Source of the DNA: a virus
Length of the DNA stretch: 64,000 nt
Strand: one strand, 5' to 3'
Virus record (IMG/VR): IMGVR_UViG_3300046821_000076
Span: 8,335-72,334 of that record
Position numbers and translations under genes: made by a program. Shown piece after piece: positions 1 through 64,000 of the stretch. The notes below the pieces were generated by a model that made no database searches, had not been told where the DNA came from, and saw only the letters and a program-made list of their open reading frames with translations. How positions within the stretch are numbered: the first letter of the stretch is position 1; each line of letters starts with the position of its first letter.

Positions 1-687
1 CAGTTTGGTATCAATAAGGAAGAGTACTGTGACATGCTTGATATTGATGTGATCTATGATCAGCGTCAGTTCATGATTGCACATGCTCAAGCAGATAGCT
101 TTGAAGATCGTGTGTATACTTTAGTTAAGCACATCTGTGGAGAAGGTATTGGTATCTACGGTATCTTCTTAATGCTCATTAACGCTCAACGCTTTGGGCA
201 GATGATGGCTCTAGGGCAAGAAGTAGTACAGTGGTCTGCACGTGATGAGAACCAACACGTAGAAGGTCTTACATGGCTGTTAAACCAAGAACTTCATGAG
301 AATGCTAATCTCGTTACAGAGAAGCTAATTACAGATATTAAGTTTATGTTTGAGCTTGCTGTACAGCGTGGTATTGCATTAGCTAAACGTGCTTATCAAG
401 AAGGTGATCTACATGATTTAACTATCAATCAGATTGCTAACTTCTTAAAGCAATTAGCAAATGCTCGTATTAATGCTATTGATATCTCAGTAGATAAAAT
501 CTTTACTGAAGTATCTGAAGAAGTATTACCTCAAGTAGGTTTACTGTTTACAGGCTCTAGCTTAGTTAACTTCTTTGAAGCAGCAAACACTAACTACGCT
601 GTAGGTACTCTTACAGGTGATTGGGAATATCCACCAGTATTCTTTAAAACAGACTATGATACTGAACAAGAGATTCTCAATGGTTGA
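1..687 (+). CDS. nrdB: Ribonucleotide reductase class Ia beta subunit (5'-truncated by window edge)
   Basis: Frame open from base 1; di-iron ligand motif WSARDENQH, upstream EGIGIYGIF helix and C-terminal NFFE...Y tail typical of R2 subunits. Confidence 0.85.
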   Translation, partial: QFGINKEEYCDMLDIDVIYDQRQFMIAHAQADSFEDRVYTLVKHICGEGIGIYGIFLMLINAQRFGQMMALGQEVVQWSARDENQHVEGLTWLLNQELHENANLVTEKLITDIKFMFELAVQRGIALAKRAYQEGDLHDLTINQIANFLKQLANARINAIDISVDKIFTEVSEEVLPQVGLLFTGSSLVNFFEAANTNYAVGTLTGDWEYPPVFFKTDYDTEQEILNG

Positions 688-705
688 GGGTTGTGATCTA
701 TAACC

Positions 706-733
706 AAGGCAGAGCTTAGGCTCTGCTTTTTAT
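706..733 (+). terminator. Intrinsic terminator
   Basis: GGCAGAGC-TTAG-GCTCTGCT followed by T-run. Confidence 0.75.
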
Positions 734-746
734 TTAAGGTGACACG

Positions 747-1034
747 ATGAATAAAGAAAGAGAAGCGTTTGAAGCATGGCTATTTAAATACTACCCAAAG
801 GCAGAAGAACTTGGGCTTGTTTATAGACCTAATGAAAACCTATATGAACACCGTCAAACTCAAATACGATGGATAGTATGGCAAGCAGCCAAAGCCCAAG
901 CAGTGCCCGAAATACAACAATCCAAACAAGCTGAAATTGACGATCTCAAAGCTCAACTCAAAGCTGTGCATGAAAGCAGAGCTGATTTTGTTGAGTATTG
1001 CAGAATGGTCGAAGCACAGGAGAACAAAGGATGA
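747..1034 (+). CDS. Hypothetical phage protein
   Basis: 95-aa ORF, AAGGTG RBS; EREAFEAW...WQAAKAQAVP pattern common in small phage proteins. Confidence 0.7.
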   Translation: MNKEREAFEAWLFKYYPKAEELGLVYRPNENLYEHRQTQIRWIVWQAAKAQAVPEIQQSKQAEIDDLKAQLKAVHESRADFVEYCRMVEAQENKG

Positions 1035-1186
1035 CCCAGCAACAACGTATAGACACAATCGTACTGCATATTTATTTAGGTAAAAAGCAGGGGCTTGATG
1101 TGGCCTATTTAGTTGAGTTACAACAACAACGGTATCTGCAATCGTGGGATATATACATACCAATACCACTTAACGAAATAGGATAG
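1031..1186 (+). CDS. Hypothetical protein
   Basis: ATGA overlap with upstream stop, GGAG RBS; fills the gap in the operon. Confidence 0.5.
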   Translation: MTQQQRIDTIVLHIYLGKKQGLDVAYLVELQQQRYLQSWDIYIPIPLNEIG

Positions 1187-1189
1187 CTT

Positions 1190-2158
1190 ATGTATTCAAA
1201 CCAAACTAACTTACCTACAGCTATAGCTGTATGGCTTGCACACGATACGTATGATAGAGCTGAAGCAGGCCTATCTGCTACAAGCTTACTTAAACCAATA
1301 AGACAGGTACTACTCTCTCAGCGTGTTCCTGAAGGTGAAGGTATTACTGACGTTAGTGGTTTAATTAAGTCACGTATTGGTACTGCAATCCATGATGCTA
1401 TTGAACGTGCCTGGCTGAGTGATCGCTTAGAAGCTACTCTTAAAAGTCTAGGTGCTTCAGATAAAACAGTATCAAGAGTTAAGATTAATCCTGAAACTAT
1501 TGAAGGTCCTTGTTACCCTATCTATCTTGAGCTTAGAACAAGCAAAGATATTTTAGGTGTAAAGGTTACAGGTAAGTTTGACTTCATTGATAATGGCAAA
1601 CTGATTGACTTTAAAACTACAAGTACCTTTGCATACACTTCAGGTAATAAAGATGAAGACTACATTATGCAAGGTAGTATTTATCGTTGGCTTAATCCTG
1701 AAATCATTACAGATGAGTTCATGGATATTTGCTTCATCTTTACTGATTGGCAGAAGAACAGATATTTGAGTGCTCCTCAAAGCTACCCTTCAAGTCAGAT
1801 TATCTCTCGCAGTTTTAAGCTGCATTCTGCAGCCTTTGTGCAGTCATACGTTGAAGAACGTGTTCGTACTTTAATTAAACTGCAGGACGTTCATGAAGTA
1901 GATTTACCCTTATGTACTGATAAAGACCTATGGCGTAAACCAGATACTTTTAAGTATTATAAGAACCCCCAAAAACAAAGCAAATCAACTGCTAACTTTG
2001 ACAACCTTAGTGATGCTAACAGACGCTTCTTAGATGATGGCGCTGTAGGCTTAGTTAAGACAGTTAAAGGAGGAGTTTCCGCGTGTCTGTACTGTAGCGC
2101 ATTCACCGTATGTACTCAGAAAGACAGACTTATTGAGTCAGGTGAGTTAAAGATTTAA
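1190..2158 (+). CDS. PD-(D/E)XK Cas4-like exonuclease (N4 gp42-like)
   Basis: GTAIHDAIE, GKFD...DFKTT nuclease motifs, C-terminal CLYC...C cluster; directly upstream of primase as in N4-like phages. Confidence 0.8.
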   Translation: MYSNQTNLPTAIAVWLAHDTYDRAEAGLSATSLLKPIRQVLLSQRVPEGEGITDVSGLIKSRIGTAIHDAIERAWLSDRLEATLKSLGASDKTVSRVKINPETIEGPCYPIYLELRTSKDILGVKVTGKFDFIDNGKLIDFKTTSTFAYTSGNKDEDYIMQGSIYRWLNPEIITDEFMDICFIFTDWQKNRYLSAPQSYPSSQIISRSFKLHSAAFVQSYVEERVRTLIKLQDVHEVDLPLCTDKDLWRKPDTFKYYKNPQKQSKSTANFDNLSDANRRFLDDGAVGLVKTVKGGVSACLYCSAFTVCTQKDRLIESGELKI

Positions 2159-2191
2159 ATCCTTTACTTACATATACCATGGTAAATACTT

Positions 2192-2408
2192 ATGAAAAGT
2201 TTTGATCAAATGCCCTATCATCCAATGACAGAGCAGATCGTAGACATCTTATGCGAGCGTTCTCAGAACAAACAGAGAATGTTCTTTCGCATTGCATGTC
2301 AATATTATTGGGGAGTACTCGCTTCCCAGATGCATACGAAGGTAGTAGGTTGGGGTAGCACTCCAATTCCACTGAATATTTACGCATTAAACCTAGCAGT
2401 ATCAGGGT
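2192..2408 (+). CDS. DNA primase (N4 gp43-like), exon 1
   Basis: Ends NLAVSG+T; joining to 3360 restores the P-loop SGFGKG and gives a 713-aa product. Confidence 0.85.
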
Positions 2409-2593
2409 AAACAACCATGCCCCTATAGGTAGTGATACCTATTAGCAAACCTCCCTAATTCGGTGAAACTCTGACCATTAAGTTGAAGACAATACCGAGC
2501 AAGGCATTAGCCGTGTGTAACGACTATCGAAAAGCAGCTTAGCTGAACTGAGTAGAGTAAGACCCAAGTGGGTTTGAAATGGGAGGATGCTTA

Positions 2594-2622
2594 TTTACTT
2601 ACCACAACGTTAGTGCTATATT
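2594..2622 (+). promoter_or_regulatory. Sigma70-like internal promoter for intron HNH gene
   Basis: TTTACT-17 nt-TATATT with extended -10 TG, ~30 nt before GAGGA RBS/ATG 2654. Confidence 0.55.
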
Positions 2623-2653
2623 TAAATCTAGCTATAACATTGAGGAAAGTGCA

Positions 2654-3268
2654 ATGACAGTTTGGAAAGATATTTTAGGGTATGAAGGTTTATACCAAGT
2701 AAGTGATGAAGGTTCTGTAAAGGCACTAGCCAGATCAGTAACCAACAAGAACGGTAGACTACAACAGTATCCTGAAAGGGTTTTAAAAACGGATAAAAGT
2801 GTAATGAGTAATTCTACATACCATAGAGTTACTTTATGTAAGAACCACGTTACTTCTAGATTTTTAGTACATCGTTTAGTAGCAGAAGCTTTTATACCTA
2901 ATCCGTTAAATAAACCAATGATTAACCACATAGATAATGATGCAGAGAATAATCAGGTGTCTAACATAGAATGGGTAACTCATTCAGAGAATATGATACA
3001 TGCCCAAAAACAGGGTAGATTATTTCACGCACAGTCTAAGGCAGGTAAGGTAGCAGGTGCTATAAGCACAGCTAATTTACATAAACTAGCTCAAGACAGC
3101 GTAGGCTTATTATTTAATTCCTGGCAAGTTATTGATCCAGACTTATCCTATAGAGCAGGTAAAGCATACATACTTTGTAAGTGTGTTTGCGGTAAACAGG
3201 CTCAAATAGATTTTGCAAGATTACGTAGATTAGATGCTACGTCATGTAAGTCATGCGCTAAGAAGTAA
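2654..3268 (+). CDS. Intron-encoded NUMOD4-HNH homing endonuclease
   Basis: WKDILGYEGLYQVSDEG (NUMOD4), VHRLVAEAF..NHIDND..NN..N HNH core, C-terminal CxCG..CxxC module; GAGGA RBS before ATG 2654. Confidence 0.92.
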   Translation: MTVWKDILGYEGLYQVSDEGSVKALARSVTNKNGRLQQYPERVLKTDKSVMSNSTYHRVTLCKNHVTSRFLVHRLVAEAFIPNPLNKPMINHIDNDAENNQVSNIEWVTHSENMIHAQKQGRLFHAQSKAGKVAGAISTANLHKLAQDSVGLLFNSWQVIDPDLSYRAGKAYILCKCVCGKQAQIDFARLRRLDATSCKSCAKK

Positions 3269-3359
3269 ATAAGTATAAGAGTTAGTCTGATCCCTGTAGA
3301 AATACAGGGCGGGTGCTTTAACGTACCGCATACGCATAACGAACGTATGGGACAATATG

Positions 3360-5284
3360 TCGGTAAAGGTTTCTCTACAGGGCTTATTGAATCAGAAGTT
3401 ATTAATAAGTTTCGTGCTAACTTCATGGATAACACTTTCCATCTACAAGCAGAAACCAATATCAATGCACTAGCTAAACATAAAGCTCTACATAAAGGCA
3501 CAGACGTTACAGATGAAACTGAGCGCCTGATTAAAGAGTTTAATGCAGCAGGTTCGCTAATGTTCTCATTTGATGATGCAACTATGGCAGCAGTTAAACA
3601 GATGCGCCATAAGCTTATCATTGCAGGTTCAGGTGCGGTTAACTTGCAGGTAGATGAAGTAGGTACAAAGCTTGTAAACCAAGAAGATGTACTAGCAGGT
3701 TTCTTAGAACTGTATGACACAGGTAAGATGAAAGATAAGCTCATTAAGAATGGGCAAGAAAATCAACGTGTAGAACGTATTGAGGGACAGACTCCAGCAA
3801 ACATGCTTCTATTTGGTACACCAAGTAAGGTAATGGATGGAGGTAAAACTCAAGCGTATCTCGAAGCTATGCTAGAGATGGGATATGCAAGACGTTGTCT
3901 ATTTGGGTACTCAACCCATTTAGGAAAAGATACTACTTCTGATGCACAAACATTAGTGCAGTTACTTACTAATAGTAAGTCAGATGCAGTACTAAACAAC
4001 ATTGCTACTCATCTTGAACAGTTAGCTGATTATCCTAACCTGTCTAAAGAAATCACAATCCAAGAAGCTGAAGCAGTTTACTTAATGGAATATAAAATTA
4101 ACTGTTCAGAACGAGCAGAGCATTTTAAAGACCATGAGTTTAGTCTTAAAGCTGAGATGGACCATCGCTACTTTAAAGTACTCAAACTAGCAGGTTGCTA
4201 CGCATTCTTAGACTACAGTCCAGTTATCACTGTTGATCACTTGGATTACGCTATACGTATCGTAGAAGATTCAGGCGAAGACTTTAAACGTCTAATGACC
4301 CCTGAATACAACTATGAAAAGTTAGCAAAGTATTTAGCTGCTTTAAACCAACCAGTTACTCTACCTGATCTTGAGTATGCTCTACCTTACTTCCGTGGAA
4401 GCAGACAACAGAAAGAGTATTTGATTGAGTACGCTACTGCTTGGGGATATAAAAACAATGTTGTCATTAAGAAATCTTTTGACAATAACATTATGTTCTT
4501 AGCTGCAGACAGCTTAAAGCAAACCAATATAGATGAGATGATTATGTCTATCTCTACTCGTCTGTCTGAAGGTTACGAAGCTAAACGCGTACCATTTGAT
4601 CAGCTACACTTACTTGCTACAAACAATGAGTATCATTGGTGTAGTCACCACTTCCAAGGAGATATTCGTAGAGCTGAAAACGCATTACCTCTATTCAATA
4701 TGATTGTTCTAGATATTGATGGGACAATGCCACTTGGCGTAGCTCAAGACTTACTTAAACAGTATCGAGCATTCTTCTATACAACGAAGTCTCATACTGA
4801 AGAAGTACATCGCTATCGTATTATCTTACCGATCAACTACGAAGTAGAAATGGATCGTGAAGAATACAATGCGTGTATGGATGCAGTACTTCAAACCTTA
4901 CCGTTTGAATGTGATCCAGCAACTAAAGATATTGCACGTAAGTGGATGTGTAACGAAGGAGAGTACTTCTACCAAGAAGGCGAGCTATTCGATATCTTAC
5001 CGTTCATTCCAAATACTTCTCGAAGTGATGAACGTCAGCAAGCATTTCAAAACCAATCAGACTTAGACAATCTTGAGCGTTGGGTTCTAAACCATACAGG
5101 CGCAGGAAATCGTAACGATCAGATTTATAAGTATGCAATGGTACTTGCAGATGCAGGTAAATCATTAGAGCAGATTGGAGAGTTAGCACGTAACTTAAAC
5201 AATAAGCTAAGTGATCGTCTTTCTGATGAAGAGATAATGAACACAGTACTCAAATCTGTAAGTAATAAGATGAATCGAAAATAG
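3360..5284 (+). CDS. DNA primase (N4 gp43-like), exon 2
   Basis: GKG P-loop half, VDEVG Walker B-like, VLDIDG and YTTKSH..RYRII AEP-type primase motifs, C-terminal GNRND PriCT-like domain. Confidence 0.88.
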
Positions 5285-5345
5285 TCCAAACGTTGTTTGG
5301 TTTTATGAGTAATCGGGGAGCAATCCCCACTTAGAGGTAAACAAG

Positions 5346-6077
5346 ATGTTAGACCAACAAAATGACTTTATGGTTTTAATTGGAGGAGAATCAGGTGCAG
5401 GTAAGACAACCTCATTGATGAATATCCGAGACCCTGAAGGTGTCTTATATCTTAATTGCGATGCAGGGAAACGCATCACTTTTAGACATAAGTTTAATAC
5501 TGTAACAGTTACTCATCCTATGCAAGTACTTGAAGGTATCAAAGCAGCTAATGGTTCTGAAAAGATTCATACAGTCATCATTGATACTTTATCGTTCTTG
5601 ATGGAGATGTACGAAACTCAGATTGTATTACGTGCAGATGATACTCGATCAGCTTGGGGAGATTACGCACAGTACCTCAAGACATTGATGCAAGAGTACA
5701 TTGCAGCAAGCACTAAGAACATTATTATCTTATCTCACATTGCAGACTACATTGATGAGTCTGCAGGGACTAAGAAAGTTCAAGTACCTCTTAAAGGGGC
5801 TTCAGCTAAAGTAGGTGTAGAAGCTTACTTATCTGTAGTAGTGAACGCTAAGAAAGTACCTATTGTTGAACTTGAGAAATACCCTTCAGAGTATTTACAT
5901 ATTACGGAAGAAGAACGTATTCAAGGATTCAAACACGTATTCCAAACCAAGGTTACAGCTAAGACAACTTCTGAGCGTATCCGTGGTCCAATTGGAATGT
6001 TTAAAGCAAATGAAGTATATATGGATAATGACGTACAGTTGTTATTGGATATTCTTCATGAGTACTACGAAGCGTAA
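5346..6077 (+). CDS. P-loop ATPase, Sak4/AAA_24-like (N4 gp44-like)
   Basis: GESGAGKT Walker A, VIIDT Walker B; synteny between primase and SSB. Confidence 0.85.
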   Translation: MLDQQNDFMVLIGGESGAGKTTSLMNIRDPEGVLYLNCDAGKRITFRHKFNTVTVTHPMQVLEGIKAANGSEKIHTVIIDTLSFLMEMYETQIVLRADDTRSAWGDYAQYLKTLMQEYIAASTKNIIILSHIADYIDESAGTKKVQVPLKGASAKVGVEAYLSVVVNAKKVPIVELEKYPSEYLHITEEERIQGFKHVFQTKVTAKTTSERIRGPIGMFKANEVYMDNDVQLLLDILHEYYEA

Positions 6078-6588
6078 GCGCAAAGACTTTACCTGGGCAG
6101 ATTTAGATGAACTGCTCAGGTATGATCCTCACACCGGTAAGCTTATTTGGCGAACCAACAAACACTCTAAATCGGTAGTACCTAACTCCATAGCTGGATG
6201 TATTAACAAAGCTACAGGATATAGAACAATTACTATTTTTGGGGTATCTTATGCGGCTCACCATGTAGCATGGTTTCTTCATTACAAGAAGTGGTCTGAA
6301 CACCAATTAGACCATATAAACCATATACGTAGTGATAACCGTATCGCTAATCTACGTGAAGTGTCTATAGCTGAGAATGCTAGAAACAGGAAGCGTAGAG
6401 ATAAAACCACAACAGGCGAGCATGGGATATGGTATGACAAGCAACGTAATAAATACGTAGCTGAGATTTCTATGGACCGTAAGCGCGTTTACTTGAAACG
6501 CTTTGATGATATCGAACAGGCAGTAGCTGAAAGAGAGTCAAAGTTAATTGAATTAGGATTCCATGAAAACCATGGGTCTAAACATTAA
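6058..6588 (+). CDS. Free-standing HNH endonuclease with AP2-like C-terminal domain
   Basis: LRYDPHTGKLIW, LDHINHIRSDNRIANL HNH motif, GIWYDKQRNKYVAEI AP2-like; likely start ATG 6058 overlapping upstream gene. Confidence 0.9.
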   Translation: MSTTKRKRKDFTWADLDELLRYDPHTGKLIWRTNKHSKSVVPNSIAGCINKATGYRTITIFGVSYAAHHVAWFLHYKKWSEHQLDHINHIRSDNRIANLREVSIAENARNRKRRDKTTTGEHGIWYDKQRNKYVAEISMDRKRVYLKRFDDIEQAVAERESKLIELGFHENHGSKH

Positions 6589-6600
6589 GGAATACATTTC

Positions 6601-7302
6601 ATGTCATTATTTGGTCAAGGCTACAACGATAAAGCAATCCCAGTAACTGATAAACAAAAACGTACAGTAGATTCAGGTGTATACCAAGGCACTGTTAAAA
6701 ATGCGTTTATTGGTAAGTCATCAGGAGGTGCTACTTCAGTATCGTTAGAAGTTAAACTGGATTCAGGCAAAACTATCTTTGAAACCATTTACGTTACTAA
6801 CAAGCAAGGTAGTAACACTTACGAAAAAGAGGGTGTTATTGGTTACTTACCAGGTTTCTTAACTGTAAACCAAATTGCTCTATTCGCTACAGGTAAAGAC
6901 TTGTACGAATTAGAACCTGAACTAGAAGAACGTATTGTTAAACAGTATGATTCTAAAGCAGGTAAGCAAGTAGACAAGCCTGCTATGGTTATCGTACCTC
7001 TATTAGAACAGCCTATCCTGGTAGCTATTAAAGAAGTACGTGAAAACAAAACCAAAGCAGGTGATGGTGCTAAGCGTATTACGCTTGCAGAAGATCGTGT
7101 ATATAACATGATTGATAAAGTATTCCATCCTTCTACTCTCCATACACAAGCAGAGCTTGAACAAGGTAAAGAAGCTGCTTACCTTGAATCATGGAAAAAA
7201 GATAACGATGGTAAGTTAGATGACCGCTACAAATCACTAGAGTCTACTAACTCAACAACAGTATCTGCTCCATCATCATCTGGTTTATTCAAAGGTCTTT
7301 AA
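6601..7302 (+). CDS. Single-stranded DNA-binding protein (N4 gp45-like)
   Basis: VDSGVY, ETIYVTNKQG, YLPGF motifs, C-terminal GLF; synteny. Confidence 0.8.
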   Translation: MSLFGQGYNDKAIPVTDKQKRTVDSGVYQGTVKNAFIGKSSGGATSVSLEVKLDSGKTIFETIYVTNKQGSNTYEKEGVIGYLPGFLTVNQIALFATGKDLYELEPELEERIVKQYDSKAGKQVDKPAMVIVPLLEQPILVAIKEVRENKTKAGDGAKRITLAEDRVYNMIDKVFHPSTLHTQAELEQGKEAAYLESWKKDNDGKLDDRYKSLESTNSTTVSAPSSSGLFKGL

Positions 7303-7364
7303 TAGATCAGTCTAGTTTTACCTAGGGACTCATTAGAGTCCCTTCTACTTTAAGAGATAAAACC

Positions 7365-7634
7365 ATGCAACAAGAACAGCCAATCACAGACGTACAAGAA
7401 CTAGGCAATGCAGTAATCTCTTGGCACATCCAAACATTACGTATAGTTGAACACGTATTGAATATGCCTGAAGATGCAGGTATTGATATCCCTACAGGTA
7501 ACATCTTAGAAGATGGTACTCCAGAAGTTATTGATGGAAATGCTGATCATCGTGCAGGATTCTTAGCGGGTGTTAAATACGCTTTAGAGTTATTAGATAC
7601 TTTCCCTATCAAAGGTGTAACTGCAGATGAGTAA
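7365..7634 (+). CDS. Conserved N4-like hypothetical protein
   Basis: WH...GFLAGVKYALELLDTFP pattern, follows SSB. Confidence 0.7.
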   Translation: MQQEQPITDVQELGNAVISWHIQTLRIVEHVLNMPEDAGIDIPTGNILEDGTPEVIDGNADHRAGFLAGVKYALELLDTFPIKGVTADE

Positions 7635-7860
7635 GCAGAATAGACTAACAGCTGTAACTACAATCAATCATTTGATGCAGTTACGGCAGGATATTAAAGA
7701 CAGTTTTAATGTTGGTTTATATAACGAGTTCCCTATTGCAGTTGTAGAAGAACTGTCTACTCTTGCACGACAATTACAAGTATCTGCTGATAAGATTCGT
7801 ACTATTACAAATAGCCGCGGTATTACAGCAAATGAAGACTTTAAAGATAGTCTCGCTTGA
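7627..7860 (+). CDS. Hypothetical protein
   Basis: 77-aa ORF overlapping both neighbours, AAGGTG RBS. Confidence 0.6.
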   Translation: MSKQNRLTAVTTINHLMQLRQDIKDSFNVGLYNEFPIAVVEELSTLARQLQVSADKIRTITNSRGITANEDFKDSLA

Positions 7861-8368
7861 TCCTAGCTTTAGACATCTAGGTATAGCTATTGGTACTATG
7901 GATTGTGATACAGGGATACTCACAGTAAACCATATCGATACAGTCCATACCGTACCTAACCCAAACAAGAAAGTCCCAAACTCTACATGGGATATTTCGC
8001 AAGCAAAACTTTTATACACAGCTATTCAGGAATATACACTTGACGCTGATGTGGTGTGTATAGAAGTTCCTTATGGAAGCCAAGATGTTAAGGCAGCAGT
8101 AGGTAGGGGAATCTGTCTAGGTCTAATATCTACCATCCAATGTCCTAACATTTTCTTGGTCACTCCTCAGTCAGTAAAGAAAGTACTAGGCAATCCTAAA
8201 GCTACTAAGAAAGACTCAGTAGCTTGGGCTAGTACCACCCACCCAGAAGCTTCTTGGCATAAGCAAAGAGGTCGCGTAACTACAGAAGCTAATGAACATT
8301 CTGCAGACGCCTTGGCAGCTATATATGCAGCAGCTTCACAACATAACTTTAAATCTCTAAAGGAATAA
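7832..8368 (+). CDS. RuvC-like Holliday junction resolvase
   Basis: VSLDPSFRHLG, CIEVP, EHSADALA catalytic motifs; start placed at ATG 7832. Confidence 0.85.
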   Translation: MKTLKIVSLDPSFRHLGIAIGTMDCDTGILTVNHIDTVHTVPNPNKKVPNSTWDISQAKLLYTAIQEYTLDADVVCIEVPYGSQDVKAAVGRGICLGLISTIQCPNIFLVTPQSVKKVLGNPKATKKDSVAWASTTHPEASWHKQRGRVTTEANEHSADALAAIYAAASQHNFKSLKE

Positions 8369-8372
8369 TCCT

Positions 8373-8783
8373 ATGCAAATTAAAACTCAATTAGATATCG
8401 AACTAAACGAATCAGACATCAAAGCAGCTATTGCTCTATATCTAGCACAGAACAGCGTATTAGTTAGCGATGAAGAATTAAGTGCAATTAAGTTTGTTAA
8501 CTCACGTAATGATGGTATCAAAGCAAACCTAACAGTAAGTAATGAGAAGTCTACAGCCCCTGAAGAACACCTTGTAGAAGCACCAGTATTACACTCTGTA
8601 GGGACTTTTCAAGAAGAAGCTACAAACACTGCTGCTGAAACTGAAGAAGCCTCAGAAGAGGTGCTAGAGCCTCATACAGTAGAAGATGTTATGCCTTCTA
8701 TTGATGAGATTGCAGAACAGCAGCAAGCAGCTACACCGGGTAAACCAGTCTTCCCTAATAAATCATTATTTGGTACTAAGTAA
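8373..8783 (+). CDS. Hypothetical protein with acidic C-terminal region
   Basis: AAGGA RBS; IELNESDIKAAI N-terminus, KSLFG C-terminus; position just before vRNAP. Confidence 0.75.
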   Translation: MQIKTQLDIELNESDIKAAIALYLAQNSVLVSDEELSAIKFVNSRNDGIKANLTVSNEKSTAPEEHLVEAPVLHSVGTFQEEATNTAAETEEASEEVLEPHTVEDVMPSIDEIAEQQQAATPGKPVFPNKSLFGTK

Positions 8784-8962
8784 TGGAGTTTCTAGTAGGA
8801 GTACTTAAGCTGTGTTTTATAGCCTTATTACTTATACTGGGATACTTAGTTATTAAAACAGCAGTGGTAATCTTAGCTGTTATCTTAGCTGTTGCAGTAG
8901 CTATATTAATTGCTTACCTAATATATGTTGAGGTGAAGAAACCAAATGAACCTTCGGAATGA
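8783..8962 (+). CDS. Small membrane protein (59 aa, not in ORF track)
   Basis: TAATG coupling; MEFLVGVLKLCFIALLLILGYLVIKTAVVILAVILAVAVAILIAYLIYVEVKK... nearly all hydrophobic. Confidence 0.65.
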   Translation: MEFLVGVLKLCFIALLLILGYLVIKTAVVILAVILAVAVAILIAYLIYVEVKKPNEPSE

Positions 8963-9146
8963 ACTTGCACTGATGTACCGTGGAGGCTCTAAAGAGTTCT
9001 TCCACAACAACATCTTAATTAAAGTAGTCTTTGAGTCCACAGGAATATTTGATATTCATGTATGTGATCCTGAAACCAAAGACGTCATTACACACTTCTC
9101 GTCTACATCTCTAAAAGAGTGTGTAGACTTTCTAGAACGCTTTTAA
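8946..9146 (+). CDS. Hypothetical protein
   Basis: GAGGTG RBS, ends right before terminator. Confidence 0.65.
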   Translation: MNLRNELALMYRGGSKEFFHNNILIKVVFESTGIFDIHVCDPETKDVITHFSSTSLKECVDFLERF

Positions 9147-9150
9147 AAAG

Positions 9151-9176
9151 AAACCCTCCACTTAGGAGGGTTTTTT
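9151..9176. terminator. Bidirectional intrinsic terminator between convergent operons
   Basis: AAACCCTCC-ACTTA-GGAGGGTTTTTT with A-run upstream. Confidence 0.85.
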
Positions 9177-9187
9177 AACATCAGTTC

Positions 9188-12100
9188 TTACAGCATGGAC
9201 GTTGCCATATTCATTGTGATTGGCTCATCAATCACTGAAGGGAATGCAAGTGCACCTTCACGGAATGGGATACCCATCTGATTCCAGATAATAGGATCAA
9301 TACCATAAGGAATATCTGTACCGTTATGCATTACTAATGCTTGTAGTAAAGCTCTTGCAGGCTTACGTTCTAAGAGTCTAAACAGTGCTTTCTGAATACG
9401 TAAGTTGTATTTAGAGAACATGATAATACCCATGTCGTTTAAGTACTGCATACCTTTACTTGTAGGCATGTCATAGTTAATGAAGGTATCACTGGCTATT
9501 TGAATAGCTGCGTCATGGTCTAAACGTTCTTTCTTCGGTGCGTTGTTACGGTAGTAGTTATACATTACGTACTTCGCAGTGAAGTCAGACAACTGAGTAG
9601 TGTTGTTCAAGAACTGATACAGAGGGGTTGTTGGAGAAACCAATAACCAATCTGCTGTTGAGCGTACTCCCGCAGGAATCTTACTCAGTTGTTTTTCAAA
9701 CTTACGTTCTAAAGCAGATTTGAAGCTAAACGCATCATCTTGGTTTAGAGCTACATCGTCTACAATACTAGGCATCATACCTTCATTGATAAACTCTGCT
9801 AGAGGATTGTTAGCAATAGCTTGCTCTAAACGTAACACCTCTTGCTCTAACTCCTTTTTATTACCCAAGCCTGTATACAACATCTGACGCTTAGCTGTAA
9901 GTAAAGCATTGTCTTTACGATGCTGCATAGCTGCACGTAATGCGTAAACAGTATCCTTTACGATAGCTGTCATACTAATACCATGAGCTTGCAGTAAGAA
10001 GGCATTAGAGATGATATTCATAGATAGTGTACGTAGGTTACGAATAACGATGAAGTTCTTTGTAAGAGCTACTGCTGACTGCATAGCACGTTCAGTACGA
10101 GCACCATATACACGAGCGTTATTTCCAAACACTGCTTTAAACAATGCTACGTATACTTTCTCGTAAAGATTACGTTCACTTCTTGGTTTATCAAAACCTT
10201 GAGTAGCTGAATACTTTTGGTATCCAAATACAGGAAGTAATACTTCTTTAGGTACATACAGTACACTCTTACCAGTAACCTCTCGAACATAGTCTCTAGT
10301 ATCTTGAGGCAATAAGTCCCAGAGCTTAGCTAACTCTTTATCACGTACGTTAAACCCTACAGCGATAAAGCTATCAGGATGACTATCATAGTTTTCTTGC
10401 TTCTCTTTAACTAGAGCATCAACAACCATACGGTTATTAAATGGAACATTCATCTTGTTAAAGTTAGTAGCAGCGTACTGACCTAGGATATTAGCAAAGT
10501 CATTATCTCTACCTAACAAGTTATCACGCTCATAGCTAGACATCTCATAACGATATCCAATGACATTACCATCCAGATCATACTTAGGAATCAACGCACT
10601 AGTACCATTACCTTTGTAAGGGTCATAGCCTGTATTAGCATGTAAGCTACGTTGCTTAGCTTGAGATGCTTTAAGAACAACTGATACATCTACGTCAGCA
10701 TCTGTACCACGAGGATTCTTACCAAACATTTCTAACGTACCTGAGATCATACGAGTTAAACCAGCATCTTCAGATAAGAACATACGTACCTTGTCACCAC
10801 GTGCTAATGGGTTAGGCTCAAGTACTTTAACCTCACGGAAGAATTGATCTTTAAAGTTCTTAGCTTCCTCATCAGTCTTAGCAAAGCGAATCTCATGGTT
10901 AGGGTTAGTAATCTCAGGGATATAACCTTTAGTCATGGATAACGGGTTATCTTTAAATAACTCATCTCGTGCTTCATCTGCTAAACCTTTATGGAATTTA
11001 AGGATAGCTTCAATACCATTCACATCTCCACGAGAAAGCTCTGTATCCATTACTGAACTGATCTCTGCTTTGATATCTGTAGGTGTATAGCGAATAGCGT
11101 ATAACGAAACCAATGAATCAATAGCAGCTACCAAGTCAGGGTCTACATCTTTAAGTGCCATCTTATTAGCAGTACATGCACCCATAGCAATCAACGTAGC
11201 ATTTAAAGCCAAGTCATTATTCTCAGGTCCTAGGTTAGTTACCATATATCGAGCAAGGTCTTTACTGCGAGAGATTAGATGTGTACCTCGAGTATCCAAT
11301 GACATCACTACACTAGCTTGCTGACTGATCACACTATTTAAGTACTCAGGGTTTTGGTACATACGATGAATCTGCTTAGGAGTGAAAGCTCCAAGAAGTG
11401 CTGAAACGTCTGCAACCATTAAATAAGTTAGTGATTCACGAGTCTTACGTTTAAGCTTCTTACCTCCATTTTTAAACGTAGAGAGTACATTTTTAATTGT
11501 GTACTCTTTCTCTAACTCTTTAGCCTGAGAAGTCTTCTTAACATGTCGCATCATCTTTTCAATAATGTTTTTGAAAGGAGTGTTTTCAGCCATCTCATTA
11601 ACAAGCTCTCCCCAGAATTCTAACTTACCTTCTGAATTGTTAAGAAGAGTCTCACGAGTATTATTTAAGTTATCCATCAGAGTACCTTCAATAGCTGATG
11701 TAGCTACGTTACGCACTAAGGTTACTTCAGGTACTGTAGTACTATTCATTGCTGGAATCTTACTAGCAACTTTACGTCTAGCCTTTATTACTGCATCGTC
11801 AATCTTATTCTCTACTTTAGAGATACGATCATTAATCTTGTTAACAATACCTCCACGATATTTTAAATCCACTTTAGCTACAGACTTTAAAGCAGACTTC
11901 ACATACTCAGACACTGGAGCACCAGACTTAACGCCTGAGATAAGCTGAGCAAGGAACTCAATAGCTTTCATTACATAAGCTTGTACCTTCTCATTAATGT
12001 CAGCATCCTTACTAACTTTATTACCTGACTCTGTTTTCACATTCGCAAGTAAAGCATTAATTTCTGCACTGCCTGAAACCATACTAGAGAATCTAGCTAA

Positions 12101-15100
12101 GTGATCATTCTCTTGAGTAATCTTAAACAAGTGATCCCACTTAGATTGAGCTATAGCTTTCTCTGCAGTAGTAGCCTTGGACCAATCACCTTTAAATAAG
12201 TCCTTTGGCTTAATCTTACTGCGCGCTTGGCTGAATGCCTTATCTAACTCAGCATAACTAATAGATAGTCCACGTTCTTTAGCTACAGCTTTCGTAGCTG
12301 CGTATACTGCCTCTACTGCAAAGCGTTCTAAAGGCTGTAGGATATATCCACTCAATACTGCCTTATCAGAAGTGACTGTTGTATTAGTTGCAATAGCATC
12401 CTGCCATACAGATTCAGGATCATTACTTAAACCAATACTATCAAACAGACCTGTATCCATACGATCAAAGATAGGTAGAGCAAACTCATCCATAGTCTCT
12501 TTAAGCTGAGCATCAAAGTTTGTACCTGTACCTTGTAACTGCTCCATTAGATCAGTAAGGTTCATAGCTTTAACAGATTGCTGAGCTTTACGTAATGAAG
12601 CTCCTAGTATGCTGCTAGGAACATTAGCTAAGCTATATGCTTTGGTGTTCTCCGCTCCTTCGCTTAATGTTAGTACGCTTCCAATTAAAGCCTCTAATCC
12701 AGTGATCTCACCTGACTCTAACTCAACAGGTTTTAAACCAAAAGCTTGAGAGATAAGCTTAGAGGTCGCTTTAACGAAGTCTTCTAGTCCACGTTTGCGT
12801 GTAGCTTTAACTTTCATCTGATTAAGTAGCATTGCTACTTCAGGACGTTCAAAGACAGTAGATACAAACTCATGATTATTCTTAATTGCATAAGCTACCC
12901 CGTCTGTTGGAGTAATGCCTTGATTAGCTAAGAACTTCACAAACTGTTCACGTAATGCAGTAATCTCTTTAGCTGCAGGAGTATCATTCTTCTCCAGTGC
13001 TAGGAAAGTAACTGCGTGCATCAATTCATGGATAGCAATAGCAGGAATAAAGTTACCGTTAGCATCTGCAGTTAGATAGATAACTGGCTTACCATCAACA
13101 TTAGAATTAAACCAACCATATCTACCCTTACTCCAGTGCTCCAAAGCTCTAGGATCGGTAGCGTGTAATACACGTACTTCTAACTGCTCAGGTAAAGCTT
13201 GCTTAACTAGATTGTACATCTGCCCACTAAGTACAGTAGCTAGGTTAGGATTCACATCCTTAGTTTTGTTAGTGTCATGTGCAATAGCAAAGTTGAGTAC
13301 TTTGATGTTTATAGGAGTGTCTTTAGGTACATTGCTTAGATAGAGCTGAGTTGTATTCTTATCTACACCAGTCTCAATCTTTTCTTCTGCAACCTTAGTT
13401 ACTTCTGCAACTGGAGCATCTTGATAAATACCTTTTGCACCTACCACACCAAAGATACTATCTAACTGTACAGCTTGTGGAACTAACTGTTTAATAGCCT
13501 CTTCACGTTTAGCTCTAACCTCTACTAGCTTCTCTTCAATACGTTTGATATCTGATTCAACAATTTTATACTCACCACCTTCTAAACCATATTGGTTTAC
13601 ATATGCGTACTCTAAGAGTGTATTAAGTTTTGCAATGTCTCGATCAAAGGCCGCATCCAACAATAAAGCTACTGCATCTCCAATAGAACTATTAGGAGCA
13701 AGATTACCTTTAGCGTCATACACATCATTAGCGTGAGATTTATTAATACTCTGAGCTGCCTTTTGCAATTCTGCTTTAGATGCTAGTTGTGCTTTAGAAT
13801 CTAAACCAAGAAAAGCAACTAATGGTTTAAGAGACCCAGTAATCATGTTGGAGTTGAAATCTACTTCGATAAGAGCATCAGTAGTTACTTTGTTTAGCTC
13901 TTTAGCAAACTGACGTCCTTTACCTACAATAGCTGTTAAAGCATCATGGATGTTCATAGTTACCCAATTACCTAATTGAGTATGGGCAATACCTGCATCG
14001 GTAGAGTGAACACCTTTAGGATTATTTGCTACACCTGCTGGAACAATCTCATACGTCTTAGCTTGTTGGGTTACATGGTATGTGTACTTAGATGAAGAGC
14101 TTGGTTTGAAACTTCCATCTTCGTTATTTAAACCAAGACTATTAACCTTACGTGCACCGAAGATATAGAACTCTGATTTATCCCGAGCTTGATCGCTACG
14201 CTTAGATGCAATCTTAACTAGAGGTAGTGAAGACTCTTCTGTATTCGTACTCTTACCTGCTAGGTATGACTTGAATGTAGGCATGTCTTTACGTAGATCA
14301 ACAAGAATCTGTTCATGAGCTTCTTTAGACAGACCTTCTACCTTCTTCACATCTTCAGGTAATGCTTCAGTACGCTTAGCTACTTCTGCATCATATACCG
14401 GTTTAAATAAACCCACAGCTAGCTGTCCTGCAGAAGTAATGTCATCACGAGCTTTGATGTACTCAGGGTAAGCTTCTTTAATAAACTCAGATACCACATG
14501 CATTAGCGGTTCTTCTAAAGCTTTACTGATAGCCTTATCTTGTTGAGGAGTTAAAACCAAGTTAAGAAGATCAGCATCATCTTTAACGTGTTCGTCAGCT
14601 TTCAAACCTCCACGTTTTAACAAGTAGTTTAATTTTTCAATAAACAACTTACGTGAAACACTATCTACAGATTCTGAACTGTACTTTTCTAAACCAGAAA
14701 GAATACTGTCTTTAATGTCTCCAATAATCCCTGCTGCTGTAGCTGGATTGCCAGAAGAGAAGTTAATCACTGTAGTAATTGTCTTAGTACCTTTACGCTC
14801 TAGCATCTTAGGATGTAGTACTTGAACTGCTTGAAGTACTTCACGAGTAATACTCTCAGCAGGTACATCTGAATTCTTAGCGTAAGCTACACGTCCTGCT
14901 TTAGCAGGAGCTAATGCAATAGCATTACGTAGATGAGTAATGTTGTACTCATACATATCAGCATTACCTAAGTCCTTATACTGAGGGACGTTAGTAATAC
15001 CGTCAGATTCTTTATACATACCACCTGCTCCATACATACCAGCAGCAAGAGTATTCATAAGTACTTGGGTTAAGAACGGACCATTAGTTACACCATCCAC

Positions 15101-18100
15101 TTCTAAAGAGATATCCACTTCAAACGCTGTATCTTTATTTGAAGTAAAAGCATTCTTGAAAGAAATTAGATTTACTAACGCTTTAAGAGACTGGGCTTTC
15201 ATACCTGCTTTATTAACAGCAGCTACTACTTTCTCTACCTGCTCTACAGGAACATTATCACCATTGATCATCTTCTCTAGGATAATCAATACTTCTGTAC
15301 CTGTACCATCACCTCGTAATGCCCACTCTAAATATTGTGGGGCATAGTTAAGGATTTGAGTTTTATCAGCAGTAGTTGATACACCTTCAGGCATTAAATC
15401 TTCAGTAAGTAAAGCTACTGTCTGAATGAATTCACCTAATGGAGTGATTGTATTGGTTTGACTATCTAATAGAGCTTCAGTATTACCAGTCTTAAAGAAT
15501 GCTTTGATACCATCACGTTCTACAGAAGTCATAGGGAACTTAACACGATGCTCTTTAAGCTCTACTAACCCACGGTGTAACTTACTAGCTACAGGATTAA
15601 GATCATTAGCCATGTGAGAACGTTGTTGGTTCTGTACTTCCTGTTCTAGATAGAAATCGTTATCTAAACCAAAACGAGATTTAGCTAGAGTATCTACACT
15701 TGCTTCATAGATTTGAATCTCACGTTCAATGCTTTGGTTATTAGCTTTAATACCATCACGCTTCATTGCTTGCTTTTTGTTAATCTCTGCTTCTGTAAGC
15801 TTACCGTACATACGATCACGTAAGGCTTTCAATGCATCAGTCTCACCTAAAGCAGTGTGTAATTTGTTTAGAGCCTTATTGATACCCCACTTATACGTAT
15901 GAGCATTACTTAGAGCTTCTACCTGTGCAGAAGGTATCTGAGTACCTAAACGATCTGTAGTCTTTTGAGTAACTAGCTTCTCTGCTTTAGGTTTAGATGT
16001 ACGAATTGGTTTAACTCGCGGAGCTACACCAAATGCTTTAGTAAGAACAGACTCACTACCTTTAGTTTCATTAAGTACTTTAGCTGACAATCCTGTAGGT
16101 TCAAAAGTTTTAGTGCTGTGAGGCAAGTTAATGAAGGTGTATTGATTGATAGCTTTTAACTCTGCTTCATCAATATCCTGATTATTATGTTCTTTGATGC
16201 TTCGTACAATTTCACGTACTGCTGCAGGCTCAATAGTATTCTCCTCTACATAACCTGCCATTGTCATACGATGTACTGCAAGCTGACCCAGAGCTACAGC
16301 TAACTTACTCTTACGAGTATCAGCCACATCTGACGTAAACTTGAAACCTAGCATATCAATAACTTTATTACCGATAGTCTCTGCAGCAGTTGGTTTAGCT
16401 GAGCCTACAGCTTTAAGCATGTCATAGATATGATATGGAACAGTTAGATCATTACCTTCAATACCGAATGCTTTAGGTAAGTTATCCATACGCATTAAAG
16501 TACTACCATTCTCCATAATCCAAGAGAATGCTGCGATAGTAATAGCGTCTTCAACTTGAGGTAGTAACTGGTCTACTTTCGCATCATTAGCTGCAGTTAC
16601 TTGAGCATCAAGATCAACAAGATAGTTAGCAAAGTTATTAAACGTCTCTAACCCAGCATCTTCAAGGAATGTGGTATTTGAATAGATACCTGTAGTAATG
16701 TTAGAGAAATTGTAGAACATTCCTCCTAACACTTTCATTGCTTCGTGCTGTTGATCAGTATGGTTAGGTACTGTCTTTTCTAAGTGGTCCTTAAGTATTT
16801 CTGTATACGCAGTATTGTATCCAGATTTAACTTCTTTACTACGTAAACGAGCAGTTACTGACTTAGGCATATCACGTAACAAAGTAGGTACGATGTTCAC
16901 AGCTTCACGTACTAAATCATGTTCAGCTAATGGTAAATCTTTATTAGCTTCACGTAATGCTTGAGCTTCTTTGTTAGCTGCTACTGTAGTACCAAAGTCA
17001 GGAACATATTCAGTAGTGGTATCTAAACCTCCAAACATATCTTTAAGCTCATTCTCGTTCAGAGGTATGTCGTAGATTTCGTATGGAGTCTCTGAAGTAC
17101 TAACAAAAGACTCATCAATATTACCTTCGTACTTAGGTTCGATACCCATAGCTGTTAGAGCATTTAATGTTGCACGAGTTTCAATTGCTACTTTATCATC
17201 AGTGAGTAAAGATTCACCGTTACTGTAGTAAACAGCACGATCATTATTGTCTATGTGAGATTGCTCATGACGAAGTAAAAACTCATTAAGTTTTCTAGGT
17301 GTATTTAGCTGCTGCTTTAAATAATCCAAAGAATATCCGTATACACCTAACTTAGCTAATACCAGTTTCTTCTGTTGAGAAGCTTGTTTAGTACGTACAG
17401 GAGCATCTTCTTGTACAACCCCTCCGAAGTAATCCCAGAACTCTTTACTGTTTTCAGCATCACGAGGATTTAACGTAATATTATTATTTTTATCTGTTCT
17501 AGCCATAGTAGGAATTGTTGAATCTACTATGTACTCGATACCATCAAACTTACGTACTTCTTGAGTAGGTAAATTATCATCAGGGGTTTCTTTCTTAATT
17601 GGTTTTTTATCTCCTCGAATTGCAGCGAGAAGAGCATCAACTTCAGGAGTTGATCCTTCAAAAGTAGCAGGAACATAAGCAGCTGTAACCCTTGGATCAC
17701 TCCCCATTGTAGCTAAGATACTGTTCTGAACTTGAGTAAACAGGCTGTGCTTATCTCGATTGTTTTTCCAACTAGCATATGGATTTATGTGGAAGTTATC
17801 TCCAACTTTAGTCCACCCATCTACAGAAGTATCAAATACAAGTGTGTCTGACTTATTCGGCTTGTCAGTTAAAATTTTAATATTACGGTCTTTAATAAAC
17901 GCTTTAGCACGTTCAATTACTAACGACTCGTATGAACGATCAGGGTGTACAATTTTAGCTAGACTCTCGAGTGTTAACTGCTTTTGCTTTTCCAACTCTT
18001 TAAATTGCACTGTTGTCAGACGTAAGAAAGGAGCATGGCTTTCTTCCTTGTTAGCTATACCTTTAGTCGTAAACTTAACAGTAAGGTCTAAGTCAAAAGC

Positions 18101-21100
18101 TATGCCATCAAGTACTTGATCAAGCATAATTTTTATAGTGGTAGGGTCTGTTTGTTTCAGTACAAGCCCATCATCCATCAAATAAGTTATGCTATCTTCT
18201 ACTTTATGGTAATCAACAACAGACTTTCCATTAGGCGTTAGCACTGAAGTTTTAGGATCACGTATAAAGTACTTGTTATACGTTTGAGGATTAGTAGCGT
18301 CTATTTCAAATAATTCACCTTTATCTAACCACTCTTTTATTGTGGCATCAGGATTATCTGTAGTTACACCATTGAGCTCTATTACCTTACTTGACGAAAT
18401 ATAAGAACCATCATCTTGTTTATTAAACTTAATAGTTAGAGGTTTCAATTCACGGTATTGTGGGGAAGTTAAACCAGTAAACTGAATGTCTCCTTTATCG
18501 TTCACCTTACGTACCATCTTAGGAGTGTTTACTACAGGAGTAGTATCAGCATTAGCATTCAGGTTACTTAATTCTCCTTGGTTCTCTACATACGCCTGTT
18601 CTTTTAGTTGAGCTGTCTGATCGAGGAGCTTCTCATACACGTTGGTAACTTCATTAGGCATACCTACAGTCTTGCCTATCAATTGAACCAAACGTTTGAA
18701 CATAGAGGTCTTAGCTTTAGACCTATCTACAGGTACAGAGATCTTTTTAAGTTCCTGAATTGCACCATACTCTGTAGTACCTACAGTTATGAACTCTGCA
18801 TTATTGATCAGCATATACTCTAGACGCGAAAGTGTACGTGGATCCTCTTTCTCAAGACGTTCACGATTTTGCTCAATATGATCAACAAGTCTAGGTTTGA
18901 GTACGTTGTTAATCTCATCCTGAATTTCAGATGAACTATCCAAGTTTTGCATAGTAACTGTATGGTGGATCTCATGAGCGAAAGCTTCTTGAGGGCTACT
19001 TGTTCTAGATATAAGTTCTCCACCATCACGTAGATCAATATAGATCATTGGGATATCGCCTAACTCAGGGATACGTATGTGGAAAGTTGTATGTCCATTC
19101 GAGTATCGCTCAGAATTAGCCAATACTTTTACGTAATCAAAAGGAATACTCTCTACGTCTGTGAAGACGTGAATGCCTGCATTGCCATCCGCAGCCTCTA
19201 CAAGAAAATCATATAACTCATCTAGGTAATTTAAGTCCCCAGTATTCTCCTTCTTACCCTTAATCTTAAATATAAGATCTTTAAGCTCAGGATCATGTAA
19301 GCTAAAACTTGTATTAAGGAGTTCAGTTGGTACGGTCAGATACTCGAGTTTTGTAGTCTCTTCTGAATCCTCCTCCTCCCCCTTCTTAGGAGTATTTACT
19401 ACAGGAGCGTTACTTTTTTTCTTTGGTTTCCACTCGCCAGGGGATACTTCTTCATAACCTTTAAGAGCAAGCTCTGCTGCTACCTCACGTACACCCACGT
19501 TGTCAGTACGTTTACGGTTATGTGCATCGTCAGTAATAATAATAGCACCTGCTTCAATAGCTTTATGCAACTCTGCTTTATCAAAAGGAATACGATCTTC
19601 ACGATTACTCTCAGCAGAAACAAACACTACATCATCAGAAGTATATGTACCTGTATTAGCAGACTCTCCAAAATCTTTTGCATATTGAGCAGTAGAAGAT
19701 TGAGCAGAACCTTGACCAATAAACTTAGTAGCCTTGTCTGCTTTAGCTTGATGTTTAGCAAGGTAAGATGACTTACCTGTAAGAACAACACCTTTAGTCT
19801 CTGGGGTTGTTCCAGAGGGTTGAGTTGTAGTAGGTACAACAGAACCCACACCTGAGTCATCAAACTGAATCTCAGTATTAGATAAGTCTGGTTTAATACT
19901 ATCTAGATCCACAGGCTCTAACTGTAAAGACGATTCATCAATACCTTCCCAGATATTCTCATCAGGATTTACTGGAGTATTTTGAGGAGTACTCTTACCT
20001 TTTGCTTGGTTTGCTTGTGCTTGTTGCTGTCTTCCTTCATCAGCTAACTGTTGTGCTTCTAGATCAACACCGTTGCTCGTATCTAGGCTATCAGCCATTT
20101 GCTGCATACGTTCCATAGGATCGCTAGTATCATTCGTAGAACGAGCAGCTAGAGCATCTACAGAAGCCTTAACTTTATTGATTAAGTTAGACTCCATAGA
20201 AATAGCTGATACTAGGCTTTCTGAGTGTCCATACCCCCCTGGATTGTACTTAATATTTAACGCACCATTCTCACGAGTATTCTCAATTGTGTCACCAGTA
20301 TTGATAAACCATTTATTCTCGCCTGCAACACGAGCTACTTGTACAACAGTACCTGGAGCAGCTTTAGCAGCTTCCCATGCTTGCGTTATTGTATCTGCTT
20401 TAGACTGATGACTCTTAGCAAAGCGATCTAACATTTTAGAAGTAACTTCTTGCATACGAGTATTACCGGATGCTACTGCCTTACTCATATCATCCATATA
20501 AGACATGATTGGTTTAGAGTAGTCTGAACCATTAATAATATCTTTACTTACTCGTTTGATAGACTGAGTATCATCATATGCTTGACGTGCTTCAGACAGG
20601 GTACGAAGTACTTCACGATCAGCTTCAGCATACTTAACATCTTTAGATGCTTTAGCTAACTCTGCTGCAGTATATGAAGAAGGTGCTCCAAGAATCTTAG
20701 ATGGAATAGTAGTAGGGTTATTAGATAGATCATCTGCTAGAGCTTCAGAGTTATTACGAATCTCAGTAGCTTTGTTTAATTGGTTTATTAAACCAGAGTA
20801 TTCTTTCTTAACTCGATCTGCATATTCAGGATCGTTAGCATTAGCATCAATCTCTGCCATTACAGCATCTGCGTTAGCAAGTGCTTCTTCTAACTGAGCT
20901 ACTTGAGGGTTAGAAGGATCAGTATCTTTAGCACTTTGTACTTGTGCTCGGAACTCTTCTACACCTGTACGTGTACCTTCTACGTCTCCAAGAGATTCAA
21001 TGATGTTCTCTAAGATATCTAAACGACTAGCAGAAGCTCGTAATACCTCTTCCTGTTTAGCTTTAATCTCTTGCTTAGCTTCAGGGGTTTCAGCTTGAGA

Positions 21101-22648
21101 TGCTTCCTGTGTCATACGTACAGTAGCCGCTTTAGGATTAAAGTTAGGAGAGCTAGGAGATGCAAAGTCTTCTGTAGGAATTGATTGATCAATCTCAGGA
21201 CTATCTTCTTTAGCCTTATTCAGATTACGTTCTGCAAGTGCTGCTTTAGCTTGAAGCCCTGTACCTAAGACTGCATTAGCTGTAGCTGCCGGAGTACCGA
21301 TAGCTCCTGTAATAGCTGCACCCATTGTAAAGGCTTCACCCATAGCAGCAGAATCAAGAGTGTTGTTTAGAGAACCCCAGTTAACTTCAATCTGTTGCTG
21401 TACTGCTTCTGTTACACCCTCTGCTAATGCTGATCTACCTAACTGCCCTGCAGATTGGACCACAGCTGCATTACGTATTTTATCAATAGCAGTCTTTTCA
21501 ATAGCACTAGGAACTGAGCTAGATTTTAAACCAAGAGAACTGCTAAGAGATTTACCTTTTAAAACTCCTGCAGCGATAACTGATTCTGCATAGTTAGCTG
21601 CAGTATACACAGCAGTCATTCCTAGGATACCTAGAGACTCTCCAGCAGTAGGTGCTCGTAATTCACGATCAACAAACGCATCATAAGAATCGTTTTGTAC
21701 TCGTGTAGCATCTACAACTATAGCAGGCATACGGGTATATGGTAATAAATACGGAGTCATGGCTGCAGCTTCTTCTAGAAGATATGCAGGATTTTCACTT
21801 AATGCATTTGCGGACTCTTTAGCAGATTTAGCAAACGTACCTAAATGTTTAGTTGCCCAACCAAAGTAATCACCTTGATCATAAGCATCACGAGCTTCAC
21901 GTTGAGCTAGTGCAGTCTCTTTTGGAGAAGTACCATTGTATTTCTTATGAGCTTGATATGCTTTCTCTCCAGTATGGTCATACCAGTTACGTGCATTAAA
22001 AGAACCTGCAATACCTTTCTCACGATCACCTGTTACTCGCTTTCCATAATCTTCTGCAGCATTGCTCCAATTAAGACGTTGCTTAGCCTCAGTCTCAGAA
22101 CCGTCTGGATTATATAGTAAAGCTTGTTCTTCAGGCGTTAATTGGTTTTGTTGCAAACGGTTTGTTAAGTAAGCTTTACGTTCAGTAGCCTCGCGTAAAT
22201 CTAAATAACCCCCTAAAGCCACAGCCTTAGCAGGATCGTCTAATACTGCTAACTCTTCTTGATACTTAGGATTATTCTTTTGATCTTGTAGTTTATAGAA
22301 AGCTGTTTCAGCATTCTTATCTAAACCAATAGTATTAGCAGCACCTATGCCATTAACAATAGCTCCACTAGCTTGTTCAAATAATTCACCAAACGCTCCT
22401 GCAGTTCTACGCCCTACGTTTAGAGCTTTTGAACCTATATTACGATTATCAAATTGATCACCGTAGTCTGCGTACTGTTGCAGTAATTCAGTAGCATTTA
22501 CTCGTGGAGCATAGTCTTGGGTATTAACCTGTGAGCGTGCTCCAATGGTTTCCTCATACGGAGTTACCTTAGGTTGCTGCTTCTTACTTAACTCCTGTGC
22601 AATCCTAGCAAATGCGTTTTGAACTTGATCATCTTTATATCCTGCCAT
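9188..22648 (-). CDS. Virion-encapsidated RNA polymerase (N4 gp50-like), 4486 aa
   Basis: Giant ORF; motif A EVDGVTNGP, motif B RKGTKTITTVINFS, motif C NIHDA; almost no Cys; position at end of late operon. Confidence 0.95.
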   Translation of the reverse strand: MAGYKDDQVQNAFARIAQELSKKQQPKVTPYEETIGARSQVNTQDYAPRVNATELLQQYADYGDQFDNRNIGSKALNVGRRTAGAFGELFEQASGAIVNGIGAANTIGLDKNAETAFYKLQDQKNNPKYQEELAVLDDPAKAVALGGYLDLREATERKAYLTNRLQQNQLTPEEQALLYNPDGSETEAKQRLNWSNAAEDYGKRVTGDREKGIAGSFNARNWYDHTGEKAYQAHKKYNGTSPKETALAQREARDAYDQGDYFGWATKHLGTFAKSAKESANALSENPAYLLEEAAAMTPYLLPYTRMPAIVVDATRVQNDSYDAFVDRELRAPTAGESLGILGMTAVYTAANYAESVIAAGVLKGKSLSSSLGLKSSSVPSAIEKTAIDKIRNAAVVQSAGQLGRSALAEGVTEAVQQQIEVNWGSLNNTLDSAAMGEAFTMGAAITGAIGTPAATANAVLGTGLQAKAALAERNLNKAKEDSPEIDQSIPTEDFASPSSPNFNPKAATVRMTQEASQAETPEAKQEIKAKQEEVLRASASRLDILENIIESLGDVEGTRTGVEEFRAQVQSAKDTDPSNPQVAQLEEALANADAVMAEIDANANDPEYADRVKKEYSGLINQLNKATEIRNNSEALADDLSNNPTTIPSKILGAPSSYTAAELAKASKDVKYAEADREVLRTLSEARQAYDDTQSIKRVSKDIINGSDYSKPIMSYMDDMSKAVASGNTRMQEVTSKMLDRFAKSHQSKADTITQAWEAAKAAPGTVVQVARVAGENKWFINTGDTIENTRENGALNIKYNPGGYGHSESLVSAISMESNLINKVKASVDALAARSTNDTSDPMERMQQMADSLDTSNGVDLEAQQLADEGRQQQAQANQAKGKSTPQNTPVNPDENIWEGIDESSLQLEPVDLDSIKPDLSNTEIQFDDSGVGSVVPTTTQPSGTTPETKGVVLTGKSSYLAKHQAKADKATKFIGQGSAQSSTAQYAKDFGESANTGTYTSDDVVFVSAESNREDRIPFDKAELHKAIEAGAIIITDDAHNRKRTDNVGVREVAAELALKGYEEVSPGEWKPKKKSNAPVVNTPKKGEEEDSEETTKLEYLTVPTELLNTSFSLHDPELKDLIFKIKGKKENTGDLNYLDELYDFLVEAADGNAGIHVFTDVESIPFDYVKVLANSERYSNGHTTFHIRIPELGDIPMIYIDLRDGGELISRTSSPQEAFAHEIHHTVTMQNLDSSSEIQDEINNVLKPRLVDHIEQNRERLEKEDPRTLSRLEYMLINNAEFITVGTTEYGAIQELKKISVPVDRSKAKTSMFKRLVQLIGKTVGMPNEVTNVYEKLLDQTAQLKEQAYVENQGELSNLNANADTTPVVNTPKMVRKVNDKGDIQFTGLTSPQYRELKPLTIKFNKQDDGSYISSSKVIELNGVTTDNPDATIKEWLDKGELFEIDATNPQTYNKYFIRDPKTSVLTPNGKSVVDYHKVEDSITYLMDDGLVLKQTDPTTIKIMLDQVLDGIAFDLDLTVKFTTKGIANKEESHAPFLRLTTVQFKELEKQKQLTLESLAKIVHPDRSYESLVIERAKAFIKDRNIKILTDKPNKSDTLVFDTSVDGWTKVGDNFHINPYASWKNNRDKHSLFTQVQNSILATMGSDPRVTAAYVPATFEGSTPEVDALLAAIRGDKKPIKKETPDDNLPTQEVRKFDGIEYIVDSTIPTMARTDKNNNITLNPRDAENSKEFWDYFGGVVQEDAPVRTKQASQQKKLVLAKLGVYGYSLDYLKQQLNTPRKLNEFLLRHEQSHIDNNDRAVYYSNGESLLTDDKVAIETRATLNALTAMGIEPKYEGNIDESFVSTSETPYEIYDIPLNENELKDMFGGLDTTTEYVPDFGTTVAANKEAQALREANKDLPLAEHDLVREAVNIVPTLLRDMPKSVTARLRSKEVKSGYNTAYTEILKDHLEKTVPNHTDQQHEAMKVLGGMFYNFSNITTGIYSNTTFLEDAGLETFNNFANYLVDLDAQVTAANDAKVDQLLPQVEDAITIAAFSWIMENGSTLMRMDNLPKAFGIEGNDLTVPYHIYDMLKAVGSAKPTAAETIGNKVIDMLGFKFTSDVADTRKSKLAVALGQLAVHRMTMAGYVEENTIEPAAVREIVRSIKEHNNQDIDEAELKAINQYTFINLPHSTKTFEPTGLSAKVLNETKGSESVLTKAFGVAPRVKPIRTSKPKAEKLVTQKTTDRLGTQIPSAQVEALSNAHTYKWGINKALNKLHTALGETDALKALRDRMYGKLTEAEINKKQAMKRDGIKANNQSIEREIQIYEASVDTLAKSRFGLDNDFYLEQEVQNQQRSHMANDLNPVASKLHRGLVELKEHRVKFPMTSVERDGIKAFFKTGNTEALLDSQTNTITPLGEFIQTVALLTEDLMPEGVSTTADKTQILNYAPQYLEWALRGDGTGTEVLIILEKMINGDNVPVEQVEKVVAAVNKAGMKAQSLKALVNLISFKNAFTSNKDTAFEVDISLEVDGVTNGPFLTQVLMNTLAAGMYGAGGMYKESDGITNVPQYKDLGNADMYEYNITHLRNAIALAPAKAGRVAYAKNSDVPAESITREVLQAVQVLHPKMLERKGTKTITTVINFSSGNPATAAGIIGDIKDSILSGLEKYSSESVDSVSRKLFIEKLNYLLKRGGLKADEHVKDDADLLNLVLTPQQDKAISKALEEPLMHVVSEFIKEAYPEYIKARDDITSAGQLAVGLFKPVYDAEVAKRTEALPEDVKKVEGLSKEAHEQILVDLRKDMPTFKSYLAGKSTNTEESSLPLVKIASKRSDQARDKSEFYIFGARKVNSLGLNNEDGSFKPSSSSKYTYHVTQQAKTYEIVPAGVANNPKGVHSTDAGIAHTQLGNWVTMNIHDALTAIVGKGRQFAKELNKVTTDALIEVDFNSNMITGSLKPLVAFLGLDSKAQLASKAELQKAAQSINKSHANDVYDAKGNLAPNSSIGDAVALLLDAAFDRDIAKLNTLLEYAYVNQYGLEGGEYKIVESDIKRIEEKLVEVRAKREEAIKQLVPQAVQLDSIFGVVGAKGIYQDAPVAEVTKVAEEKIETGVDKNTTQLYLSNVPKDTPINIKVLNFAIAHDTNKTKDVNPNLATVLSGQMYNLVKQALPEQLEVRVLHATDPRALEHWSKGRYGWFNSNVDGKPVIYLTADANGNFIPAIAIHELMHAVTFLALEKNDTPAAKEITALREQFVKFLANQGITPTDGVAYAIKNNHEFVSTVFERPEVAMLLNQMKVKATRKRGLEDFVKATSKLISQAFGLKPVELESGEITGLEALIGSVLTLSEGAENTKAYSLANVPSSILGASLRKAQQSVKAMNLTDLMEQLQGTGTNFDAQLKETMDEFALPIFDRMDTGLFDSIGLSNDPESVWQDAIATNTTVTSDKAVLSGYILQPLERFAVEAVYAATKAVAKERGLSISYAELDKAFSQARSKIKPKDLFKGDWSKATTAEKAIAQSKWDHLFKITQENDHLARFSSMVSGSAEINALLANVKTESGNKVSKDADINEKVQAYVMKAIEFLAQLISGVKSGAPVSEYVKSALKSVAKVDLKYRGGIVNKINDRISKVENKIDDAVIKARRKVASKIPAMNSTTVPEVTLVRNVATSAIEGTLMDNLNNTRETLLNNSEGKLEFWGELVNEMAENTPFKNIIEKMMRHVKKTSQAKELEKEYTIKNVLSTFKNGGKKLKRKTRESLTYLMVADVSALLGAFTPKQIHRMYQNPEYLNSVISQQASVVMSLDTRGTHLISRSKDLARYMVTNLGPENNDLALNATLIAMGACTANKMALKDVDPDLVAAIDSLVSLYAIRYTPTDIKAEISSVMDTELSRGDVNGIEAILKFHKGLADEARDELFKDNPLSMTKGYIPEITNPNHEIRFAKTDEEAKNFKDQFFREVKVLEPNPLARGDKVRMFLSEDAGLTRMISGTLEMFGKNPRGTDADVDVSVVLKASQAKQRSLHANTGYDPYKGNGTSALIPKYDLDGNVIGYRYEMSSYERDNLLGRDNDFANILGQYAATNFNKMNVPFNNRMVVDALVKEKQENYDSHPDSFIAVGFNVRDKELAKLWDLLPQDTRDYVREVTGKSVLYVPKEVLLPVFGYQKYSATQGFDKPRSERNLYEKVYVALFKAVFGNNARVYGARTERAMQSAVALTKNFIVIRNLRTLSMNIISNAFLLQAHGISMTAIVKDTVYALRAAMQHRKDNALLTAKRQMLYTGLGNKKELEQEVLRLEQAIANNPLAEFINEGMMPSIVDDVALNQDDAFSFKSALERKFEKQLSKIPAGVRSTADWLLVSPTTPLYQFLNNTTQLSDFTAKYVMYNYYRNNAPKKERLDHDAAIQIASDTFINYDMPTSKGMQYLNDMGIIMFSKYNLRIQKALFRLLERKPARALLQALVMHNGTDIPYGIDPIIWNQMGIPFREGALAFPSVIDEPITMNMATSML
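18518..19407. repeat. 23-bp direct repeat pair inside vRNAP (18518-18540 and 19385-19407)
   Basis: CTTAGGAGT(G/A)TTTACTACAGGAG, 22/23 identical, 867 bp apart, both encoding PVVNTPK. Confidence 0.9.
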
Positions 22649-22753
22649 TGTATTTACCTTTAAAAGAAATAAGCACGTATATCTACGTGCCTATCCTAGC
22701 AGAAGTGTATCTATAGCTAAACTAAAGATTGATACCACAAACATTCAAGATGT

Positions 22754-25009
22754 TTATTTAGTATTGAAACGTTTTCTCATCTCCTCATTACCTGCTTTGA
22801 TAGCGTTTGTGTAGGTAGCCTCAAACTTCTTTTGTTGATCGCTTTTTTGCTTAGCTTTTTCAATACGTTCATTAGCTAGTTTAAGACGTTCCTTAGCTAT
22901 ACGTTGCTTTTCACGCTCTGCAGCGGCTATACGTATTTTTTCACGTGCTGCAAGTTGACTAGCTTTCTTAGCTTCTTTATCAGCCTTCTCCTTAGCCTCT
23001 ATAGCTTTAAGACGTTCAGTAGCTTCTTTTTGCGCTTGTCTAATTAAGTCTCGATTTTTATCCCTTACTTTACTATCTGGAGTACCGAATAAATTTCCAG
23101 GTATAACATTATCAACCTTACCTCGCTTAACATAAAAATCCACAATGGCTTGCTTAGTAGGTGTAGGTGTAGGGTTCTTAGCCTGCACAGGAGTAGTAGA
23201 GGTGGGGACTGAGGTTTTAGTAGGCGTAGTCTTAGTAGCTGCAGGTGTACCTTTACCTTTACTAGCTGGAGGTGGAGTTGTAGCAGCAGCTTTATCTACC
23301 TTCTTATCAAGAGCTTCTTGAACTTTTACAGTAGGCTTACCATAAAGAGATTGGTAACGAGCAGGATCAATATGCAGTAAAGCTTCTTTAGCAGATATGG
23401 ATACACCCTCAGCTTCAAACTCTTGTTGAATCTTCTGAACATAGGTATTACTAGGATGGGAAGCTTTAGCTACATGCTTCTTACGTTTAGCATCAATACT
23501 AATTTCCCCTTTGATAAGGTTATCAATACTCTTCTTTAAACCAGCAGCAGAGTTGTAAACTTCAAAAAACCCTCCTGGCTGAGACTGCCAAGCTTTAGCC
23601 CTGTTATATACATTGGTAATACCCTCTGCAGATAACCCTGCAAGTTGTGGGTTAGCTTGCATAGCCTTAGCAATATCGAAAGCATCTTGAGTAACTTTAG
23701 AACCTTCCTCCTTGGCTGTAAGCCCTGCAAGAACATTACCTACATTAACAGGCTGATCTTTGAGAGCTAAGCCCTCGTTGTACTTGAGCATAGCATCTTG
23801 GTATTCACCTCGAATCTTCTGCTGTACCTTACGATCAATACCTGCCAATGGAACATTTGCTGGAGTGTTACCTGCTACCCCAGACCCTCCATTAGAATAT
23901 TCAGCCATTGCCTTGTTCACACGAGGTACATAGTCACGTGTCTCTTTAGGCAAATAAGAAAGCCAATTACCTCCTGATTTTTTCGCTTTCTTAACTGCCT
24001 GCTCAACATTACCTCCCCCAGCATTAAATGCAGCAGTTGCTTGGTCCTCAGTAAATCCATGTTGTTTCTGCACACGTGATCTATATTCCATACCCCATCT
24101 GATTTGTTCTTCAGGAGTAGAGTTTTTAAGATCAATAGGAGGCATACCGTATCCAGGGTCTGCCGCAGTCGCAGGCATAATCTGAATAATACCTTGAGCA
24201 CCTGCAGGAGATACCGCATTAGGATTACCTTTACTTTCAGTATGAATCATACCTGCTGCTAAAGGTCCAAACACACTAGCGTACCTAGCAATAGCAGCTC
24301 CTCCTCCACCTCCAGTAGTATATTCTGTACCATCAGGAGCTACCCGTACACTGCCAGCTCCTGAATCTTGATCTGCTTTATAGAGCACTTCGCCCCTTCT
24401 CAACGCACTTTCTTGCTCTGCAAGCGTAGCCGTACGGTTGTACTGATCAGCATCTTGGTTTAGCTTTTGTAACTCCCAATAGTTTTTATTGGTAAAGTCA
24501 CGAGCATTAGTTAAGTACTGACCAACTTTAGTTGAAATATCTGTGATATCTACACCTGTATCAGCTATAGCTTGAATTTGTGCAAGCTCCTCTGGTGTAG
24601 CATCTAAAGCCGCTAACTGTTTCCCATAGATTGCAGCTACTTGAGGACGTGCAGCTATGTTAGCCTTCTTATCCTTGAAATCCATTTCAGTAGATTGACG
24701 TTGCATAAGTGTTGCAGGACGTTCATCCATAGCAGTACGTACAGCATCCATGTCGTAGCCTGATCCCCAACGTTGTTGCATTGCAGCAATATTTGCTTGA
24801 GCAATTGCTAACTCTTCAGGATTCTTTGCTTGGTTTAAAGCAGTGAGCATGTCATTAGTATTCTGCTTCTTAAGATTATCTTGATAACCTTTGTAAGCAG
24901 TACCTATTTGCTCTACTCCTGCTACTGATTGAGCTTGAGCCTTTTGAATAGCATCTAAGTATTTAGATGTATCAATAGGGTCCATATTCTCCCACGTTAA
25001 TTGACTCAT
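22754..25009 (-). CDS. Internal virion/ejection protein with lytic transglycosylase (SLT) domain (gp51 position)
   Basis: MIHTESKGNPNAVSPAGAQGIIQIMPATA, AFNAG, ETRDYV SLT motifs. Confidence 0.88.
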   Translation of the reverse strand: MSQLTWENMDPIDTSKYLDAIQKAQAQSVAGVEQIGTAYKGYQDNLKKQNTNDMLTALNQAKNPEELAIAQANIAAMQQRWGSGYDMDAVRTAMDERPATLMQRQSTEMDFKDKKANIAARPQVAAIYGKQLAALDATPEELAQIQAIADTGVDITDISTKVGQYLTNARDFTNKNYWELQKLNQDADQYNRTATLAEQESALRRGEVLYKADQDSGAGSVRVAPDGTEYTTGGGGGAAIARYASVFGPLAAGMIHTESKGNPNAVSPAGAQGIIQIMPATAADPGYGMPPIDLKNSTPEEQIRWGMEYRSRVQKQHGFTEDQATAAFNAGGGNVEQAVKKAKKSGGNWLSYLPKETRDYVPRVNKAMAEYSNGGSGVAGNTPANVPLAGIDRKVQQKIRGEYQDAMLKYNEGLALKDQPVNVGNVLAGLTAKEEGSKVTQDAFDIAKAMQANPQLAGLSAEGITNVYNRAKAWQSQPGGFFEVYNSAAGLKKSIDNLIKGEISIDAKRKKHVAKASHPSNTYVQKIQQEFEAEGVSISAKEALLHIDPARYQSLYGKPTVKVQEALDKKVDKAAATTPPPASKGKGTPAATKTTPTKTSVPTSTTPVQAKNPTPTPTKQAIVDFYVKRGKVDNVIPGNLFGTPDSKVRDKNRDLIRQAQKEATERLKAIEAKEKADKEAKKASQLAAREKIRIAAAEREKQRIAKERLKLANERIEKAKQKSDQQKKFEATYTNAIKAGNEEMRKRFNTK

Positions 25010-25020
25010 ATATACTATCC

Positions 25021-25452
25021 TTATTTAAGACGGTTCTTAGCCATGTATGAATCAACATCTTGTTGATTAGCACCTTGAGCTGCTACACGAGCACTCTGAC
25101 GATCTTCAAGATGAGTGTTATAAGCCGTTACTTGGTTAGCATAGTTCTTATTCCACTGGTTTAAAGAGTTAGCCATTTGTTGCTTAATTAACTTAGTTTG
25201 TTGCATACCGTTGTATGCTCCCCATAAGCCAGCAGCTCCTTGTAGACCTCCCGTAATGGTAGAACCATATTGAGAGTTAATGTCACGAAGCTTATCTCCA
25301 AGTCCAGGTTTGCCTTGTAATGTATCTGCCCATACTACGTTAGATTTTGCTAAAGCAGGGGACAACGCCTCCATACCTGGGTTTTTATAGTTTCCACCAA
25401 ACAGCACAAGATTGTTTGGGTTATATGTATTACCATCAAGTTCAAACGACAT
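25021..25452 (-). CDS. Ejection protein (N4 gp52-like)
   Basis: Gly-rich hydrophobic patch then NWNKNYANQ..YNTHLEDRQ; synteny. Confidence 0.8.
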   Translation of the reverse strand: MSFELDGNTYNPNNLVLFGGNYKNPGMEALSPALAKSNVVWADTLQGKPGLGDKLRDINSQYGSTITGGLQGAAGLWGAYNGMQQTKLIKQQMANSLNQWNKNYANQVTAYNTHLEDRQSARVAAQGANQQDVDSYMAKNRLK

Positions 25453-27769
25453 AGCGTGTATTCTCCAAGTTAATAGTGAGTGTGTTTAAATCAGGTAGTA
25501 GTGTATTGATGTCTACATAAGACTCAACGTAATCATACACGTAAGTACCTACATTTACATTATGGATAGACTTCTCATAATAGTCTTCAGGTTCTTCTCC
25601 TAATCTAATATCAAGACTTACAGGAGGAAGGAATATCATTACATCAGGGGTAGGTACTTGAAGTAAACCAAGAGCTTCTACCTTCTCTTTAAGCGTTTCA
25701 TCTCTAGCTTGCAAGTCTAGTACTGACTGTTGGTATTGATCCATAGCTTTGCCTAATGCTGATTGGTTTCCTGCATTAGCCATAGCAAATGCTGCATTAC
25801 TTGCAAGCATTACATTAGAAGCTGTCATACCTGCCATACCTGTAGTATTCGTATATCCAAGGTATCCGCCATATACAGCAGCTACTACAGCAAGGATAAC
25901 CATAATTACTTGGAATACTGTAGAACTAAGTCCAAGAGATATGACAAGTTTTTGCAGTAGCCTTATGGCTACTGATATGGCAATAGACATACCTATACCT
26001 ACTGCTACTAGTGCCGTAGCACTTAAAGTTGCTAGCCCTGCAGGAGGGAAAAACACAGTAATAACTACAGCAACAATAACCATGACAACTTTAAAGATAC
26101 CTGTTTGATACCATTTCTTTTTAACCGTTTGAGAGGTGTTAACAACTAATTGCATAGCCATTGCATAAAGCTTCTCAAGCTCTACTGAGGATAATTTAGC
26201 AGTAATGGCTAAATCGAGAGGTACTATTAAATCTTCTGAATCCCCTGAAGGAGTAAACCAGTTATTGTTATCCATCTTATCTATGCTGGCTAGGTTATAT
26301 ACCGATAACGCTGTATAAGTATTTTCAGTTTCTTGGTAGTAGTACGTATGTACTCTAGAGGTGTAAGTGGAAGTATACTTACCTACTTCTGTAATAGTAC
26401 CTTGAAGAGTTCGTTTAGCTATAGCGTCAAAAGCAATACCAGAAGTATGTAATGAATCTTTTAGATGAATAGTTGTACCTTGCTTAGCACCTGTAGGTAG
26501 AGCTAGCTTAGTCTTCCAGAGTCTACTTTGAACAGTGTAGCTGCTAATATATTTATTAGGTAATCCACGATAAGCAGTATCAAAATAATGATAGAGATAC
26601 TGATGTATAAGTTTATTCTTACTATTTGCTTCAAGCCCGAAAGTTAAGAAGATTTCACGTACGTACTGTAATCCGCTCATATTCTCGTGAACTTCTTCTA
26701 CCCAGTCCTTCCACTTAATTCCTAACAGCTTTCCAAACCTATTCATTGATTTGTATTCTTCAGTATCTTCTGTGTACTTAACGTAGTTAGTACCTTTCAT
26801 GCGAGCATACAAGCGTGGAGGGTATATACCTGTTTTCTCAACAGACTCTACTACTTCTTCTAACTTAGCGATTAAGTTAGTACCTGTACGGTAGGTAAAG
26901 TACTCAGCATACTTTTTATCATTACGGATATACGTATAGTAAGCCATAACATAATCAGCATCAGTAGTAGGAGCAGGAATACTTGGGGCTATCACATCTG
27001 GGTCAAACTCTAACTCTGTATTCTCATCAATACTTCCAACAGGAGCTTCGTTAGGCGATACGTAATTAAAGTACTCCATAGTGACGTTATACGAGACTTC
27101 CTCGCCTAAGTCATCTGCATAACAAAGTACAAAGGTACATTTAGAATCAGGTACAGCACTTGTTATCTGAATCTGACTATGAGGTCTAGGAAGTGCTAAC
27201 CTGAATGGGGTATATCCAGAAGTAGCTGAAGGTCCTTGAAACACTAACTGAATATGATCACTTGAATCCACAGTATCTTGGTTTAACTCAATAACAATAT
27301 CTTTTAGGTAGACCTGCTTACCAATACGATCAGACTCATTTAAGACTTCATTAGTTATAGGATTGTACCCGTAAGACTCTTGTAGCGTGTACTTAGCAAT
27401 ATGGTAGTAATTAGCCTTACCAAACTCTTGATAAATAATATCAGGAGTAAAACCAAGGATCGTATCTAGCGTTGATACTAACTGGGTATTTAATCTTTCT
27501 TTAGTTGGTTTGAATTCATAACTGCCTTTAACCTCTCCCATGGCATAGGTATCAGATTTAGACATTCTATGTGCTCGATTAAGCTTAGCTATAATAGTAC
27601 TTTGTCTACCTTCTACTAAATAGTCTGCCAAACTTCGTGTAGATGTTTTAGTAGAAGCACTATCAGTAGAGCGTAAATAAGCCAATACAACAGACTTAGA
27701 CATTGGTTGTATCTGATCGTCATCAATCATCCTAGATACATTATGTGATGTATACGTCTTTGATCCCAT
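25442..27769 (-). CDS. Virion-associated protein with hydrophobic C-terminal helices (N4 gp53-like)
   Basis: KKKWYQTGIFK followed by several hydrophobic segments; synteny. Confidence 0.8.
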   Translation of the reverse strand: MGSKTYTSHNVSRMIDDDQIQPMSKSVVLAYLRSTDSASTKTSTRSLADYLVEGRQSTIIAKLNRAHRMSKSDTYAMGEVKGSYEFKPTKERLNTQLVSTLDTILGFTPDIIYQEFGKANYYHIAKYTLQESYGYNPITNEVLNESDRIGKQVYLKDIVIELNQDTVDSSDHIQLVFQGPSATSGYTPFRLALPRPHSQIQITSAVPDSKCTFVLCYADDLGEEVSYNVTMEYFNYVSPNEAPVGSIDENTELEFDPDVIAPSIPAPTTDADYVMAYYTYIRNDKKYAEYFTYRTGTNLIAKLEEVVESVEKTGIYPPRLYARMKGTNYVKYTEDTEEYKSMNRFGKLLGIKWKDWVEEVHENMSGLQYVREIFLTFGLEANSKNKLIHQYLYHYFDTAYRGLPNKYISSYTVQSRLWKTKLALPTGAKQGTTIHLKDSLHTSGIAFDAIAKRTLQGTITEVGKYTSTYTSRVHTYYYQETENTYTALSVYNLASIDKMDNNNWFTPSGDSEDLIVPLDLAITAKLSSVELEKLYAMAMQLVVNTSQTVKKKWYQTGIFKVVMVIVAVVITVFFPPAGLATLSATALVAVGIGMSIAISVAIRLLQKLVISLGLSSTVFQVIMVILAVVAAVYGGYLGYTNTTGMAGMTASNVMLASNAAFAMANAGNQSALGKAMDQYQQSVLDLQARDETLKEKVEALGLLQVPTPDVMIFLPPVSLDIRLGEEPEDYYEKSIHNVNVGTYVYDYVESYVDINTLLPDLNTLTINLENTRYVV

Positions 27770-27783
27770 GGATTCCTCGCAAT

Positions 27784-27806
27784 AAAAAAGGGAGCTATTG
27801 CTCCCT
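27784..27806 (-). terminator. Intrinsic terminator
   Basis: AGGGAGC/GCTCCCT stem with T6 on minus strand. Confidence 0.8.
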
Positions 27807-27828
27807 AGTTTATATTATCACTACTTGC

Positions 27829-28953
27829 TTAGATACCAGCCCCAGCAAGCATAGCACTCACAGCTCTACCAATACTTGTATCGTATAGAAGGTTTGCAGC
27901 GTTAGCTTTAATAGAATCATCTGTATTACGTTGTACGTTCCAAGCATCTACAAGAATCTTAGCAGCTTTCTGTTCTGCATCTCGTGCATAACCTGCAGCT
28001 TGTGCTCGTAGTACTGCAATGTTTGAACCCAATACAGAGTTAGGATGAGCAGCATCCATAGTCTGAGCATTCTCTGTAAGAACTTTAGCAGCGTATAGTT
28101 GAGCTTGTGCTTGAGCAGATTCTACTTCTGCACGCTTAACGTCTAGCTCTAATACGCGTACTTGTAACTCTGCATCCGCTAATAAGATTTGTTTGTCCTG
28201 AAGTGTAAGACTACTAATCTTAATCTCTAACTCTTTCTCTAAGATATCAGATTGACGAGTCATATTAGCAATCTCAGCTTGGATACGCTCAATGTTATAA
28301 GGGATTAATCTATTCTCCTCAGTAATTTTAACAACTTGAGCTTCAGTCAATGCAATCTGACTTTGAGCATTATCTGTTTGAGCTTGTAGTAGCTCTACTT
28401 CAACAGGAGTTTTATTTGCAAGGTTATATACCGCAATATCTTTCTCTGTCTCTGCTAAGCCTACCTGAGCAATACGAAGGTCTTTCTCTACACTAGCAAG
28501 CTCTAAGTTACTGCGGAGAACTGAAATCTCTACAGGAATCTTATGAGCTTCAGCTTCAGCAGATTTTACTTGCTGTTCTGTTAGTTCTGTTTGAGCTTGA
28601 GTTTGAGCAATCTGTGCAAACTTTAATTGAGCATCTTTAATAGCAATCTCTGCTTGATGGTCAAGTAATACACCTTGCTTGCCTAAGTTATCTAACTCAA
28701 AACCAAGAGTCTTAGCTCGAAGTAAGTAATCAACGCTTTGAGCCATAGTACTTTGAAGAGCTTCTAGATATACAGTCGCATACTCTTTACCAGTAATGCG
28801 ACTCTTAGCGTGCTCTTCTTGTATGTGGTTTTTAACTGACCGTAAGAGAACGTCAAATACACCTGTACCTGCAATCTCTGCTGTAGTCAGCTCTGTTACG
28901 TTTAAAGGTTCATCAAGCTGAGCAAGCTTCAGGGTTACGTTCTCAATAGTCAT
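27829..28953 (-). CDS. Structural coiled-coil protein (N4 gp54-like)
   Basis: GTGVFDVLL...ITGKEYATVY N-terminus, heptad-rich middle, RDAEQKAAK C-terminus. Confidence 0.82.
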   Translation of the reverse strand: MTIENVTLKLAQLDEPLNVTELTTAEIAGTGVFDVLLRSVKNHIQEEHAKSRITGKEYATVYLEALQSTMAQSVDYLLRAKTLGFELDNLGKQGVLLDHQAEIAIKDAQLKFAQIAQTQAQTELTEQQVKSAEAEAHKIPVEISVLRSNLELASVEKDLRIAQVGLAETEKDIAVYNLANKTPVEVELLQAQTDNAQSQIALTEAQVVKITEENRLIPYNIERIQAEIANMTRQSDILEKELEIKISSLTLQDKQILLADAELQVRVLELDVKRAEVESAQAQAQLYAAKVLTENAQTMDAAHPNSVLGSNIAVLRAQAAGYARDAEQKAAKILVDAWNVQRNTDDSIKANAANLLYDTSIGRAVSAMLAGAGI

Positions 28954-28956
28954 GGA

Positions 28957-29523
28957 TTATTCATCCTCTAGTGCGTTAGTACGTGTCTGTAAGTCAGCAA
29001 GGTCTTTAAGCTCTTGCTCTGTTAGTGCCTGTAGTTCTACAACGCTATAAGCAGGTACACTACGCTTAGTTACTGTATCAGCTCCCTGGGCATTCTTTTT
29101 AGTAGTGAACTGCTGGTAAGTCTTTTCTTTAATAGCATTTACCAGAATCTGCTCTACATGCCATGGACGACCAAAAGGAATATTACGAGTAATATTACCT
29201 ACTACTGAGTTACCTGCAGTAAAGTAGTCACAATCATAATTAGTAGCTTTATTTGTATCCAATGGGGTGATCTGTACACGTACTAACTGCATAGCTTGTT
29301 TATATACTGAATCAGCCTTATCTTCTTGATCTGTACTTGATGCTTTAGCATCAGGAGCATCTAAAGATTCACCTTCTTGAGCTAGTTGGATTTTCGCTTT
29401 AAGTGTTGTGAGTGAGATGTTGGCTTTATATGAAATACCCATCCGATCTGCTTGAGCTTTAAGGATGTCAAGCTCAGTCTTTCCATTAACTGTAGGTGCT
29501 TCTTGAGTTGTTTCATTAGACAT
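28957..29523 (-). CDS. Conserved protein (N4 gp55-like)
   Basis: ELDILKAQADRMGISY, LVRVQIT, LTEQELKDLA; follows capsid gene. Confidence 0.8.
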   Translation of the reverse strand: MSNETTQEAPTVNGKTELDILKAQADRMGISYKANISLTTLKAKIQLAQEGESLDAPDAKASSTDQEDKADSVYKQAMQLVRVQITPLDTNKATNYDCDYFTAGNSVVGNITRNIPFGRPWHVEQILVNAIKEKTYQQFTTKKNAQGADTVTKRSVPAYSVVELQALTEQELKDLADLQTRTNALEDE

Positions 29524-29590
29524 GTGATTACCTATGGGTTGATTGTTATATAGATGAGAAGGGGAGCAATGCTCCCCCTTTAGTTACTGC

Positions 29591-30760
29591 TTAGAGTTTA
29601 GCAGCAGTTTTGATTACTGCAAGGCGTTCTGCACGTAGTACCATGAAACCGTACCACCACTGCACAGACATGAAGCCTTTCTTACCGTATGGGTCACGAT
29701 CAGATGCAGTCTCAATACCAGGCTTCTTGTGAATGATCTTGAACTTCACTGACTTAGCATCTGATTGGAAACCAATAGTAGTGAATGATTCAGAACCTAC
29801 AACAAGTAACGGATAAACGTTTACTTTACCACCTGAAGTATGAACACCATCAGCATTAATACCTGCAGCACCTGAACCTTCCCAAGCCATCATTTGAGGG
29901 TTGATGACAATACGGAATTCATCAATCTGACCAATCTCACCTTTAAGTGGAGTTTGTCCTGAAGCATATTGATGCGTAGGGATAAATGCAGGATTACCAA
30001 AGAAGTCAACCATCTTACGGAACGTATTCTTCATAGATGGACCAGCATACAAGATACGAGCAGCAGGTAACGTCTTAGTATCTACCATAGTAGAACCAGT
30101 ATTAATCTTAGTATCTTTTGGAGTACGGTTGTTATCCAAAGTAGTAGCTAAGTTAACAAGAGTTGCATAATCAACTACATCAGTTTTACCAATAGTTGCT
30201 GTAGTAGTAGCAGCGCCTGCAAAGATGTTTACACCTGCGTTAGAGATCAAATCTACTTGAAGTAAATCTTCAGTGATTTGGTTCGCACCAATAAGCATCT
30301 CACGGTTAATGTGGGTCATTAGCTCAGCGTCTGTATCGAAGTTTACAGAATCTTCTGTGTAGTCAGAGAAGATACCGTAGTTCTGGAAAGTACCTTCAAT
30401 AGTTTTACGAGTATAACCAGCACGGTTAACACGACCACCAGATTCAGAAATTACAGGCATCTTACCTATGATCTTACCAACATCTCGGCTAGAACCGTAT
30501 AAGTTACCATTTACGGTAGTTGCACCTTGAGCATCTAAGCCTTCATCGTTTACGTTACGATCATCAAGTAAAGGTACATACACATAACGTACGATACGCT
30601 TACCATAATGCATTGGCATATCAGTAGTTGAAGCCAATGGAGTGAAGAACTGTTCGTGAGCAATCTCTGTTAACGCTTTACGTGCGTAGTAGAAATCTTG
30701 AAGTTGAGTACCTGCTGAAGACGGTTGTGCATTAGCAGGGTTGTTATATTGCTGAGTCAT
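29591..30760 (-). CDS. Major capsid protein (N4 gp56-like)
   Basis: MPMHYGK, YVPLLDDRNVNDEGLDA, DPYGKKGFMSVQWWYG motifs. Confidence 0.95.
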   Translation of the reverse strand: MTQQYNNPANAQPSSAGTQLQDFYYARKALTEIAHEQFFTPLASTTDMPMHYGKRIVRYVYVPLLDDRNVNDEGLDAQGATTVNGNLYGSSRDVGKIIGKMPVISESGGRVNRAGYTRKTIEGTFQNYGIFSDYTEDSVNFDTDAELMTHINREMLIGANQITEDLLQVDLISNAGVNIFAGAATTTATIGKTDVVDYATLVNLATTLDNNRTPKDTKINTGSTMVDTKTLPAARILYAGPSMKNTFRKMVDFFGNPAFIPTHQYASGQTPLKGEIGQIDEFRIVINPQMMAWEGSGAAGINADGVHTSGGKVNVYPLLVVGSESFTTIGFQSDAKSVKFKIIHKKPGIETASDRDPYGKKGFMSVQWWYGFMVLRAERLAVIKTAAKL

Positions 30761-30771
30761 GGGCTATTACC

Positions 30772-31947
30772 TTATAAAAAGTTAGGATCAATCTTAGAGA
30801 ATTCTTCATCACTCATAGTAAACAAGTCATGCGGTGTAGGCTTAGGCTTAGCACCTGGTTTAGCAGCATTAGATGGAGCTGCTGCTGCACGTCTAGCAGT
30901 ATTACTTTGAGGTTGTTGTGCAGGTCGTTGAACAGGTCTAGCAATAGGTTGTTGTACCTGTGGGTTTACTCGAGGTTGTTCTTGGCTTGGAGTTGGCTCT
31001 CCTCCAAACATTTGAGAACCAATAGCATGATATGCTTGCAATGGAGTCATACCTTGAGGTAATCGTCCTAAATGCTGTAGCTTATCAACTTCTGCCATAA
31101 CCTTATCAAAGATACCTAGCTGAGCATGTTCTACAAGTGATTTAAGAATTTGAGGTTGTGAGTACACTTCCTGTTTGTCCGCTACAGTGCTGTTAGCAAC
31201 GAATTGCATAACATCAGCATAGCGAGGTGAAGCACTAATACTTGAGATTACGTTTTGGAATTCATATTCCTCATCAGTAATCTGAGCATCAGTAGGAGCG
31301 TAGCGATCAACAGAATCTTCATCTACAGAGTAGAGATCAATATCTGCTTGCTTCACTAAACTCGCAATTGCTTCTGGCTTACGATTGTGAATATCAATCA
31401 ATAAACCAAGGTCTTCTTGAGTAATCCCATGAGCTTCTAAAGCCTTTACCATCTTAAGAGCAGGTTTAAGCGTTGACATCTTAATATTGTAATCAATGCC
31501 TTTTTGCATAAGAGAGACTACATCATCAGCATTGTCTACTTGGAACTCTTTACCGCTTGCATTGAACTTGGCTGTGACTTTGGTATAGAAGTCTGCAGCT
31601 GCAGTTGTGTCTTGGGTTGTTGGAGGAGTATCTTCAGCACTCTCTGCGTTAGGTGCTTCGCTTTGCTTAGCACTAACTTGAGGTGCTTCAGCTACTTCCT
31701 CTACGTGTGGTTTAGTAGGTTGCTGATAAAGGTTATCTTCTTCTTGTGCAGGAGGTTGAGAGATCGGGTCTGCTTCAGTATTTTCTTCAAGGTCTTCATC
31801 GCTGCCTTGCGCTACTAACTGTTCAGAAGTAGTTTCAAACGATCCATTGGTAAACTCAGGAAGTTTACTTGGATCAATTCTATTAAACTCTTCATCAGTC
31901 ATTTTACTTAACGCTTCAGGAGTTAAAGCCGAGTAGTCAATTGTCAT
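30772..31947 (-). CDS. Scaffold-like protein (N4 gp57-like)
   Basis: MTDEEF/MSDEEF terminal motifs, acidic disordered N-terminus, FNASGKE..LMQKGIDY; directly upstream of capsid. Confidence 0.8.
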   Translation of the reverse strand: MTIDYSALTPEALSKMTDEEFNRIDPSKLPEFTNGSFETTSEQLVAQGSDEDLEENTEADPISQPPAQEEDNLYQQPTKPHVEEVAEAPQVSAKQSEAPNAESAEDTPPTTQDTTAAADFYTKVTAKFNASGKEFQVDNADDVVSLMQKGIDYNIKMSTLKPALKMVKALEAHGITQEDLGLLIDIHNRKPEAIASLVKQADIDLYSVDEDSVDRYAPTDAQITDEEYEFQNVISSISASPRYADVMQFVANSTVADKQEVYSQPQILKSLVEHAQLGIFDKVMAEVDKLQHLGRLPQGMTPLQAYHAIGSQMFGGEPTPSQEQPRVNPQVQQPIARPVQRPAQQPQSNTARRAAAAPSNAAKPGAKPKPTPHDLFTMSDEEFSKIDPNFL

Positions 31948-31955
31948 GTGTATTC

Positions 31956-32282
31956 CTAGAGTGTGATTTGCTGTAGTGACTGAGATGCATCAGCTAATCT
32001 AACGTCAACAGTATCTACCAGATTTTCCATTTCTTTTAGAAAGCGGGAGAATGTAGCAATACTATTTAGCCTGTGCTCTAACAATGATTGTTGTTCCACT
32101 GTCATTGCTGGATTAGCTTTTGCTAGGACTAAGGATACCGCATAAGAGTTCAAGTAATAGTTTTCAACTACTTTTCTAAAATCAGGATTAATACTCAATC
32201 TTTTAAAGGATTCAGCTAAATCTTTTTGAAGTCGTAATTCTCTTACTTCTTCTGCTAATTTACGCTCTTCTACGATATCCAT
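31956..32282 (-). CDS. Conserved protein (N4 gp58-like)
   Basis: RLSINPDFRKVVENYY motif; between portal and gp57. Confidence 0.78.
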   Translation of the reverse strand: MDIVEERKLAEEVRELRLQKDLAESFKRLSINPDFRKVVENYYLNSYAVSLVLAKANPAMTVEQQSLLEHRLNSIATFSRFLKEMENLVDTVDVRLADASQSLQQITL

Positions 32283-32293
32283 AAGTTATTTAC

Positions 32294-34507
32294 TTACTCA
32301 TAAGCACTACGTTGAGTTTTCTGCAAATTAGCTTTAATTTGTTCTTTAGTCAAGTCTGTTTGATTCTTTAAGAGATTTTGACTAAATAAGCTATCTTGCT
32401 TCAGCTGCTCTTTCTGTAAAGCTGCTTGTGATTGCTGACGAGATTGCTCTAAAGATTCTTCGTGTTTGATGCCTTCGGCATCCTTATAGAAGTCTAAATT
32501 GTTCTTGTCAGTGGTTGACTGCATATTAGCTGCACGAGCACCTTCAACATTAATCTTAGCTGCATTAAGTTGTGCTTTAGCTTCTGCTTCCATAGCTTGT
32601 GCCATAAGAAGTTTTGCTTCTGCTTGAGCTTTCTGTAACTCAGCTTCTTGCATAGCTTGTTGCATAGGATCAGGTTGTGGGTTGAAATTCTCTACAGCGT
32701 GAGCCAAGTCAGGAATCTTATATAGACGAGAAATCTTAGCAAGCAGCATCTTAGTAAATGACTGATCTAAAGTATTACCAATAGTTTGAGTCATCATGCT
32801 GAGTACTTGAGCTTTTTGAGAATCTTCTTCAGGAGTAGATAAGTTAATACGTAGATCGAACTCTCCACGTAAATCATCTCGCTTAATTGGAATAAAATTC
32901 TCATTAGTTACTCGTACAATTTCTTCTTCTTCTAAGAACACAGCATTCATTGCTAGGAACTTACGAGCTACTTCAACTAAACCATTACCTAATCTACGTA
33001 CAATACCCATCTCTCGTTTAGAGGCAGCATCTAGTGCTCCACGTACAGCTTCAGCAGTCTGTCCCATATTCACACCTGAAATACCAGACTGAGAGAATGC
33101 ACGTACACCTGTTAAAGACTCAGCGTCTGAATTAACTAAGTTCATTAAGAAAGGTACTGTCTCAGGGATGTTAGGGAAGTTTTGAGTAAAGACTGTATTA
33201 CGAATATCCCCAGCATTAGGGTTAAACTCGAAGTCGTCACCATTACGGAATTTATTAAAGTTAGTCGTATCCAAAGCACCTTTAGCAAAACCAGTCTGTC
33301 CTGCTGAGTTCTTAGCTACTAGGTCTATTACAGCTCGTAATACAGCACCTTGGATACGTTGATTATCAATTAATAACTCTGCATCAGGTTCCCCGTATAA
33401 TGAATCTTTTACGGGCATAAAAGGGATGAATACAAAAGGAAACTTCTTATCGGGGTATGGATTTTCTTCCATACGGATAATAGTGTCACCTACCCATGTA
33501 CATACGATAGGGCGAGCAATACCATCAGAATTAATATCATAATATCCCCAATACTCGTAACAGAATAGTTTCTGCCTAGCTTCGTCTTTAAATTTGAAGT
33601 TACTTGCTGTTGAGGTTCTCTGATATTCCGATGCATTATCTGCAGGTGTTGTTGTTGCGTTTTGTACATTGATGTTCTCCAAGTTAGTGTAGATACCTGC
33701 GCGTTTCAAATCAGACATTGAAGTTTCAAACTTGTAGATAACAAAACTTGCCTTATTTAAATCACCATTACAGGTGGGGTCTACATATACATCATCAAAA
33801 TGACATACATCAACTGTAGGATGATTTCGGATAACTTTCATTGTAGTTTGCGTTTCAGTTCCGTCTTCATAAACACGAACTGGTTGCTGAGCTTCTTGGC
33901 TTAACTGAATACTCATCTTCTCTGCTTCAGTCAATTCTGCTTCAAGTGCAGGATTTGCTTGAAGTTCTTGCATCAACCCTTGAAGTTCTTCCATATAAGT
34001 AGGATCAATGACCTGCATATACTTTGGTACTTCTTCTGTAACCTCTTCTTCTACAGTATTCCAACCTGTACGTAAGATTGCAGTACCTTCATCAACTAAA
34101 GCACGTACCATAGTATCTACAAAACGTATCTTATCAATCTGAGTATCAAACTGTTTATTAATAATAAGCTCATTCTGGTAAGCTGATTTCGTATCTTCCC
34201 ACGATGTAGGACTAATATTATATAAATCTGTTGAAGCCAGTAACACTTCAGTCAGTGCAGAATACCTCCACTCATTCTGTTTACGAATAAGCTTTGGAGC
34301 AATAGTACTTTTATTAGGTATTTTGAGGGGTGCGTGTTTTCCGCGTAAATGAAGAGCATCAAGCCAATTAGTTATCTTAGCCGTCTGTGTTTTATGATAC
34401 TCGTCTGCTGCACTAAGATCAGCTTTAAGATTAGTAACTGCTGGGGGATTCTTCCAGTCTGTTAACTTATCTTTCGTATCTTGAGGGGATAGATCAATAT
34501 TTTCCAT
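32294..34507 (-). CDS. Portal protein (N4 gp59-like)
   Basis: LTDWKNPP, PKLIRKQNEWRYSAL, ENPYPDKKFPF, C-terminal Q/A-rich coiled coil. Confidence 0.95.
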   Translation of the reverse strand: MENIDLSPQDTKDKLTDWKNPPAVTNLKADLSAADEYHKTQTAKITNWLDALHLRGKHAPLKIPNKSTIAPKLIRKQNEWRYSALTEVLLASTDLYNISPTSWEDTKSAYQNELIINKQFDTQIDKIRFVDTMVRALVDEGTAILRTGWNTVEEEVTEEVPKYMQVIDPTYMEELQGLMQELQANPALEAELTEAEKMSIQLSQEAQQPVRVYEDGTETQTTMKVIRNHPTVDVCHFDDVYVDPTCNGDLNKASFVIYKFETSMSDLKRAGIYTNLENINVQNATTTPADNASEYQRTSTASNFKFKDEARQKLFCYEYWGYYDINSDGIARPIVCTWVGDTIIRMEENPYPDKKFPFVFIPFMPVKDSLYGEPDAELLIDNQRIQGAVLRAVIDLVAKNSAGQTGFAKGALDTTNFNKFRNGDDFEFNPNAGDIRNTVFTQNFPNIPETVPFLMNLVNSDAESLTGVRAFSQSGISGVNMGQTAEAVRGALDAASKREMGIVRRLGNGLVEVARKFLAMNAVFLEEEEIVRVTNENFIPIKRDDLRGEFDLRINLSTPEEDSQKAQVLSMMTQTIGNTLDQSFTKMLLAKISRLYKIPDLAHAVENFNPQPDPMQQAMQEAELQKAQAEAKLLMAQAMEAEAKAQLNAAKINVEGARAANMQSTTDKNNLDFYKDAEGIKHEESLEQSRQQSQAALQKEQLKQDSLFSQNLLKNQTDLTKEQIKANLQKTQRSAYE

Positions 34508-34631
34508 TAAAGTAGCCTATTGTAAATACTTCATTGGATTATAGTTGACTCTATTAATATTACTACTTAATATTCATCTAGTGCCATCGTAACTACCCCC
34601 TTACTTTCCGAGAAGTTTGGGGGTTTTCACT

Positions 34632-35336
34632 TTATACCCAACCTCCTCGAGTAAAATTAGATACTTCGTTAAATGACTTAGCTCCTGCAAGATTCGCTTT
34701 AAGCCTATTACATTCTTCTTCGTACATTGATCTCCAGTTATTACCTTCATGGAACATACTACGTGCTACAGACTCAGCACCTGCAGGGTTATAAACCTTA
34801 GCAGCTACGTAATAACAAAGAGCATTCAAATACGTTAAAGGAAGTGGTATCTCAACCGTCTTAGGATCAATGGTATCGATGTCATCCAAACTAATATGCG
34901 TGGCATCTCCTTTGTACACGATGTGGTATACACCTGCGCAAGGTACATGTGAGAAAAATAACTCATTGTAAGAAGCATGACATAAAGAAGGATTGCTAGA
35001 GTGAGAAGAGACATTACCATAAGGTCCTGTTGTAGGAGTGAGAGAAGAGGTTACACTGTTTAGACTATATACTTTACCTTCGGGTGTAGTCATCCGAAGT
35101 ACTTCCAACACATCAGCACTTAAAACGTAATGCTGAACATCTTCAGTTACTTCTAAATCAAGTACACCTTCTTTAATACTGAATCTCTGATATAGATCAG
35201 ACAATCCTGAATTAATTAGAGTAGTTATCCTACGTCTATATCTAGGAAGTATATCTCCACCTTCATCTGCCATTTCGTAGGTAAACACCTCACTAGCAGC
35301 TAAAGTTTCAAATATCTTAGAAAGCTTCATAAGCAC
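34632..35336 (-). CDS. Head-tail adaptor (N4 gp67-like)
   Basis: INSGLSDLYQRF, LNALCYYVAAK, C-terminal RGGWV; follows terminase. Confidence 0.8.
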   Translation of the reverse strand: MLMKLSKIFETLAASEVFTYEMADEGGDILPRYRRRITTLINSGLSDLYQRFSIKEGVLDLEVTEDVQHYVLSADVLEVLRMTTPEGKVYSLNSVTSSLTPTTGPYGNVSSHSSNPSLCHASYNELFFSHVPCAGVYHIVYKGDATHISLDDIDTIDPKTVEIPLPLTYLNALCYYVAAKVYNPAGAESVARSMFHEGNNWRSMYEEECNRLKANLAGAKSFNEVSNFTRGGWV

Positions 35337-36953
35337 CTATACAATATAGTTTTTGAGAGCTGATTCACTACTAGACTCCAAAGGACTTGAAGACCATAGA
35401 TTAGAATCAGGGTTATAGGATAGCTCTTGTGACTGGGAAGGTACAATAATATGCATACAACCAAGCATAGATATCGTATCTATAAAGTCATCATGTTTGG
35501 ATTTTAAACCATTAGATGAAGCTAAGCGTAATTCTTCCATAGCCTCAATAAGTACAGGAGTGTCCTGTAACTCTTCAGGGAAGAACATATTACCTGCATT
35601 AAACCAAGGCACTACTACATAAAACCTCTGCAGTTTATCCACACTAGGTCTAATACCCGGCTTATTAGAGTTATTACTAGAAGCAAAGTTAAAGTAAATC
35701 TGCCTACGTACTTGCTCTTTTTTAAGCCAAGGAATAAAGCCTTCTTGTTGTCCTGATACTTCAATACCAACACTGAGAGGTTTGTACTTACTACAGAAAC
35801 CAAATAAATCCTCTACATTCTTATCCATAGTCTGACGCTTACAGACACCATCAACATAGTAGAATTGATTCAGATGGTTTACTGCCCACACAGATATTAC
35901 TGAGTAATCTGCAGACTGCTTCTCAGAGGTAGCAAAGTCAGTAGTAATATAATAATTATATGTAGACTTATTCTTCAATAGATCATTACGACTATACCAA
36001 TTCACATCTGCTTCAGATACCAACCTGTCCTCATCAGACATAATACGTAGCATAAGTTCTTGGTTAAAACCTTTAAGTCTTCCTAAGTTCTTAGCTTCTT
36101 CATATTTACGTCTTACATGCGCATAGGTAAAACGATTCTCCCAAGCACCTTTAAATTCTTCTTCAGTGCAAGGAAACTTCTCACATACTGGATAGCAGTT
36201 AACAGCCCACGAACCAGACTCGATAGCTTCATACAGTGGATCACTAGCATTGAAGGGTGTACCGGACCAGATTGTTTTACTACCCATTGGGTGCATTGCG
36301 TGGTCAATAGCGTTATGGACTGTATCTTTAATCTTATCAATACACGTCTGAGAGCGAGCATCTTCGTCTGAAACCACGTCATCAATGATAGCTAGTTGAG
36401 GACGTACACCCATCTCTTTAACACCACGTACACCGGTCTGACCGCCATAACCTTTAACAATAAAACGATTACCTGACGCGTTATTAAACTCCCAACGAAT
36501 GTCAGTAAACTTAGCATGAGGAATAGCCTTCATTAAGAAAGATGAGTTCTCTCTACGATATTCTAAGTTTTTACGCATGTTCTTAACACCGTTCTCTACA
36601 GAGTCAGAAACATAGATTGCTAGGTTAATTTTACCGAATGTAGGTAGTTGTCCAAACACAGCCAAGTAAAGTAAAAGATATTCACCTAGTACAGTGGTCT
36701 TAGCAGCACCACGGAAAACCATATTAGCAATCTTAGGAGTGTCTAAACGGTCAATCTGATCTAGCATTTTTAAGTGTAATACAGGAGTAGTATTTTCTTC
36801 ACCACTACCACCATTAACTAGCTTAATGAAGTTAACAAAAGCCAAGGCAAAAGCACTAGGTTTATAAGTTAAATCATCACCGTAGTTAACTTGGTTTAGC
36901 CATTGATCTACAGACTGTTTAACTAAACCAAGAGAGTTGAGCTTACTCGCCAT
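35337..36953 (-). CDS. terL: Terminase large subunit (N4 gp68-like)
   Basis: FRGAAKTT Walker A, AIIDD Walker B, TTDFA and HDDFIDT nuclease motifs. Confidence 0.95.
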   Translation of the reverse strand: MASKLNSLGLVKQSVDQWLNQVNYGDDLTYKPSAFALAFVNFIKLVNGGSGEENTTPVLHLKMLDQIDRLDTPKIANMVFRGAAKTTVLGEYLLLYLAVFGQLPTFGKINLAIYVSDSVENGVKNMRKNLEYRRENSSFLMKAIPHAKFTDIRWEFNNASGNRFIVKGYGGQTGVRGVKEMGVRPQLAIIDDVVSDEDARSQTCIDKIKDTVHNAIDHAMHPMGSKTIWSGTPFNASDPLYEAIESGSWAVNCYPVCEKFPCTEEEFKGAWENRFTYAHVRRKYEEAKNLGRLKGFNQELMLRIMSDEDRLVSEADVNWYSRNDLLKNKSTYNYYITTDFATSEKQSADYSVISVWAVNHLNQFYYVDGVCKRQTMDKNVEDLFGFCSKYKPLSVGIEVSGQQEGFIPWLKKEQVRRQIYFNFASSNNSNKPGIRPSVDKLQRFYVVVPWFNAGNMFFPEELQDTPVLIEAMEELRLASSNGLKSKHDDFIDTISMLGCMHIIVPSQSQELSYNPDSNLWSSSPLESSSESALKNYIV

Positions 36954-37626
36954 CTTCTACCTCTGCTTGAATAATACGTGATTCAGCTACTTGCTTAGCA
37001 TTGCTAATATTGGAATCAATAGCATCTTTTTGAGCAGTTGCTAAGGCATATACCTGATCTTGTAACTGCTTAATATAATCTGTCTCTTGAATACCAATAT
37101 TAAGGTTAATTTGCTTATTTTCAGGCTGTTTTAGATGAGAAAGTAATGAGTTAGCAGCATCACTTCTAACCTTCTCAGAAGCTGCATTATTCATTAAATA
37201 AAACTGAGTATTGATAGCTGCTTGAAACTTATCTTGATTCAGAATATGAGTAGGTACAATTGCCTGCTCATAAACCAAGTTCACAAGCTTATTATTGTTA
37301 TACCCTGCTACGTGTGCAGAAATGTCTTTAGGTGACTTACCTAGTTGTAACCACCCTTGCATCTTAGCTGGAAATACTTTTGCATATGAATCTACGTTGG
37401 AATGTCCCATCACTTTATAAGATACATACATGACAGCATTCATATAATCACTAAGTTTAAACCTACCCTCACTCAATACTTTGTTATATGAGAGCATATT
37501 ATCTCTAAACGCGTCTCGCATATCAGGATCAGTGAGCACAGCATTAAGATCATCTAGTACTTGATCGTTAATACTCTTATGTACTGTAGGAGGTAGCGCT
37601 TCTTTTAACTGTTGCTTAGTAAACAT
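36943..37626 (-). CDS. Probable terminase small subunit (N4 gp69-like)
   Basis: DYMNAVMYVSYK, SEKVRSDAANSLLSHLK; immediately upstream of terL. Confidence 0.78.
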   Translation of the reverse strand: MFTKQQLKEALPPTVHKSINDQVLDDLNAVLTDPDMRDAFRDNMLSYNKVLSEGRFKLSDYMNAVMYVSYKVMGHSNVDSYAKVFPAKMQGWLQLGKSPKDISAHVAGYNNNKLVNLVYEQAIVPTHILNQDKFQAAINTQFYLMNNAASEKVRSDAANSLLSHLKQPENKQINLNIGIQETDYIKQLQDQVYALATAQKDAIDSNISNAKQVAESRIIQAEVEDGE

Positions 37627-37702
37627 AGCAGTCCTTAGTAATTACTTGTAAGATACTGCAGAGTTATACACTTTTTAACCCAATATTAAAAGGAAACTAA
37701 GT

Positions 37703-37972
37703 ATGCCCCAAAGAGTAACTGTATTAGGGGAGCATTTAAAATTAATGCTACCTGACCATGTTTACGAGTTCTTAGGAAGAGGTTCTCTATTCAGCTACCA
37801 GTCTTACGGCACCGGCACAGCAACGGTAGAAGTGTCTAATGACCTAGAGAACTGGATTACATTATTTGATGTTTCAGGGGCGGATAGTGTTGTGTTAATG
37901 CATCCCTGGAAGTACCAAAAAGTATCTAATCCTATAGACTTAGAAGTATACGTATTACAAGGGAGACACTAA
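37703..37972 (+). CDS. Small beta-rich protein, paralog A1
   Basis: AAGGA RBS; YEFLGRG..GTATVEVSND..NWITL shared with 38118-38378. Confidence 0.8.
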   Translation: MPQRVTVLGEHLKLMLPDHVYEFLGRGSLFSYQSYGTGTATVEVSNDLENWITLFDVSGADSVVLMHPWKYQKVSNPIDLEVYVLQGRH

Positions 37973-38118
37973 TGATTATTGTAAACCCAAAAGCTGTGTA
38001 CCCTATGCAAATGCGTCAGTTTGAAACTAATGCCCAAGCTTTAGCGGCAGGGCTTACTGTAGGTACTTTGTACCATAACGCATTAGGTCAGGTATTTGTA
38101 GTTATGGAGGCTGTTTAA
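37972..38118 (+). CDS. Small protein B1 (48 aa, not in ORF track)
   Basis: TAATG coupling at both ends, GGGAG RBS; MIIVNPKAV...FETNAQALAAGLTVGTLY. Confidence 0.7.
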   Translation: MIIVNPKAVYPMQMRQFETNAQALAAGLTVGTLYHNALGQVFVVMEAV

Positions 38119-38378
38119 TGAATCCAATCATAGCAGTTTTAGGTGAAGACACTGTAAGTTTAAAGTCTGATTTTATCTATGAGTTTATGGGTAGAGGTTT
38201 TGTATACACCTACCAAACTGTAGGTGAAGGTACTGCTACCGTAGAAGTATCAAACGATAAATCTAACTGGATTACCTTAGCAGTATTTACTGACGCAGAC
38301 TCCGCCGTACTAGCACATACCTGGGCATACCAACGCCTTACACCTACAACACTAACAATTACTGTACGGAGAGATTAA
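38118..38378 (+). CDS. Small beta-rich protein, paralog A2
   Basis: GGAGG RBS; clear paralog of 37703-37972. Confidence 0.8.
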   Translation: MNPIIAVLGEDTVSLKSDFIYEFMGRGFVYTYQTVGEGTATVEVSNDKSNWITLAVFTDADSAVLAHTWAYQRLTPTTLTITVRRD

Positions 38379-38665
38379 TGGCAGTTGTTAACCCACAAGC
38401 GGTATTAAATCCAATACCTCTAACACGTACCCAAGTATCCGTAGCTCCAGCAACGATTGCAGCAAAGGATACATTAAGAATTGCAGTTCCAGTACAAGGA
38501 ACAACTACTCTACATTTTGCTAACGCTGCTCTTTCATTCAACAATGTTAACCTATCACTTGCTACAAAATCAGACGTAAACACTGTATATGTATTTATTA
38601 CTAATACTAGTAATAATCCAATCAATTTAACTAGCAGTACTCTTGCAGTTGCAACGTATACCTAA
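38378..38665 (+). CDS. Small beta-rich protein B2
   Basis: GGAG RBS, TAATG coupling; N-terminus MAVVNPQAV resembles B1. Confidence 0.75.
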   Translation: MAVVNPQAVLNPIPLTRTQVSVAPATIAAKDTLRIAVPVQGTTTLHFANAALSFNNVNLSLATKSDVNTVYVFITNTSNNPINLTSSTLAVATYT

Positions 38666-38685
38666 ACACCTCTTAAACCAATAAG

Positions 38686-38713
38686 AATAACCTCCTACTT
38701 AGGGGGTTATTTT
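38686..38713 (+). terminator. Intrinsic terminator
   Basis: AATAACCTCCT-ACTT-AGGGGGTTATTTT. Confidence 0.75.
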
Positions 38714-38719
38714 ATATCT

Positions 38720-38990
38720 ACAGTATGATCACTGAAAAGTTTTTAACTTTTTACTTATTTTTTTATTTTGAAATTTGAGATACGTATTACTAGTATGAAG
38801 ACTAAACACTAGGGAACTTTTTCACATTTTTCATTTCTTAGTACCACTGTAAAAGTTTTCAACTTTTTCACATTTTCTATTTTTGGGTACAGAGGTAGGG
38901 GTTACTACCACTACCCACCTACCTACCGATACTACCCCCCTATTCAAATTCTGAAAAAGGATTCTTACCCTTACCTGGATTAATCAAATA
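38720..38990. repeat. Non-coding probable genome-end region with repeated palindromes
   Basis: AAAAGTT-nnn-AACTTTT at 38735-38751 and 38851-38867, half copy near 38814, T-tracts, CTACC repeats; between terminase block and first early gene. Confidence 0.55.
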
Positions 38991-39052
38991 GATTCTATTG
39001 TCTAGTGTGTGGATAATTCTGTCCAATATACGTATATAAGAGAGATATCAAA

Positions 39053-39340
39053 GTGAAATTCCTTAAAGAAGCAAATACAATGGCAGCTGAAGTGTTTGGT
39101 ACTATCACCGATACTACTACCATGTTACGTGGTGCAGCCAAAGCCGGTGTAGTATATACCGAGCAATGGGAAGACTCTGCTCGTAAGAACGTGCAGGCTG
39201 ACTTGTTAGAGAAGTCATACAAAATGCGTAAGAAGGTTGATAAGCTAATGGAGCATATCGATCCAGAGATGATGACTCTTAATAAGCAAGGTTACTATGA
39301 CTTAGACTTAGGTAAGCTAATCGAAGCGCATAAGAAGTAA
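39053..39340 (+). CDS. First early hypothetical protein
   Basis: 95-aa ORF with phage-like codon use downstream of conserved motif at 38998. Confidence 0.7.
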   Translation: MKFLKEANTMAAEVFGTITDTTTMLRGAAKAGVVYTEQWEDSARKNVQADLLEKSYKMRKKVDKLMEHIDPEMMTLNKQGYYDLDLGKLIEAHKK

Positions 39341-39344
39341 TCCA

Positions 39345-39625
39345 ATAGAGTATATGACTTAGGTTGTGTACTCTCATCCATTAATATAAACAAGGAACCA
39401 TCACCATGTACGAATCAATGTTTAATCCAACTACATTAGTTATGTCTTTCACTATCTACTCACTACTTCTACTGTGTGTAGTATTAGCAGTTAAGCTTCT
39501 TAAAGTAGAGAAAGAGAATAGAAAGCAGATGAATTACATCCTCTATCTAAATGATCGCTTAACTAAACTAGAAGAGAATGAAACAAAGTAATTACATAGA
39601 GTACATGACCTAGGTTGCGTACTCT
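39345..39625 (+). repeat. Pair of 30-nt hairpin direct repeats (39345-39374, 39596-39625)
   Basis: ATAGAGTAYATGACYTAGGTTGYGTACTCT, 27/30 identical, each just after a stop codon. Confidence 0.85.
39406..39591 (+). CDS. Small membrane protein
   Basis: AAGGA RBS; one N-terminal hydrophobic helix and basic tail. Confidence 0.75.
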   Translation: MYESMFNPTTLVMSFTIYSLLLLCVVLAVKLLKVEKENRKQMNYILYLNDRLTKLEENETK

Positions 39626-39655
39626 TATTCACTAATCAATCAATCAATCATCATC

Positions 39656-39865
39656 ATGTTGGAGTTCCGTATGTTCTCATCCTTCTTCTCTACTCAAGAA
39701 TCAAAGCTACGTTGCGTGCTAACAATTATCCTGTTCATTGTCAGCCTAGTTGGTGTATTCATTCTGGATAATGATATGCATCAGGTGTATGCGTTATCTG
39801 GCCTATTCAGTGCAGTACTTATTCAGATGTTCTATTGGGCATCTGATTATGATGCTCCATTCTAA
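39656..39865 (+). CDS. Small two-TM membrane protein
   Basis: Two hydrophobic segments; alternative start 39671 has GGAG RBS. Confidence 0.7.
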   Translation: MLEFRMFSSFFSTQESKLRCVLTIILFIVSLVGVFILDNDMHQVYALSGLFSAVLIQMFYWASDYDAPF

Positions 39866-39868
39866 ATA

Positions 39869-39908
39869 ATATAACCAATCTCAATTAAGAGGTTGGTTAT
39901 ATATTTTT
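39869..39908 (+). terminator. Intrinsic terminator
   Basis: ATATAACCAATCTC..GAGGTTGGTTATAT stem then T-run. Confidence 0.7.
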
Positions 39909-40397
39909 ATTCTGTATTACACATTACACACAATACACATTACACATAACCCTAACAGTATGTGCGCCAGACAGTAGTAAACTTATTACAAAATCTAAAT
40001 ATTCTGTGAATACAGATTCATATATAAACCAATAGATATACAGTAATAACTACAATTACTAATCTCTAAATACACAGTATTAGTTAGTAATTCATATAAA
40101 TATGTAGATAGGTATAGGTATACATTTAATTAACTGTATTAAATATAGGTATATAGGTAGATGTAAGTAGATATACCTAATTATATTTAGTTATTAGTAT
40201 GTCTATCATATCTACTATTACTACTAACCGTACTCTTATTCTTATATATACTTATTGTCTAACAATATAACTAAAGACTATCTCTTAGGTTGCAGCCCTT
40301 AGCTGTATTGTATCTTCAAATCTCAAACTGTCAATAGGCATATGCCTGTTTCTTGTCTTGTGTATAGATACCTTCATCTAATTCAAGGAGCAACCTA

Positions 40398-40481
40398 ATG
40401 AACTTACCAGACACAATCATATACACACTACTTAGTATATGCTTAGGCTTGAGCATAAGCTTGCTACTAGCTTACGCCTAA
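40398..40481 (+). CDS. 27-aa hydrophobic peptide (not in ORF track)
   Basis: AAGGAG RBS 7 nt before ATG; MNLPDTIIYTLLSICLGLSISLLLAYA. Confidence 0.6.
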   Translation: MNLPDTIIYTLLSICLGLSISLLLAYA

Positions 40482-40579
40482 GTACTAAGAGCATATTTCC
40501 GTAACTAGTGGAACTAACTACTAAACCATGGAAATATGCTCTATTTCTACTTGCTACCCTAAAGACTAAGGATATCTAC

Positions 40580-40843
40580 ATGCTACCTTATTTTACCTAC
40601 ACAGAGGACATTGAGAGCTTCTGTATGCTTATGGGATTCACTATAGACACTAGGGTACCTTTTAGTAAATATGTGTGTATGTGCTCGTTGGGGTATTCTC
40701 CAATACCGCGTATTACATCCTATAATTTAAACCCCGACAATGATTCACTAATACCACCTGAAAAGGTAATACACTACCTAACATTAATACTTAACGGCTA
40801 CTCTTATAAGAAAGCTGTTAATGAGTTAAATGTTGTTGGGTGA
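40580..40843 (+). CDS. Hypothetical early protein
   Basis: AAGGA RBS before ATG 40580. Confidence 0.6.
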   Translation: MLPYFTYTEDIESFCMLMGFTIDTRVPFSKYVCMCSLGYSPIPRITSYNLNPDNDSLIPPEKVIHYLTLILNGYSYKKAVNELNVVG

Positions 40844-40947
40844 TTCGTCCTCTTTCCATTACATAAGGTAAACCACCTAGGATTCTCTTGAGTCCTTGTT
40901 GTCTTGTGTGTGGCAATAATGTCAAATTTAATCAAGGAATACATATC

Positions 40948-41262
40948 ATGGCTTTTAACAAACGTTCTACTACAGCTCCTGCTCAAACAACTTCAACTAA
41001 TTCTATTGAGCGCGAAGCTCGTACGACAATTGGTTACGTTAACTTGGGCATCCCATTGACTGACGGGACTAACATCAAAATTGCAGGTGATTTAACCATT
41101 CGCCTGTACGCAGAAAATGCAGGACATGTTCAACTTGTAGATGCAATTCGTAATGGTGACATTACATCTGAAGAGGCATCTCACATGATCGTAGCGTCAA
41201 TTGCATTAGCACGTGATGCAGATTCACCAGTTGAATTAGATTGGACACGTATCGGCAAATAG
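40948..41262 (+). CDS. ssDNA-binding RNAP II cofactor (Drc / N4 gp2-like)
   Basis: MAFNK low-complexity N-tail then GYVNLGIPLTDG..I.L....GHVQL, resembling LUZ7 Drc; early position; AAGGA RBS. Confidence 0.65.
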   Translation: MAFNKRSTTAPAQTTSTNSIEREARTTIGYVNLGIPLTDGTNIKIAGDLTIRLYAENAGHVQLVDAIRNGDITSEEASHMIVASIALARDADSPVELDWTRIGK

Positions 41263-41267
41263 CAAAC

Positions 41268-41304
41268 AAATACGGATATTACCTTTAAGGTGATGTCCGT
41301 ATTT
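41268..41304 (+). terminator. Long hairpin / terminator
   Basis: AAATACGGATATTACC-TTTAA-GGTGATGTCCGTATTT. Confidence 0.6.
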
Positions 41305-41340
41305 AAATTCATACCCAAACACACACTCCAAGGAACACTC

Positions 41341-41583
41341 ATGACTAAACTCGTTTACACCCTCATTGCAATAACGCTAGCGATTACTGTATTCATCTCA
41401 TGCCCATACTTGTATGACCAAGCATACGCTGCTGCGTATGACTGCGACAATGGACATGCTTCTGCATGTGATTGGTTACAAGCACACAATGCAGACGCAG
41501 ATGCGCATGATACATCAAATACATGTCACGCAAGCAACACATGCTTGCCAACTAAAACAACAAACAATCCCTTCACTCAATAG
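41341..41583 (+). CDS. Membrane-anchored or exported Cys-rich small protein
   Basis: AAGGA RBS; N-terminal hydrophobic helix, CDNGHASAC and repeated SNTC. Confidence 0.65.
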   Translation: MTKLVYTLIAITLAITVFISCPYLYDQAYAAAYDCDNGHASACDWLQAHNADADAHDTSNTCHASNTCLPTKTTNNPFTQ

Positions 41584-41642
41584 AGTGTTGGGATTCAATT
41601 TAAAGCTTTAAATATAGAACTCACTTCGTTCGTACTTATTTG

Positions 41643-41715
41643 CTAAATATACTTTGTATATTTAGTGTTAAAAGCAATAACTAAACAGTATGTAAAAGTC
41701 CCTTTGGGACTTTTG
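41643..41715 (+). promoter_or_regulatory. Two tandem C-TTT-G triloop hairpins, candidate vRNAP-type promoters
   Basis: CTAAATATAC-TTT-GTATATTTAG and AAAAGTCCC-TTT-GGGACTTTT-G; N4 promoter-like geometry. Confidence 0.5.
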
Positions 41716-41755
41716 CTGACACTGATTTATTAAACCAAACAGTATAGAGGTAGCT

Positions 41756-42073
41756 ATGTTTGACTTAGACGAAGAAGATTTATACTTCCCTAACACTAAA
41801 GTAATACGTGATCTCTTAGAAAGCTTAAACTACAAAGTTGTGCCTATAGATACTAGAGTACGCAGAAAGGATTCTGATTATAGTGCTATATGCTTTAGTG
41901 CATGGATAACGCAGTTTGATCAGATTAAGCAAACCAATAAAATGTACTACTGTATGGATGGTCCTACTCTTACAGAAGAACAATCAATACTCGTATTTGA
42001 CATACTTCATGTATGTCCTGATTACCAAACATTCAAAGAAGCGTTGGAACAGTATATAGAGAGTAATCCTTAA
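41756..42073 (+). CDS. Hypothetical early protein
   Basis: GAGGT RBS, 105 aa. Confidence 0.7.
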   Translation: MFDLDEEDLYFPNTKVIRDLLESLNYKVVPIDTRVRRKDSDYSAICFSAWITQFDQIKQTNKMYYCMDGPTLTEEQSILVFDILHVCPDYQTFKEALEQYIESNP

Positions 42074-42090
42074 AAATATTGGAGCATACG

Positions 42091-42399
42091 ATGAAAAACA
42101 TTCTTTTATATTACGTGGCTGTGCCTTGTACAGCTGAGATAATAGACTTAATCACACTCTTTTCTATACAGACTAGAAAATATGATCCAATGCATAGAGA
42201 TATACACGGATGTGGTTTGTTTATCTACAATGCACATTTAGAACTAGAAAGTGTAGATGATGATACAGAATGGCTTCTTGAGAATAAAGATGCAATACAG
42301 GTATTAGCATTTTATGCTAATAAAGATTTTAATGGGCTATGTGCCTATTTAAACACTATCCCTGAAAGACCTTTTAATGTCTGCACTGACTCATTTTAA
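42091..42399 (+). CDS. Hypothetical early protein
   Basis: GGAG RBS before ATG 42091. Confidence 0.7.
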   Translation: MKNILLYYVAVPCTAEIIDLITLFSIQTRKYDPMHRDIHGCGLFIYNAHLELESVDDDTEWLLENKDAIQVLAFYANKDFNGLCAYLNTIPERPFNVCTDSF

Positions 42400-42522
42400 A
42401 TAACTTAATTCTGTTGTGCTGTTGCTTGTTTTGTCTTCGCGTTCCGCAAACCCTCATAACTCATAGTTCTCCCTCTTGTCTCGTTATTGGGATTATCCCT
42501 AAATAAACCAAGGAATATTTAT

Positions 42523-42945
42523 ATGCGTATTTCAGTTAATCCAGAGTACTTTGATCTTATTCCATGCCGATCTATAGAATACGCTCAGGCTATAAACATT
42601 GATCAAATCAAAGGGATGGCTATTACAGCAGTAGTCTATAAAGAGTCTGATGAATCCCTACACATTCATTTAAATACTCATGTACTTGAAATGATTCATC
42701 ATCAAGATTGCTGTGAAACAGTATATCTAGCAGATGTTGTAGGAGAGTTTGAAGACCTTATTGGATATCCGCTAATAGAGGTGTCTGAATCCACTGTAGA
42801 TATAGGCAATGATGATATCTCATCTACTGCCTCCTACTATAACTTTAAAACACTTAAAGCCAGTGTACAGCTACGATGGGTGGGTGAAAGTAACGGTTAC
42901 TACTCAGAAACCATAGGCTGTTATCTATATCCTACAGGAGATTAA
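42523..42945 (+). CDS. Conserved phage protein with HxQDCCE and ESNGYYSE motifs
   Basis: HHQDCCETVYLADVVG, RWVGESNGYYSE motifs widespread in phage hypotheticals; AAGGA RBS. Confidence 0.8.
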   Translation: MRISVNPEYFDLIPCRSIEYAQAINIDQIKGMAITAVVYKESDESLHIHLNTHVLEMIHHQDCCETVYLADVVGEFEDLIGYPLIEVSESTVDIGNDDISSTASYYNFKTLKASVQLRWVGESNGYYSETIGCYLYPTGD

Positions 42946-42947
42946 CA

Positions 42948-43232
42948 ATGAGGCTTAAAAAGCTATTTTCACACGAGTATTTAATTACTGAAGTTTCAAC
43001 TGAAGTATGCGACTTAGCTTGCTTCTTAGATATTCCATTTAATATTGATGATCCAGCTGATCATTTCTACATTAAAGAACCTGATACAGACCTCTGTATC
43101 AAATCTTTCGAGTACAGACGTGATTCTGATGTACTGGTATCTTCCAAAATATTTTGCGAAATACTCATGGACATTAAATCAGGCATGTCAGTCATAGAAG
43201 CCTACAACAAGCAAGGTTATACCTATACCTAA
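42948..43232 (+). CDS. Hypothetical early protein
   Basis: AGGAG RBS, 94 aa. Confidence 0.7.
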   Translation: MRLKKLFSHEYLITEVSTEVCDLACFLDIPFNIDDPADHFYIKEPDTDLCIKSFEYRRDSDVLVSSKIFCEILMDIKSGMSVIEAYNKQGYTYT

Positions 43233-43246
43233 ACCAAGGAAATCAT

Positions 43247-44215
43247 ATGCACCTTTCACTTACAGAACGTCAAGAGCTCATTGAAGAACAGCTATCCAAG
43301 AAGCATATCAATACTAAGGTATTGGACGAATTGACTAGCGATCTAGACATGATGGATAAGATCATTGAAGGTATTGAATTACTAGAGCTATGGTGCAATG
43401 CTCCAGGCGAATACGAGTCACAACAGGCTCGTAAAGATCACATCAAGGAGATGGCTTTAAAAGACATTGTAGAAACGGTATACGTAACTACGTTGGCTTT
43501 AAAGAACACGACTACACTGGCTAATCTTATAGGCATCCTAGCACTTAAGCTTGAATTCGAGGAGTCATACCAAGGATTCAAAGCAGCAGGGGAGATTATA
43601 GCTCTACTCTGTTATACAGATGTGTATGACTTAGATAAGCCAAAGAAATACGACAGTATTATCGTAAAGCCTAATTTTGATCTACCAGATGAAACCAAGG
43701 AATATATTGAGAATGCTCAGTATCTTCCTCCCTCTATCAGTGAGCCTAAATATCTAATACATAACCGTAGTAGTGGCTACAGAACTATTAAGCGAGACTC
43801 TCTCATTCTAGGTGGTGCTATTCACCATCATAACGAGGACATCTGCTTAGATGTCCTTAATCGTATGAATGAGACAAAACTCACAATGAATCTAGATATG
43901 GTAAATATTCAGCAATTATATGAAGGAGACTTAGATGTTATTGAAGACTTTGAAGGGAGTGCTCTTGAGTATCAACGAGCAGTGTCACAACAGAAAGAGA
44001 ACTGGGAGTTATTCCTCAGACGCTCAGAGCTTGCATACTCAATTGTAGAAGATAACCCATTCTATCTAACTCATAAGGTAGATAAACGTGGACGTATCTA
44101 CTCACAAGGATATGCCATTAACGTACAAGGCAATAGCTTCCAAAAAGCGTGTATCGATCTAGTCACTAAAGACTATATCGAAGTGCCTGATGATTACTTC
44201 ACACCCAAGGGATAA
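43247..44215 (+). CDS. RNA polymerase II subunit 1 (N4 gp15-like)
   Basis: QYLPP..EP, HKVDKRGRIYSQGY (DxRGR motif of T7-like RNAPs). Confidence 0.92.
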   Translation: MHLSLTERQELIEEQLSKKHINTKVLDELTSDLDMMDKIIEGIELLELWCNAPGEYESQQARKDHIKEMALKDIVETVYVTTLALKNTTTLANLIGILALKLEFEESYQGFKAAGEIIALLCYTDVYDLDKPKKYDSIIVKPNFDLPDETKEYIENAQYLPPSISEPKYLIHNRSSGYRTIKRDSLILGGAIHHHNEDICLDVLNRMNETKLTMNLDMVNIQQLYEGDLDVIEDFEGSALEYQRAVSQQKENWELFLRRSELAYSIVEDNPFYLTHKVDKRGRIYSQGYAINVQGNSFQKACIDLVTKDYIEVPDDYFTPKG

Positions 44216-44218
44216 ATC

Positions 44219-44566
44219 ATGAGTGACATTGAATTTGGATGTATAGGGGTAGACGTTGAAGGATACTCCCAGCAGGGCTTACGTAGATTATTTGAAGAAA
44301 ACGGTCTAGACAGTTTTATTGCTAACCATAGCTTCTTAGGTGAAGACGGCCCTTACAAAGAAGGTAGATACCTCCAAGCTGAATGTAGAGGTCTATTGCG
44401 CGAGACAACCTCTCTATATGTATTAAGTGGTTATATAAGCCACACGACAGACATTGAAACCTTCCTTCTGATATTAAGGACTGCCCTACTCGATATTACT
44501 GCAGCAAATGCATTAATAAATGAGATGTACTATCAAGGGTTAATTACCCCAAAGAGGGTAATATGA
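44219..44566 (+). CDS. Hypothetical protein
   Basis: 115-aa ORF in tightly packed operon. Confidence 0.7.
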   Translation: MSDIEFGCIGVDVEGYSQQGLRRLFEENGLDSFIANHSFLGEDGPYKEGRYLQAECRGLLRETTSLYVLSGYISHTTDIETFLLILRTALLDITAANALINEMYYQGLITPKRVI

Positions 44567-44904
44567 GACATATTAACTTTAGTGAGGTAGGTGTAGTTGT
44601 TAATTCATTTGAAGAGTTAGATGAGCTAGTTACTCTGTATAACGCTTTAGACATAAAGTTTGATACAAACAACATCGAAAATGCTAAACGAGCTAATCTG
44701 CGTAATCGGTATATCCAAATTTCAAGGGCAGATATCCAAACAAGGTTAGGTAGCAATCCTGACGTATCCATTAGCATATTAAGTTACCCAATTACATATG
44801 TAATGGACAGTTTAGACTTTGTTGTTGCATACCACCTACTCAAATCAAACCAAGAAGATGAGCTAATAGCTTATTTAGACAAACACTGTAAGGAATTTAA
44901 ATAA
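44563..44904 (+). CDS. Hypothetical protein
   Basis: ATGA overlap, GAGGG RBS. Confidence 0.7.
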   Translation: MRHINFSEVGVVVNSFEELDELVTLYNALDIKFDTNNIENAKRANLRNRYIQISRADIQTRLGSNPDVSISILSYPITYVMDSLDFVVAYHLLKSNQEDELIAYLDKHCKEFK

Positions 44905-45272
44905 TGGCTCTTATCACTATTATGTGCAAACCACGAAATGCTGCAGAACGTAAGTTACTTATTGATGCAGGTATTATCACACCATCTCAGAAACATCCAT
45001 GGGTGTTCTTAGAACGTCTACGCTTTAGTGACCGGGTTGATGGAGTATATACTTCAATGCTGTATTGGAATGTATGCACTTACTATAGCTACCGGACACG
45101 GAGCTTACGTGTAACTGTTAAACAGTTCATCAACATCTATAATTTTATCAGTTTAATACCAGAAGCTGGTATTACGCATATTGTTCCATTTGTAGAGAGT
45201 ACCTCACGTAACCGTGCAGCACTTAAATATTACTACCGTGTGGCGGACCTTATAAATGTCAAGTATCAATAG
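44904..45272 (+). CDS. Hypothetical protein
   Basis: TAATG coupling, AAGGA RBS. Confidence 0.7.
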   Translation: MALITIMCKPRNAAERKLLIDAGIITPSQKHPWVFLERLRFSDRVDGVYTSMLYWNVCTYYSYRTRSLRVTVKQFINIYNFISLIPEAGITHIVPFVESTSRNRAALKYYYRVADLINVKYQ

Positions 45273-45606
45273 CCGCATTAGCTATATGTACATTGAGTAC
45301 TCTACAGCTTTTCATATGAAATATAAGCGTCTATTCGCAGATACTATCTACGATAGTGATCGAATAGATTCCTGCCCTTTAGTTATTACATGGGCTGCAA
45401 CAGATATGTGGGTAGAAGATGGTAATGCTAAATCCTTAGCAATCTCTGCTAAAACAACTAACTACAAAGATAGTTTTAAAGTAACTGAAGAATTCTTTGA
45501 AGATGCCTTACAAGCTTACTTCCTCTTCCCTGATACAAAAGAAGATGATGATGAAGACTCTAGCAATCTACGCTTCGAATTCGTTAAAGCACTCTTAAAC
45601 AAGTAA
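45256..45606 (+). CDS. Hypothetical protein
   Basis: 116-aa ORF overlapping upstream gene. Confidence 0.7.
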   Translation: MSSINSRISYMYIEYSTAFHMKYKRLFADTIYDSDRIDSCPLVITWAATDMWVEDGNAKSLAISAKTTNYKDSFKVTEEFFEDALQAYFLFPDTKEDDDEDSSNLRFEFVKALLNK

Positions 45607-45638
45607 CCAACACACCTAAACAAACCAAGGAATAAACC

Positions 45639-46889
45639 ATGAAACACTTCTCAGCTTTAGACTACCTGTGTATTGATATTGCCAACAACGTTGGTAAACA
45701 AGATGGCTTCCTTGGAGACAAGGATACCTTTGAAAATCGTATCCAATGGGTTAAAGACAATGTCAATGATCTACCTGAATACTACGTTAGAGCAGAAGAT
45801 AAGTATCAATACATCAAAGGTGTATTAGCTTTAGCTGATGTCCTTGGAGGTAAGCCTACAGGTCATACTGTAGCTCTTGATGCAATCTGCTCAGGCATAT
45901 CTATTATGTCTGCAATTACAGGTTGTCTCAAAGGCTGTAAGGCTACAGGACTTGTAGCCACAGGCTACCGTCCTGATGCCTATACAGCCGTTACAGACGC
46001 TATGAACAGAATGCTATCTAAGCAAGGTATCCAAACAACAATCTCCCGTAAGGTAGCTAAGGAAGCAGTAATGCAAGCGAGCTATGGAAGTACTCGTAAA
46101 CCAAAAGAAACTTTTGGCGAGAATACTCCTGAACTACGTGCATTTGAAGATGCTTGTATGGAGGTAGCCCCTGAAGCCTTTAAGCTTATGAGAGTATTAA
46201 TTGATGCTTGGAATCCTAACGCTTTAGAACACTCTTGGTATATGCCTGATGCATTCAGCGTAAAGATCAAAGTACTAGAACAGAAGGAAACCAAGATATA
46301 CATCAAAGAATTGGACGATGCTTGTGTGACTATGATCACTAAAGAGAATAAACCAGTTAAACGTGGTGTATCTCTTTGCGCTAACATGGTTCACGCATGT
46401 GACTCGTACATACTACGCTCTATGGTACGTAGATGCTCATATGACGTATATAACATCACTGAGGTACTAACAGTCATTAACAATGAATTAGTAGCTCCTA
46501 CGAGCTATACAGTGATCCCTGATAAAATGGAAGAACTCCTAGCTCTCTACGCTGTTATGAATATTCCTGATACTCGTATCTTGGATTACATCACTCCATC
46601 TACAGTCAATGCAGTACCTAAGAAATACTTACTTCAATTGAAGAATACTATTTCTATGATGCTTCATTACGGTAGCTTTGATATCCTTACTATTCACGAC
46701 GCGTTTCGCTGTGCTCCATCTAATTGCAATGCAGTACGCTACTGGTATGCAGAGATTCTAGCTGAGCTTGCTGACTCTAATATCCTAGAGTGTATCTATG
46801 AACAAATCACAGGTACTCATCGTAAGTTTAGAAAAGCTGTACCAAACCTTTCATCTCTAATCCGTCAAGCAGATTACCAACTCTCATGA
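45639..46889 (+). CDS. RNA polymerase II subunit 2 (N4 gp16-like)
   Basis: Motif A LDAICSG, motif B RKVAKEAVMQASYG, ANMVHACD, motif C IHDAF. Confidence 0.93.
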   Translation: MKHFSALDYLCIDIANNVGKQDGFLGDKDTFENRIQWVKDNVNDLPEYYVRAEDKYQYIKGVLALADVLGGKPTGHTVALDAICSGISIMSAITGCLKGCKATGLVATGYRPDAYTAVTDAMNRMLSKQGIQTTISRKVAKEAVMQASYGSTRKPKETFGENTPELRAFEDACMEVAPEAFKLMRVLIDAWNPNALEHSWYMPDAFSVKIKVLEQKETKIYIKELDDACVTMITKENKPVKRGVSLCANMVHACDSYILRSMVRRCSYDVYNITEVLTVINNELVAPTSYTVIPDKMEELLALYAVMNIPDTRILDYITPSTVNAVPKKYLLQLKNTISMMLHYGSFDILTIHDAFRCAPSNCNAVRYWYAEILAELADSNILECIYEQITGTHRKFRKAVPNLSSLIRQADYQLS

Positions 46890-46924
46890 GTTGGTTTTCT
46901 CTTTAATACCATCAAGGAATAAAC

Positions 46925-47227
46925 ATGAATCTCGTACTTGAAAATTTACCTCTAACACTTGTATTTAAAAAGTCTAGGCAGAACTTAGATTTACTATCTC
47001 AGTACTACGGGGGAGTTTTTATTAAAGCCACTAACAGTAAAAATATAGCAATACCTATTCATGAATTACTAGATGATGTTCCTAGTAGAACTCATGGGAC
47101 TTTAATACTAGGTAATGCACAAACACCTCGTAAAGTATTTAATCATGCAAATCTTAAAGAAATTCTAATACGTAAAGATATTCATCCACTATTAGCTATA
47201 GAGTACATAAAGGAGATTCTTAAATGA
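46925..47227 (+). CDS. Hypothetical protein
   Basis: AAGGA RBS, 100 aa. Confidence 0.65.
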   Translation: MNLVLENLPLTLVFKKSRQNLDLLSQYYGGVFIKATNSKNIAIPIHELLDDVPSRTHGTLILGNAQTPRKVFNHANLKEILIRKDIHPLLAIEYIKEILK

Positions 47228-47553
47228 AAAGTCTTAATGTAATTAATTTTTATCTTACGAACCCTTTATATCAAGAACTAATTAGAGAGCATATATGGGC
47301 TAGAAGAATTCATAATCTCAACCGTAAACCAGCATATTTAAAACTGTGTTTATCCCTGCTGTATTCTAAAAGCTGTATCCCAGAATCCTACCAGAGATAC
47401 AGCATAGCAACTCCTAACCCTGACGGTTTAGACCCACTACTATCAGAAGATCAAGTAATGCTACTCATAGACTCTAGTAAACTTATTGGTTTACCTGAGT
47501 TGTCTTATCTTGCAGCAGCCTTACATCAAGAGAATAAACAGAACAAGCTCTGA
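47224..47553 (+). CDS. Hypothetical protein
   Basis: ATGA overlap, AAGGAG RBS. Confidence 0.65.
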   Translation: MKSLNVINFYLTNPLYQELIREHIWARRIHNLNRKPAYLKLCLSLLYSKSCIPESYQRYSIATPNPDGLDPLLSEDQVMLLIDSSKLIGLPELSYLAAALHQENKQNKL

Positions 47554-47659
47554 TGCTTGTTTTGTTGTTCTTCTTTCTTTTTTCTATGATTTAAACTAAT
47601 GTGCCCTTTGGGCACTTTTATGGTCATATGATCACGTAACTTTCAAAGGACATAAGCAA

Positions 47660-48211
47660 ATGCTTAAACTTAAAGACATTCAAACTAAACCAGTAATCTA
47701 CCAAGGGCTTGAAGTAGATGTACCTGCAGATACTAACTTCATGTGGTTACGTCATAACGATAAGAAGACAGTATTATGGGCTTCTGCAAAAAAACCTGTA
47801 TGGCATCGTGAGCATAAATGCTATATCCCCCCTTCAGGTGCTACTCTCGTAGCTGTACTTGAACATGCAGACCTTACTGTAGAACAAGTAAAAGATTCAT
47901 TAGAGACTGATGAAAGCTTACCTACAGCTCAAGATTTAGAACAACTAGATGTAGTTGTAAACCTTGTTAAAAATCTACGTAGATTTGCAAACAGCTTAGA
48001 ACGTAACGTAACTAAAGCAAGTACTAATCCTAGCCCTGAAAGCATTCAGTCACTTCTACAACATGTATATGCTGACGAAGGTGAATTAGATAACTTCTAT
48101 AATCATGCTATTGAAGAAGCAACAAAATACGGTATTGTTGCTGAGCAGGATGAAGACTCAGACGAAGATCATGAAGCATTGCTTAAATTCATTAATGCCA
48201 TCCTTAAATAA
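47660..48211 (+). CDS. Hypothetical protein
   Basis: AAGGA RBS, 183 aa, follows triloop hairpin at 47601-47615. Confidence 0.75.
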   Translation: MLKLKDIQTKPVIYQGLEVDVPADTNFMWLRHNDKKTVLWASAKKPVWHREHKCYIPPSGATLVAVLEHADLTVEQVKDSLETDESLPTAQDLEQLDVVVNLVKNLRRFANSLERNVTKASTNPSPESIQSLLQHVYADEGELDNFYNHAIEEATKYGIVAEQDEDSDEDHEALLKFINAILK

Positions 48212-48291
48212 TCTATTTGGAGGTACAGCTTATGCTGTACCTCTTAGAGGTGCTTATCAAACTGTTAACTTATACGTAGGAAAGACAAATC

Positions 48292-49002
48292 ATGGTATCG
48301 CATATTAAAGATATTACAGGTATTAAATTCGGATCGCTTACTGCTATTAAATTAGCTTATGTTAAGAACAGACGGACTTATTGGGAGTATAGCTGCGTAT
48401 GCGGTAAAACTCACATTGCACGTGCTAGTACTGTAACTTATGAGGTAACTCGCAAAAACGATCCTGAATTACCATCATGCGGATGTATAGACGTAGCTAG
48501 AAAAACTAAACATGGTTTTCATAAAACTAATGATTTACACCCTGCCTATATAGCCTATAGAAATATGATGGCTAGATGCTACAACCCTAATGACACTGGC
48601 TATAAACGGTATGGAGCAGTAGGGGTAACTGTAGCAGACTGTTGGAAAGGTAACCCTGAAGCTTTTGTTAAATGGTCTCTTGAAAATGGATGGGATAAAA
48701 ACCTACACATTGATAAAGATATTAAATGTAAAGCCATGGGGATCTACCCTCATATATACAGTCCTGATACCTGTACTTGGACTACTGCTAAACTTAATGT
48801 AGCAGAAGCCACGAATAGAACTAATTACGGCAAACGTCCTAACATCAAGCTAAGCCAAGAAGAAGTAGATGAGATTCTTCATCTCTACTCCAGTGGAGAG
48901 ATTACTAACCAATCTGAGCTTGCTAGAATGTACGGAGTAACCCCAAGTTCTATATGTAGATTGATACCACTAGAATTAAATAAACGTAACAAGCTGATTT
49001 AA
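48292..49002 (+). CDS. Free-standing HNH-type homing endonuclease with C-terminal HTH
   Basis: FGSLT..CVCG..SCGC, YRNMMARCYNPN..YKRYG, HIDKD..YSPDTCTW, QSELARMYGVTPSSI HTH. Confidence 0.85.
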   Translation: MVSHIKDITGIKFGSLTAIKLAYVKNRRTYWEYSCVCGKTHIARASTVTYEVTRKNDPELPSCGCIDVARKTKHGFHKTNDLHPAYIAYRNMMARCYNPNDTGYKRYGAVGVTVADCWKGNPEAFVKWSLENGWDKNLHIDKDIKCKAMGIYPHIYSPDTCTWTTAKLNVAEATNRTNYGKRPNIKLSQEEVDEILHLYSSGEITNQSELARMYGVTPSSICRLIPLELNKRNKLI

Positions 49003-49006
49003 GATA

Positions 49007-49258
49007 ATGATCGATATTCTTATCGTAGACACACCTATAGATAGATTAAATAAACTAGCTACTCTGTTTAAAGGTCATTGTTATTGGTTTAAGCATAATA
49101 CAGGTAAACTACTAATAAGACAGTTCTCAGCCTTTAATAGCGATACATCCACATATTCCAGCTTATCTGAAGATGATTTAGCAACACTAGAATTCTTACC
49201 TGACTTTGACACAAGATATACATACCTGTTATCGTTGTCTCTCGGTATCAATGCCTGA
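49007..49258 (+). CDS. Hypothetical protein
   Basis: 83-aa ORF adjacent to HNH gene; weak RBS. Confidence 0.55.
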   Translation: MIDILIVDTPIDRLNKLATLFKGHCYWFKHNTGKLLIRQFSAFNSDTSTYSSLSEDDLATLEFLPDFDTRYTYLLSLSLGINA

Positions 49259-49261
49259 CTT

Positions 49262-49450
49262 AGTGGCTTAAGAGTTTATGACTCTTACCACCTATGCTAT
49301 TTAATTCCTTGGATAGTATGTGGTGTAACTAGGTAGCCTAGGTTTAATTTCATTTACCTACTCCTTACGCTTCCCTCCGTATGGCGAAAGAGGGAACCCA
49401 TTCAGTTTATAGCCTATAACTCTACCCCAAGATGTTATAGGTTTTTTTTT
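49262..49450 (+). ncRNA. Candidate structured non-coding RNA ending in an intrinsic terminator
   Basis: Four consecutive stem-loops plus AGCCTATAAC/GTTATAGGTT-T-run terminator; no credible ORF. Confidence 0.35.
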
Positions 49451-49471
49451 TATCTAAACCAAGGAACAGTA

Positions 49472-49810
49472 ATGAAAACTATATACTTGCCTCCAACCTA
49501 CATAATACCTAATGGTAGTGTGATTTCCTGGAGCTTTCCTGCTACAGATTTCGATAGTGATATTCAAAAACTTATCTCAAAGCTTGACCTTATACGCATA
49601 GAAGGTGGCAACCATAACTACGCATTTAATCTCTTACCTACCCACCATGCTCCATTAGTTTTCGCATTTCACGAGACTAATTTGCTTATGCAGTTAGTGA
49701 CGGGAGAATCAGATAGCTTTTACCTCAAAGCTGCTCTACGTGAATTTATGAATGCTTTTATAGTATTCAATTCCAAAGGTGATCGAGTGTACCCAGAGGA
49801 TATTATCTAA
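49472..49810 (+). CDS. Hypothetical protein
   Basis: AAACCAAGGAA RBS context. Confidence 0.7.
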   Translation: MKTIYLPPTYIIPNGSVISWSFPATDFDSDIQKLISKLDLIRIEGGNHNYAFNLLPTHHAPLVFAFHETNLLMQLVTGESDSFYLKAALREFMNAFIVFNSKGDRVYPEDII

Positions 49811-50124
49811 TGCTTAAAGCGTATAAAACTGCGTGTAGACGAAGAAGCTTAAGAGTTGAATTAGTATCTGATTTTTTAGATGCTAGAGCGCTTGAGGAAC
49901 ACCGTATCGAGTTAGACTGCGTAAGCTTATCACCGGAAATGTACATTTCACTATTCAGATCATCCAGATACCCTCTTGTTAATATAGACGAGTATTTCAA
50001 TTATGCTGAGTTAATGGGCATTAATCTCGCTACAGATTCTAAAGCACGCGAAGAATCCTTCGCAATACTTTTAGAAATCTTAGAAACGAAATATGGCATT
50101 GAGTATGTTGAGGCTGAAAAGTAG
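49810..50124 (+). CDS. Hypothetical protein
   Basis: TAATG coupling, GAGGA RBS. Confidence 0.7.
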   Translation: MLKAYKTACRRRSLRVELVSDFLDARALEEHRIELDCVSLSPEMYISLFRSSRYPLVNIDEYFNYAELMGINLATDSKAREESFAILLEILETKYGIEYVEAEK

Positions 50125-50195
50125 AGCACCCTTTGGGTGCTTTTGTGGGAACTATCTAGTTCTTTCAATTAACCTCACTACTTAGGAGATAGGCA

Positions 50196-50492
50196 ATGCT
50201 TATTTCAGATTCAGACACACAATCTTTAATTGCTGATGCTGTTAATGCAAAGCAACAAGGCGTGAAGCTCACTCAAGAAGATTTAGCATTGGCTTATGGT
50301 ATTAGTACTACAAGTGTAAGACGTGTTCTTGCAGAGGCTAAACTGGTTGAGTTCAAATCTCATAAATGCCAATGGGAAGATGACCTAATCCAATGTCTTA
50401 AATCCCATGGGTTAGACAGCCTGCAAACACTAAGTAGCTTTATCGCTAAGGCTAAACAAAATGAACACGCAATCCAATCAGCACAAGCTTAA
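50196..50492 (+). CDS. Helix-turn-helix DNA-binding protein
   Basis: TQEDLALAYGISTTSVRRVLAE HTH; AGGAG RBS. Confidence 0.8.
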   Translation: MLISDSDTQSLIADAVNAKQQGVKLTQEDLALAYGISTTSVRRVLAEAKLVEFKSHKCQWEDDLIQCLKSHGLDSLQTLSSFIAKAKQNEHAIQSAQA

Positions 50493-50637
50493 ACACAATC
50501 CGATGTATTCAACAGCTAATAGCTTAGATGAAGCATTAGCTGAAATTAAAACTCGATTACCTATCGAAAACAGTATTCAACTTAAAGCAGCTCTTATGCT
50601 GTACCACAACACGTTAATCAAGGAATTAAACAAATGA
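50461..50637 (+). CDS. Small protein (58 aa, not in ORF track)
   Basis: ...ALMLYHNTLIKELNK; ATGA overlap with ATPase start; fills gap. Confidence 0.6.
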   Translation: MNTQSNQHKLKHNPMYSTANSLDEALAEIKTRLPIENSIQLKAALMLYHNTLIKELNK

Positions 50638-51689
50638 CTATTTCAAGCAACCGTGTAAACGTAACTCTTGCTGACGCTAAACCAATGGTTAAAGCGTTAA
50701 TCGCATCAGGTATTCCTACTAACCTCTTATCTAGCCCTGGGCTTGGAAAGAGTGACTTGATCAAAGCAATCGCAAAAGAATTAAATCTAAAGTTGATTGA
50801 TATTCGTCTATCTACTTGCGATCCTTGCGATCTATCAGGACTACCTAACATTCAGAATGGACGTTCTGTATGGAGTCCTAACCAAGCATTCCCATTACAA
50901 AACATGGATGAAGTACCTGAAGGTTACGAAGGCTGGTTACTTTTTCTTGATGAGATCACCAATGCTCCTATGGCAGTACAGGCAGCGTCATATCGTCTAA
51001 TCCTAGATCGTGAAGTAGGACAGTACAAATTACATGACAAAGTATTCATCGCTTCAGCAGGTAATTTAATTACTGACGCTGCAGCAGTTACAGGTGAAAT
51101 GTCTACAGCATTGAAATCTCGTATGGCTCACATCAACATTCAAGTATCAGCGGATGCTTGGTTAGAGTGGGCAGATAAACCAGAGAATAGTGTGCATTAC
51201 GCAATTACTTCTTATATCCGTTTTAAACGTGAAACTGGTTTATATACATTCAATCCAGATGTAGATGCAGATACTTATGCATGTCCTCGTTCATGGGGTA
51301 TGGCAGCTAAGATCATTGATAACGTAGGTATTGATAACAACAGTATCCAAATGTTATTGGGTTCAGTGTTATCTATGGGTGTAGCTTTAGAATTCATGAC
51401 ATTCGTGAAGTACTACTCAAACTTACCTACATTAAAAGAAATCTTACGTGATCCGCATAATGCACGTATGCCTACAGAGCGTGGACCACTATTCGCACTA
51501 TCAGGCTTAGTATCTACGTCTATGGATAAAGACAACGCAGGTACGTTATTGGAATACGTAAAACGTATGCCTTCAGAAATGCAAGCAGCTACTGCTATTC
51601 CTGCATTCAAACGTACACCTGCAATCCTAACAGTAACTGCAGTACGTGAATGGTTACAGCCATACATCGCTAAGTTACGTCAAGACTAA
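50634..51689 (+). CDS. MoxR-like AAA+ ATPase (N4 gp24-like)
   Basis: SSPGLGKS, IDIRLS, LFLDE, AGN, CPRSW motifs. Confidence 0.9.
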   Translation: MTISSNRVNVTLADAKPMVKALIASGIPTNLLSSPGLGKSDLIKAIAKELNLKLIDIRLSTCDPCDLSGLPNIQNGRSVWSPNQAFPLQNMDEVPEGYEGWLLFLDEITNAPMAVQAASYRLILDREVGQYKLHDKVFIASAGNLITDAAAVTGEMSTALKSRMAHINIQVSADAWLEWADKPENSVHYAITSYIRFKRETGLYTFNPDVDADTYACPRSWGMAAKIIDNVGIDNNSIQMLLGSVLSMGVALEFMTFVKYYSNLPTLKEILRDPHNARMPTERGPLFALSGLVSTSMDKDNAGTLLEYVKRMPSEMQAATAIPAFKRTPAILTVTAVREWLQPYIAKLRQD

Positions 51690-51757
51690 TTAAACATATA
51701 AATACCTCCCTATTTAGGGAGGTTATTTATCTAAGCACCTCATATACAGAGATTCTT

Positions 51758-52969
51758 ATGAAACGTATTATTCCAACACAAGAACAGCAAGAAGTTCTAT
51801 CAAGAACATTGACTCATATCCTTATTCGTCCTGATAACGCTTTCTACGCATCTCTAGCATTAGGTGCTGAAACTTATTGGTCAAACGATATTCCTACAGC
51901 AGCTACCAACGGTAAAGACCTTGTCTTTAATCCTCAGTGGTTTACCTCTTTAAACAAAGAAGAACGTATTGGGTTAATTCTACATGAGTTAATGCACATG
52001 GTTTATCACCATACTATTCGTATCGGTAATCGCGATCCTGAGCTATGGAACGTAGCAGGGGATCATGTAATTAATACCGAGCTTAAGAAGAGTGGTTACA
52101 CACTTCCTAAAGGAGGTTGTTGTGATATGCGTTTTCAGGGTATGGAAACAGAAGAGGTATACAACATCCTCTGGGACGAAGAACAACAACAACCAGGAAA
52201 ACACAAAAACAACATGCCTGACTTATTACTCCCAGGAGAAGATGATTCAGATTCTCAAGGTCAATCTGCAGGAGAAAAAAGCCAAGGAGGGGATAGTGAA
52301 GGTAATATCCCAACTCCTTCTAAAGAAGAGATTGAACAGCACATCAAAGAACAATTAGTTCAAGCTGTACAATCTGCTCAACTGAAAGGACAAGCAGGAA
52401 ATATCCCTGGGAACATCGTACGAGATTTACAAAAGCTATTACAGCCTAAGTTACCTTGGAAACAGATTCTACGTAAGTTTCTATTCTCTATGAATAAGAC
52501 AGATTATTCATGGACTAAACCAAACAGACGATATATCCATCAAGGGATTATCTTACCTAGTCTTCATGGAGAATCATTAGGGCAAATTGATTTTGCTATT
52601 GATACTTCAGGCTCTGTAAGCATAGCTGACTTCAACCGTTTCATCAGTGAGATTGCTTATGTATTTAAGCAGTTTAAACCAGACGGTATAGGTGTATATC
52701 AATTCGATCACATCCTACAGTCTACAGACAAGGTAGCTACTCTTAATGACTTCATGAAATTAGAATTCAAAGGAGGAGGGGGTACTAATATCGAACCTGT
52801 ACTTGAGTACTATAAAGCTCAAAGTAAAGGTAAAGCGTTAATTGTACTTACTGATGGATACTTCCACCACACTGCTGAAATGAATCCAAACAAACCTGTT
52901 ATCTGGCTTATCTACGATAACCCTAACTGGCAACCTCCATTTGGTAAAGCAGTCTACTTTGACAACTAA
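51758..52969 (+). CDS. Metallopeptidase-like + vWA domain protein (DUF2201 / N4 gp25-like)
   Basis: TAATNG, HELMH, WNVAGD; IDTSGS MIDAS, GGGT, LTDG. Confidence 0.9.
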   Translation: MKRIIPTQEQQEVLSRTLTHILIRPDNAFYASLALGAETYWSNDIPTAATNGKDLVFNPQWFTSLNKEERIGLILHELMHMVYHHTIRIGNRDPELWNVAGDHVINTELKKSGYTLPKGGCCDMRFQGMETEEVYNILWDEEQQQPGKHKNNMPDLLLPGEDDSDSQGQSAGEKSQGGDSEGNIPTPSKEEIEQHIKEQLVQAVQSAQLKGQAGNIPGNIVRDLQKLLQPKLPWKQILRKFLFSMNKTDYSWTKPNRRYIHQGIILPSLHGESLGQIDFAIDTSGSVSIADFNRFISEIAYVFKQFKPDGIGVYQFDHILQSTDKVATLNDFMKLEFKGGGGTNIEPVLEYYKAQSKGKALIVLTDGYFHHTAEMNPNKPVIWLIYDNPNWQPPFGKAVYFDN

Positions 52970-52978
52970 GGTACAACC

Positions 52979-53146
52979 ATGAATTGCAGTTATTGTAATA
53001 AACCTATCATCCTTGTACCTTCTGCCAAAGAACGAGCAGCCAAGGATACTTCAGGTAAAACCGCAAAGGATTATGAACGCCTGTTTACTCAACATGCTGA
53101 ATGTATCTTGAAGAGACGTCACACCACCATAAACACTCAAGCCTAG
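52979..53146 (+). CDS. Small putative zinc-finger protein (55 aa, not in ORF track)
   Basis: MNCSYCNKPIILVPSAKERA...LFTQHAEC (CxxC...HxxC); AAGGT RBS. Confidence 0.7.
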   Translation: MNCSYCNKPIILVPSAKERAAKDTSGKTAKDYERLFTQHAECILKRRHTTINTQA

Positions 53147-53186
53147 ATTACTAGGCTTACCTTCAAATACACATCAAGGAACTACC

Positions 53187-53747
53187 ATGACACGTTTAAC
53201 TAAAACCATCAAAACAGACATTAAAGGTCTTATCCGAGATAAGGCAATTAACCCTAGAGAGTTAGCCTTAGAAGCAAAGAAACAAGATTTCTTACTTAAA
53301 GCTTTTTGGGGACAAATCTCTAAATATGAATACCAAGCATGGAAAATGCTACCTGAAGCCTTATACAAAGCTGTAACGAATACTACATACAGATTACATG
53401 TAAAAGATCGTGCTTTAGGGAGCATAGAGGCTCCCTTTAATGAATATATCGCATACCCTCGTAATATGACTATGTGGATGACGTACGAAGTACTACCTCC
53501 GCACTTACAGCAAGAGTTTAAAGAACTCATTAAAGAAATTGATGTTCACGATGCTTATGTTGCAGAAGTAATGTCTAACTTAGACGTAACACTTAACTCG
53601 TGTACTACTGTTAAAAAGTTACGTGAGCTTTGGGTTAACGGTGCTGAGATCATTGATAAAGCATTAGGGCAATCCCAACAGTCACCTACAGTATATATGC
53701 CTATGGTAGCTATACAAACACTAGATGCATTAGTGCCTTTACCTTAA
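53187..53747 (+). CDS. Nmad5-like protein
   Basis: MTRLTKTIK N-terminus and LNSCTTVKKLRELW C-terminal motif. Confidence 0.6.
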   Translation: MTRLTKTIKTDIKGLIRDKAINPRELALEAKKQDFLLKAFWGQISKYEYQAWKMLPEALYKAVTNTTYRLHVKDRALGSIEAPFNEYIAYPRNMTMWMTYEVLPPHLQQEFKELIKEIDVHDAYVAEVMSNLDVTLNSCTTVKKLRELWVNGAEIIDKALGQSQQSPTVYMPMVAIQTLDALVPLP

Positions 53748-53757
53748 GGAGATTACC

Positions 53758-54105
53758 ATGGGTTATCGTTCAGAACTGCACGCAGTAGTTGGACTCGTTG
53801 ACTTACTTGAGTTTGAACGTCTGATCAAAGAAGCAGACCTAGCAGATTGTTTTGAAGAACACGACAAATCAGACTTAGCTGTAGAATTTCGAGCTTCACA
53901 TTTAAAATGGTATGACGGATACGCTGATGTAGATAAGATCAATGAATTCTTTAATAACAGTAAATTCTCGATTTTATTACGTATAGGTGAAGAGTTTCCA
54001 GACAAAGAATACTACACAGGCAATTCTGATCTAGAACAGCTATTCAATCTATGTATAGATGTTGGTACTGATATTAGCTGGTATGAAAACTGTCTTGAAG
54101 AATGA
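53758..54105 (+). CDS. Conserved phage hypothetical protein
   Basis: MGYRSE, LKWYDGY.DV, LRIGEE motifs; AAGGAG RBS. Confidence 0.75.
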   Translation: MGYRSELHAVVGLVDLLEFERLIKEADLADCFEEHDKSDLAVEFRASHLKWYDGYADVDKINEFFNNSKFSILLRIGEEFPDKEYYTGNSDLEQLFNLCIDVGTDISWYENCLEE

Positions 54106-54153
54106 GGGAACTTTGTTCCCTTTTTTGATGCCTTAACTTTTCAAGGAATAACC

Positions 54154-55317
54154 ATGCAACTAAACCAAGGACAACAGAAAGCTTTAGATACTCTATTAGC
54201 TGCTGTTATTGATCCAACGCAGAAGCTTATTACATTAAGTGGTCCTGCAGGTTCAGGTAAGACTACTATCCTCAAACAGCTCGTTAAAGAGCTTAAAGAC
54301 TTAGCAGTGTTAATGCCTGAGTACGTAACCACATGGCACTTTACTGCTACAACTAATAAAGCAGTAGCTGCATTATCTGATGCTATTGGGCCTATAGCAG
54401 AAGTTACTACTATCCATAGCTTGCTTGGTTTAATACCTCAACAAGGTAAGCTAAAAAAACGAAAACCTGGAACAGTTCAACGTAAAAGTATTGTCGTTAT
54501 TGACGAAGCTTCATATATCGGAGAAGAGCTTGCTGAATTCATTGTTCCAATTGTAGATCAAGTATCCTTAATTATCTTTGTAGGGGACAGATACCAACTC
54601 CCTCCAGTTAAGGATAAAATCTCAGATATCTTCGATCCTAAGATTATTCCTCAGATTGAGCTTACCCAAGTAATGCGACAAGCAGATGGCAATCCTATCC
54701 AAGAACTGTCATTAGCTTTACGTGATGTAGTCAAACACCACGGAGAACCTAATATCACATTAGATGATGTTAATATCTCATGGCTTAACAGTGATGACTT
54801 TATCAAAGCATTCTGTAGTGACTGTATCATCTCAGCTTCAGGTACTGTACGTGCATTAGCATGGACAAACCAAACAGCTCAACACTATAACGAACAGGCA
54901 GCTCTTGCATGTAACGGCAGAACTGAGTTTCATGCAGGAGATATTGTAGTAAACAATCATTACTTCAAGAGTAGTCAACAGTCTATTCCTACAGATGCGA
55001 CAGTACATATTTATAGTACTTCGCCTTGGTATACCGAACATGGTAAAACCATGAGAAGTATAGCTACTTCATATGGTGAGCTTACTGAGCTTCATAAAGA
55101 CTCTACAGCTACTCCAGAACAAAGACTGTATTACTATCCTGATCTCCGCTATACATATGCATCTACCATTAATAAAGCTCAAGGCAGTACTTACGATACT
55201 GTCTATATTGATCTTAATGATTTAGCTAAATGCTCTGATCGTGATCTACAGCTACGTTTATTATATGTAGCTGTTTCAAGAGCACGCCATAAAGTAGTAT
55301 TCACAGGTGACCTATGA
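54154..55317 (+). CDS. SF1 Dda/RecD-like DNA helicase (N4 gp37-like)
   Basis: GPAGSGKT, IDEAS, GDRYQLPPV, MRQ, KAQGST, YVAVSRA. Confidence 0.93.
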   Translation: MQLNQGQQKALDTLLAAVIDPTQKLITLSGPAGSGKTTILKQLVKELKDLAVLMPEYVTTWHFTATTNKAVAALSDAIGPIAEVTTIHSLLGLIPQQGKLKKRKPGTVQRKSIVVIDEASYIGEELAEFIVPIVDQVSLIIFVGDRYQLPPVKDKISDIFDPKIIPQIELTQVMRQADGNPIQELSLALRDVVKHHGEPNITLDDVNISWLNSDDFIKAFCSDCIISASGTVRALAWTNQTAQHYNEQAALACNGRTEFHAGDIVVNNHYFKSSQQSIPTDATVHIYSTSPWYTEHGKTMRSIATSYGELTELHKDSTATPEQRLYYYPDLRYTYASTINKAQGSTYDTVYIDLNDLAKCSDRDLQLRLLYVAVSRARHKVVFTGDL

Positions 55318-55826
55318 CAACACGATATTCAGCTAAAGATAAACGTGATTTATCTATAGCACTTTTAAAAGCAATACAAGAACCTGCTGAAGGTATTCTA
55401 AAAAAAGTAGCTTTAGAGTTTTGTAATAGACAAGCTGCATTAGACCCTAATGGAATTATGCAATTTAGATATGCAGACACGTTATATAGATATCCAGATG
55501 ACCCTCCACAGCGTTTAGCTAAAACATTGCATACATCTCTTCAAGAAGAGTTTTTCCCTCACTTCCAATACTACGTATTAGATATGAATAAGCTAGTCGC
55601 TAGTGTTCGGTATTTACTCTCTGACACTACAAGACTGGCTACTTGTCATGAAGACTTGTATGCTCTGCTTCCTGAAGCTTTTCACGAAACTCTAAATAAC
55701 CTGTCATACGGTGCAGACTATGCTCGTAGTTTGCTTCCACAGGACTTAGAGCAGCATAGACAGAAGTACAAAGAACTCTTTGAAGAGATCAATATACGCA
55801 TATTCCTCGGGGTAGTTAACGAATGA
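55314..55826 (+). CDS. Hypothetical protein (N4 gp38 position)
   Basis: Between helicase and polymerase with ATGA overlaps. Confidence 0.75.
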   Translation: MTTRYSAKDKRDLSIALLKAIQEPAEGILKKVALEFCNRQAALDPNGIMQFRYADTLYRYPDDPPQRLAKTLHTSLQEEFFPHFQYYVLDMNKLVASVRYLLSDTTRLATCHEDLYALLPEAFHETLNNLSYGADYARSLLPQDLEQHRQKYKELFEEINIRIFLGVVNE

Positions 55827-58411
55827 GATTATTGAAGTTTACTAACGGATCACCAGAACCTAAAGTAGCTATCTTGATTAAAGAATCATCCTTTGATGAA
55901 TACGATTTACGCAGGTATTACGTAGAACCTTTAATCGCTAAAGGTATTGCACCTGAGAACATCGTTGCATGTTCTCTAGAGTACTTCCAAGGAAAAGCTA
56001 CTGCATCCATTATTAAAGATTGGATTGGTACTTGGTTAGCTAGTATTAGAGATAGCGGAGTTACACATCTTTTATGTGCAGACTCTGCTTACTTTAAAAC
56101 ATTAGCCAAAGTACCTAAAGCAGAAGCTTACTTAGGTTCTGTAGTTCAATGTCCTCTTGTAGGTTTTGAATCTTTAAACATAATCTATTCATTAGGGTAT
56201 GGAGCATTGCTTCATAACCCAAACCAAGAAGAAAAGATTACTCGTAGTATTTATGCACTATCCACCCATTGCCAAGGTAACTACGTTGCTGTAGGTAATG
56301 ACATTATCCACTCAGCCAACTACCCTCAAACACTCTCTGAAATAGAGCAAGTTCTTGAGGGTTTAAAAACATATCCTGAATTAGTAGTAGATATAGAAAC
56401 ATTCGACCTACGCTTAAAGAATGCAGGATTAGCTTCTATAGGCTTTGCTTATGATAAACACAACGGAGCATCATTCTTATGTGATTACAGACCTATTCCA
56501 GAGGATTCTGGTATCTATGGAACACGTAGAGATAACATCCCCGTACGTAAGCTCCTACGAGCATTCTTCGATAGCTATCAAGGTAAACTTATAGCCCATA
56601 ACGCATCCTTTGATTTCAAGTGTTTAATCCATGCTCTATGGATGGAACACCCGTTAGATGTTAAAGGTATGATCAATGGTTTAGAAGTCTTAACGCGTAG
56701 CTTTGACGATACCAAAATCATTGCATACTTAGCTTTAAACTCATGTGCTAAGCAAGAGTATGGATTGAAGAAGTTAGCTCAACCTTTTGCAGGTAACTGG
56801 GCTGAAGAAGACATCAAAGACGTACGTAAGATTAAACCACATGATTTATTGGTTTATAACTTAAAAGACTGCTTGAGTACTTGGTACGTTAAAGAAGTCT
56901 ATGAACCTCTAATGATCCAAGACCAACAGTTAGATATTTATAAATCTATTATGTTGCCTTCACTTAAAACCATTATTCAAATGGAATGTCATGGAGTACC
57001 TCTATTGCCTTCAAAGGTAGTAGAAGTTAAAGCAGAACTACTCCGACTACAGCGAATGTATGTTGATCAGCTTGATAGCTCTGAATACATAGTATACGCA
57101 ACAGACTTGCTACAAGAACGTGCATGGAAAGATAAACAAGCTTCTCTTAAAAAGAAGATAGTACATCGCCATGAATTTACTGAGCCTCTTAACTTTGGTA
57201 GCCCACAACAATTACAAGTACTTTTGTATGAAGTAATGGAACTACCTGTTATTGACTTCACTGATACCAAAGAACCTGCTACAGGTACGAAGACATTAGA
57301 TAAGTTAATAAACCATGCTCATAACGATGATATGCGTAACTGTCTTAAAGTTCTTATTGAACTGTCTAAGGTAAATAAAATCTTAGAAGGTTTTATACCA
57401 TCATTTGAAGATGGATGGCTTAAGGCAGATGGGTACTTGTACTTACATGGCAGTTTCAATCTAGGAGGTACTAAATCAGGAAGATTATCAAGCTCAAGCC
57501 CTAATCTACAAAACCTACCTGCTCACGGTAAATTGGGTAAGTTGGTTAAATCATGTTTTGTATCACCACAAGGTTCTATCTTTGCTGGAGCAGACTACAC
57601 AGCTTTAGAAGATAAGATTAATACATTACTTACTGGTGATCCCAATAAAGTTAAAGTCTACAGTGAGGGGTTTGACGGTCATTGTTTCCGTACATTTTAT
57701 TATTGGAAAGATCAGATGCCTGATATCGTTGATACTGTAGAAAGTATTAACTCTATTGCAGACAAATACCCTGACTTACGTAGTAAGAGCAAAGCTCCTT
57801 CATTTGCATTAACTTACCAGGGTACGTGGCTTACTCTAATGAACAACTGTGGTTTCTCTGAAGAGGAAGCCAAGAAAGTAGAGAAGAACTATCACGTCAT
57901 GTATGAAGCTTCAGATATATGGCTTGAAGCTAAGCTATTAGAAGCATCAAAGCTAGGCTATACAGACTTAGCCTTTGGTTTACGTTTACGTACTCCATTA
58001 CTAGCTAGAACAGTAATGGGTAGTTCAATGAAGGCTAACATCAGCTCAGCAGAAGCACGTACTGCTGGCAATGCTTTATCAGGCCAATCTTTTGGTTTGC
58101 TTAACTGTAAAGCTGCAAATGACTTCATGGAGCGTGTATACGCATCTCCATACAAGTACGACATTATGCCTGTTATGCAAATCCATGATGCACAGTACTA
58201 TATCTTCCCTGATGATGTAGACATTGTTAAATGGGTTAATGACAACTTAACTGAGTGTATGTCTTGGCAAGACTTACCTGAGTTACAGCATGACGTTGTT
58301 AAGTTAGGCAGTAATTTAGATTTATTTTACCCCCACTGGGCAAATGCCATAACGTTAAAGAACAACAGCAGTATTGAGGAAATCTACGAGACGGTCTCTA
58401 AACAATCCTAG
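55823..58411 (+). CDS. Family A DNA polymerase (N4 gp39-like)
   Basis: Exo DIET/HNASFD, SGRLSSSSPNLQN, motif A ADYTALE, motif B RSKSKAPSFALTYQG, motif C QIHDA. Confidence 0.95.
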   Translation: MRLLKFTNGSPEPKVAILIKESSFDEYDLRRYYVEPLIAKGIAPENIVACSLEYFQGKATASIIKDWIGTWLASIRDSGVTHLLCADSAYFKTLAKVPKAEAYLGSVVQCPLVGFESLNIIYSLGYGALLHNPNQEEKITRSIYALSTHCQGNYVAVGNDIIHSANYPQTLSEIEQVLEGLKTYPELVVDIETFDLRLKNAGLASIGFAYDKHNGASFLCDYRPIPEDSGIYGTRRDNIPVRKLLRAFFDSYQGKLIAHNASFDFKCLIHALWMEHPLDVKGMINGLEVLTRSFDDTKIIAYLALNSCAKQEYGLKKLAQPFAGNWAEEDIKDVRKIKPHDLLVYNLKDCLSTWYVKEVYEPLMIQDQQLDIYKSIMLPSLKTIIQMECHGVPLLPSKVVEVKAELLRLQRMYVDQLDSSEYIVYATDLLQERAWKDKQASLKKKIVHRHEFTEPLNFGSPQQLQVLLYEVMELPVIDFTDTKEPATGTKTLDKLINHAHNDDMRNCLKVLIELSKVNKILEGFIPSFEDGWLKADGYLYLHGSFNLGGTKSGRLSSSSPNLQNLPAHGKLGKLVKSCFVSPQGSIFAGADYTALEDKINTLLTGDPNKVKVYSEGFDGHCFRTFYYWKDQMPDIVDTVESINSIADKYPDLRSKSKAPSFALTYQGTWLTLMNNCGFSEEEAKKVEKNYHVMYEASDIWLEAKLLEASKLGYTDLAFGLRLRTPLLARTVMGSSMKANISSAEARTAGNALSGQSFGLLNCKAANDFMERVYASPYKYDIMPVMQIHDAQYYIFPDDVDIVKWVNDNLTECMSWQDLPELQHDVVKLGSNLDLFYPHWANAITLKNNSSIEEIYETVSKQS

Positions 58412-58448
58412 GGGTAATCCCTAGGTACTAATCTATCTAGGAACTCTA

Positions 58449-58739
58449 ATGACAATCTTTGAATTTTACATGTCTTATATACTTACTCGTAATGCATTGC
58501 TAATTGATCTCTCCGGTAACGTAATAAATGCAAAAAGGCGTAAAGAATTCTTACACCTAATCTTTGATAGTAAAACAGGGAAAGGTCCTTTAAATATAAA
58601 TCACAGTGAAAGTATTGATATGTTTTCTCAATTAGGCATTCGCATAACTATCATAGTTAAGCCTATATTTATAACTGCTTCTACACTTACAGGTGTTATC
58701 TCAATTCCTGTACCAGAACCTGATGAATTACCTTTTTAA
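58449..58739 (+). CDS. Hypothetical protein
   Basis: AGGA RBS, 96 aa. Confidence 0.6.
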   Translation: MTIFEFYMSYILTRNALLIDLSGNVINAKRRKEFLHLIFDSKTGKGPLNINHSESIDMFSQLGIRITIIVKPIFITASTLTGVISIPVPEPDELPF

Positions 58740-58749
58740 GGAATAAACC

Positions 58750-58914
58750 ATGATCAAACAAACCTACTTTACGATTGCAGTATTACTTATTGCTTTTACT
58801 GCTTGTGTGATTAGCTTCGTAATTACTTCAAGTATTCTTCAATATCTTCTTGCCATACTCAATTTAGGAATGTTGTTTAACACTCTACGTATAGCTATTG
58901 AAATGGAGCTTTAG
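58750..58914 (+). CDS. Small membrane protein (54 aa, not in ORF track)
   Basis: AAGGA RBS; two hydrophobic stretches. Confidence 0.65.
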   Translation: MIKQTYFTIAVLLIAFTACVISFVITSSILQYLLAILNLGMLFNTLRIAIEMEL

Positions 58915-58939
58915 ACATGGATGATTATTTTTTATAAAT

Positions 58940-58963
58940 AAAAAAGAGGAGATAACTCCTCTT
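58940..58963 (-). terminator. Intrinsic terminator for minus-strand small gene
   Basis: AAGAGGA/TCCTCTT stem with T-run on minus strand. Confidence 0.7.
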
Positions 58964-58979
58964 CTAGATAAGTAAACTA

Positions 58980-59144
58980 TTAAGCTTTTTTAGTAAGCTC
59001 TTTAGTTCCCTTATCTACTAATGCAACACCACCTACAGTTAGTGGGATTACATCTTTACCTGCAACAACTTTGTCATGAAGTGTTGGAACAACAACATTC
59101 AAGGTAGTTTTTGCATTACCGTTCACATCTAAAACATAAGCCAT
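58980..59144 (-). CDS. Small protein (54 aa, not in ORF track)
   Basis: AGGAG RBS; MAYVLDVNGNAKTTLNVVVPTLHDKVVAGKDVIPLTVGGVALVDKGTKELTKKA; own terminator. Confidence 0.7.
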   Translation of the reverse strand: MAYVLDVNGNAKTTLNVVVPTLHDKVVAGKDVIPLTVGGVALVDKGTKELTKKA

Positions 59145-59233
59145 GGTACTCTCCTAAAAAGCTTAATCATTTTGGCATAGATATTCTAACAATAAATATC
59201 TAGAATGTGTACGTCAACTCAGGAGATGTATGA

Positions 59234-59545
59234 ATGGATGATTCAACTCAACCTGATGTAATGGCAATTGTTATTACCATCTTACTCGGATGTGTAGCAG
59301 CTTTCGTATCAATAGGTCGTAAGATTTATAATGCACGTACTAAATTCTCATGGCTATGGCTCAGCACTGAGATTGGTTCATGTATCTTAGCAGGTTTCAT
59401 TGGCTATGAATCTTATCCTAGTATTCAAGCTGTATCCATGCTTTCTTGGATGCCTAAATCAGTCTTTGTGATTCTGTGCGTCTATAGCGGCTCAAGGCTC
59501 GTGTTACTTCTTGAAGAGAAAGCAAATAAAGCCTTTCCATCGTAA
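59234..59545 (+). CDS. Putative holin (three TM segments)
   Basis: 103 aa, three hydrophobic helices, GSR then charged C-tail; AGGAG RBS, own terminator. Confidence 0.6.
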   Translation: MDDSTQPDVMAIVITILLGCVAAFVSIGRKIYNARTKFSWLWLSTEIGSCILAGFIGYESYPSIQAVSMLSWMPKSVFVILCVYSGSRLVLLLEEKANKAFPS

Positions 59546-59587
59546 CTATACCCTCTTCGGAGGGTTTCTATTATCTACAGGTAAACC

Positions 59588-59878
59588 ATGAACATCAAGC
59601 AACTCAAGCAACGTATTTCAGTTATCAGTACCCTAGCTATAGCTGTATCTACTAATAAACCTTTCTTAATTGCTACAGTAGATAGTAATAGTAAACCTTT
59701 TATCTGCAGTAACCTTAAAGCTACTGACAGTATTAAGTTTGCAGGTATTGCTGCTATGCACTTAGCTGAGGTAAATAACATTTCATTTAAAGATGCTACT
59801 AACAATATTCAACAACAAATGCTCACTATCTACCGTGAGTCTCTTGGATTAGAAAGCAAGGAAACCATGCATGAATAA
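59588..59878 (+). CDS. Hypothetical protein
   Basis: AGGT RBS, 96 aa. Confidence 0.7.
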   Translation: MNIKQLKQRISVISTLAIAVSTNKPFLIATVDSNSKPFICSNLKATDSIKFAGIAAMHLAEVNNISFKDATNNIQQQMLTIYRESLGLESKETMHE

Positions 59879-60482
59879 TACAATATACTTATCAGGTGCT
59901 CATAGAACAGGTAAGTCATACTTAGCTTCTATTTCAGCTCACTGTCTTGGCATTGACTTTAGAGAGGCTAATTTATCAGAGGTGTATAGTCAGTTAGGTA
60001 CTACACCTCAAGATACTATTACACCTTCAATGTATTTGCCTATACAAGAACTAATGTTAGTACGTATGAACTCTAACTATATTAGCACTGCTACCATTGT
60101 AGATCGTTCTCACGTAGACCTAGCAGCTTATGCTATCTACCATACACGTAACAGTCCTGAATTAAATACATGGCTTTCAGGCTATGTAGATCGCTGTCTG
60201 AGTAGCATCGATAAAGATGATGTAATCGTGTCTGTACCTATATCTTCTCTCAACATTGAAGATACTCCTAAATCTTTTACTAAAGATTCTGCACAGGAAA
60301 TTCAAGACATCATACAAGGACTATATCTACACCCTTTACTTAAAGCTAAGGTAGTACATGTCCCTGTAGAGACTACTAAAATTTATGAGCGTGTTCAGGT
60401 TATTGCTGACATTCTTCAAGAACATCCATCTGAAGGTGTTGTGAAGATAAAGCCGATACAACTAAGTAACAAATGCTGGTAA
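59871..60482 (+). CDS. P-loop nucleotide kinase-like protein (dNMP kinase/AAA_28)
   Basis: YLSGAHRTGKS P-loop and IVDRSHVD motif. Confidence 0.75.
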   Translation: MNNTIYLSGAHRTGKSYLASISAHCLGIDFREANLSEVYSQLGTTPQDTITPSMYLPIQELMLVRMNSNYISTATIVDRSHVDLAAYAIYHTRNSPELNTWLSGYVDRCLSSIDKDDVIVSVPISSLNIEDTPKSFTKDSAQEIQDIIQGLYLHPLLKAKVVHVPVETTKIYERVQVIADILQEHPSEGVVKIKPIQLSNKCW

Positions 60483-60535
60483 GTTTATTAATAATAAATT
60501 ATATACAGCTCATTTACCTTTTCAGGAGAAACCCT

Positions 60536-60892
60536 ATGAATTCAAAATACTTATCCGTACCTTTTGCAGAACTAAAAAAAGTCATCTTAAAAGAAGAGGC
60601 TTTAGTCTCTTTTTATACTAAAGACTTGGACACACCCCCATGTATTCACATGCAGACAACGTCTATGCAGTTTAAACAGATTACGTTTACCTACATCTAC
60701 AACGAAGTAAAACAATCATGGTTTGATGTATTACTTAAACGTAAACGATACATACTTGCTAAGGTGCATAACACTCACTTTGGTACTCAAATCTATGCAT
60801 CACCTTTACAGACGAGTGAAGAACTCAGTTCAAACATCTCTAGTTGGTGTGAAGAATACAAACCCTTAAACCACATCTACAAGGCTCATTAA
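60536..60892 (+). CDS. Hypothetical protein
   Basis: AGGAG RBS before ATG 60536. Confidence 0.65.
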   Translation: MNSKYLSVPFAELKKVILKEEALVSFYTKDLDTPPCIHMQTTSMQFKQITFTYIYNEVKQSWFDVLLKRKRYILAKVHNTHFGTQIYASPLQTSEELSSNISSWCEEYKPLNHIYKAH

Positions 60893-60895
60893 TCC

Positions 60896-61522
60896 ATGAA
60901 TGAATTAGTATTAGCAGTATCTCGTGAAGCTTTAGGTGTAGGTACTGAATCCGGTATCTTCCCTATTGATCTAAATAGTATTGATAGTGAAGCGTATGCT
61001 TTATTACCTCGTCACATTGCAGACAACAAATCTGATAGTTCAGTAGCTTTAGGTAAGCTATTCCCTCAAATCCTAGGGTACGTACAGCTTGTGAATGAAC
61101 AAGGTGAAATCTTATCTTACGCTCGTAAAGGTAAAGAGAAAGGACTGCATGGATTACGTTCTATTGGCGTAGGAGGGCATGTATCACATGAGGAGCTAGT
61201 TACAGCTATCTATCGTTCAGATGATCCTACACAGCTTCCTACGTTAACTGAGCTTATTCAACTTGGTTTACGTAGAGAACTCCTCGAAGAAGTAGGTATT
61301 GATATTGGTACTTACATGGAAGCAAACCAGCTACTCGTATCAGATAGTAATATCACCTCTCAGGTACATGTAGGTTTACCTATGCAACTTGAAGTACCTG
61401 AGTTTGGTATTGTACTAGAGCAGTCAGAGTTCTTAGATGCTCGTTGGATTAGTGTTGAAGAGCTTAAAGCTACTGTAGACATCTATGAACCCTGGTCTCA
61501 GCTTATCATTCAACAACTGTAA
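60896..61522 (+). CDS. Nudix-family phosphoesterase
   Basis: QILGY, SIGVGGHV, RRELLEEVG, QVHVG motifs. Confidence 0.8.
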   Translation: MNELVLAVSREALGVGTESGIFPIDLNSIDSEAYALLPRHIADNKSDSSVALGKLFPQILGYVQLVNEQGEILSYARKGKEKGLHGLRSIGVGGHVSHEELVTAIYRSDDPTQLPTLTELIQLGLRRELLEEVGIDIGTYMEANQLLVSDSNITSQVHVGLPMQLEVPEFGIVLEQSEFLDARWISVEELKATVDIYEPWSQLIIQQL

Positions 61523-61527
61523 AATTA

Positions 61528-61551
61528 AACCCCTCAGAAGAGGGGTTTTTA
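61528..61551. terminator. Bidirectional terminator
   Basis: AAACCCCTC-AGAA-GAGGGGTTTTT between convergent genes. Confidence 0.85.
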
Positions 61552-61553
61552 AA

Positions 61554-62123
61554 CTAACGTAAACTAATATCTATACATCTTCCTGCAGGAATGCTCATAG
61601 GTACGTTTAGATCAGGTAAATACTTACCATTGCTAAATAATACGTCATAGACTTTTACAACAACAGTAGACGCTGCAGCAAATTCGATAGTACAAGTACA
61701 GAGTAAGTTACCTAACTCATCTCTAGGAAGAATATACTTAAAACCATTTAAACCATGAGAGGTAGCTGACGTAATAACGTAGGTATTAATGTCTTGCTTA
61801 GTCATAGTAAATGGTCTAACAGCTTGAGGGTAGTTGACGAGTCTATCGTCATACAGCTTAGTAGCTGAACCTCCTAGAACAAAGCTGTTATTAGTGTCTG
61901 TAAGTAAACCAAGATTGTCTCTAGCACCTTGAATGGTCTCTGCTCCTGTACCACCTTTAGATACAGGAACACCTGCAGTTGGAAGAGTAACAGTAGAACT
62001 ATTACCTGATAAGAATAAATAAAGTTCTTTAAAAGCGTCTTCACATTTAGCTCCAAAGACAATAGCAGAATCACCCTTCTTATCGTTAGCTGCTAAGCCT
62101 ATTGATATAACTTCTCTAGTCAC
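61554..62123 (-). CDS. Short tail-fibre-like protein
   Basis: ISIGLAANDKKGD..FKELY anchor motif, VSKGGTGA..ARDNLGL repeat, C-terminal IPAGRCIDISL; GGAG RBS before GTG. Confidence 0.7.
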   Translation of the reverse strand: MTREVISIGLAANDKKGDSAIVFGAKCEDAFKELYLFLSGNSSTVTLPTAGVPVSKGGTGAETIQGARDNLGLLTDTNNSFVLGGSATKLYDDRLVNYPQAVRPFTMTKQDINTYVITSATSHGLNGFKYILPRDELGNLLCTCTIEFAAASTVVVKVYDVLFSNGKYLPDLNVPMSIPAGRCIDISLR

Positions 62124-62148
62124 TTGTGTACTCCATAATTAGCATGGT

Positions 62149-62652
62149 TTAAGCCTCGTTAGTAGAGATACGACCTGCTGCTAGTACAGGTAGATCGTAG
62201 CGATAATCATGTGGAGTAGTACCTGTACTAATCCAACGATATGCTGTAACACGCTTAGGGTCAAAGTCCTGAATAGTTACAGCATTAGATTGGTTTCCAC
62301 CTAATACTTTAAGCATACCTGATTTAGTCTTACCTACTACAAAACCAACATGACCTCCACCATCACGTGTAAAGGTTACTACGCAACCATACGCAGGCTT
62401 ACTAAGTTTAGTGCCTGCATTCTCCCACTCTTTAGCTCTAAAGAACTCTTTAGGTACTTTGGCGCTGAGACCTGCTTCTTTAAACACTTGAGCGCAGAAA
62501 GTACCGCACCAGGGTTGTCCTATTAACCACTTACCTGATAGTGTTTTAGCCCATGCGTCTATAGTGGGGTGTTTATTCGATGCCTTAATTTCAGTTAAAC
62601 CTAAGTAGCTACGAGCTACTTTTATATGTGTTAACTCAGGAGTTGCACTCAT
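62149..62652 (-). CDS. Endolysin, TIGR02594/NlpC-P60-like peptidase
   Basis: PWCGTF, GGGHVGFVVG, LGGNQSNAV, YRW motifs; GAGGA RBS before ATG 62652. Confidence 0.88.
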   Translation of the reverse strand: MSATPELTHIKVARSYLGLTEIKASNKHPTIDAWAKTLSGKWLIGQPWCGTFCAQVFKEAGLSAKVPKEFFRAKEWENAGTKLSKPAYGCVVTFTRDGGGHVGFVVGKTKSGMLKVLGGNQSNAVTIQDFDPKRVTAYRWISTGTTPHDYRYDLPVLAAGRISTNEA

Positions 62653-62671
62653 TAATATATCCTCATATAAT
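62643..62671 (+). promoter_or_regulatory. Sigma70-like promoter for HNH gene overlapping endolysin start
   Basis: TTGCAC-17 nt-TATAAT. Confidence 0.65.
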
Positions 62672-62729
62672 AAAGTTACCCATGGAGTATTGTCATATAC
62701 ATACCCCAAAAGCATAAAAGGAATATACC

Positions 62730-63323
62730 ATGTCTAAAAGTTCTTGGGCTATTTTAGAGATATCAGGAAAATACGCAAAAGTACGTTGTACTTGTGGATA
62801 CACTGCAAAACGTAATACTTATGATATTAAATCAGGCAAATCTGTATGCTGTAAAACATGTTCTTACAGTATGCGTAAAGGCGTACCAATTAATGTAACC
62901 CACGGTTTAGCAGATTCACCTACTATGAATAGTTATGCCGATATGAAAAGAAGATGCTATGACCAAACCCGTAAAGATTATAAAAATTATGGAGGTCGTG
63001 GGATAACGGTACAAAAAGATTGGTTAGAAGGTACTGCTGAACTTTCTGGCTTTTCTTGTTTCGTACGTGATTTAGGTATGCGACCTAGTAAAGATTACCA
63101 ATTAGATCGTAAAGATAATAATGGGAATTATACCAAGGATAACTGTCATTGGGTTACACGTAGTAATAATATGCGTAACAGGCAGGATACTGTAAAAGTA
63201 AATTACAAAGGTAAAGAACATATACTAATAGAGTTATGCGAACAGAAAGGTATTAGCTACAAGAAGGTGTACCAACGTATGCATAAGTATGGTTGGGATG
63301 CGGATAGAGCTATAGATACCTAA
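62730..63323 (+). CDS. Free-standing HNH-type homing endonuclease, antisense to late operon
   Basis: CTCG..CKTC, YADMKRRCY..YKNYGGRGITV, LDRKDNNGNYTKDNCHW..N. Confidence 0.9.
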   Translation: MSKSSWAILEISGKYAKVRCTCGYTAKRNTYDIKSGKSVCCKTCSYSMRKGVPINVTHGLADSPTMNSYADMKRRCYDQTRKDYKNYGGRGITVQKDWLEGTAELSGFSCFVRDLGMRPSKDYQLDRKDNNGNYTKDNCHWVTRSNNMRNRQDTVKVNYKGKEHILIELCEQKGISYKKVYQRMHKYGWDADRAIDT

Positions 63324-63354
63324 TTACATGAGTTAACTCTGGTTTATCACTCAT
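63310..63354 (-). pseudogene. Orphaned endolysin N-terminus
   Basis: AGGAG RBS + MSDKPELTHV(IRYL stop), matching endolysin start MSATPELTHI. Confidence 0.75.
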
Positions 63355-63421
63355 GGTTTTCTCCTAGTAACTTACAAATTAGTTGAAGTAATAAGGCACC
63401 TCCTAAGAAGTGCCTGTTAAG

Positions 63422-63652
63422 TTATCCTTGTGATACGTTGACATAGACTGGCGTAACACCATCAGTCCATGCCCATACTGTTACACCTACACCGAAGCCA
63501 ATCTCTCGGATTAAGTGGAAGGCATCTACACTAGATACAGTAGCACCTACGTGGATTTTAAAATCTATCCCTGACGTAGAAGATAGTAATGCCCAGTTTT
63601 CAGCAGTAACAATCTTCACAGGTGCGTTGGTTAGTAAAACTTTAGTAGTCAT
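63422..63652 (-). CDS. Small beta-rich late protein
   Basis: TGATG coupling, GAGGA RBS. Confidence 0.7.
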   Translation of the reverse strand: MTTKVLLTNAPVKIVTAENWALLSSTSGIDFKIHVGATVSSVDAFHLIREIGFGVGVTVWAWTDGVTPVYVNVSQG

Positions 63653-63984
63653 CAGACTTCCTCTTGAGTATAAGCAATAAGGTTTAATTCAGTTAAGGCT
63701 GCTTGCCAGTTCTCTTGCGCATCACCATCTAAAGATAGACGTTCATACAAATGATTAAGTGACTCACGTAATTCTACAGGAACCATTAGGTTACGTAACC
63801 CATCATCACTGAATACTGCGTAATCTTCTGGCTTCCACCATGAATGACAACCCCAATAGATACCATCTTCACCTTGTAGTTTTATGGAAAGATTGTTATC
63901 ACCACAGCCATAAGCTCCAGCAATCTGGTTAATCGCATCTTTGTGAGCATCAGGGACGATGTTTACTACAGATAATTTAAACAC
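63652..63984 (-). CDS. Hypothetical late/tail-module protein
   Basis: 110 aa, GTG start with AGGGGT RBS; YWGCHSWW motif. Confidence 0.7.
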   Translation of the reverse strand: MFKLSVVNIVPDAHKDAINQIAGAYGCGDNNLSIKLQGEDGIYWGCHSWWKPEDYAVFSDDGLRNLMVPVELRESLNHLYERLSLDGDAQENWQAALTELNLIAYTQEEV

Positions 63985-64000
63985 TGAGCGTGACCCCTAT

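Follow-up and report, generated by a model that had tools for sequence, protein, structure and literature searches.

The closest described counterpart of the locus analysed here is the gp43 homologue of the vibriophages JA-1 and VCO139, which is split by an HNH gene; Fouts et al. (2013; PMC3670811) suggested an intron as the possible carrier of this gene. In light of that suggestion, an intron in the primase gene of an N4-like phage is not a first, and the earlier note on this DNA, which had described an N4-type primase as an uncommon site for a group I intron, overstated the rarity of the position. Apart from that paper, no literature on primase introns was apparent from titles and the beginnings of abstracts among the papers listed, and a literature search for group I introns of Schitoviridae retrieved none. 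In the N4-like Vibrio phage pVa5, a td group I intron is accompanied by an HNH gene (PMC5746245), and the N4-like phage family is therefore a known host of such elements. The pVa5 intron differs from the one in the window (the whole 64-kb stretch of viral DNA that was analysed) in its host gene, which encodes thymidylate synthase, and in that it reaches Rfam (authors' E 1e-18), whereas the window intron does not. The closest relatives of the window ribozyme, with 74–79% identity over 90–112 nt of the core, are ORF-less group I introns of Rheinheimera phage Barba19A (terminase), Aeromonas phage Aes002 (gp43 DNA polymerase), and Vibrio phage V6Aob (polB). These introns have the P7.1 and P7.2 block after P7 in common with the window, with the same helices and compensatory changes, but occupy other host genes and possess a short closed P8 without a nuclease and a J8/7 that reads AAGAUA.

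The Vibrio cholerae N4-like phages VCO139, JA-1, and JSF3 contain the same gene family and the same S-G-x-G-K-G motif as the window, and their records annotate the locus as three separate genes. The VCO139 insert includes a group I-type RNA with canonical R and S elements, which RF00028 detected in two pieces of 33.6 and 23.8 bits, likewise below the gathering score. Its HNH gene is located at the same relative place as that of the window, with a protein identity of 53% between the two nucleases and a DNA identity of 69.6% over 411 nt. The Vibrio insertion is also polymorphic, as phi 1 and 12VC501 lack the insert and have an exon 2 that is 98.9–99.8% identical; from the exact abutment in these two intronless phages, the insertion point in VCO139 was deduced to lie between codons G74 and K75.

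The window derives from a metagenome assembly that was judged to be a 93% complete phage genome, and its virion RNA polymerase gene assigns it to an N4-like phage. The primase gene (gp43/dns-type) was present as two ORFs of 72 aa (2192–2410) and 645 aa (3347–5284). Residues 1–72 of the first ORF matched positions 1–72 of phrog_2135 (713 profile positions; E 2e-22), and residues 5–644 of the second matched positions 73–712 (E 1.3e-253), so that the joined exons formed a colinear, full-length match to an N4 gp43/dns-type primase profile; exon 2 also contained a Pfam PriCT_1 match (22.5 bits, cut-off 21.1). The alignment with intronless homologues was colinear across the junction, the matches to exon 1 and exon 2 abutting without a gap in 40 of the 40 intronless phage records that were listed in both tblastn tables, and the abutment in phages At2 and nACB1 was read at the DNA level. 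The ORF of exon 1 ends at the apparent stop TAA (2408–2410) solely because the last T of the exon meets the first two intron bases, AA, and the first four codons of the 645-aa ORF (3347–3358, MGQY) are intron sequence within P9.2 and the tail. The earlier note had proposed that the two ORFs restore one 713-aa protein, and a scripted join of T2408 with T3360 and C3361 agreed, giving a Phe codon (UUC) at position 73 and the sequence NLAVSGFGKG. An uninterrupted allele with 97% protein identity (P0001) reads GVSGFGKGFSTG at the junction, and SGFGKG, with F73, was found in 7/7 of the listed uninterrupted 713-aa alleles of the same 90% cluster. In more distant relatives, residue 73, the lone variable position in an otherwise invariant motif, is Y or T. 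An intein was also considered as a candidate for the insert and rejected on the basis of the stop codon at the 5′ junction (2408–2410) and the reading of the insert in another frame.

The motif S71-G72-x-G74-K75-G76 was invariant across 26 family members. In an AlphaFold model, it is situated between a strand (residues 64–69) and a helix (75–86), and residues 11–387 of the model resemble MCM AAA+ ATPase domains (Z 13.5–15, rmsd 4.1–5.0, about 250–290 residues). The textbook Walker A form is GK[ST], whereas the family motif reads GKG, and loop residues 71–80 were modelled at low confidence (pLDDT 57). The earlier placement of the intron inside a P-loop, here a putative one, is supported by the model at the level of the fold, by the invariant motif and its strand-helix position, whereas the motif departs from the textbook wording and the loop itself is poorly modelled. 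A DUF3987 match of 29.1 bits was obtained for one family member (P0109). When the primase family profile was searched against PDB sequences, only chance-level matches to ribosomal protein S17 appeared (E >= 0.57), and a Foldseek search against PDB was weak, with one match at E <= 0.001 and very low-probability neurotoxin chains that represent noise. The product may be a primase-helicase with an MCM-like AAA+ domain N-terminal to an AEP-like primase domain, together with PriCT-1, an arrangement that would make the host protein of possible interest for replication.

Table 1. Positions of the primase exons, the intron RNA elements, and the intron ORF in the window.
Feature	Position	Strand	Remarks
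Primase exon 1	2192..2408	+	72 codons and first base (T) of codon 73
Group I intron (very probable)	2409..3359	+	951 nt; IA2-like via P7.1/P7.2 and P9.1/P9.2
P1	2405..2422	+	GGGUA 2405-2409 / UGCCC 2418-2422; 5/5 pairs; in MFE fold
P2	2425..2442	+	7 bp, GUGA tetraloop
Core domain	2450..2586	+	closed by P3 2450-2455 / 2581-2586, CCUCCC/GGGAGG
P4	2459-2464 / 2494-2499	+	
P5/P5a	2470-2475 / 2482-2489	+	
P6	2500-2505 / 2510-2515	+	
P7	2522-2526 / 3283-3287	+	GACUA / UAGUC
P7.1	2535-2538 / 2542-2545	+	compensatory changes in relatives
P7.2	2561-2565 / 2570-2574	+	compensatory changes in relatives
P8	2587..3276	+	14-bp stem 2587-2600 / 3263-3276, 14/14 pairs; loop = nuclease gene
NUMOD4 + HNH_3 homing endonuclease ORF (putative)	2654..3268	+	204 aa, in P8 loop
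Ribozyme 3′ part	3277..3359	+	from J8/7 to terminal G3359
J8/7	3277-3282	+	AAGAGU
P9	3292-3309	+	GAAA loop
P9.1	3312-3327	+	
P9.2	3329-3349	+	UAACGA loop
Primase exon 2	3360..5284	+	last two bases of codon 73 to stop

The segment between the exons contained the conserved core of a group I intron, including the P4–P6 stack, the P3–P8/P7 pseudoknot, and the R and S elements (Table 1). The insert with its U-G pair, P3, P7, 14-bp P8 around an HNH ORF, and terminal G was located where it had first been described, and a script found 81/81 proposed pairs to be canonical, among them those of the 14-bp P8 and of the P3/P7 pseudoknot. Folded by itself, the 5′ half yielded P1, P2, P3, P4, P5, P6, and P7.2 in its MFE structure, and folding of the 3′ part gave P9, P9.1, and P9.2. 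Both the MFE fold and the script placed the splice-site wobble pair U2408-G2419 within the 5-bp P1. The last intron base is G3359 (omega G); with U2408 as the final exon base, no other G re-establishes the reading frame without introducing a stop. The 3′ layout, J8/7-P7-P9(GAAA)-P9.1-P9.2(UAACGA)-tail-G, is common to the window and the comparator introns. In contrast, J8/7 reads AAGAGU in the window and AAGAUA in 9/9 comparators, two changes in a near-invariant segment of the catalytic core, and P10 appeared weak by eye (<=3 bp, out of register). In the scheme of Michel and Westhof from 1990, subgroup IA2 is said to have P7.1 and P7.2 as extra helices in the stretch from the 5′ P7 strand to the 3′ P3 strand, in addition to P9.1 and P9.2. 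By its P7.1, P7.2, P9.1, and P9.2, the window intron is assignable to the IA2-like phage subgroup.

Rfam returned no match in the whole window at the gathering score (50 bits) and nothing at E <= 0.1 in an E-value scan, and RF00028 likewise found nothing at E <= 1 when run on the 72-kb record of the phage itself. RF00028 produced two sub-threshold pieces, of 28.1 bits at 3101–3309 and 11.6 bits at 2403–2587; the match falls short in pieces because the 660-nt ORF in P8 splits it, and the gathering score is an operational criterion rather than a defining feature of group I introns. Rfam alone therefore cannot support the group I call. On the other hand, a covariance model (R1) trained on seven other phage introns, with the window left out, matched 2445–2590 over the full model length at 130.1 bits (E 7.3e-29), the sole match in the 64 kb and a score as high as those of the training introns. 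A blastn search with the 5′ core retrieved 291 phage records at E <= 1, and split or intron-annotated genes (terL, DNA polymerase, nrdA, hydrolase) were present in all nine of the matching records that were examined. RF00028 at the gathering score accepted two of the first four comparator loci (73.3 and 70.3 bits) and failed at the other two. In a MAFFT alignment, 82.0% of cells paired, vs. 35.5–40.9% with partners slid, and both-side changes occurred in 16/32 pairs; in a model-fitted alignment of 12 introns, these values were 89.8%, 37.2–44.0%, and 21/29, and 0/500 shuffles reached the covariation score, although such covariation leans towards the structure, which was derived from the window (MAFFT) or to whose model the alignment was fitted.

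The ORF in the P8 loop is preceded by GAGGA (2642–2646), and its stop codon (3266–3268) lies within the 3′ strand of P8; a longer listed ORF, with its start at 2579, begins inside P3. Pfam NUMOD4 (PF07463, 38.5 bits, cut-off 23.4) and HNH_3 (PF13392, 34.7 bits, cut-off 24.8) were both detected, and PDB 1U3E (I-HmuI) was matched at E 1.1e-12 over residues 4–150. By sequence, the intron ORF is a predicted I-HmuI-like NUMOD4-HNH nuclease. I-HmuI (1U3E), the nicking enzyme from the DNA polymerase intron of Bacillus phage SPO1, shares with the window ORF an N-terminal WKDI.GYEG.YQVS motif as well as the HNH core. However, nothing in 1U3E matches the last 50 residues of the window protein, which include CxCxC...CxxC cysteines, and the SPO1 intron differs in host gene, ribozyme, and target.

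The same intron was observed in other alleles and samples. In a sample from an independent study, a contig (X2) spans both boundaries (2321–3406) with 0 differences, and a diverged allele from a wastewater run (X6) covers 2390–3391 with 16 differences; on the 5′ side, X6 extends 19 letters into exon 1, fewer than the 31-letter criterion for bridging. Among the 13 of these 16 differences that were shown, none falls within 3263–3359. Exon-2 ORFs of 645 aa beginning with MGQYVGKG were found on further contigs of 41,013 and 15,252 nt, and this intron, with an identical 3′ end (MGQY), is thus present in independent samples and in no fewer than three diverged alleles. One intron-plus allele (P0131) differs from an intron-minus allele (P0124) at 2/640 exon-2 residues, and another such pair (P0133 and P0126) differs at five, whereas the three intron-plus alleles have 12–17 differences from each other. 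This presence/absence polymorphism among near-identical alleles suggests, at the level of sequence comparison, that the intron is mobile. With intron-plus and intron-minus alleles as near as 2/640 residues, homing or loss could therefore be followed in the wild.

Two contigs of one run (X9) carry ...GCCGTCAGTGGGT directly 5′ of window base 3360, which encodes N-F-A-V-S-G plus T and matches the intronless alleles P0125 and P0126. The RNA label of this run is a guess, and intronless DNA alleles would give the same junction-like sequence; depth in X9 was lower over the intron than over the exons, but contig depth is not interpretable. No spliced joints were found in the four runs examined as Logan contigs. 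A megablast search with 2192–5284 found no close isolate among 50,697 phage records, exon 2 as a query against viral contigs gave one pattern match and no relative, and the 72-aa exon 1 as a protein query gave one homologue candidate, which is too few for counting orphan exon-1 ORFs.

The colinearity of the exons, Phe73 in 7/7 alleles, the canonical and covarying core, the kinship to phage introns, and the HNH gene in the P8 loop together support the group I reading put forward in the earlier note, and a mobile group I intron very probably divides the primase-helicase gene of this N4-like phage. By the standard mechanism of this class, the primase gene would be transcribed whole, and as the intron RNA folds, the internal guide GCCC (2419–2422) would pair with GGGU at the end of the exon. 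Attack by an external guanosine after U2408 would free exon 1, which would then attack after the terminal G3359, ligating GGGU|UCGG to give the UUC codon (Phe) at position 73, a Walker-A-like S-G-F-G-K-G, and the 713-aa protein. The nuclease gene in the P8 loop would be translated from its own putative ribosome-binding site. By analogy, when related phages co-infect, the nuclease may cut or nick their primase alleles that lack the intron, close to the conserved motif, and the intron would then be copied in during repair (homing). The presence/absence polymorphism among alleles 2–5 residues apart would be compatible with such site-specific cleavage or nicking.

It is unlikely that the element is a decayed intron of group I descent, in which splicing has been lost or has become poor and the primase gene is broken or being lost. 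Decay could account for a J8/7 that departs at two positions identical in 9/9 comparators, for the weak P10 and the sub-threshold Rfam scores, and for the lack of spliced joints in the contigs of four runs. However, the exons are intact, with 97% protein identity to uninterrupted alleles, the core helices are all fully paired, and the core scores like the training introns. Decay is also difficult to reconcile with the persistence of the same intron and its MGQY 3′ end in at least three diverged alleles as well as in independent samples, with the unchanged 3263–3359 segment of the diverged X6 allele among the 13 of 16 differences shown, and with a record that was judged to be a 93% complete phage genome.

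The break lies inside the invariant S-G-x-G-K-G loop, which two separate chains are unlikely to rebuild, and this argues against a free-standing HNH insertion in which the 72-aa and about 640-aa chains cooperate without splicing, as in the polymerases of T4-like Aeromonas phages. The Aes002 record indeed annotates gp43A and gp43B with a GIY-YIG gene between them, and the window ORFs have their own stop and start codons, but the exon 1 stop arises only from the last T and the intron AA, and ATG 3347 lacks a Shine-Dalgarno-like sequence and is paired inside P9.2. Moreover, the non-coding flank of about 290 nt constitutes a complete group I core, which would be superfluous for a free-standing nuclease gene, so cooperation of unspliced chains is very improbable. 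An assembly chimera, in which the primase gene was joined to the intron of another phage, would be conceivable for a metagenome assembly, and foreign conserved intron cores do occur in the same runs (loose ends at 2447, 2519–2522, and 2559). The identical X2 contig from a different sample and study, the diverged X6 allele with its 19 letters of exon 1, and the MGQYVGKG exon-2 ORFs on the contigs of 41,013 and 15,252 nt make such an artefact extremely improbable.

The window intron, read as a spliced mobile group I intron, is a real but fairly ordinary mobile element, and it leaves the knowledge of group I intron function unchanged. The window intron is inserted after the first base of codon 73, and the VCO139 intron 5 nt downstream; their lengths are 951 and 1,047 nt, respectively. 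Beyond a 10-nt core element, the two ribozymes are unrelated, and model R1 found no match at E <= 1 in the VCO139-type locus (L003). The VCO139 intron ORF extends into J8/7 and P7, with its stop inside GAUAUAGUC. An insertion of the VCO139 intron at the site used in the window, where GGGU/GCCC could form the same P1, was considered and rejected, as no 3′ G gives an open frame, the invariant G74 would be replaced, and the exon matches in intronless phi 1 and 12VC501 meet precisely at G74|K75.

The same glycine-rich, Walker-A-like motif of the N4-type primase might have been invaded independently by two group I ribozymes that are unrelated to each other but carry homologous HNH genes in P8, a reading that is evenly balanced between true and false. 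The two lineages concerned would be freshwater or wastewater phages, to which the window belongs, and the Vibrio cholerae phages. If this independent invasion took place, a gene whose nuclease recognises the primase sequence was either captured on two occasions or transferred from one ribozyme scaffold to another, and the target preference of the nuclease, not the ribozyme, would decide where an intron settles. The pair would then exemplify in nature the "nuclease first, intron second" origin of mobile introns, reportedly proposed in the model of Bonocora and Shub, and both enzymes would be expected to recognise the same GGGUnnGGUAAAGGU region. With a common target motif and unrelated ribozymes, the window and VCO139 introns form a natural pair for studying the assortment of nucleases and ribozymes.

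The locus also bears on annotation. The earlier note expected the gene to be called as broken, and its pieces are in fact treated as separate genes by gene callers and PHROGs; phrog_27540 (80 positions), which matches exon 1, is labelled "unknown function". The Rfam group I model misses such introns when the ORF sits in P8, with the result that primase genes in N4-like phages can be mistaken for broken ones. At the window start, a 217-aa ORF (RNR small subunit) was considered as a second split gene; Rfam had no match at this locus, and the candidate was rejected because the gene is intact, at 348 aa, with the upstream sequence.

The primase gene of this phage, an N4-like podophage, is interrupted by a real, well-formed group I intron that carries an I-HmuI-like HNH gene, and the insertion lies in a codon of a Walker-A-like loop of this N4-type primase-helicase gene. 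PHROG 2135 ("DNA primase," 713 positions) spans both the 72-aa and the 645-aa ORF, with residues 1-72 of ORF 2192-2410 on positions 1-72 and residues 5-644 of ORF 3347-5284 on positions 73-712, which bears out the proposal of the earlier note that they form one primase. The two pieces, searched separately by tblastn, matched 463 and 477 phage records. They also proved colinear with intronless homologs: the two matches adjoined with zero bases between them in all 40 records listed in both tables, and this was confirmed on the DNA itself for Acinetobacter phages At2 and nACB1. The primase is therefore a single gene elsewhere, into which 951 nt (2409-3359) were inserted in the window. Because a group I intron requires exon 1 to end in U and T2408 is the only U at the break, exon 1 ends at T2408; with this base fixed, G3359 alone among possible terminal Gs brings back the frame and introduces no stop. 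Joining the exons yields UUC (Phe) and a 713-aa product reading ...NLAVSG-F-GKGFSTG..., exactly as anticipated.

Uninterrupted relatives agree with this junction. A protein search recovered P0001, an uninterrupted 713-aa protein that is 97% identical to exon 2 and reads ...GVSGFGKGFSTG. The 90% cluster of the primase contains 365 members (40 read); the 15 of 365 listed comprise seven 713-aa proteins, all with Phe73, three 645-aa proteins (one being the window's own), one 72-aa protein, and four fragments. Both other listed 645-aa members begin with MGQYVGKG, the same intron 3' end. Two contigs of sequencing run X9 have ...GCCGTCAGTGGGT directly before window base 3360, encoding N-F-A-V-S-G plus T, as in the intronless alleles P0125 and P0126, and this match fixes the insertion point to the nucleotide in a relative. 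The X9 junction is not countable as spliced RNA, since the run is only presumed to be RNA and there are DNA alleles that lack the intron.

Genes near the primase and structural elements of its intron (window coordinates)
Feature	Position	Remark
PD-(D/E)XK exonuclease gene	1190-2158	upstream of primase
Sak4-like AAA_24 ATPase gene	5346-6077	downstream of primase
Virion RNA polymerase	9188-22648	4,485 aa; minus strand
P1	2405-2409 / 2418-2422	U2408-G2419 wobble
P2	2425-2442	GUGA loop
P3	2450-2455 / 2581-2586	
P4	2459-2464 / 2494-2499	
P5, P5a	2470-2475 / 2482-2489	
P6	2500-2505 / 2510-2515	
P7	2522-2526 / 3283-3287	GACUA / UAGUC
P7.1	2535-2538 / 2542-2545	
P7.2	2561-2565 / 2570-2574	
P8	2587-2600 / 3263-3276	14 bp, encloses ORF
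P9	3292-3309	GAAA loop
P9.1	3312-3327	
P9.2	3329-3349	
Omega G	3359	

The previously described fold, with its U-G splice pair, P3, P7, long P8 around the ORF, and terminal G, was complete, and 81 of 81 pairs were canonical. Unconstrained MFE folding recovered P1, P2, P3, P4, P5, P6, and P7.2, and a second such fold recovered P9, P9.1, and P9.2, with energies that were unremarkable by themselves (z -1.97 and -0.70). Given P7.1/P7.2 and P9.1/P9.2, we take the intron to group with IA2-type phage introns. Searches with group I models, which the earlier note had suggested, were divided. The Rfam model RF00028 had no match in the window at its gathering score (28.1 bits at 3101-3309, covering J8/7, P7, and P9; 11.6 bits at 2403-2587), whereas R1, a covariance model trained on seven phage introns with the window excluded, matched 2445-2590 over its full length (130.1 bits, E 7.3e-29). 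The window ranked third of 12 R1 matches, inside the score range of the training sequences; R1 had no further match in the window and none in two intronless primase loci (L001 and L002) or in Vibrio phage VCO139.

The training introns came from a blastn search in which the intron 5' core (2409-2605) matched 291 phage records at E <= 1. All nine fetched matches are flanked by pieces of a split gene or belong to a gene whose annotation is a join, the host genes being terminase, DNA polymerases, nrdA, and peptidoglycan hydrolase. Among the first four fetched loci, Aes002 (73.3 bits) and V6Aob (70.3 bits) reach RF00028 and the other two fall below its cut-off, so that Rfam performs poorly on this subfamily even when no ORF is present, and under-detects it. 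Window and comparators share the 3' layout J8/7-P7-P9-P9.1-P9.2 (UAACGA-type loop) and a short tail ending in G; J8/7 is AAGAGU in the window vs. AAGAUA in 9/9 comparators. In a MAFFT alignment, 82.0% of cells pair under the proposed structure (35.5-40.9% with partners slid; 16/32 pairs change on both sides) and in a model-fitted alignment of 12 introns 89.8% do (37.2-44.0%; 21/29), both counts being biased toward that structure. The covariation score of the latter was reached by 0/500 shuffles, and RNAalifold, unaided, found P3 and P4 with compensatory changes.

ORF-less group I-type introns scored by R1 in Barba19A (1498-1642, 132.5 bits) and RCIP0053 (561-686, 106 bits), both in the training set, also do not reach the RF00028 gathering score. 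A second R1 match in Staphylococcus phage StB12 (locus positions 24-152, 88.3 bits, outside the training set), upstream of the known one within its peptidoglycan hydrolase locus, probably marks an additional intron of this gene region. Loose ends at window positions 2447, 2519-2522, and 2559 involve contigs of other organisms from wastewater and freshwater (runs X6, X9, and X15), which agree with the window only across the conserved core (around the R element, P7, and P7.1) and depart from it beyond; judged by such contigs, introns of this kind appear to be frequent there.

The intron ORF starts at ATG 2654, preceded by GAGGA at 2642-2646, and its stop codon lies within the 3' strand of P8. 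Its product contains NUMOD4 and HNH_3 domains above Pfam cut-offs and aligns from residue 4 with the I-HmuI structure 1U3E (E 1.1e-12). The intron is probably active and mobile. Intron-plus allele P0131 and intron-minus P0124 differ at 2 of 640 residues counted from G74, and P0133 (plus) and P0126 (minus) at 5 of 640, whereas the three intron-plus alleles show 12-17 mutual differences; intron presence thus does not track the relatedness of the alleles. Such a pattern is consistent with homing or with repeated precise loss. An assembly artefact as the origin of the intron is ruled out by a contig of a different study and sample (2321-3406, 0 differences) and a wastewater contig (2390-3391, 16 differences).

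The window also encodes two small N4-type RNA polymerase subunits, a DNA polymerase, a Dda-like helicase, SSB, portal, and terminase; its record is 72,334 bp long and an estimated 93% complete, and the window is 64 kb of it. No second split gene occurred among the other window genes checked, the 862-aa DNA polymerase being a single ORF. In At2 and nACB1 the primase is preceded by a gene similar in size and position to the exonuclease gene of the window, and in nACB1 it is followed by an AAA ATPase gene. No close isolate was found by megablast against phage records (best tblastn identity, 57%). A free-standing HNH_3 and AP2-domain endonuclease ORF (5863-6588, plus strand; phrog_99, E 7e-60) runs from inside the 3' end of the Sak4-like ATPase gene to shortly ahead of the SSB gene (6601-7302); nACB1 likewise has an HNH gene directly after its AAA ATPase gene. 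With three further HNH endonuclease-family ORFs on the plus strand (48292-49002, 62730-63323, and 51758-52969; phrog_374 twice, phrog_1314 once), the phage appears, from its predicted genes, rich in homing-type nucleases.

The placement of the intron inside a P-loop held in part. It falls in codon 73, which specifies the only variable residue of a Walker-A-like loop (in a 26-member family alignment, S71, G72, G74, K75, and G76 never change and residue 73 is F, Y, or T), but the loop reads GKG and has a pLDDT of 57; the textbook Walker A form reads GK[ST]. In an AlphaFold model of P0001 (26-sequence alignment, mean pLDDT 79.4), S71-G76 is flanked by strand 64-69 and helix 75-86, and residues 11-387 resemble MCM AAA+ ATPase domains (Z 13.5-15, rmsd 4.1-5.0 Å, about 250-290 residues). 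Weak Foldseek matches to RepB' primase (E 2.6e-3) and the S-2L PrimPol AEP domain (E 1.2e-2), reported with no aligned model range, are taken to fall in the C-terminal half, and a PriCT_1 match marks the C-terminal end. In this model the N4 gp43/dns-type "primase" (2192-5284, joined) has an MCM-like AAA+ domain at its N-terminus; its labels in phage records include "putative DNA replication licensing factor" (one record) and "DNS protein" (several).

The primase was also proposed as an uncommon intron site. No published demonstration of primase-intron splicing in an N4-like phage was found by a search limited to open literature without supplements, but an unproven precedent exists in the same gene: Fouts et al. 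(2013; PMC3670811) describe the gp43 homolog of vibriophages JA-1 and VCO139 as split by an HNH gene and suggest an intron. For pVa5, an N4-like vibriophage as well, a group I intron in td has been described (PMC5746245). The VCO139 locus comprises an 80-aa ORF, the HNH gene, and a 640-aa ORF; exon 1 ends in ...SGYG, exon 2 begins with KGHATK, and both match intronless phi 1 and 12VC501 from end to end, abutting exactly, which places the intron between codons 74 and 75. A 1,047-nt gap occurs in 6/19 records found in both tables (VCO139, JA-1, and JSF3, two each) and no gap in 13/19. The VCO139 RNA is likewise group I-like (RF00028, 33.6 and 23.8 bits) and its nuclease is 53% identical to that of the window over the whole length, whereas the ribozymes have only a 10-nt core element in common and R1 does not find the VCO139 intron. 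The most interesting point is that a second, unrelated ribozyme, with a homologous nuclease, sits 5 nt further downstream in the gene than that of the window.

The VCO139 record annotates three separate genes across this group I-type intron (3173-4219 of the locus), and its HNH ORF passes through the 3' strand of P8, with its stop inside the conserved GAUAUAGUC element. The near-identical phages phi 1 and 12VC501 have no such intron. P0030, a 642-aa primase homolog of an Acinetobacter-phage-like clade, begins with M-KGYSTG exactly after the G74 position, as would be expected if its gene too were interrupted at the VCO139-type site, by an intron ending in AUG.

Follow-up and report, generated by a model that had tools for sequence, protein, structure and literature searches.

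Phenylalanine in motif B of an N4-type virion RNA polymerase and its coupling to an H784-like histidine

Introduction

Does a T7-like RNA polymerase (RNAP) that carries Phe in place of the motif B Tyr lose its preference for ribonucleotides, or does another residue of the active site make up for the missing hydroxyl? The question is raised by a virion RNA polymerase (vRNAP) gene in the window analyzed here, a stretch of 64,000 nucleotides (positions 8,335 to 72,334) of the virus record IMGVR_UViG_3300046821_000076. The hydroxyl of T7 Y639 is hydrogen-bonded to the ribose 2'-OH, with H784 also located in the active site (PMC4551944); engineered T7 Y639F takes deoxy as well as 2'-modified substrates (PMC4551944, PMC6535458); a T7 mutant bearing H784S takes 2'-F pyrimidines despite its wild-type Y639 (PMC4551944); and H784 is implicated in the nucleotide selectivity of T7 RNAP (PMC6535458). 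The first-pass annotation of the window presented the Phe as a departure from the consensus Rx3Kx7YG and proposed that the enzyme had either relaxed sugar selectivity or compensating residues.

Results

The vRNAP gene and its polymerase domain

The features of the vRNAP gene and of the second RNAP in the window are listed in Table 1. The vRNAP reading frame was open through 4486 codons, and its product matched PHROG 2206 (virion RNA polymerase) at 1257 bits, a match that spanned residues 1766-4482 and profile positions 865-3402 (of 3406), while a profile built from an alignment of vRNAPs (alignment A2) matched N4 gp50 structures at E 2.5e-190. A tblastn search with the 1200-aa polymerase domain matched 161 phage records, and the matches listed were mostly annotated as virion RNA polymerase. 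The AlphaFold2 model of this domain (m6720b0e4f850) had a mean pLDDT of 86.1 and a pTM of 0.83, and its Foldseek matches were as follows: (i) the top 10 were N4 vRNAP entries only (E 1.6e-25 to 9.7e-21), with N4 mini-vRNAP 2po4 as the best (E 1.6e-25, TM 0.61/0.66), giving TM 0.61-0.68 against isolated polymerase-domain entries (ranks 1-8) and TM 0.61 (query-length normalized) against two longer gp50 entries (ranks 9-10); and (ii) the next were yeast and human mitochondrial RNAPs and T7 RNAP (E 1.4e-9 to 5.9e-7, TM 0.27-0.50). By this comparison, the model displayed the right-hand fold of T7 and mitochondrial RNAPs. The 72,334-base virus record also encoded a 751-aa SLT-domain protein adjacent to the vRNAP and an RNAP II large subunit, a context that fits a virion-packaged vRNAP.

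The Pfam scan of the 1200-aa domain gave no family at E <= 0.01 (the PF00940 gathering threshold was not reached), and that of the whole vRNAP gave nothing relevant at E <= 1; the local scan did not recover PF21867, a precomputed label on all relatives. No chain among the PDB sequences was matched by phmmer with the polymerase region alone, and thus a profile was required to reach N4 gp50. The variable region of vRNAP had no usable Pfam match and no phmmer match in PDB, and megablast of the vRNAP gene against the phage collection gave no match. As judged from its sequence, the gene product is a complete N4-type vRNAP with intact catalytic residues, and it is presumably active as an enzyme; the gene context is consistent with its packaging in the virion and its injection for early gene transcription from hairpin promoters.

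Table 1. Coordinates of the polymerase features in the window
Feature	Position	Strand	Basis
vRNAP gene, 4486 aa (P0001)	9188..22648	minus	ORF list and translation, PHROG 2206, profile
Central T7-like polymerase domain, residues 1960-3159 as modelled	13172..16771	minus	AlphaFold2
R2343, Arg of T/DxxGR (N4 R424), reads Q-N-Q-Q-R here	15620..15622	minus	MAFFT
Motif A, E2516-V-D2518 (N4 E557, D559)	15095..15103	minus	BLASTP with N4 and 19-row alignment
Motif B, R2618-KGT-K2622-TITTVIN-F2630-S2631 (N4 R666, K670, Y678, G679)	14756..14797	minus	BLASTP with N4 gp50
Codon of R2618	14795..14797	minus	
Codon of K2622	14783..14785	minus	
TTC codon of F2630, site of N4 Y678 / T7 Y639	14759..14761	minus	Translation
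Codon of S2631	14756..14758	minus	
H2881-S-T-D2884, matching T7 RNAP H784-S-Q-D787; His coupled to Phe	13997..14008	minus	Column analysis, hhalign
Motif C, H2901-D2902 (N4 F950-D951; T7 H811-D812)	13943..13948	minus	Alignments
RNAP II large subunit (N4 gp16-like), 416 aa	45639..46889	plus	PF00940, genome search
Motif B of RNAP II, RKVAKEAVMQASYG	46047..46088	plus	

Motif B and the other catalytic sites

The minus-strand ORF translation around motif B read L-E-R-K-G-T-K-T-I-T-T-V-I-N-F-S-S-G, which confirmed the annotated Phe; by the codon positions, the span first assigned to the motif (14759-14797) ran from the Phe codon through the Arg codon. The motif B Tyr of Rx3Kx7YG, as present in N4 and T7, was absent from the window vRNAP, which had F2630-S2631. 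BLASTP aligned P0001 residues 2472-2649 with N4 residues 1510-1694 (E 3e-7) and placed F2630 on Y1675, the Tyr of N4 gp50 motif B R1663-GIA-K-NPLTITI-Y1675-G (R666/K670/Y678 in mini-vRNAP). This comparison, the alignments and the profile comparison established that the Phe site was truly homologous to N4 Y678 and T7 Y639. The fold match to N4 mini-vRNAP described above agreed with this homology.

The N4 catalytic residues R424, K437, R440, E557, D559, R666, K670, and D951 all aligned with the window vRNAP in the 19-row alignment, with D2518, R2618, K2622, and D2902 opposite N4 D559, R666, K670, and D951, respectively. The R2343 site was Arg in 19/19 rows (MAFFT: window vRNAP, N4, and 17 other vRNAPs), the motif A Asp and the motif C His and Asp were invariant across alignments A1 and A2, and the motif B Arg and Lys were found in 149/149 full-length representatives (from the 150 nearest of 307 matches). 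The motif ending VINFS was shared by 21/21 close relatives from other assemblies (P0002-P0022; polymerase domain 84-93% identical), so that the Phe was no sequencing error, and VINFA was found in two relatives with 43-44% identity.

The whole window was also scanned in six frames with the regular expression R-x3-K-x7-[YF]-[GSA], which gave three matches: vRNAP motif B, RKVAKEAVMQASYG, and one in a frame of 22 codons, rejected as noise. The ORF with RKVAKEAVMQASYG matched Pfam PF00940 RNA_pol at E 2.2e-13, and the first-pass statement that RNAP II keeps Y-G was correct.

Frequency of Phe in the vRNAP family

Among the 150 representatives (at 50% identity, nearest to the query out of 307 matches, so that family-wide frequencies could differ), 105 had Phe, 44 had Tyr, and one was a 103-aa fragment; the motif B endings were FG (102), FS (2), FA (1), YG (39), YS (3), and YN (2). 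Of 80 IMG/VR loci, 54 had Phe and 26 had Tyr, and Phe was also present in LUZ7, LIT1, and 98PfluR60PP. The rarity implied by the first-pass annotation was thus not supported, and the survey across the family that it had proposed identified Phe as the commonest state; the consensus Rx3Kx7YG held for T7-like RNAPs and N4 but failed within the vRNAP family, with Phe in the majority. By these counts, the window vRNAP is very probably a real and ordinary 'F-type' variant, with the residue seen most often in the family.

The substitution in itself is already known and not new: a natural "Y678F substitution" has been in print since 2010 in the legend of Suppl. Fig. S2 of PMC3715699, the one paper that the literature searches found to mention it, and the Phe is not discussed in the searched passages of PMC4496689, PMC11445570, and PMC13434306.

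Tree and origin of Phe

The FastTree phylogeny of 167 rows required at least 11 Tyr/Phe changes, and starred branches made seven of these unavoidable. The five-row Phe clade of the window (support 100*) was nested in a 39-row clade, the remaining 34 rows of which had Tyr, and the same nesting was recovered by IQ-TREE with 44 rows; Phe was present in 26/26 examined members of the window's clade, and the Tyr-bearing relatives around it in the best trees were XC38, Presley, and Cbunavirus. This nesting among Tyr relatives suggests that the window's clade gained Phe separately from the large F-type clade with the Pseudomonas phages. The AU test did not reject a tree uniting the window's clade with this large clade (p 0.231, lnL difference 12.05), and on such a topology the His described below may have been inherited, not gained together with Phe.

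Coupling of Phe to an H784-like His

The H784-like site was His in all 112 Phe rows of the 167-row tree, while the Tyr rows had Gln (37), His (12), Met (2), Val (1), Leu (1), Ile (1), or a gap (1). The 80 IMG/VR loci were divided into F+H (51), Y+Q (19), Y+H (6), and truncated (4), with F+H in 51/51 Phe loci covering both sites; altogether, Phe without His was found in 0/163 cases (tree rows plus IMG/VR loci). Parsimony mapping gave five His losses, which all fell on Tyr-state branches, whereas the Phe-state branches, with a length of 87.7 units, had none; this Poisson-style contrast depends on the FastTree topology and on parsimony. The single Gln-to-His gain in the 39-row clade shared its branch with the Tyr-to-Phe change. 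In the independent-pairs test (seven pairs on starred branches), His changed in the same direction in three to five pairs and in the opposite direction in none, which was not significant (median sign-test p 0.125).

The motif V-H-S-T-D lies 21 residues ahead of motif C, and V-H-S-Q-D of T7 lies 28 residues ahead. Local hhalign against a T7-family profile placed H2881 on H784 and D2884 on D787 (E 0.0049 but probability 7%), and the long hhalign alignment had a probability below 1%; from the motif pattern and these weak profile alignments, H2881 may be the equivalent of T7 H784. This long alignment was a forced one and was mostly wrong beyond the C-terminal palm. With the single T7 sequence as the target, hhalign of the complete vRNAP alignment paired just the stretch from T/DxxGR to motif A (E 0.035, probability 1.5%), and both alignments were discarded. 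The T7 profile was shallow, because the T7 RNAP protein search gave just close relatives (at least 74% identity).

Over 10 Tyr/Phe near-sister pairs, the other columns that switched consistently were variable surface-like ones alone, with no common direction. A general compensating role for Ser2631 was therefore rejected; Phe was followed by Gly, Ser, or Ala, and YS and YN also occurred. The literature searches gave no paper tying H784 to vRNAPs or Y639 to Schitoviridae, and the Phe/His coupling appears to be a new, modest lead.

Discussion

Comparison with known systems

N4 gp50 (mini-vRNAP PDB 2po4, 3c2p, and 3q0a; full-length 9pnq/9pnr) is, as here, a giant protein of the virion whose central polymerase domain is T7-like; it shares the same Arg, Lys, and Asp residues in T/DxxGR and motifs A, B, and C, and its C-terminal domain is alignable with that of the window vRNAP (21% identity over 892 columns). 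It differs in length (3500 aa versus 4486 aa), in having Tyr in motif B and Ile at the His site (or Gly, by a one-residue alignment shift), and in the residue just ahead of the motif C Asp, which is Phe in N4 and His almost everywhere else. The Pseudomonas phages LUZ7, LIT1, and 98PfluR60PP (Migulavirinae, Littlefixvirus) have, like the window, a Phe motif B (R-x-V-I-K-x-PLTAMMFG) and an H784-like His, but their Phe is followed by Gly instead of Ser, and their domain is only 23-25% identical and belongs to the other major tree clade. Theirs is the natural 'Y678F' case already published in PMC3715699. The nearest named relatives are the Acinetobacter phages XC38 and Presley and the Cbunavirus phages Nepra and EK8 (best tblastn matches; 26-27% identity, with 98-99% of the 1200-aa domain query covered). 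They fall into the window's major clade in both trees, and XC38 motif B starts with R-K-G-A-K as in the window's clade. In all of them, however, motif B has Tyr and the His site is occupied by Gln.

T7 RNAP belongs to the same fold family and has motif B, H-S-x-D, and motif C in the same order, while the vRNAP domain sequence is too unlike it for PF00940 to score. The natural state of T7 is Tyr plus His, and that of the window is Y639F-like with the H784-like His kept; Y639F, like Y639F/H784A, is an engineered T7 mutant, and relaxed 2' selectivity is shown by Y639F.

Proposed explanation and its rivals

F-type vRNAPs always kept His at the site matching T7 H784, the second residue of the T7 active site to be implicated in 2'-group selection, and Tyr-type vRNAPs can have Gln, Met, Val, Leu, or Ile instead. 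On this pattern, vRNAPs may need at least one of two sensors, the motif B Tyr or the H784-like His; His2881 would take over ribose recognition, and the window enzyme would still act as an RNA polymerase, one whose 2' selectivity might be somewhat looser than that of N4. The compensation of Phe by His2881 in ribose recognition is plausible from the column data, at just short of an even chance. The general rule, by which the Tyr hydroxyl and the H784-like His back each other, with Phe allowed only with His and His decay only with Tyr, is tentatively proposed; the window's clade would then be a second independent Tyr-to-Phe replicate, lying in the best tree on the Gln-to-His branch. As to the two options of the first-pass annotation, the strict Phe/His coupling gave comparative support to compensating residues and favors them over a plain loss of sugar selectivity.

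Such a plain loss is the strongest rival, though an unlikely one: Phe would lower rNTP/dNTP discrimination, Tyr and Phe would drift, and His would be kept for unrelated reasons, e.g., minor-groove checking, all of this being tolerated because the injected vRNAP makes few early transcripts where rNTPs far exceed dNTPs. It agrees with the substrates taken by T7 Y639F (PMC4551944 and PMC6535458), with the 11 or more Tyr/Phe switches on the 167-row tree, and with His in 12/55 Tyr tree rows, most of the basal ones included; however, a His role independent of Phe should not give five losses on Tyr-state branches and none on about 88 Phe-state units, nor is it favored by the count of 0/163 for Phe without His. 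Less probable again is phylogenetic inertia, by which Phe arose very few times in lineages that already had His, with no functional link. The tree has just two clear Phe origins, the sign test over independent pairs fell short of significance, and the AU test permits His to be shared by descent between the window's clade and the large clade; against this, the five His losses were confined to Tyr revertants, while all 107 Phe rows in this large clade had kept the His, a pattern independent of where the window's clade is placed. An artefact (sequencing or assembly error, dead gene, or misaligned motif B) has next to no probability and was refuted by the motif in 21/21 close relatives of other assemblies and in five more distant clade members, by the frame open for 4486 codons, by the invariant motif B Arg and Lys and catalytic Asp residues, and by direct BLASTP alignment of the Phe site with N4, with no point found in its favor.

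Significance

The Phe substitution matters little alone. It shows that the textbook motif Rx3Kx7YG misdescribes most N4-like vRNAPs, and the model enzyme N4 is atypical at the motif B site, the His site, and motif C. For applications, these are natural enzymes already in a Y639F-like state, a need that T7 Y639F variants already meet; if compensation by His is true, changing just the His of an F/H enzyme would yield a scaffold of natural origin that selects very loosely at the 2' position. Of more use is the Phe/His coupling, which turns an engineered T7 observation (Y639F, H784A) into a natural experiment repeated over hundreds of enzymes and offers a direct and cheap test of how single-subunit RNA polymerases discriminate ribose from deoxyribose; if the compensation holds, the natural F/H enzymes of this family would be selective RNA polymerases without the canonical Tyr.

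vRNAP gene and its flanking and inner regions

The window's source record, an IMG/VR virus record of 72,334 bases of which the window spans 8335-72334, was rated 93% complete, and no tRNA genes were found by ARAGORN in the 64-kb window. P0001, the window's vRNAP, is an N4-type vRNAP: (i) its residues 1766-4482 matched PHROG 2206 'virion RNA polymerase' (1257 bits); (ii) a profile search built on P0001 plus 24 relatives matched solved structures of N4 gp50 (E 2.5e-190) and crystal chains of mini-vRNAP, the N4 polymerase domain (about 1e-39); and (iii) the AlphaFold2 model of residues 1960-3159 (mean pLDDT 86.1, pTM 0.83) gave N4 vRNAP entries as its ten best Foldseek matches (E 1.6e-25 to 9.7e-21), followed by mitochondrial and T7 RNA polymerases. 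In the protein database, every relative and P0001 itself carried the precomputed Pfam label PF21867, which a local Pfam-A scan of P0001 did not return; the two Pfam resources disagreed.

The closest named phage by tblastn was Acinetobacter phage XC38 (27% identity), followed at ~26% by Cbunavirus phages Nepra, CB1, CB4, phiA41, Possum, and EK8 and Acinetobacter phage Presley; megablast of the gene against the phage collection gave no match. The close vRNAP relative P0006 was labeled at NCBI as an Acinetobacter sp. MAG, and this label together with the 38% G+C of the window would point to an Acinetobacter-like host for the phage. The ORF adjoining the vRNAP gene (22754-25009, minus strand, 751 aa) encoded a lytic transglycosylase domain of the SLT type (PF01464, E 1e-15) and occupied the position of N4 gp51, a virion structural protein.

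Features of the vRNAP and RNAP II loci in the window
Feature	Position	Strand	Basis
vRNAP gene, 4486 residues (P0001)	9188..22648	-	ORF list and translation
vRNAP motif B, R2618-K-G-T-K2622-T-I-T-T-V-I-N-F2630-S2631	Phe codon TTC at 14759-14761	-	Translation
Hypervariable cassette, P0001 residues about 950-1850	17099-19801	-	Comparison with eight relatives
Conserved HExxH region, P0001 residues about 3200-3215	about 13000-13030	-	A2 profile positions 2009-2126
RNA polymerase PF00940, 416-aa ORF	45639..46889	+	Pfam E 2.2e-13; motif B RKVAKEAVMQASYG at 46047-46088

The hypervariable cassette separated the polymerase domain of P0001 from its conserved N-terminal part; in eight relatives (elsewhere 70-98% identical), it was deleted, replaced, or <30% identical in differing combinations, which accounts for the spread of vRNAP lengths (3793-4486 aa). 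HExxH occurred twice in the window's cassette (residues 1225 and 1794), which had no match to Pfam and PDB sequences; precomputed domain labels in the cassette region were PF25176 in P0012 and PF00075 in P0020, both close relatives. A third, conserved HExxH (residue 3207) was located downstream of the polymerase domain, in a region matching 9sfn_G (E 3.7e-12) and 8vb2_A (E 6.5e-8), two phage proteins of known structure that are ejection or internal virion components, with the profile of vRNAP alignment A2, which hints at a module common to vRNAPs and ejection proteins of other podophages.

Motif B Phe and its frequency in the family

Translation of the minus strand confirmed the Phe (F2630) that the first-pass annotation had read in vRNAP motif B. 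The motif B of N4 gp50 (NC_008720) was R1663-G-I-A-K-N-P-L-T-I-T-I-Y1675-G, with R666, K670, and Y678 in mini-vRNAP numbering. Whole-protein BLASTP paired P0001 residues 2472-2649 with N4 residues 1510-1694 (E 3e-7, motif A included) and put F2630 on Y1675, leaving the motif B assignment intact. P0001 kept residues matching N4 R424, K437, R440, E557, D559, R666, K670, and D951 in a 19-row alignment; the literal T/DxxGR motif was not found in P0001, with its Arg retained as in most relatives. The window's RNAP II kept Y-G in its PF00940 ORF, as previously read.

A word-index search with P0001 gave 26 relatives: (i) 21 of 84-93% identity over the domain, all with ...VINFS; (ii) two at 43-44% identity with ...VINFA; (iii) two at 23-24% identity with ...MVFG; and (iv) one with ...TTYG. 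Searching 1.84 billion cluster representatives exhaustively with HMMER yielded 307 matches at E <= 1e-3, and the motif B column of the best 150 of 307 was scored via HMM alignment. These best 150 ended motif B in FG (102), FS (2), FA (1), YG (39), YS (3), or YN (2), giving 105 Phe versus 44 Tyr, with motif B Arg and Lys in 149/149; the remaining representative was a 103-aa fragment with the site outside it. Among 12 named phages fetched, three had Phe (LUZ7, LIT1, and 98PfluR60PP) and nine had Tyr [XC38, Presley, Nepra, EK8, K17alpha62 (Y-S), pVa5, JSF3, pYD6-A, and PG11]. The IMG/VR loci (n=80, found by motif A pattern and partly overlapping the other samples) comprised 54 with Phe and 26 with Tyr. 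The rarity of Phe implied by the first-pass annotation was not borne out, Phe being commoner than Tyr both among the best 150 of 307 representatives and in the IMG/VR loci.

Judged from the sequences, motif B Phe is a real, conserved, and ordinary state of the family, in a presumably active enzyme. The only mention of a natural Y-to-F substitution found in the literature was the Y678F in the Supplementary Fig. S2 legend of Ceyssens et al. (PMC3715699); the substitution has a precedent in the family, and the window's clade is a new and deeply divergent carrier of Phe. Ser2631 was rejected as a general compensator because Gly followed Phe in 102 of the 105 Phe representatives (best 150 of 307).

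Phylogeny of the Tyr/Phe state

A FastTree phylogeny was built from polymerase-core segments aligned over 642 columns in 167 rows, 112 with Phe and 55 with Tyr. The rows came from 153 database proteins, N4, 12 named phages, and the window; excluded were fragment P0088 and, among the 21 near-identical proteins P0002-P0022, 19 for which P0011 served as representative. At least 11 Tyr/Phe changes were required, with 7 forced by well-supported branches. The tree split into two main parts: (i) 128 rows, with N4, Vibrio phages, and a Pseudoalteromonas phage (all Tyr) near the base and an inner 120-row group of 107 Phe and 13 scattered Tyr; and (ii) 39 rows, with 34 Tyr rows (XC38, Presley, Cbunavirus, and Klebsiella types) and Phe only in the window's five-row clade (P0001, P0011, P0023, P0024, and P0028; support 100). 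IQ-TREE on 44 chosen rows nested this clade as FastTree did; the AU test did not reject (p 0.231, lnL difference 12.05) the alternative tree that groups the clade with the large part, and the nesting is thus a best estimate, not secured. Two Phe origins appear more parsimonious even under the alternative tree because Tyr is the residue at the base of the large part, and Phe in the window's clade probably had a separate origin.

Coupling of Phe to a His site

A screen of every alignment column for residues that track the Tyr/Phe state ranked the column of P0001 H2881 first, with His in 100% of Phe rows (112/112 of the 167-row set) versus 22% of Tyr rows, which had Gln (37), His (12), Met (2), Val (1), Leu (1), Ile (1, N4), and a gap (1, the JSF3 locus, which ends before the site). 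The 34 Tyr rows of the 39-row part had Gln (32), Val, or Leu, and His there was confined to the window's Phe clade; the eight basal Tyr rows of the large part had His in six, the other two being N4 and JSF3; and of the 13 Tyr rows scattered through the mostly Phe 120-row group, six had His, five Gln, and two Met. The IMG/VR loci were F+H (51), Y+Q (19), Y+H (6), or too short (4), and Phe without His occurred in 0/163 across tree rows and IMG/VR loci, samples that partly overlap.

Parsimony on the 167-row tree gave seven His/non-His changes, five of them losses: four shared a branch with a Phe-to-Tyr change, one fell inside a Tyr group, and Phe-state branches, 87.7 units in total length, had none (Tyr-state, His-bearing branches totaled 11.7 units). 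The sole His gain within the 39-row part was on the same branch as Tyr-to-Phe. In an independent-pairs test with seven pairs, His changed in the same direction in 3-5 and in the opposite in 0 (median p 0.125, not significant and underpowered). Neutral relaxation, with His retained for other reasons, draws on this weak sign test and on the AU result but runs against Phe never being seen without His and His decaying only where Tyr was present, and it is a less likely explanation; plain phylogenetic inertia behind the Phe/His association, kept alive by the same two results, is less likely still.

Probable equivalence of the His site to T7 H784

H2881 lay in V-H-S-T-D-A, 21 residues upstream of motif C (I-H2901-D2902), and T7 RNA polymerase (NC_001604) had V-H784-S-Q-D787-G, 28 residues upstream of I-H811-D812. 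When the vRNAP profile was aligned locally to one built from a shallow T7-family alignment, the best match paired H2881/H784, D2884/D787, and HD/HD (E 0.0049 for a single comparison, probability 7%), and the third paired vRNAP motif B with T7 R627-Y639; D2884 was invariant across vRNAP alignments. H2881 is likely equivalent to T7 H784, and the literature search found no papers linking the H784-like site to vRNAPs. The N4 Y678F mutant loses dNTP discrimination. The position equivalent to H784 in family A DNA polymerases is presumably a minor-groove-sensing Gln, which would match the Gln/His alternation in vRNAPs. In T7, the Y639 hydroxyl forms a hydrogen bond with the 2'-OH of the ribose, the active-site residue H784 lies at the hybrid minor groove, Y639F/H784A takes bulky 2' groups, and H784S with wild-type Y639 accepts 2'-F pyrimidines (PMC4551944); simulations implicate H784 in rNTP/dNTP selection (PMC6535458).

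N4, the model enzyme, is atypical among vRNAPs: N4 gp50 had Phe before the motif C catalytic Asp (residues 1947-1948), whereas His was found in the window (counterpart region 13943-14008), 16 other aligned vRNAPs, and T7 (the JSF3 locus ends before this site); at the H-S-x-D motif (about residue 1920) it had neither the His nor the Gln that are conserved there; and its terminal branch (2.2) was longer than any other in the tree.

A vRNAP might have to keep at least one of two sensors, motif B Tyr or the H784-like His, and the joint distribution of Phe and His fits such a rule. Between relaxed sugar selectivity and compensating residues, the two options raised for the window's enzyme, this pattern favours compensating residues, and simple loss of sugar selection appears disfavoured.

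Follow-up and report, generated by a model that had tools for sequence, protein, structure and literature searches.

How does the lysin gene of a lytic phage stay whole when another gene lies inside its 5′ end? The locus that raises this question belongs to an N4-like phage. It is located in a window of 64,000 nucleotides, meaning the whole stretch of DNA that was analysed (positions 8,335 to 72,334 of IMG/VR record IMGVR_UViG_3300046821_000076). A block of about 702 bp stands between two diverged copies of the lysin start. Within this block, the cassette, lie an antisense HNH-like gene and a 77-nt spacer, together with a new ribosome site and start. The lysin is kept whole because the cassette supplies a ribosome site of its own as well as a start codon and the opening codons. 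The original lysin start is stranded upstream as a 14-codon orphan, and the lysin start is now that of the cassette. The sequence-only reading had placed an antisense HNH gene inside the lysin 5′ end and let it supply a second ribosome site and start and a replacement 5′ end, and this arrangement can be read directly from the letters. We consider the locus to be probably a free-standing homing-endonuclease cassette with a co-converted flank, placed in the lysin 5′ end.

The working lysin (62149..62652, minus strand) is a CHAP / TIGR02594 peptidoglycan hydrolase of 167 aa, the same length as in 80 of the 120 listed lysin relatives. It matches PF05257 with 31.9 bits (cut-off 26) and TIGR02594 with 117.6 bits (cut-off 70.55). 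Its ATG is at 62652, preceded by GAGGA and 7 nt, and its N-terminus reads MSATPELTHIKVAR. The protein presumably serves as the endolysin. A holin-like gene is found at 59234-59545 of the window. In phage At2, an Rz-like spanin directly follows the lysin, whereas the window has none at that place.

On the other side of the HNH gene, the orphan ORF (63310..63354, minus strand) has 14 codons and a stop. Its ribosome site, AGGAG at 63365..63361, lies 6 nt ahead of the ATG at 63354. The original lysin N-terminus, MSDKPELTHV, is encoded by codons 1-10 (63354..63325); codons 11-14 (IRYL) come from the antisense of the HNH gene 3′ end, and the stop follows at 63312..63310. The HNH gene ends 1 nt from the junction with orphan codon 10, where the complement of its stop codon (63321-63323) begins. 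The ancestral translation-initiation region of the lysin (63355..63370, minus strand) and the orphan start align with the start of the uninterrupted At2 lysin, with the common TTACTAGGAG. Just ahead of this region, a terminator-like hairpin (63394..63415, minus strand; 9 pairs, 5 of them G-C, tail TATTACTTCA) follows an upstream 76-aa ORF (63652..63422). The hairpin is a consensus match only.

The two starts form the largest direct repeat of the region, designated family D1 in the repeat search. The 42-nt copies, 62622..62663 at the working start and 63324..63365 at the orphan start, are 71% identical and spaced by 702, which is a multiple of 3 and equals the amount absent from the HNH-less contigs described below. 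In the coding part of the repeat 24 of 31 bases match, and none of 300 shuffles of the right flank reached this value (mean 17.8, maximum 23). As a control, the flanking repeats of four other HNH-like ORFs in the window never rose above shuffles.

The relatives indicate which start is older. The orphan 10-mer is exact in 5 of the 120 listed lysin relatives and matches at 9/10 or better in 39. The working 10-mer is exact in a single listed relative, with no other at 9/10, and this sole relative has the cassette spacer too. With the orphan 10-mer common among relatives and the working one nearly absent, the upstream start is the ancestral one, as had been proposed. HNH-less relatives with a single MSDKPEL.. 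start on the lysin body, another expectation of the sequence-only reading, were found as phage At2, the proteins P0023 and P0043, and contigs of two other metagenomes (X5 and X6).

The 5′ part of the working lysin is not of the same origin as its body. Codons 1-62 (62467..62652, minus strand) are of a donor type linked to the cassette and are identical to P0010/P0193 over aa 1-62. P0193, the 188-aa reading of P0010, occurs on 20 contigs and differs from the window lysin at 22 of the last 105 residues; one cassette is thus seen on two lysin bodies. At sites informative against P0002, all 10 up to aa 44 are donor-like. From aa 66 on, 11 are resident-like, 3 are like neither, and 0 of 14 are donor-like. 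The crossover into the resident-type body falls between codons 45 and 63 (about 62464-62520), leaving a clean conversion tract to about codon 62. Markers flanking the endonuclease gene are accordingly co-converted with it in this mosaic. For aa 63-167, the best matches mostly have MSDK/MGDK..HVAIARKY N-termini; eight alleles are tied at 94/105, and five of these match the orphan at 9/10. Before the cassette arrived, the resident lysin was, on the best reading of these sequences, of the common MSDKPELTHVAIARKY type.

These results bear on the proposal that ten codons had been duplicated and recoded. The duplicated start holds, but recoding does not fit a donor-type stretch that reaches about codon 62. 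The "recoded" codons are better read as an imported natural allele, because of this tract and because the spacer resembles the upstream spacer of the At2 lysin. The two divergent spacers have the same length and are weakly alignable (score 5 versus -8.75 ± 4.1, reached in 4 of 1000 shuffles). Read through, the window spacer encodes a 21-aa extension, and P0193 opens with the same 21 residues. The presumably associated HNH protein, P0195, is identical to that of the window at 186 of 197 residues; the pairing P0193/P0195 (longest contig 77441 for both), like P0006/P0124, rests on longest contigs of equal size.

Empty and filled alleles of the same site occur in nature. HNH-bearing contigs were found in X4, X5, X6, and X10; three runs from other studies have such contigs, one of which spans the orphan. 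Record 23 of X5 covers 62787-63370, including the orphan, with 11 differences, and record 32 of X6 covers 62699-63141 with 2 differences. The HNH-less contigs of X5 and X6 lack exactly 702 bp and have a single uninterrupted orphan-type start, so that the site is polymorphic for presence and absence of the block, At2, P0023, and P0043 included. The 213-nt contig of X5 follows 62458-62610 with 4 differences, continues with 25 other letters, and resumes at 63338 onward. Read by hand, it has an in-frame 14-codon N-terminus of the P0009/P0011/P0014 type. The X6 contig joins 62631 to 63334, skipping 702, with 6 shared letters at the joint. Since this joint is inside the repeat, it may represent a secondary deletion between the repeats instead of a naive target. 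The threshold for calling the X5 and X6 joints was 80% likeness, their sides measured 33 and 37 letters, and such joints need care. Read depths are unable to rank the HNH-bearing and HNH-less alleles, and uncovered parts were left out.

The HNH-like (beta-beta-alpha-Me) gene of the cassette (62730..63323, plus strand, antisense to the lysin) encodes 197 aa. The protein matches two PHROG families named 'HNH endonuclease', phrog_374 (E 1e-42) and phrog_3377 (E 2e-41), and the profile of its 47-sequence family matches the HNH motif of I-HmuI (1u3e_M) with an E of 0.056. The AlphaFold model (pLDDT 88.7) has a predicted beta-beta-alpha element at residues 123-149, with strands at 123-127 and 139-143 and a helix at 144-149. 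The top VIA-align fold match, PacI (3m7k_A; Z 5.6, 92 residues, rmsd 4.7), is weak, and the Gme HNH fold gave Z 2.8; values of Z below 8 may mean only a common arrangement. Foldseek against the PDB returned nothing at E up to 0.001. The single-sequence PDB search gave chance matches only, NCBIfam gave no match, and among the Pfam models up to E 10 there was none for HNH and only a chance CG-1 match. Residues D126, N130, N138, and N150, each at least 90% conserved in the 47 sequences, align with D/N of the I-HmuI motif. The His next to Asp in the HNH motif is the general base. The D-H pair of I-HmuI corresponds to D126-R127 here, and R127 is also conserved in at least 90% of the family alignment. 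Catalysis by the protein is not assured, because Arg stands where the catalytic His should be. Close relatives in other metagenomes are 91-93% identical, and seven HNH clusters are 85-93% identical. Scans with the HNH protein found only relatives at 40% identity in IMG/VR and only relatives at 36-40% in the JGI metagenomes. A 69-aa antisense ORF of At2 has no similarity to the HNH protein and no PHROG match.

The divergent spacer (62653..62729) holds the ribosome sites of both genes and promoter-like hexamers. The sequence-only reading had taken the hexamers for a promoter of the HNH gene and a possible one of the lysin. Their letters are present, but the promoter reading is not supported by the letters of the -35 box or by the number of such sites in the region, which is at background (6 versus 7.7 ± 2.7 in shuffles). 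The plus-strand TTGCAC-17-TATAAT, which extends from the spacer into lysin codons 3-4, is a 9/12 consensus match only. Its TTGCAC agrees with TTGACA at 3/6, and the promoter scan omits the site for this reason. The minus-strand ATGACA-18-TATTAT is listed by the scan at 10/12. We rejected promoter building as the origin of the two changed codons, given the 3/6 box, the background site count, and the MSEK.. variant P0006, a probable second cassette-linked allele without the two codons said to form the -35 box.

We propose a homing mechanism for the cassette. The HNH protein would cut HNH-less alleles near codons 7-14, and a co-infecting genome with the cassette would serve as the template for repair of the break. 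One repair arm would be the orphan start region (about 47 nt), and the opposite arm would be the lysin body. The phage has genes for Sak4-like annealing, exonuclease, SSB, RuvC-like, and Gam-like proteins, and the first two of these may assist in the repair. The diverged working 5′ end would make the carrier immune. The first junction, from codon 10 to the HNH stop, may have formed illegitimately, in an encounter between a donor whose HNH gene was intergenic and a phage with an unrelated upstream region. On a bolder reading, which is possible but far from established, the cassette keeps both arms inside one conserved gene and restarts that gene with its own start region and a cleavage-immune 5′ end. 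An antisense free-standing endonuclease would thereby gain the portability of introns and inteins while needing no splicing, and phages whose upstream DNA is unrelated would be open to it.

The orphan may also have been kept for a job, as a homology arm, a small translated ORF, or an antisense element tuning HNH expression. This idea, which would add to the homing-cassette explanation instead of replacing it, is possible but far from established. An in-gene homology arm would be useful because the DNA upstream varies from relative to relative. When 61500-64000 was compared with phages, megablast gave no match, blastn aligned the lysin gene alone (At2, 78%), and the IMG/VR scan with the lysin found relatives at 57% identity or less only. 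The lysin flanks and upstream regions are mosaic or different among relatives. The orphan and its ribosome site are present in the HNH-bearing contig of another study, contigs of other runs no longer resemble the window beyond 63370, and loose ends in X6 lie at 63370 too. Such retention may simply be due to recent common descent, only one independent contig is involved, and the X10 contig is not aligned over the orphan. That contig, record 6, covers 62543-63329, and its last 23 letters, at the orphan position, do not fit the window, which is compatible with an absent or a diverged orphan. More specifically, we tentatively suggest that the stranded ribosome site and ten codons are the upstream recombination arm, and that the immune copy of the target may act as an autorepression operator, as in I-TevI.

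A competing explanation takes the block for the scar of one illegitimate recombination at a module boundary between two phages, with the HNH gene carried along passively as a passenger. Presence and absence would then arise by ordinary recombination or by deletion between the 42-nt repeats. The missing canonical His and Pfam HNH match of the family, the X6 joint with its 6 shared letters, the mosaic lysin flanks, and a spacer that looks like a natural lysin upstream region are all in keeping with a passenger. A passenger does not readily account for a cassette with an identical spacer and 5′ tract on two bodies that differ at 22/105 residues, since a tract that starts at the cassette on two lysin bodies is the hallmark of co-conversion during homing. 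The cassette also recurs in at least 20 contigs and across runs from several studies, and family members elsewhere are placed like free-standing homing endonuclease genes. We therefore regard the passenger explanation as unlikely and prefer the homing cassette. Joining of orphan and body by intron splicing, trans-splicing, or ribosomal bypass to give a mature MSDK... lysin finds its only support in the strong ribosome site and intact 10-codon match of the orphan, and is highly improbable against an antisense intervening gene, an orphan frame that ends after 14 codons, a standard 167-aa body with its own ribosome site and ATG, a second full copy of codons 1-10 that splicing would make redundant, and an Rfam search of 61400-64000 that gave no match up to E 1. 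The absence of an Rfam intron family from the locus agrees with the splicing-free arrangement suggested earlier.

The usual view is that free-standing homing endonuclease genes stay in intergenic sites or else split the host gene that they enter. The known ways into a coding region are introns and inteins. The locus points to a third way in phage, in which the gene start is duplicated and the gene restarted. The target, the immune allele, and the junction all fall within about 50 nt, which makes a compact study system, and the locus could address target choice, immunity, and the minimal homology for spread among mosaic phages. Annotation is affected too, since gene callers at such loci put the lysin start too far upstream or in a wrong place, as in the 188-aa form, and an orphan start with a strong ribosome site can flag a past invasion.

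Among known systems, the lysK intron of Staphylococcus phage K has a homing endonuclease within an important gene, with both arms in that gene. Endonucleases borne by introns or inteins rely on the ribozyme or the intein, whereas neither was found here, the endonuclease ORF is antisense to its host gene, and integrity is kept by a second start. The Acinetobacter Obolenskvirus phages LZ35 and AbP2 are closer in layout, with an antisense HNH gene directly upstream of the endolysin and empty sites in sister phages. In LZ35, a 40%-identical member of the HNH family lies in antisense orientation immediately ahead of an unrelated endolysin. It is inserted after nucleotide 5 of the lysin ORF, and IME-AB2 has the empty site. 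AbP2 has 17 differences in the first 51 nt of the endolysin versus 0-9 per 51 nt elsewhere. Both endolysins are of another family (GH108), and only 4-5 nt of the old start are left (ATGAA / ATGA) with no orphan ORF, whereas a ribosome site and 10 codons are left here. Family members in Klebsiella LPKP33, Vibrio helene, and Acinetobacter YNAF are same-sense and away from lysins. Lysin adjacency is thus not a family trait, being found in one of the four members checked.

In the openly readable full texts that were searched, no phage homing endonuclease is described that duplicates and restarts the 5′ end of a gene, nor is there one in the passages of PMC10448857, PMC12724721, and PMC10888812. 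In the T4-like phages, the excerpts of PMC2988022 describe the free-standing endonucleases mobE, mobA, and the seg genes. As here, these endonuclease genes are beside or inside conserved genes, vary by presence and absence, and co-convert their flanks. Coding-region insertions in that group are given there for Aeh1 nrdA, T4 gene 39/60, and gene 43 (PMC2988022). The T4-like genes are intergenic or split the host gene into polypeptides that reassemble, whereas here the gene is unsplit, with ten codons duplicated and the gene restarted. For I-TevI, the same excerpts report that a sequence like the homing site overlaps its own promoter and gives autorepression. In our locus, the promoter-like site of the HNH gene, itself a 9/12 consensus match only, is overlapped by the immune copy of the presumed target.

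The closest likeness is with the mORFs of fungal mitochondria, reported in the excerpts of PMC3630166 for atp6 of Allomyces macrogynus and for atp6, atp9, cox2, and nad3 of Glomus sp. In these, as here, an endonuclease ORF is inside a protein gene without an intron and a diverged copy of the gene end is now used. The native end is displaced as a remnant that is closer to relatives than the inserted copy is (PMC3630166). Our locus agrees in that the endonuclease ORF is flanked by two copies of the gene terminus, of which the native one is closer to relatives. It departs from the sense orientation and 3′ replacement of the mORFs, as it is antisense with the 5′ end replaced. The mORFs described in these excerpts replace the 3′ end and are sense, often in-frame LAGLIDADG or GIY-YIG ORFs of organelles, whereas our lytic phage has an antisense HNH-like gene and a 5′ end with a substitute ribosome site and start (PMC3630166). 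By analogy, the locus is a 5′-end, antisense mirror of the fungal mitochondrial mORFs.

The lysin gene of the window is occupied by an antisense HNH-like gene and has been supplied with a replacement 5' end; this structure is real, and the sequence-only reading was right in its core idea. The working lysin (167 aa, 62652..62149, minus strand) matches CHAP (PF05257, 31.9 bits against a cut-off of 26) and TIGR02594 (117.6 bits, cut-off 70.55). Its N-terminus is MSATPELTHIKVAR, and the ribosome site GAGGA plus 7 nt stands ahead of its ATG. The HNH-like ORF (197 aa, 62730..63323, plus strand) hits two PHROG families annotated as HNH endonuclease (1e-42 and 2e-41). On its far side, an orphan start (ATG 63354, minus strand, AGGAG plus 6 nt ahead) reads MSDKPELTHV, followed by four codons antisense to the HNH-like gene and a stop. 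Together the two starts make up a 42-nt direct repeat, larger than any other in the region, with 71% identity and a spacing of 702. Of its 31 coding bases, 24 agree, a level reached in 0 of 300 shuffles, and 1 nt separates the end of this match from the HNH stop codon. No flanking direct repeats above shuffles were found at the four other HNH-endonuclease PHROG ORFs of the window (2579-3268, 5863-6588, 48292-49002, and 51758-52969), one of which overlaps the end of a Sak4-like annealing-protein ORF (5346-6077). A palindrome at 62603-62621, with perfect 8-bp arms and a 3-nt loop, spans lysin codons 11-17 and adjoins the end of the duplicated stretch; it is terminator-like on the plus strand in a scan and, by hand reading, absent from an HNH-less allele in the public metagenome run X5.

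Both starts were compared with the N-termini of the 120 best-matching lysins in public metagenomes (63-88% identity). The orphan 10-mer is the exact N-terminus in 5 of them and matches at 9/10 or better in 39, whereas the working-start 10-mer is exact only in the relative P0010 and reaches at least 9/10 in no other of the 120. The nearest named relative of the lysin locus is Acinetobacter phage At2, whose uninterrupted lysin has 86% protein and 78% DNA identity to that of the window; the regions flanking the lysin are not alignable between At2 and the window. The At2 start region can be aligned to the sequence preceding the orphan ATG, with TTACTAGGAG in common, and fits the sequence preceding the working ATG less closely. 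Judged by the N-terminus counts and the At2 alignment, the orphan is the common, ancestral lysin start and the working start a rare type.

The cassette, a block of about 702 bp, comprises the HNH-like gene, a 77-nt spacer, and the substitute start region. The spacer has the same size as the At2 divergent spacer between the lysin and an unrelated antisense ORF of 69 aa (At2 3714-3923, minus strand, no PHROG match). The alignment of the two spacers is weak but above chance (score 5 versus -8.75 ± 4.1; 4 of 1000 shuffles). The spot upstream of the lysin seems to gather antisense genes. Because the spacer resembles that of At2 and the working N-terminus is a natural though rare allele, we regard the codons earlier taken as ten recoded in place as coming from an imported allele that kept its natural start region.

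The proposal that two changed codons create a -35 box for the HNH-like gene did not hold up either. The promoter scan lists ATGACA-18-TATTAT (minus strand) at 10/12 and leaves TTGCAC-17-TATAAT unlisted, because its first hexamer matches at only 3 of 6 positions. Promoter-like sites in the region are at background (6 versus 7.7 ± 2.7 in shuffles). The lysin P0006 is probably linked to the HNH protein P0124, both having a longest contig of 13,631, and P0006 begins MSEK, thus without the two codons in question. Expression coupling of the HNH-like gene and the lysin finds no support here.

The lysin itself is a mosaic. Residues 1-62 of the window lysin are the same in P0010, and 22 of the 105 after them differ. 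Among the sites that distinguish P0010 from the relative P0002, all 10 up to residue 44 have the P0010 state in the window; of those from residue 66 onward, 11 have the P0002 state, none the P0010 state, and 3 neither, placing the crossover between codons 45 and 63. Over residues 63-167, the eight closest alleles are tied at 94/105 and have mostly MSDK/MGDK..HVAIARKY N-termini, the orphan type; five of these alleles agree with the orphan at 9/10 residues. P0193, a 188-aa member of the P0010 cluster found on 20 contigs, has 21 extra N-terminal residues that are an exact read-through of the window spacer (62653-62715), and therefore the same spacer lies upstream of that lysin. The 188-aa form is an annotation trap, since callers sometimes start the lysin at the upstream ATG 62715. 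From equal longest contigs (77,441), we infer that P0193 is paired with the HNH protein P0195, which is identical to the window protein at 186 of 197 residues. Going by these allele comparisons, the cassette has moved between lysin alleles. The mosaic is the pattern expected of an endonuclease cassette entering a resident gene, with flank conversion up to the crossover.

Empty and filled sites were sought by aligning contigs of four public runs to 61500-64000 at 80% likeness. An HNH-less contig of 213 nt in X5 covers 62458-62610 with 4 differences, continues with 25 other letters, and resumes at 63338. Read by hand, it has a single in-frame 14-codon start of the MSDKPELKHIAIAR type, also seen in proteins P0009, P0011, and P0014, followed by window lysin codon 15; this is an HNH-less relative with one start joined to the lysin body, of the kind that the sequence-only reading had expected. 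In run X6, 62631 is joined to 63334, skipping 702 with 6 letters common to both sides; the joint falls within the repeat and may have arisen through a secondary deletion. Both HNH-less forms lack a net 702 bp, the same as the distance between the repeat copies and divisible by three; their joints, with sides of 33 and 37 letters, were called at below 95% likeness. HNH-bearing contigs include one in X5 (62787-63370, 11 differences, orphan included, unlike the window past 63370), one in X6 (62699-63141, 2 differences), and one in run X10 (62543-63329, 40 differences), whose last 23 letters misfit, leaving the orphan unconfirmed there. Run X4, possibly a source sample, contributes pieces that match the window without a difference.

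Homing with flank co-conversion is the most likely mechanism. The likely origin would be a donor with an HNH gene just upstream of its lysin; on meeting a phage with unrelated upstream DNA, an illegitimate joint would connect resident codon 10 to the HNH stop.

The HNH-like protein has no Pfam or NCBIfam model match. A profile of its 47-sequence family matches the HNH motif of I-HmuI (E 0.056), and the motif Asp and Asn residues are conserved; residues 126-127 are Asp-Arg versus Asp-His in I-HmuI, and at least 90% of the family share this Arg. A nearly invariant His58 occurs in an HG motif far upstream. A beta-beta-alpha element spans residues 123-149 of the predicted structure (pLDDT 88.7). 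In fold comparison, the HNH restriction enzyme PacI ranks first (Z 5.6 over 92 residues), and I-TevI and I-HmuI give weak matches (Z about 3) between their DNA-binding domains and the C-terminal part; Foldseek found nothing. These matches are suggestive of an endonuclease, not proof, and the population pattern argues for mobility of the cassette.

The phage is N4-like, with a 4486-aa ORF of virion-RNA-polymerase size and N4-like RNA polymerase subunits in the window, together with portal, major head protein, and terminase genes. The virus record (72,334 bp, of which the window is bases 8335-72334) is rated 93% complete. The phage encodes a recombination set of Sak4-like annealing protein, exonuclease, SSB, RuvC-like, and Gam-like proteins. 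An Rz-like spanin gene follows the At2 lysin (4507-4902); in the window, a tail-fibre-like ORF (61554-62123) lies 25 nt beyond the lysin (gap 62124-62148), with no spanin there. A holin-like ORF is on the opposite strand (59234-59545).

Full-text literature searches turned up no phage case of a duplicated, restarted 5' gene end. A related arrangement is found at the site just ahead of the endolysin in Obolenskvirus phages. Acinetobacter phage LZ35 (1412-2130) has a member of the window's HNH family there, 40% identical and in antisense; it is flanked by a holin-like gene and a GH108 endolysin, and its insertion after ATGAA brings a new stop along with a new start region. The site is empty in IME-AB2 (440-480), where the preceding gene and the lysin ATG overlap by 11 nt. 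AbP2 (460-1100) carries a different HNH gene there, and the first 51 nt of its lysin have 17 differences, versus 0-9 per 51 nt elsewhere. This different HNH gene is upstream of the endolysin in many others too, all antisense; the AbP2 HNH start overlaps the first 39 nt of the endolysin, within the heavily diverged stretch. Passages of PMC2988022 describe free-standing endonuclease genes of the T4 type as lying between genes or dividing the host gene into two polypeptides, and the I-TevI promoter as overlapping a homing-site-like operator. According to passages of PMC3630166, fungal mitochondrial mORFs are inserted in atp6, atp9, cox2, and nad3, bringing a diverged substitute C-terminus and displacing the native one. 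As those passages describe them, these mORFs are the closest analogue, which the window locus mirrors at the 5' end and in antisense.
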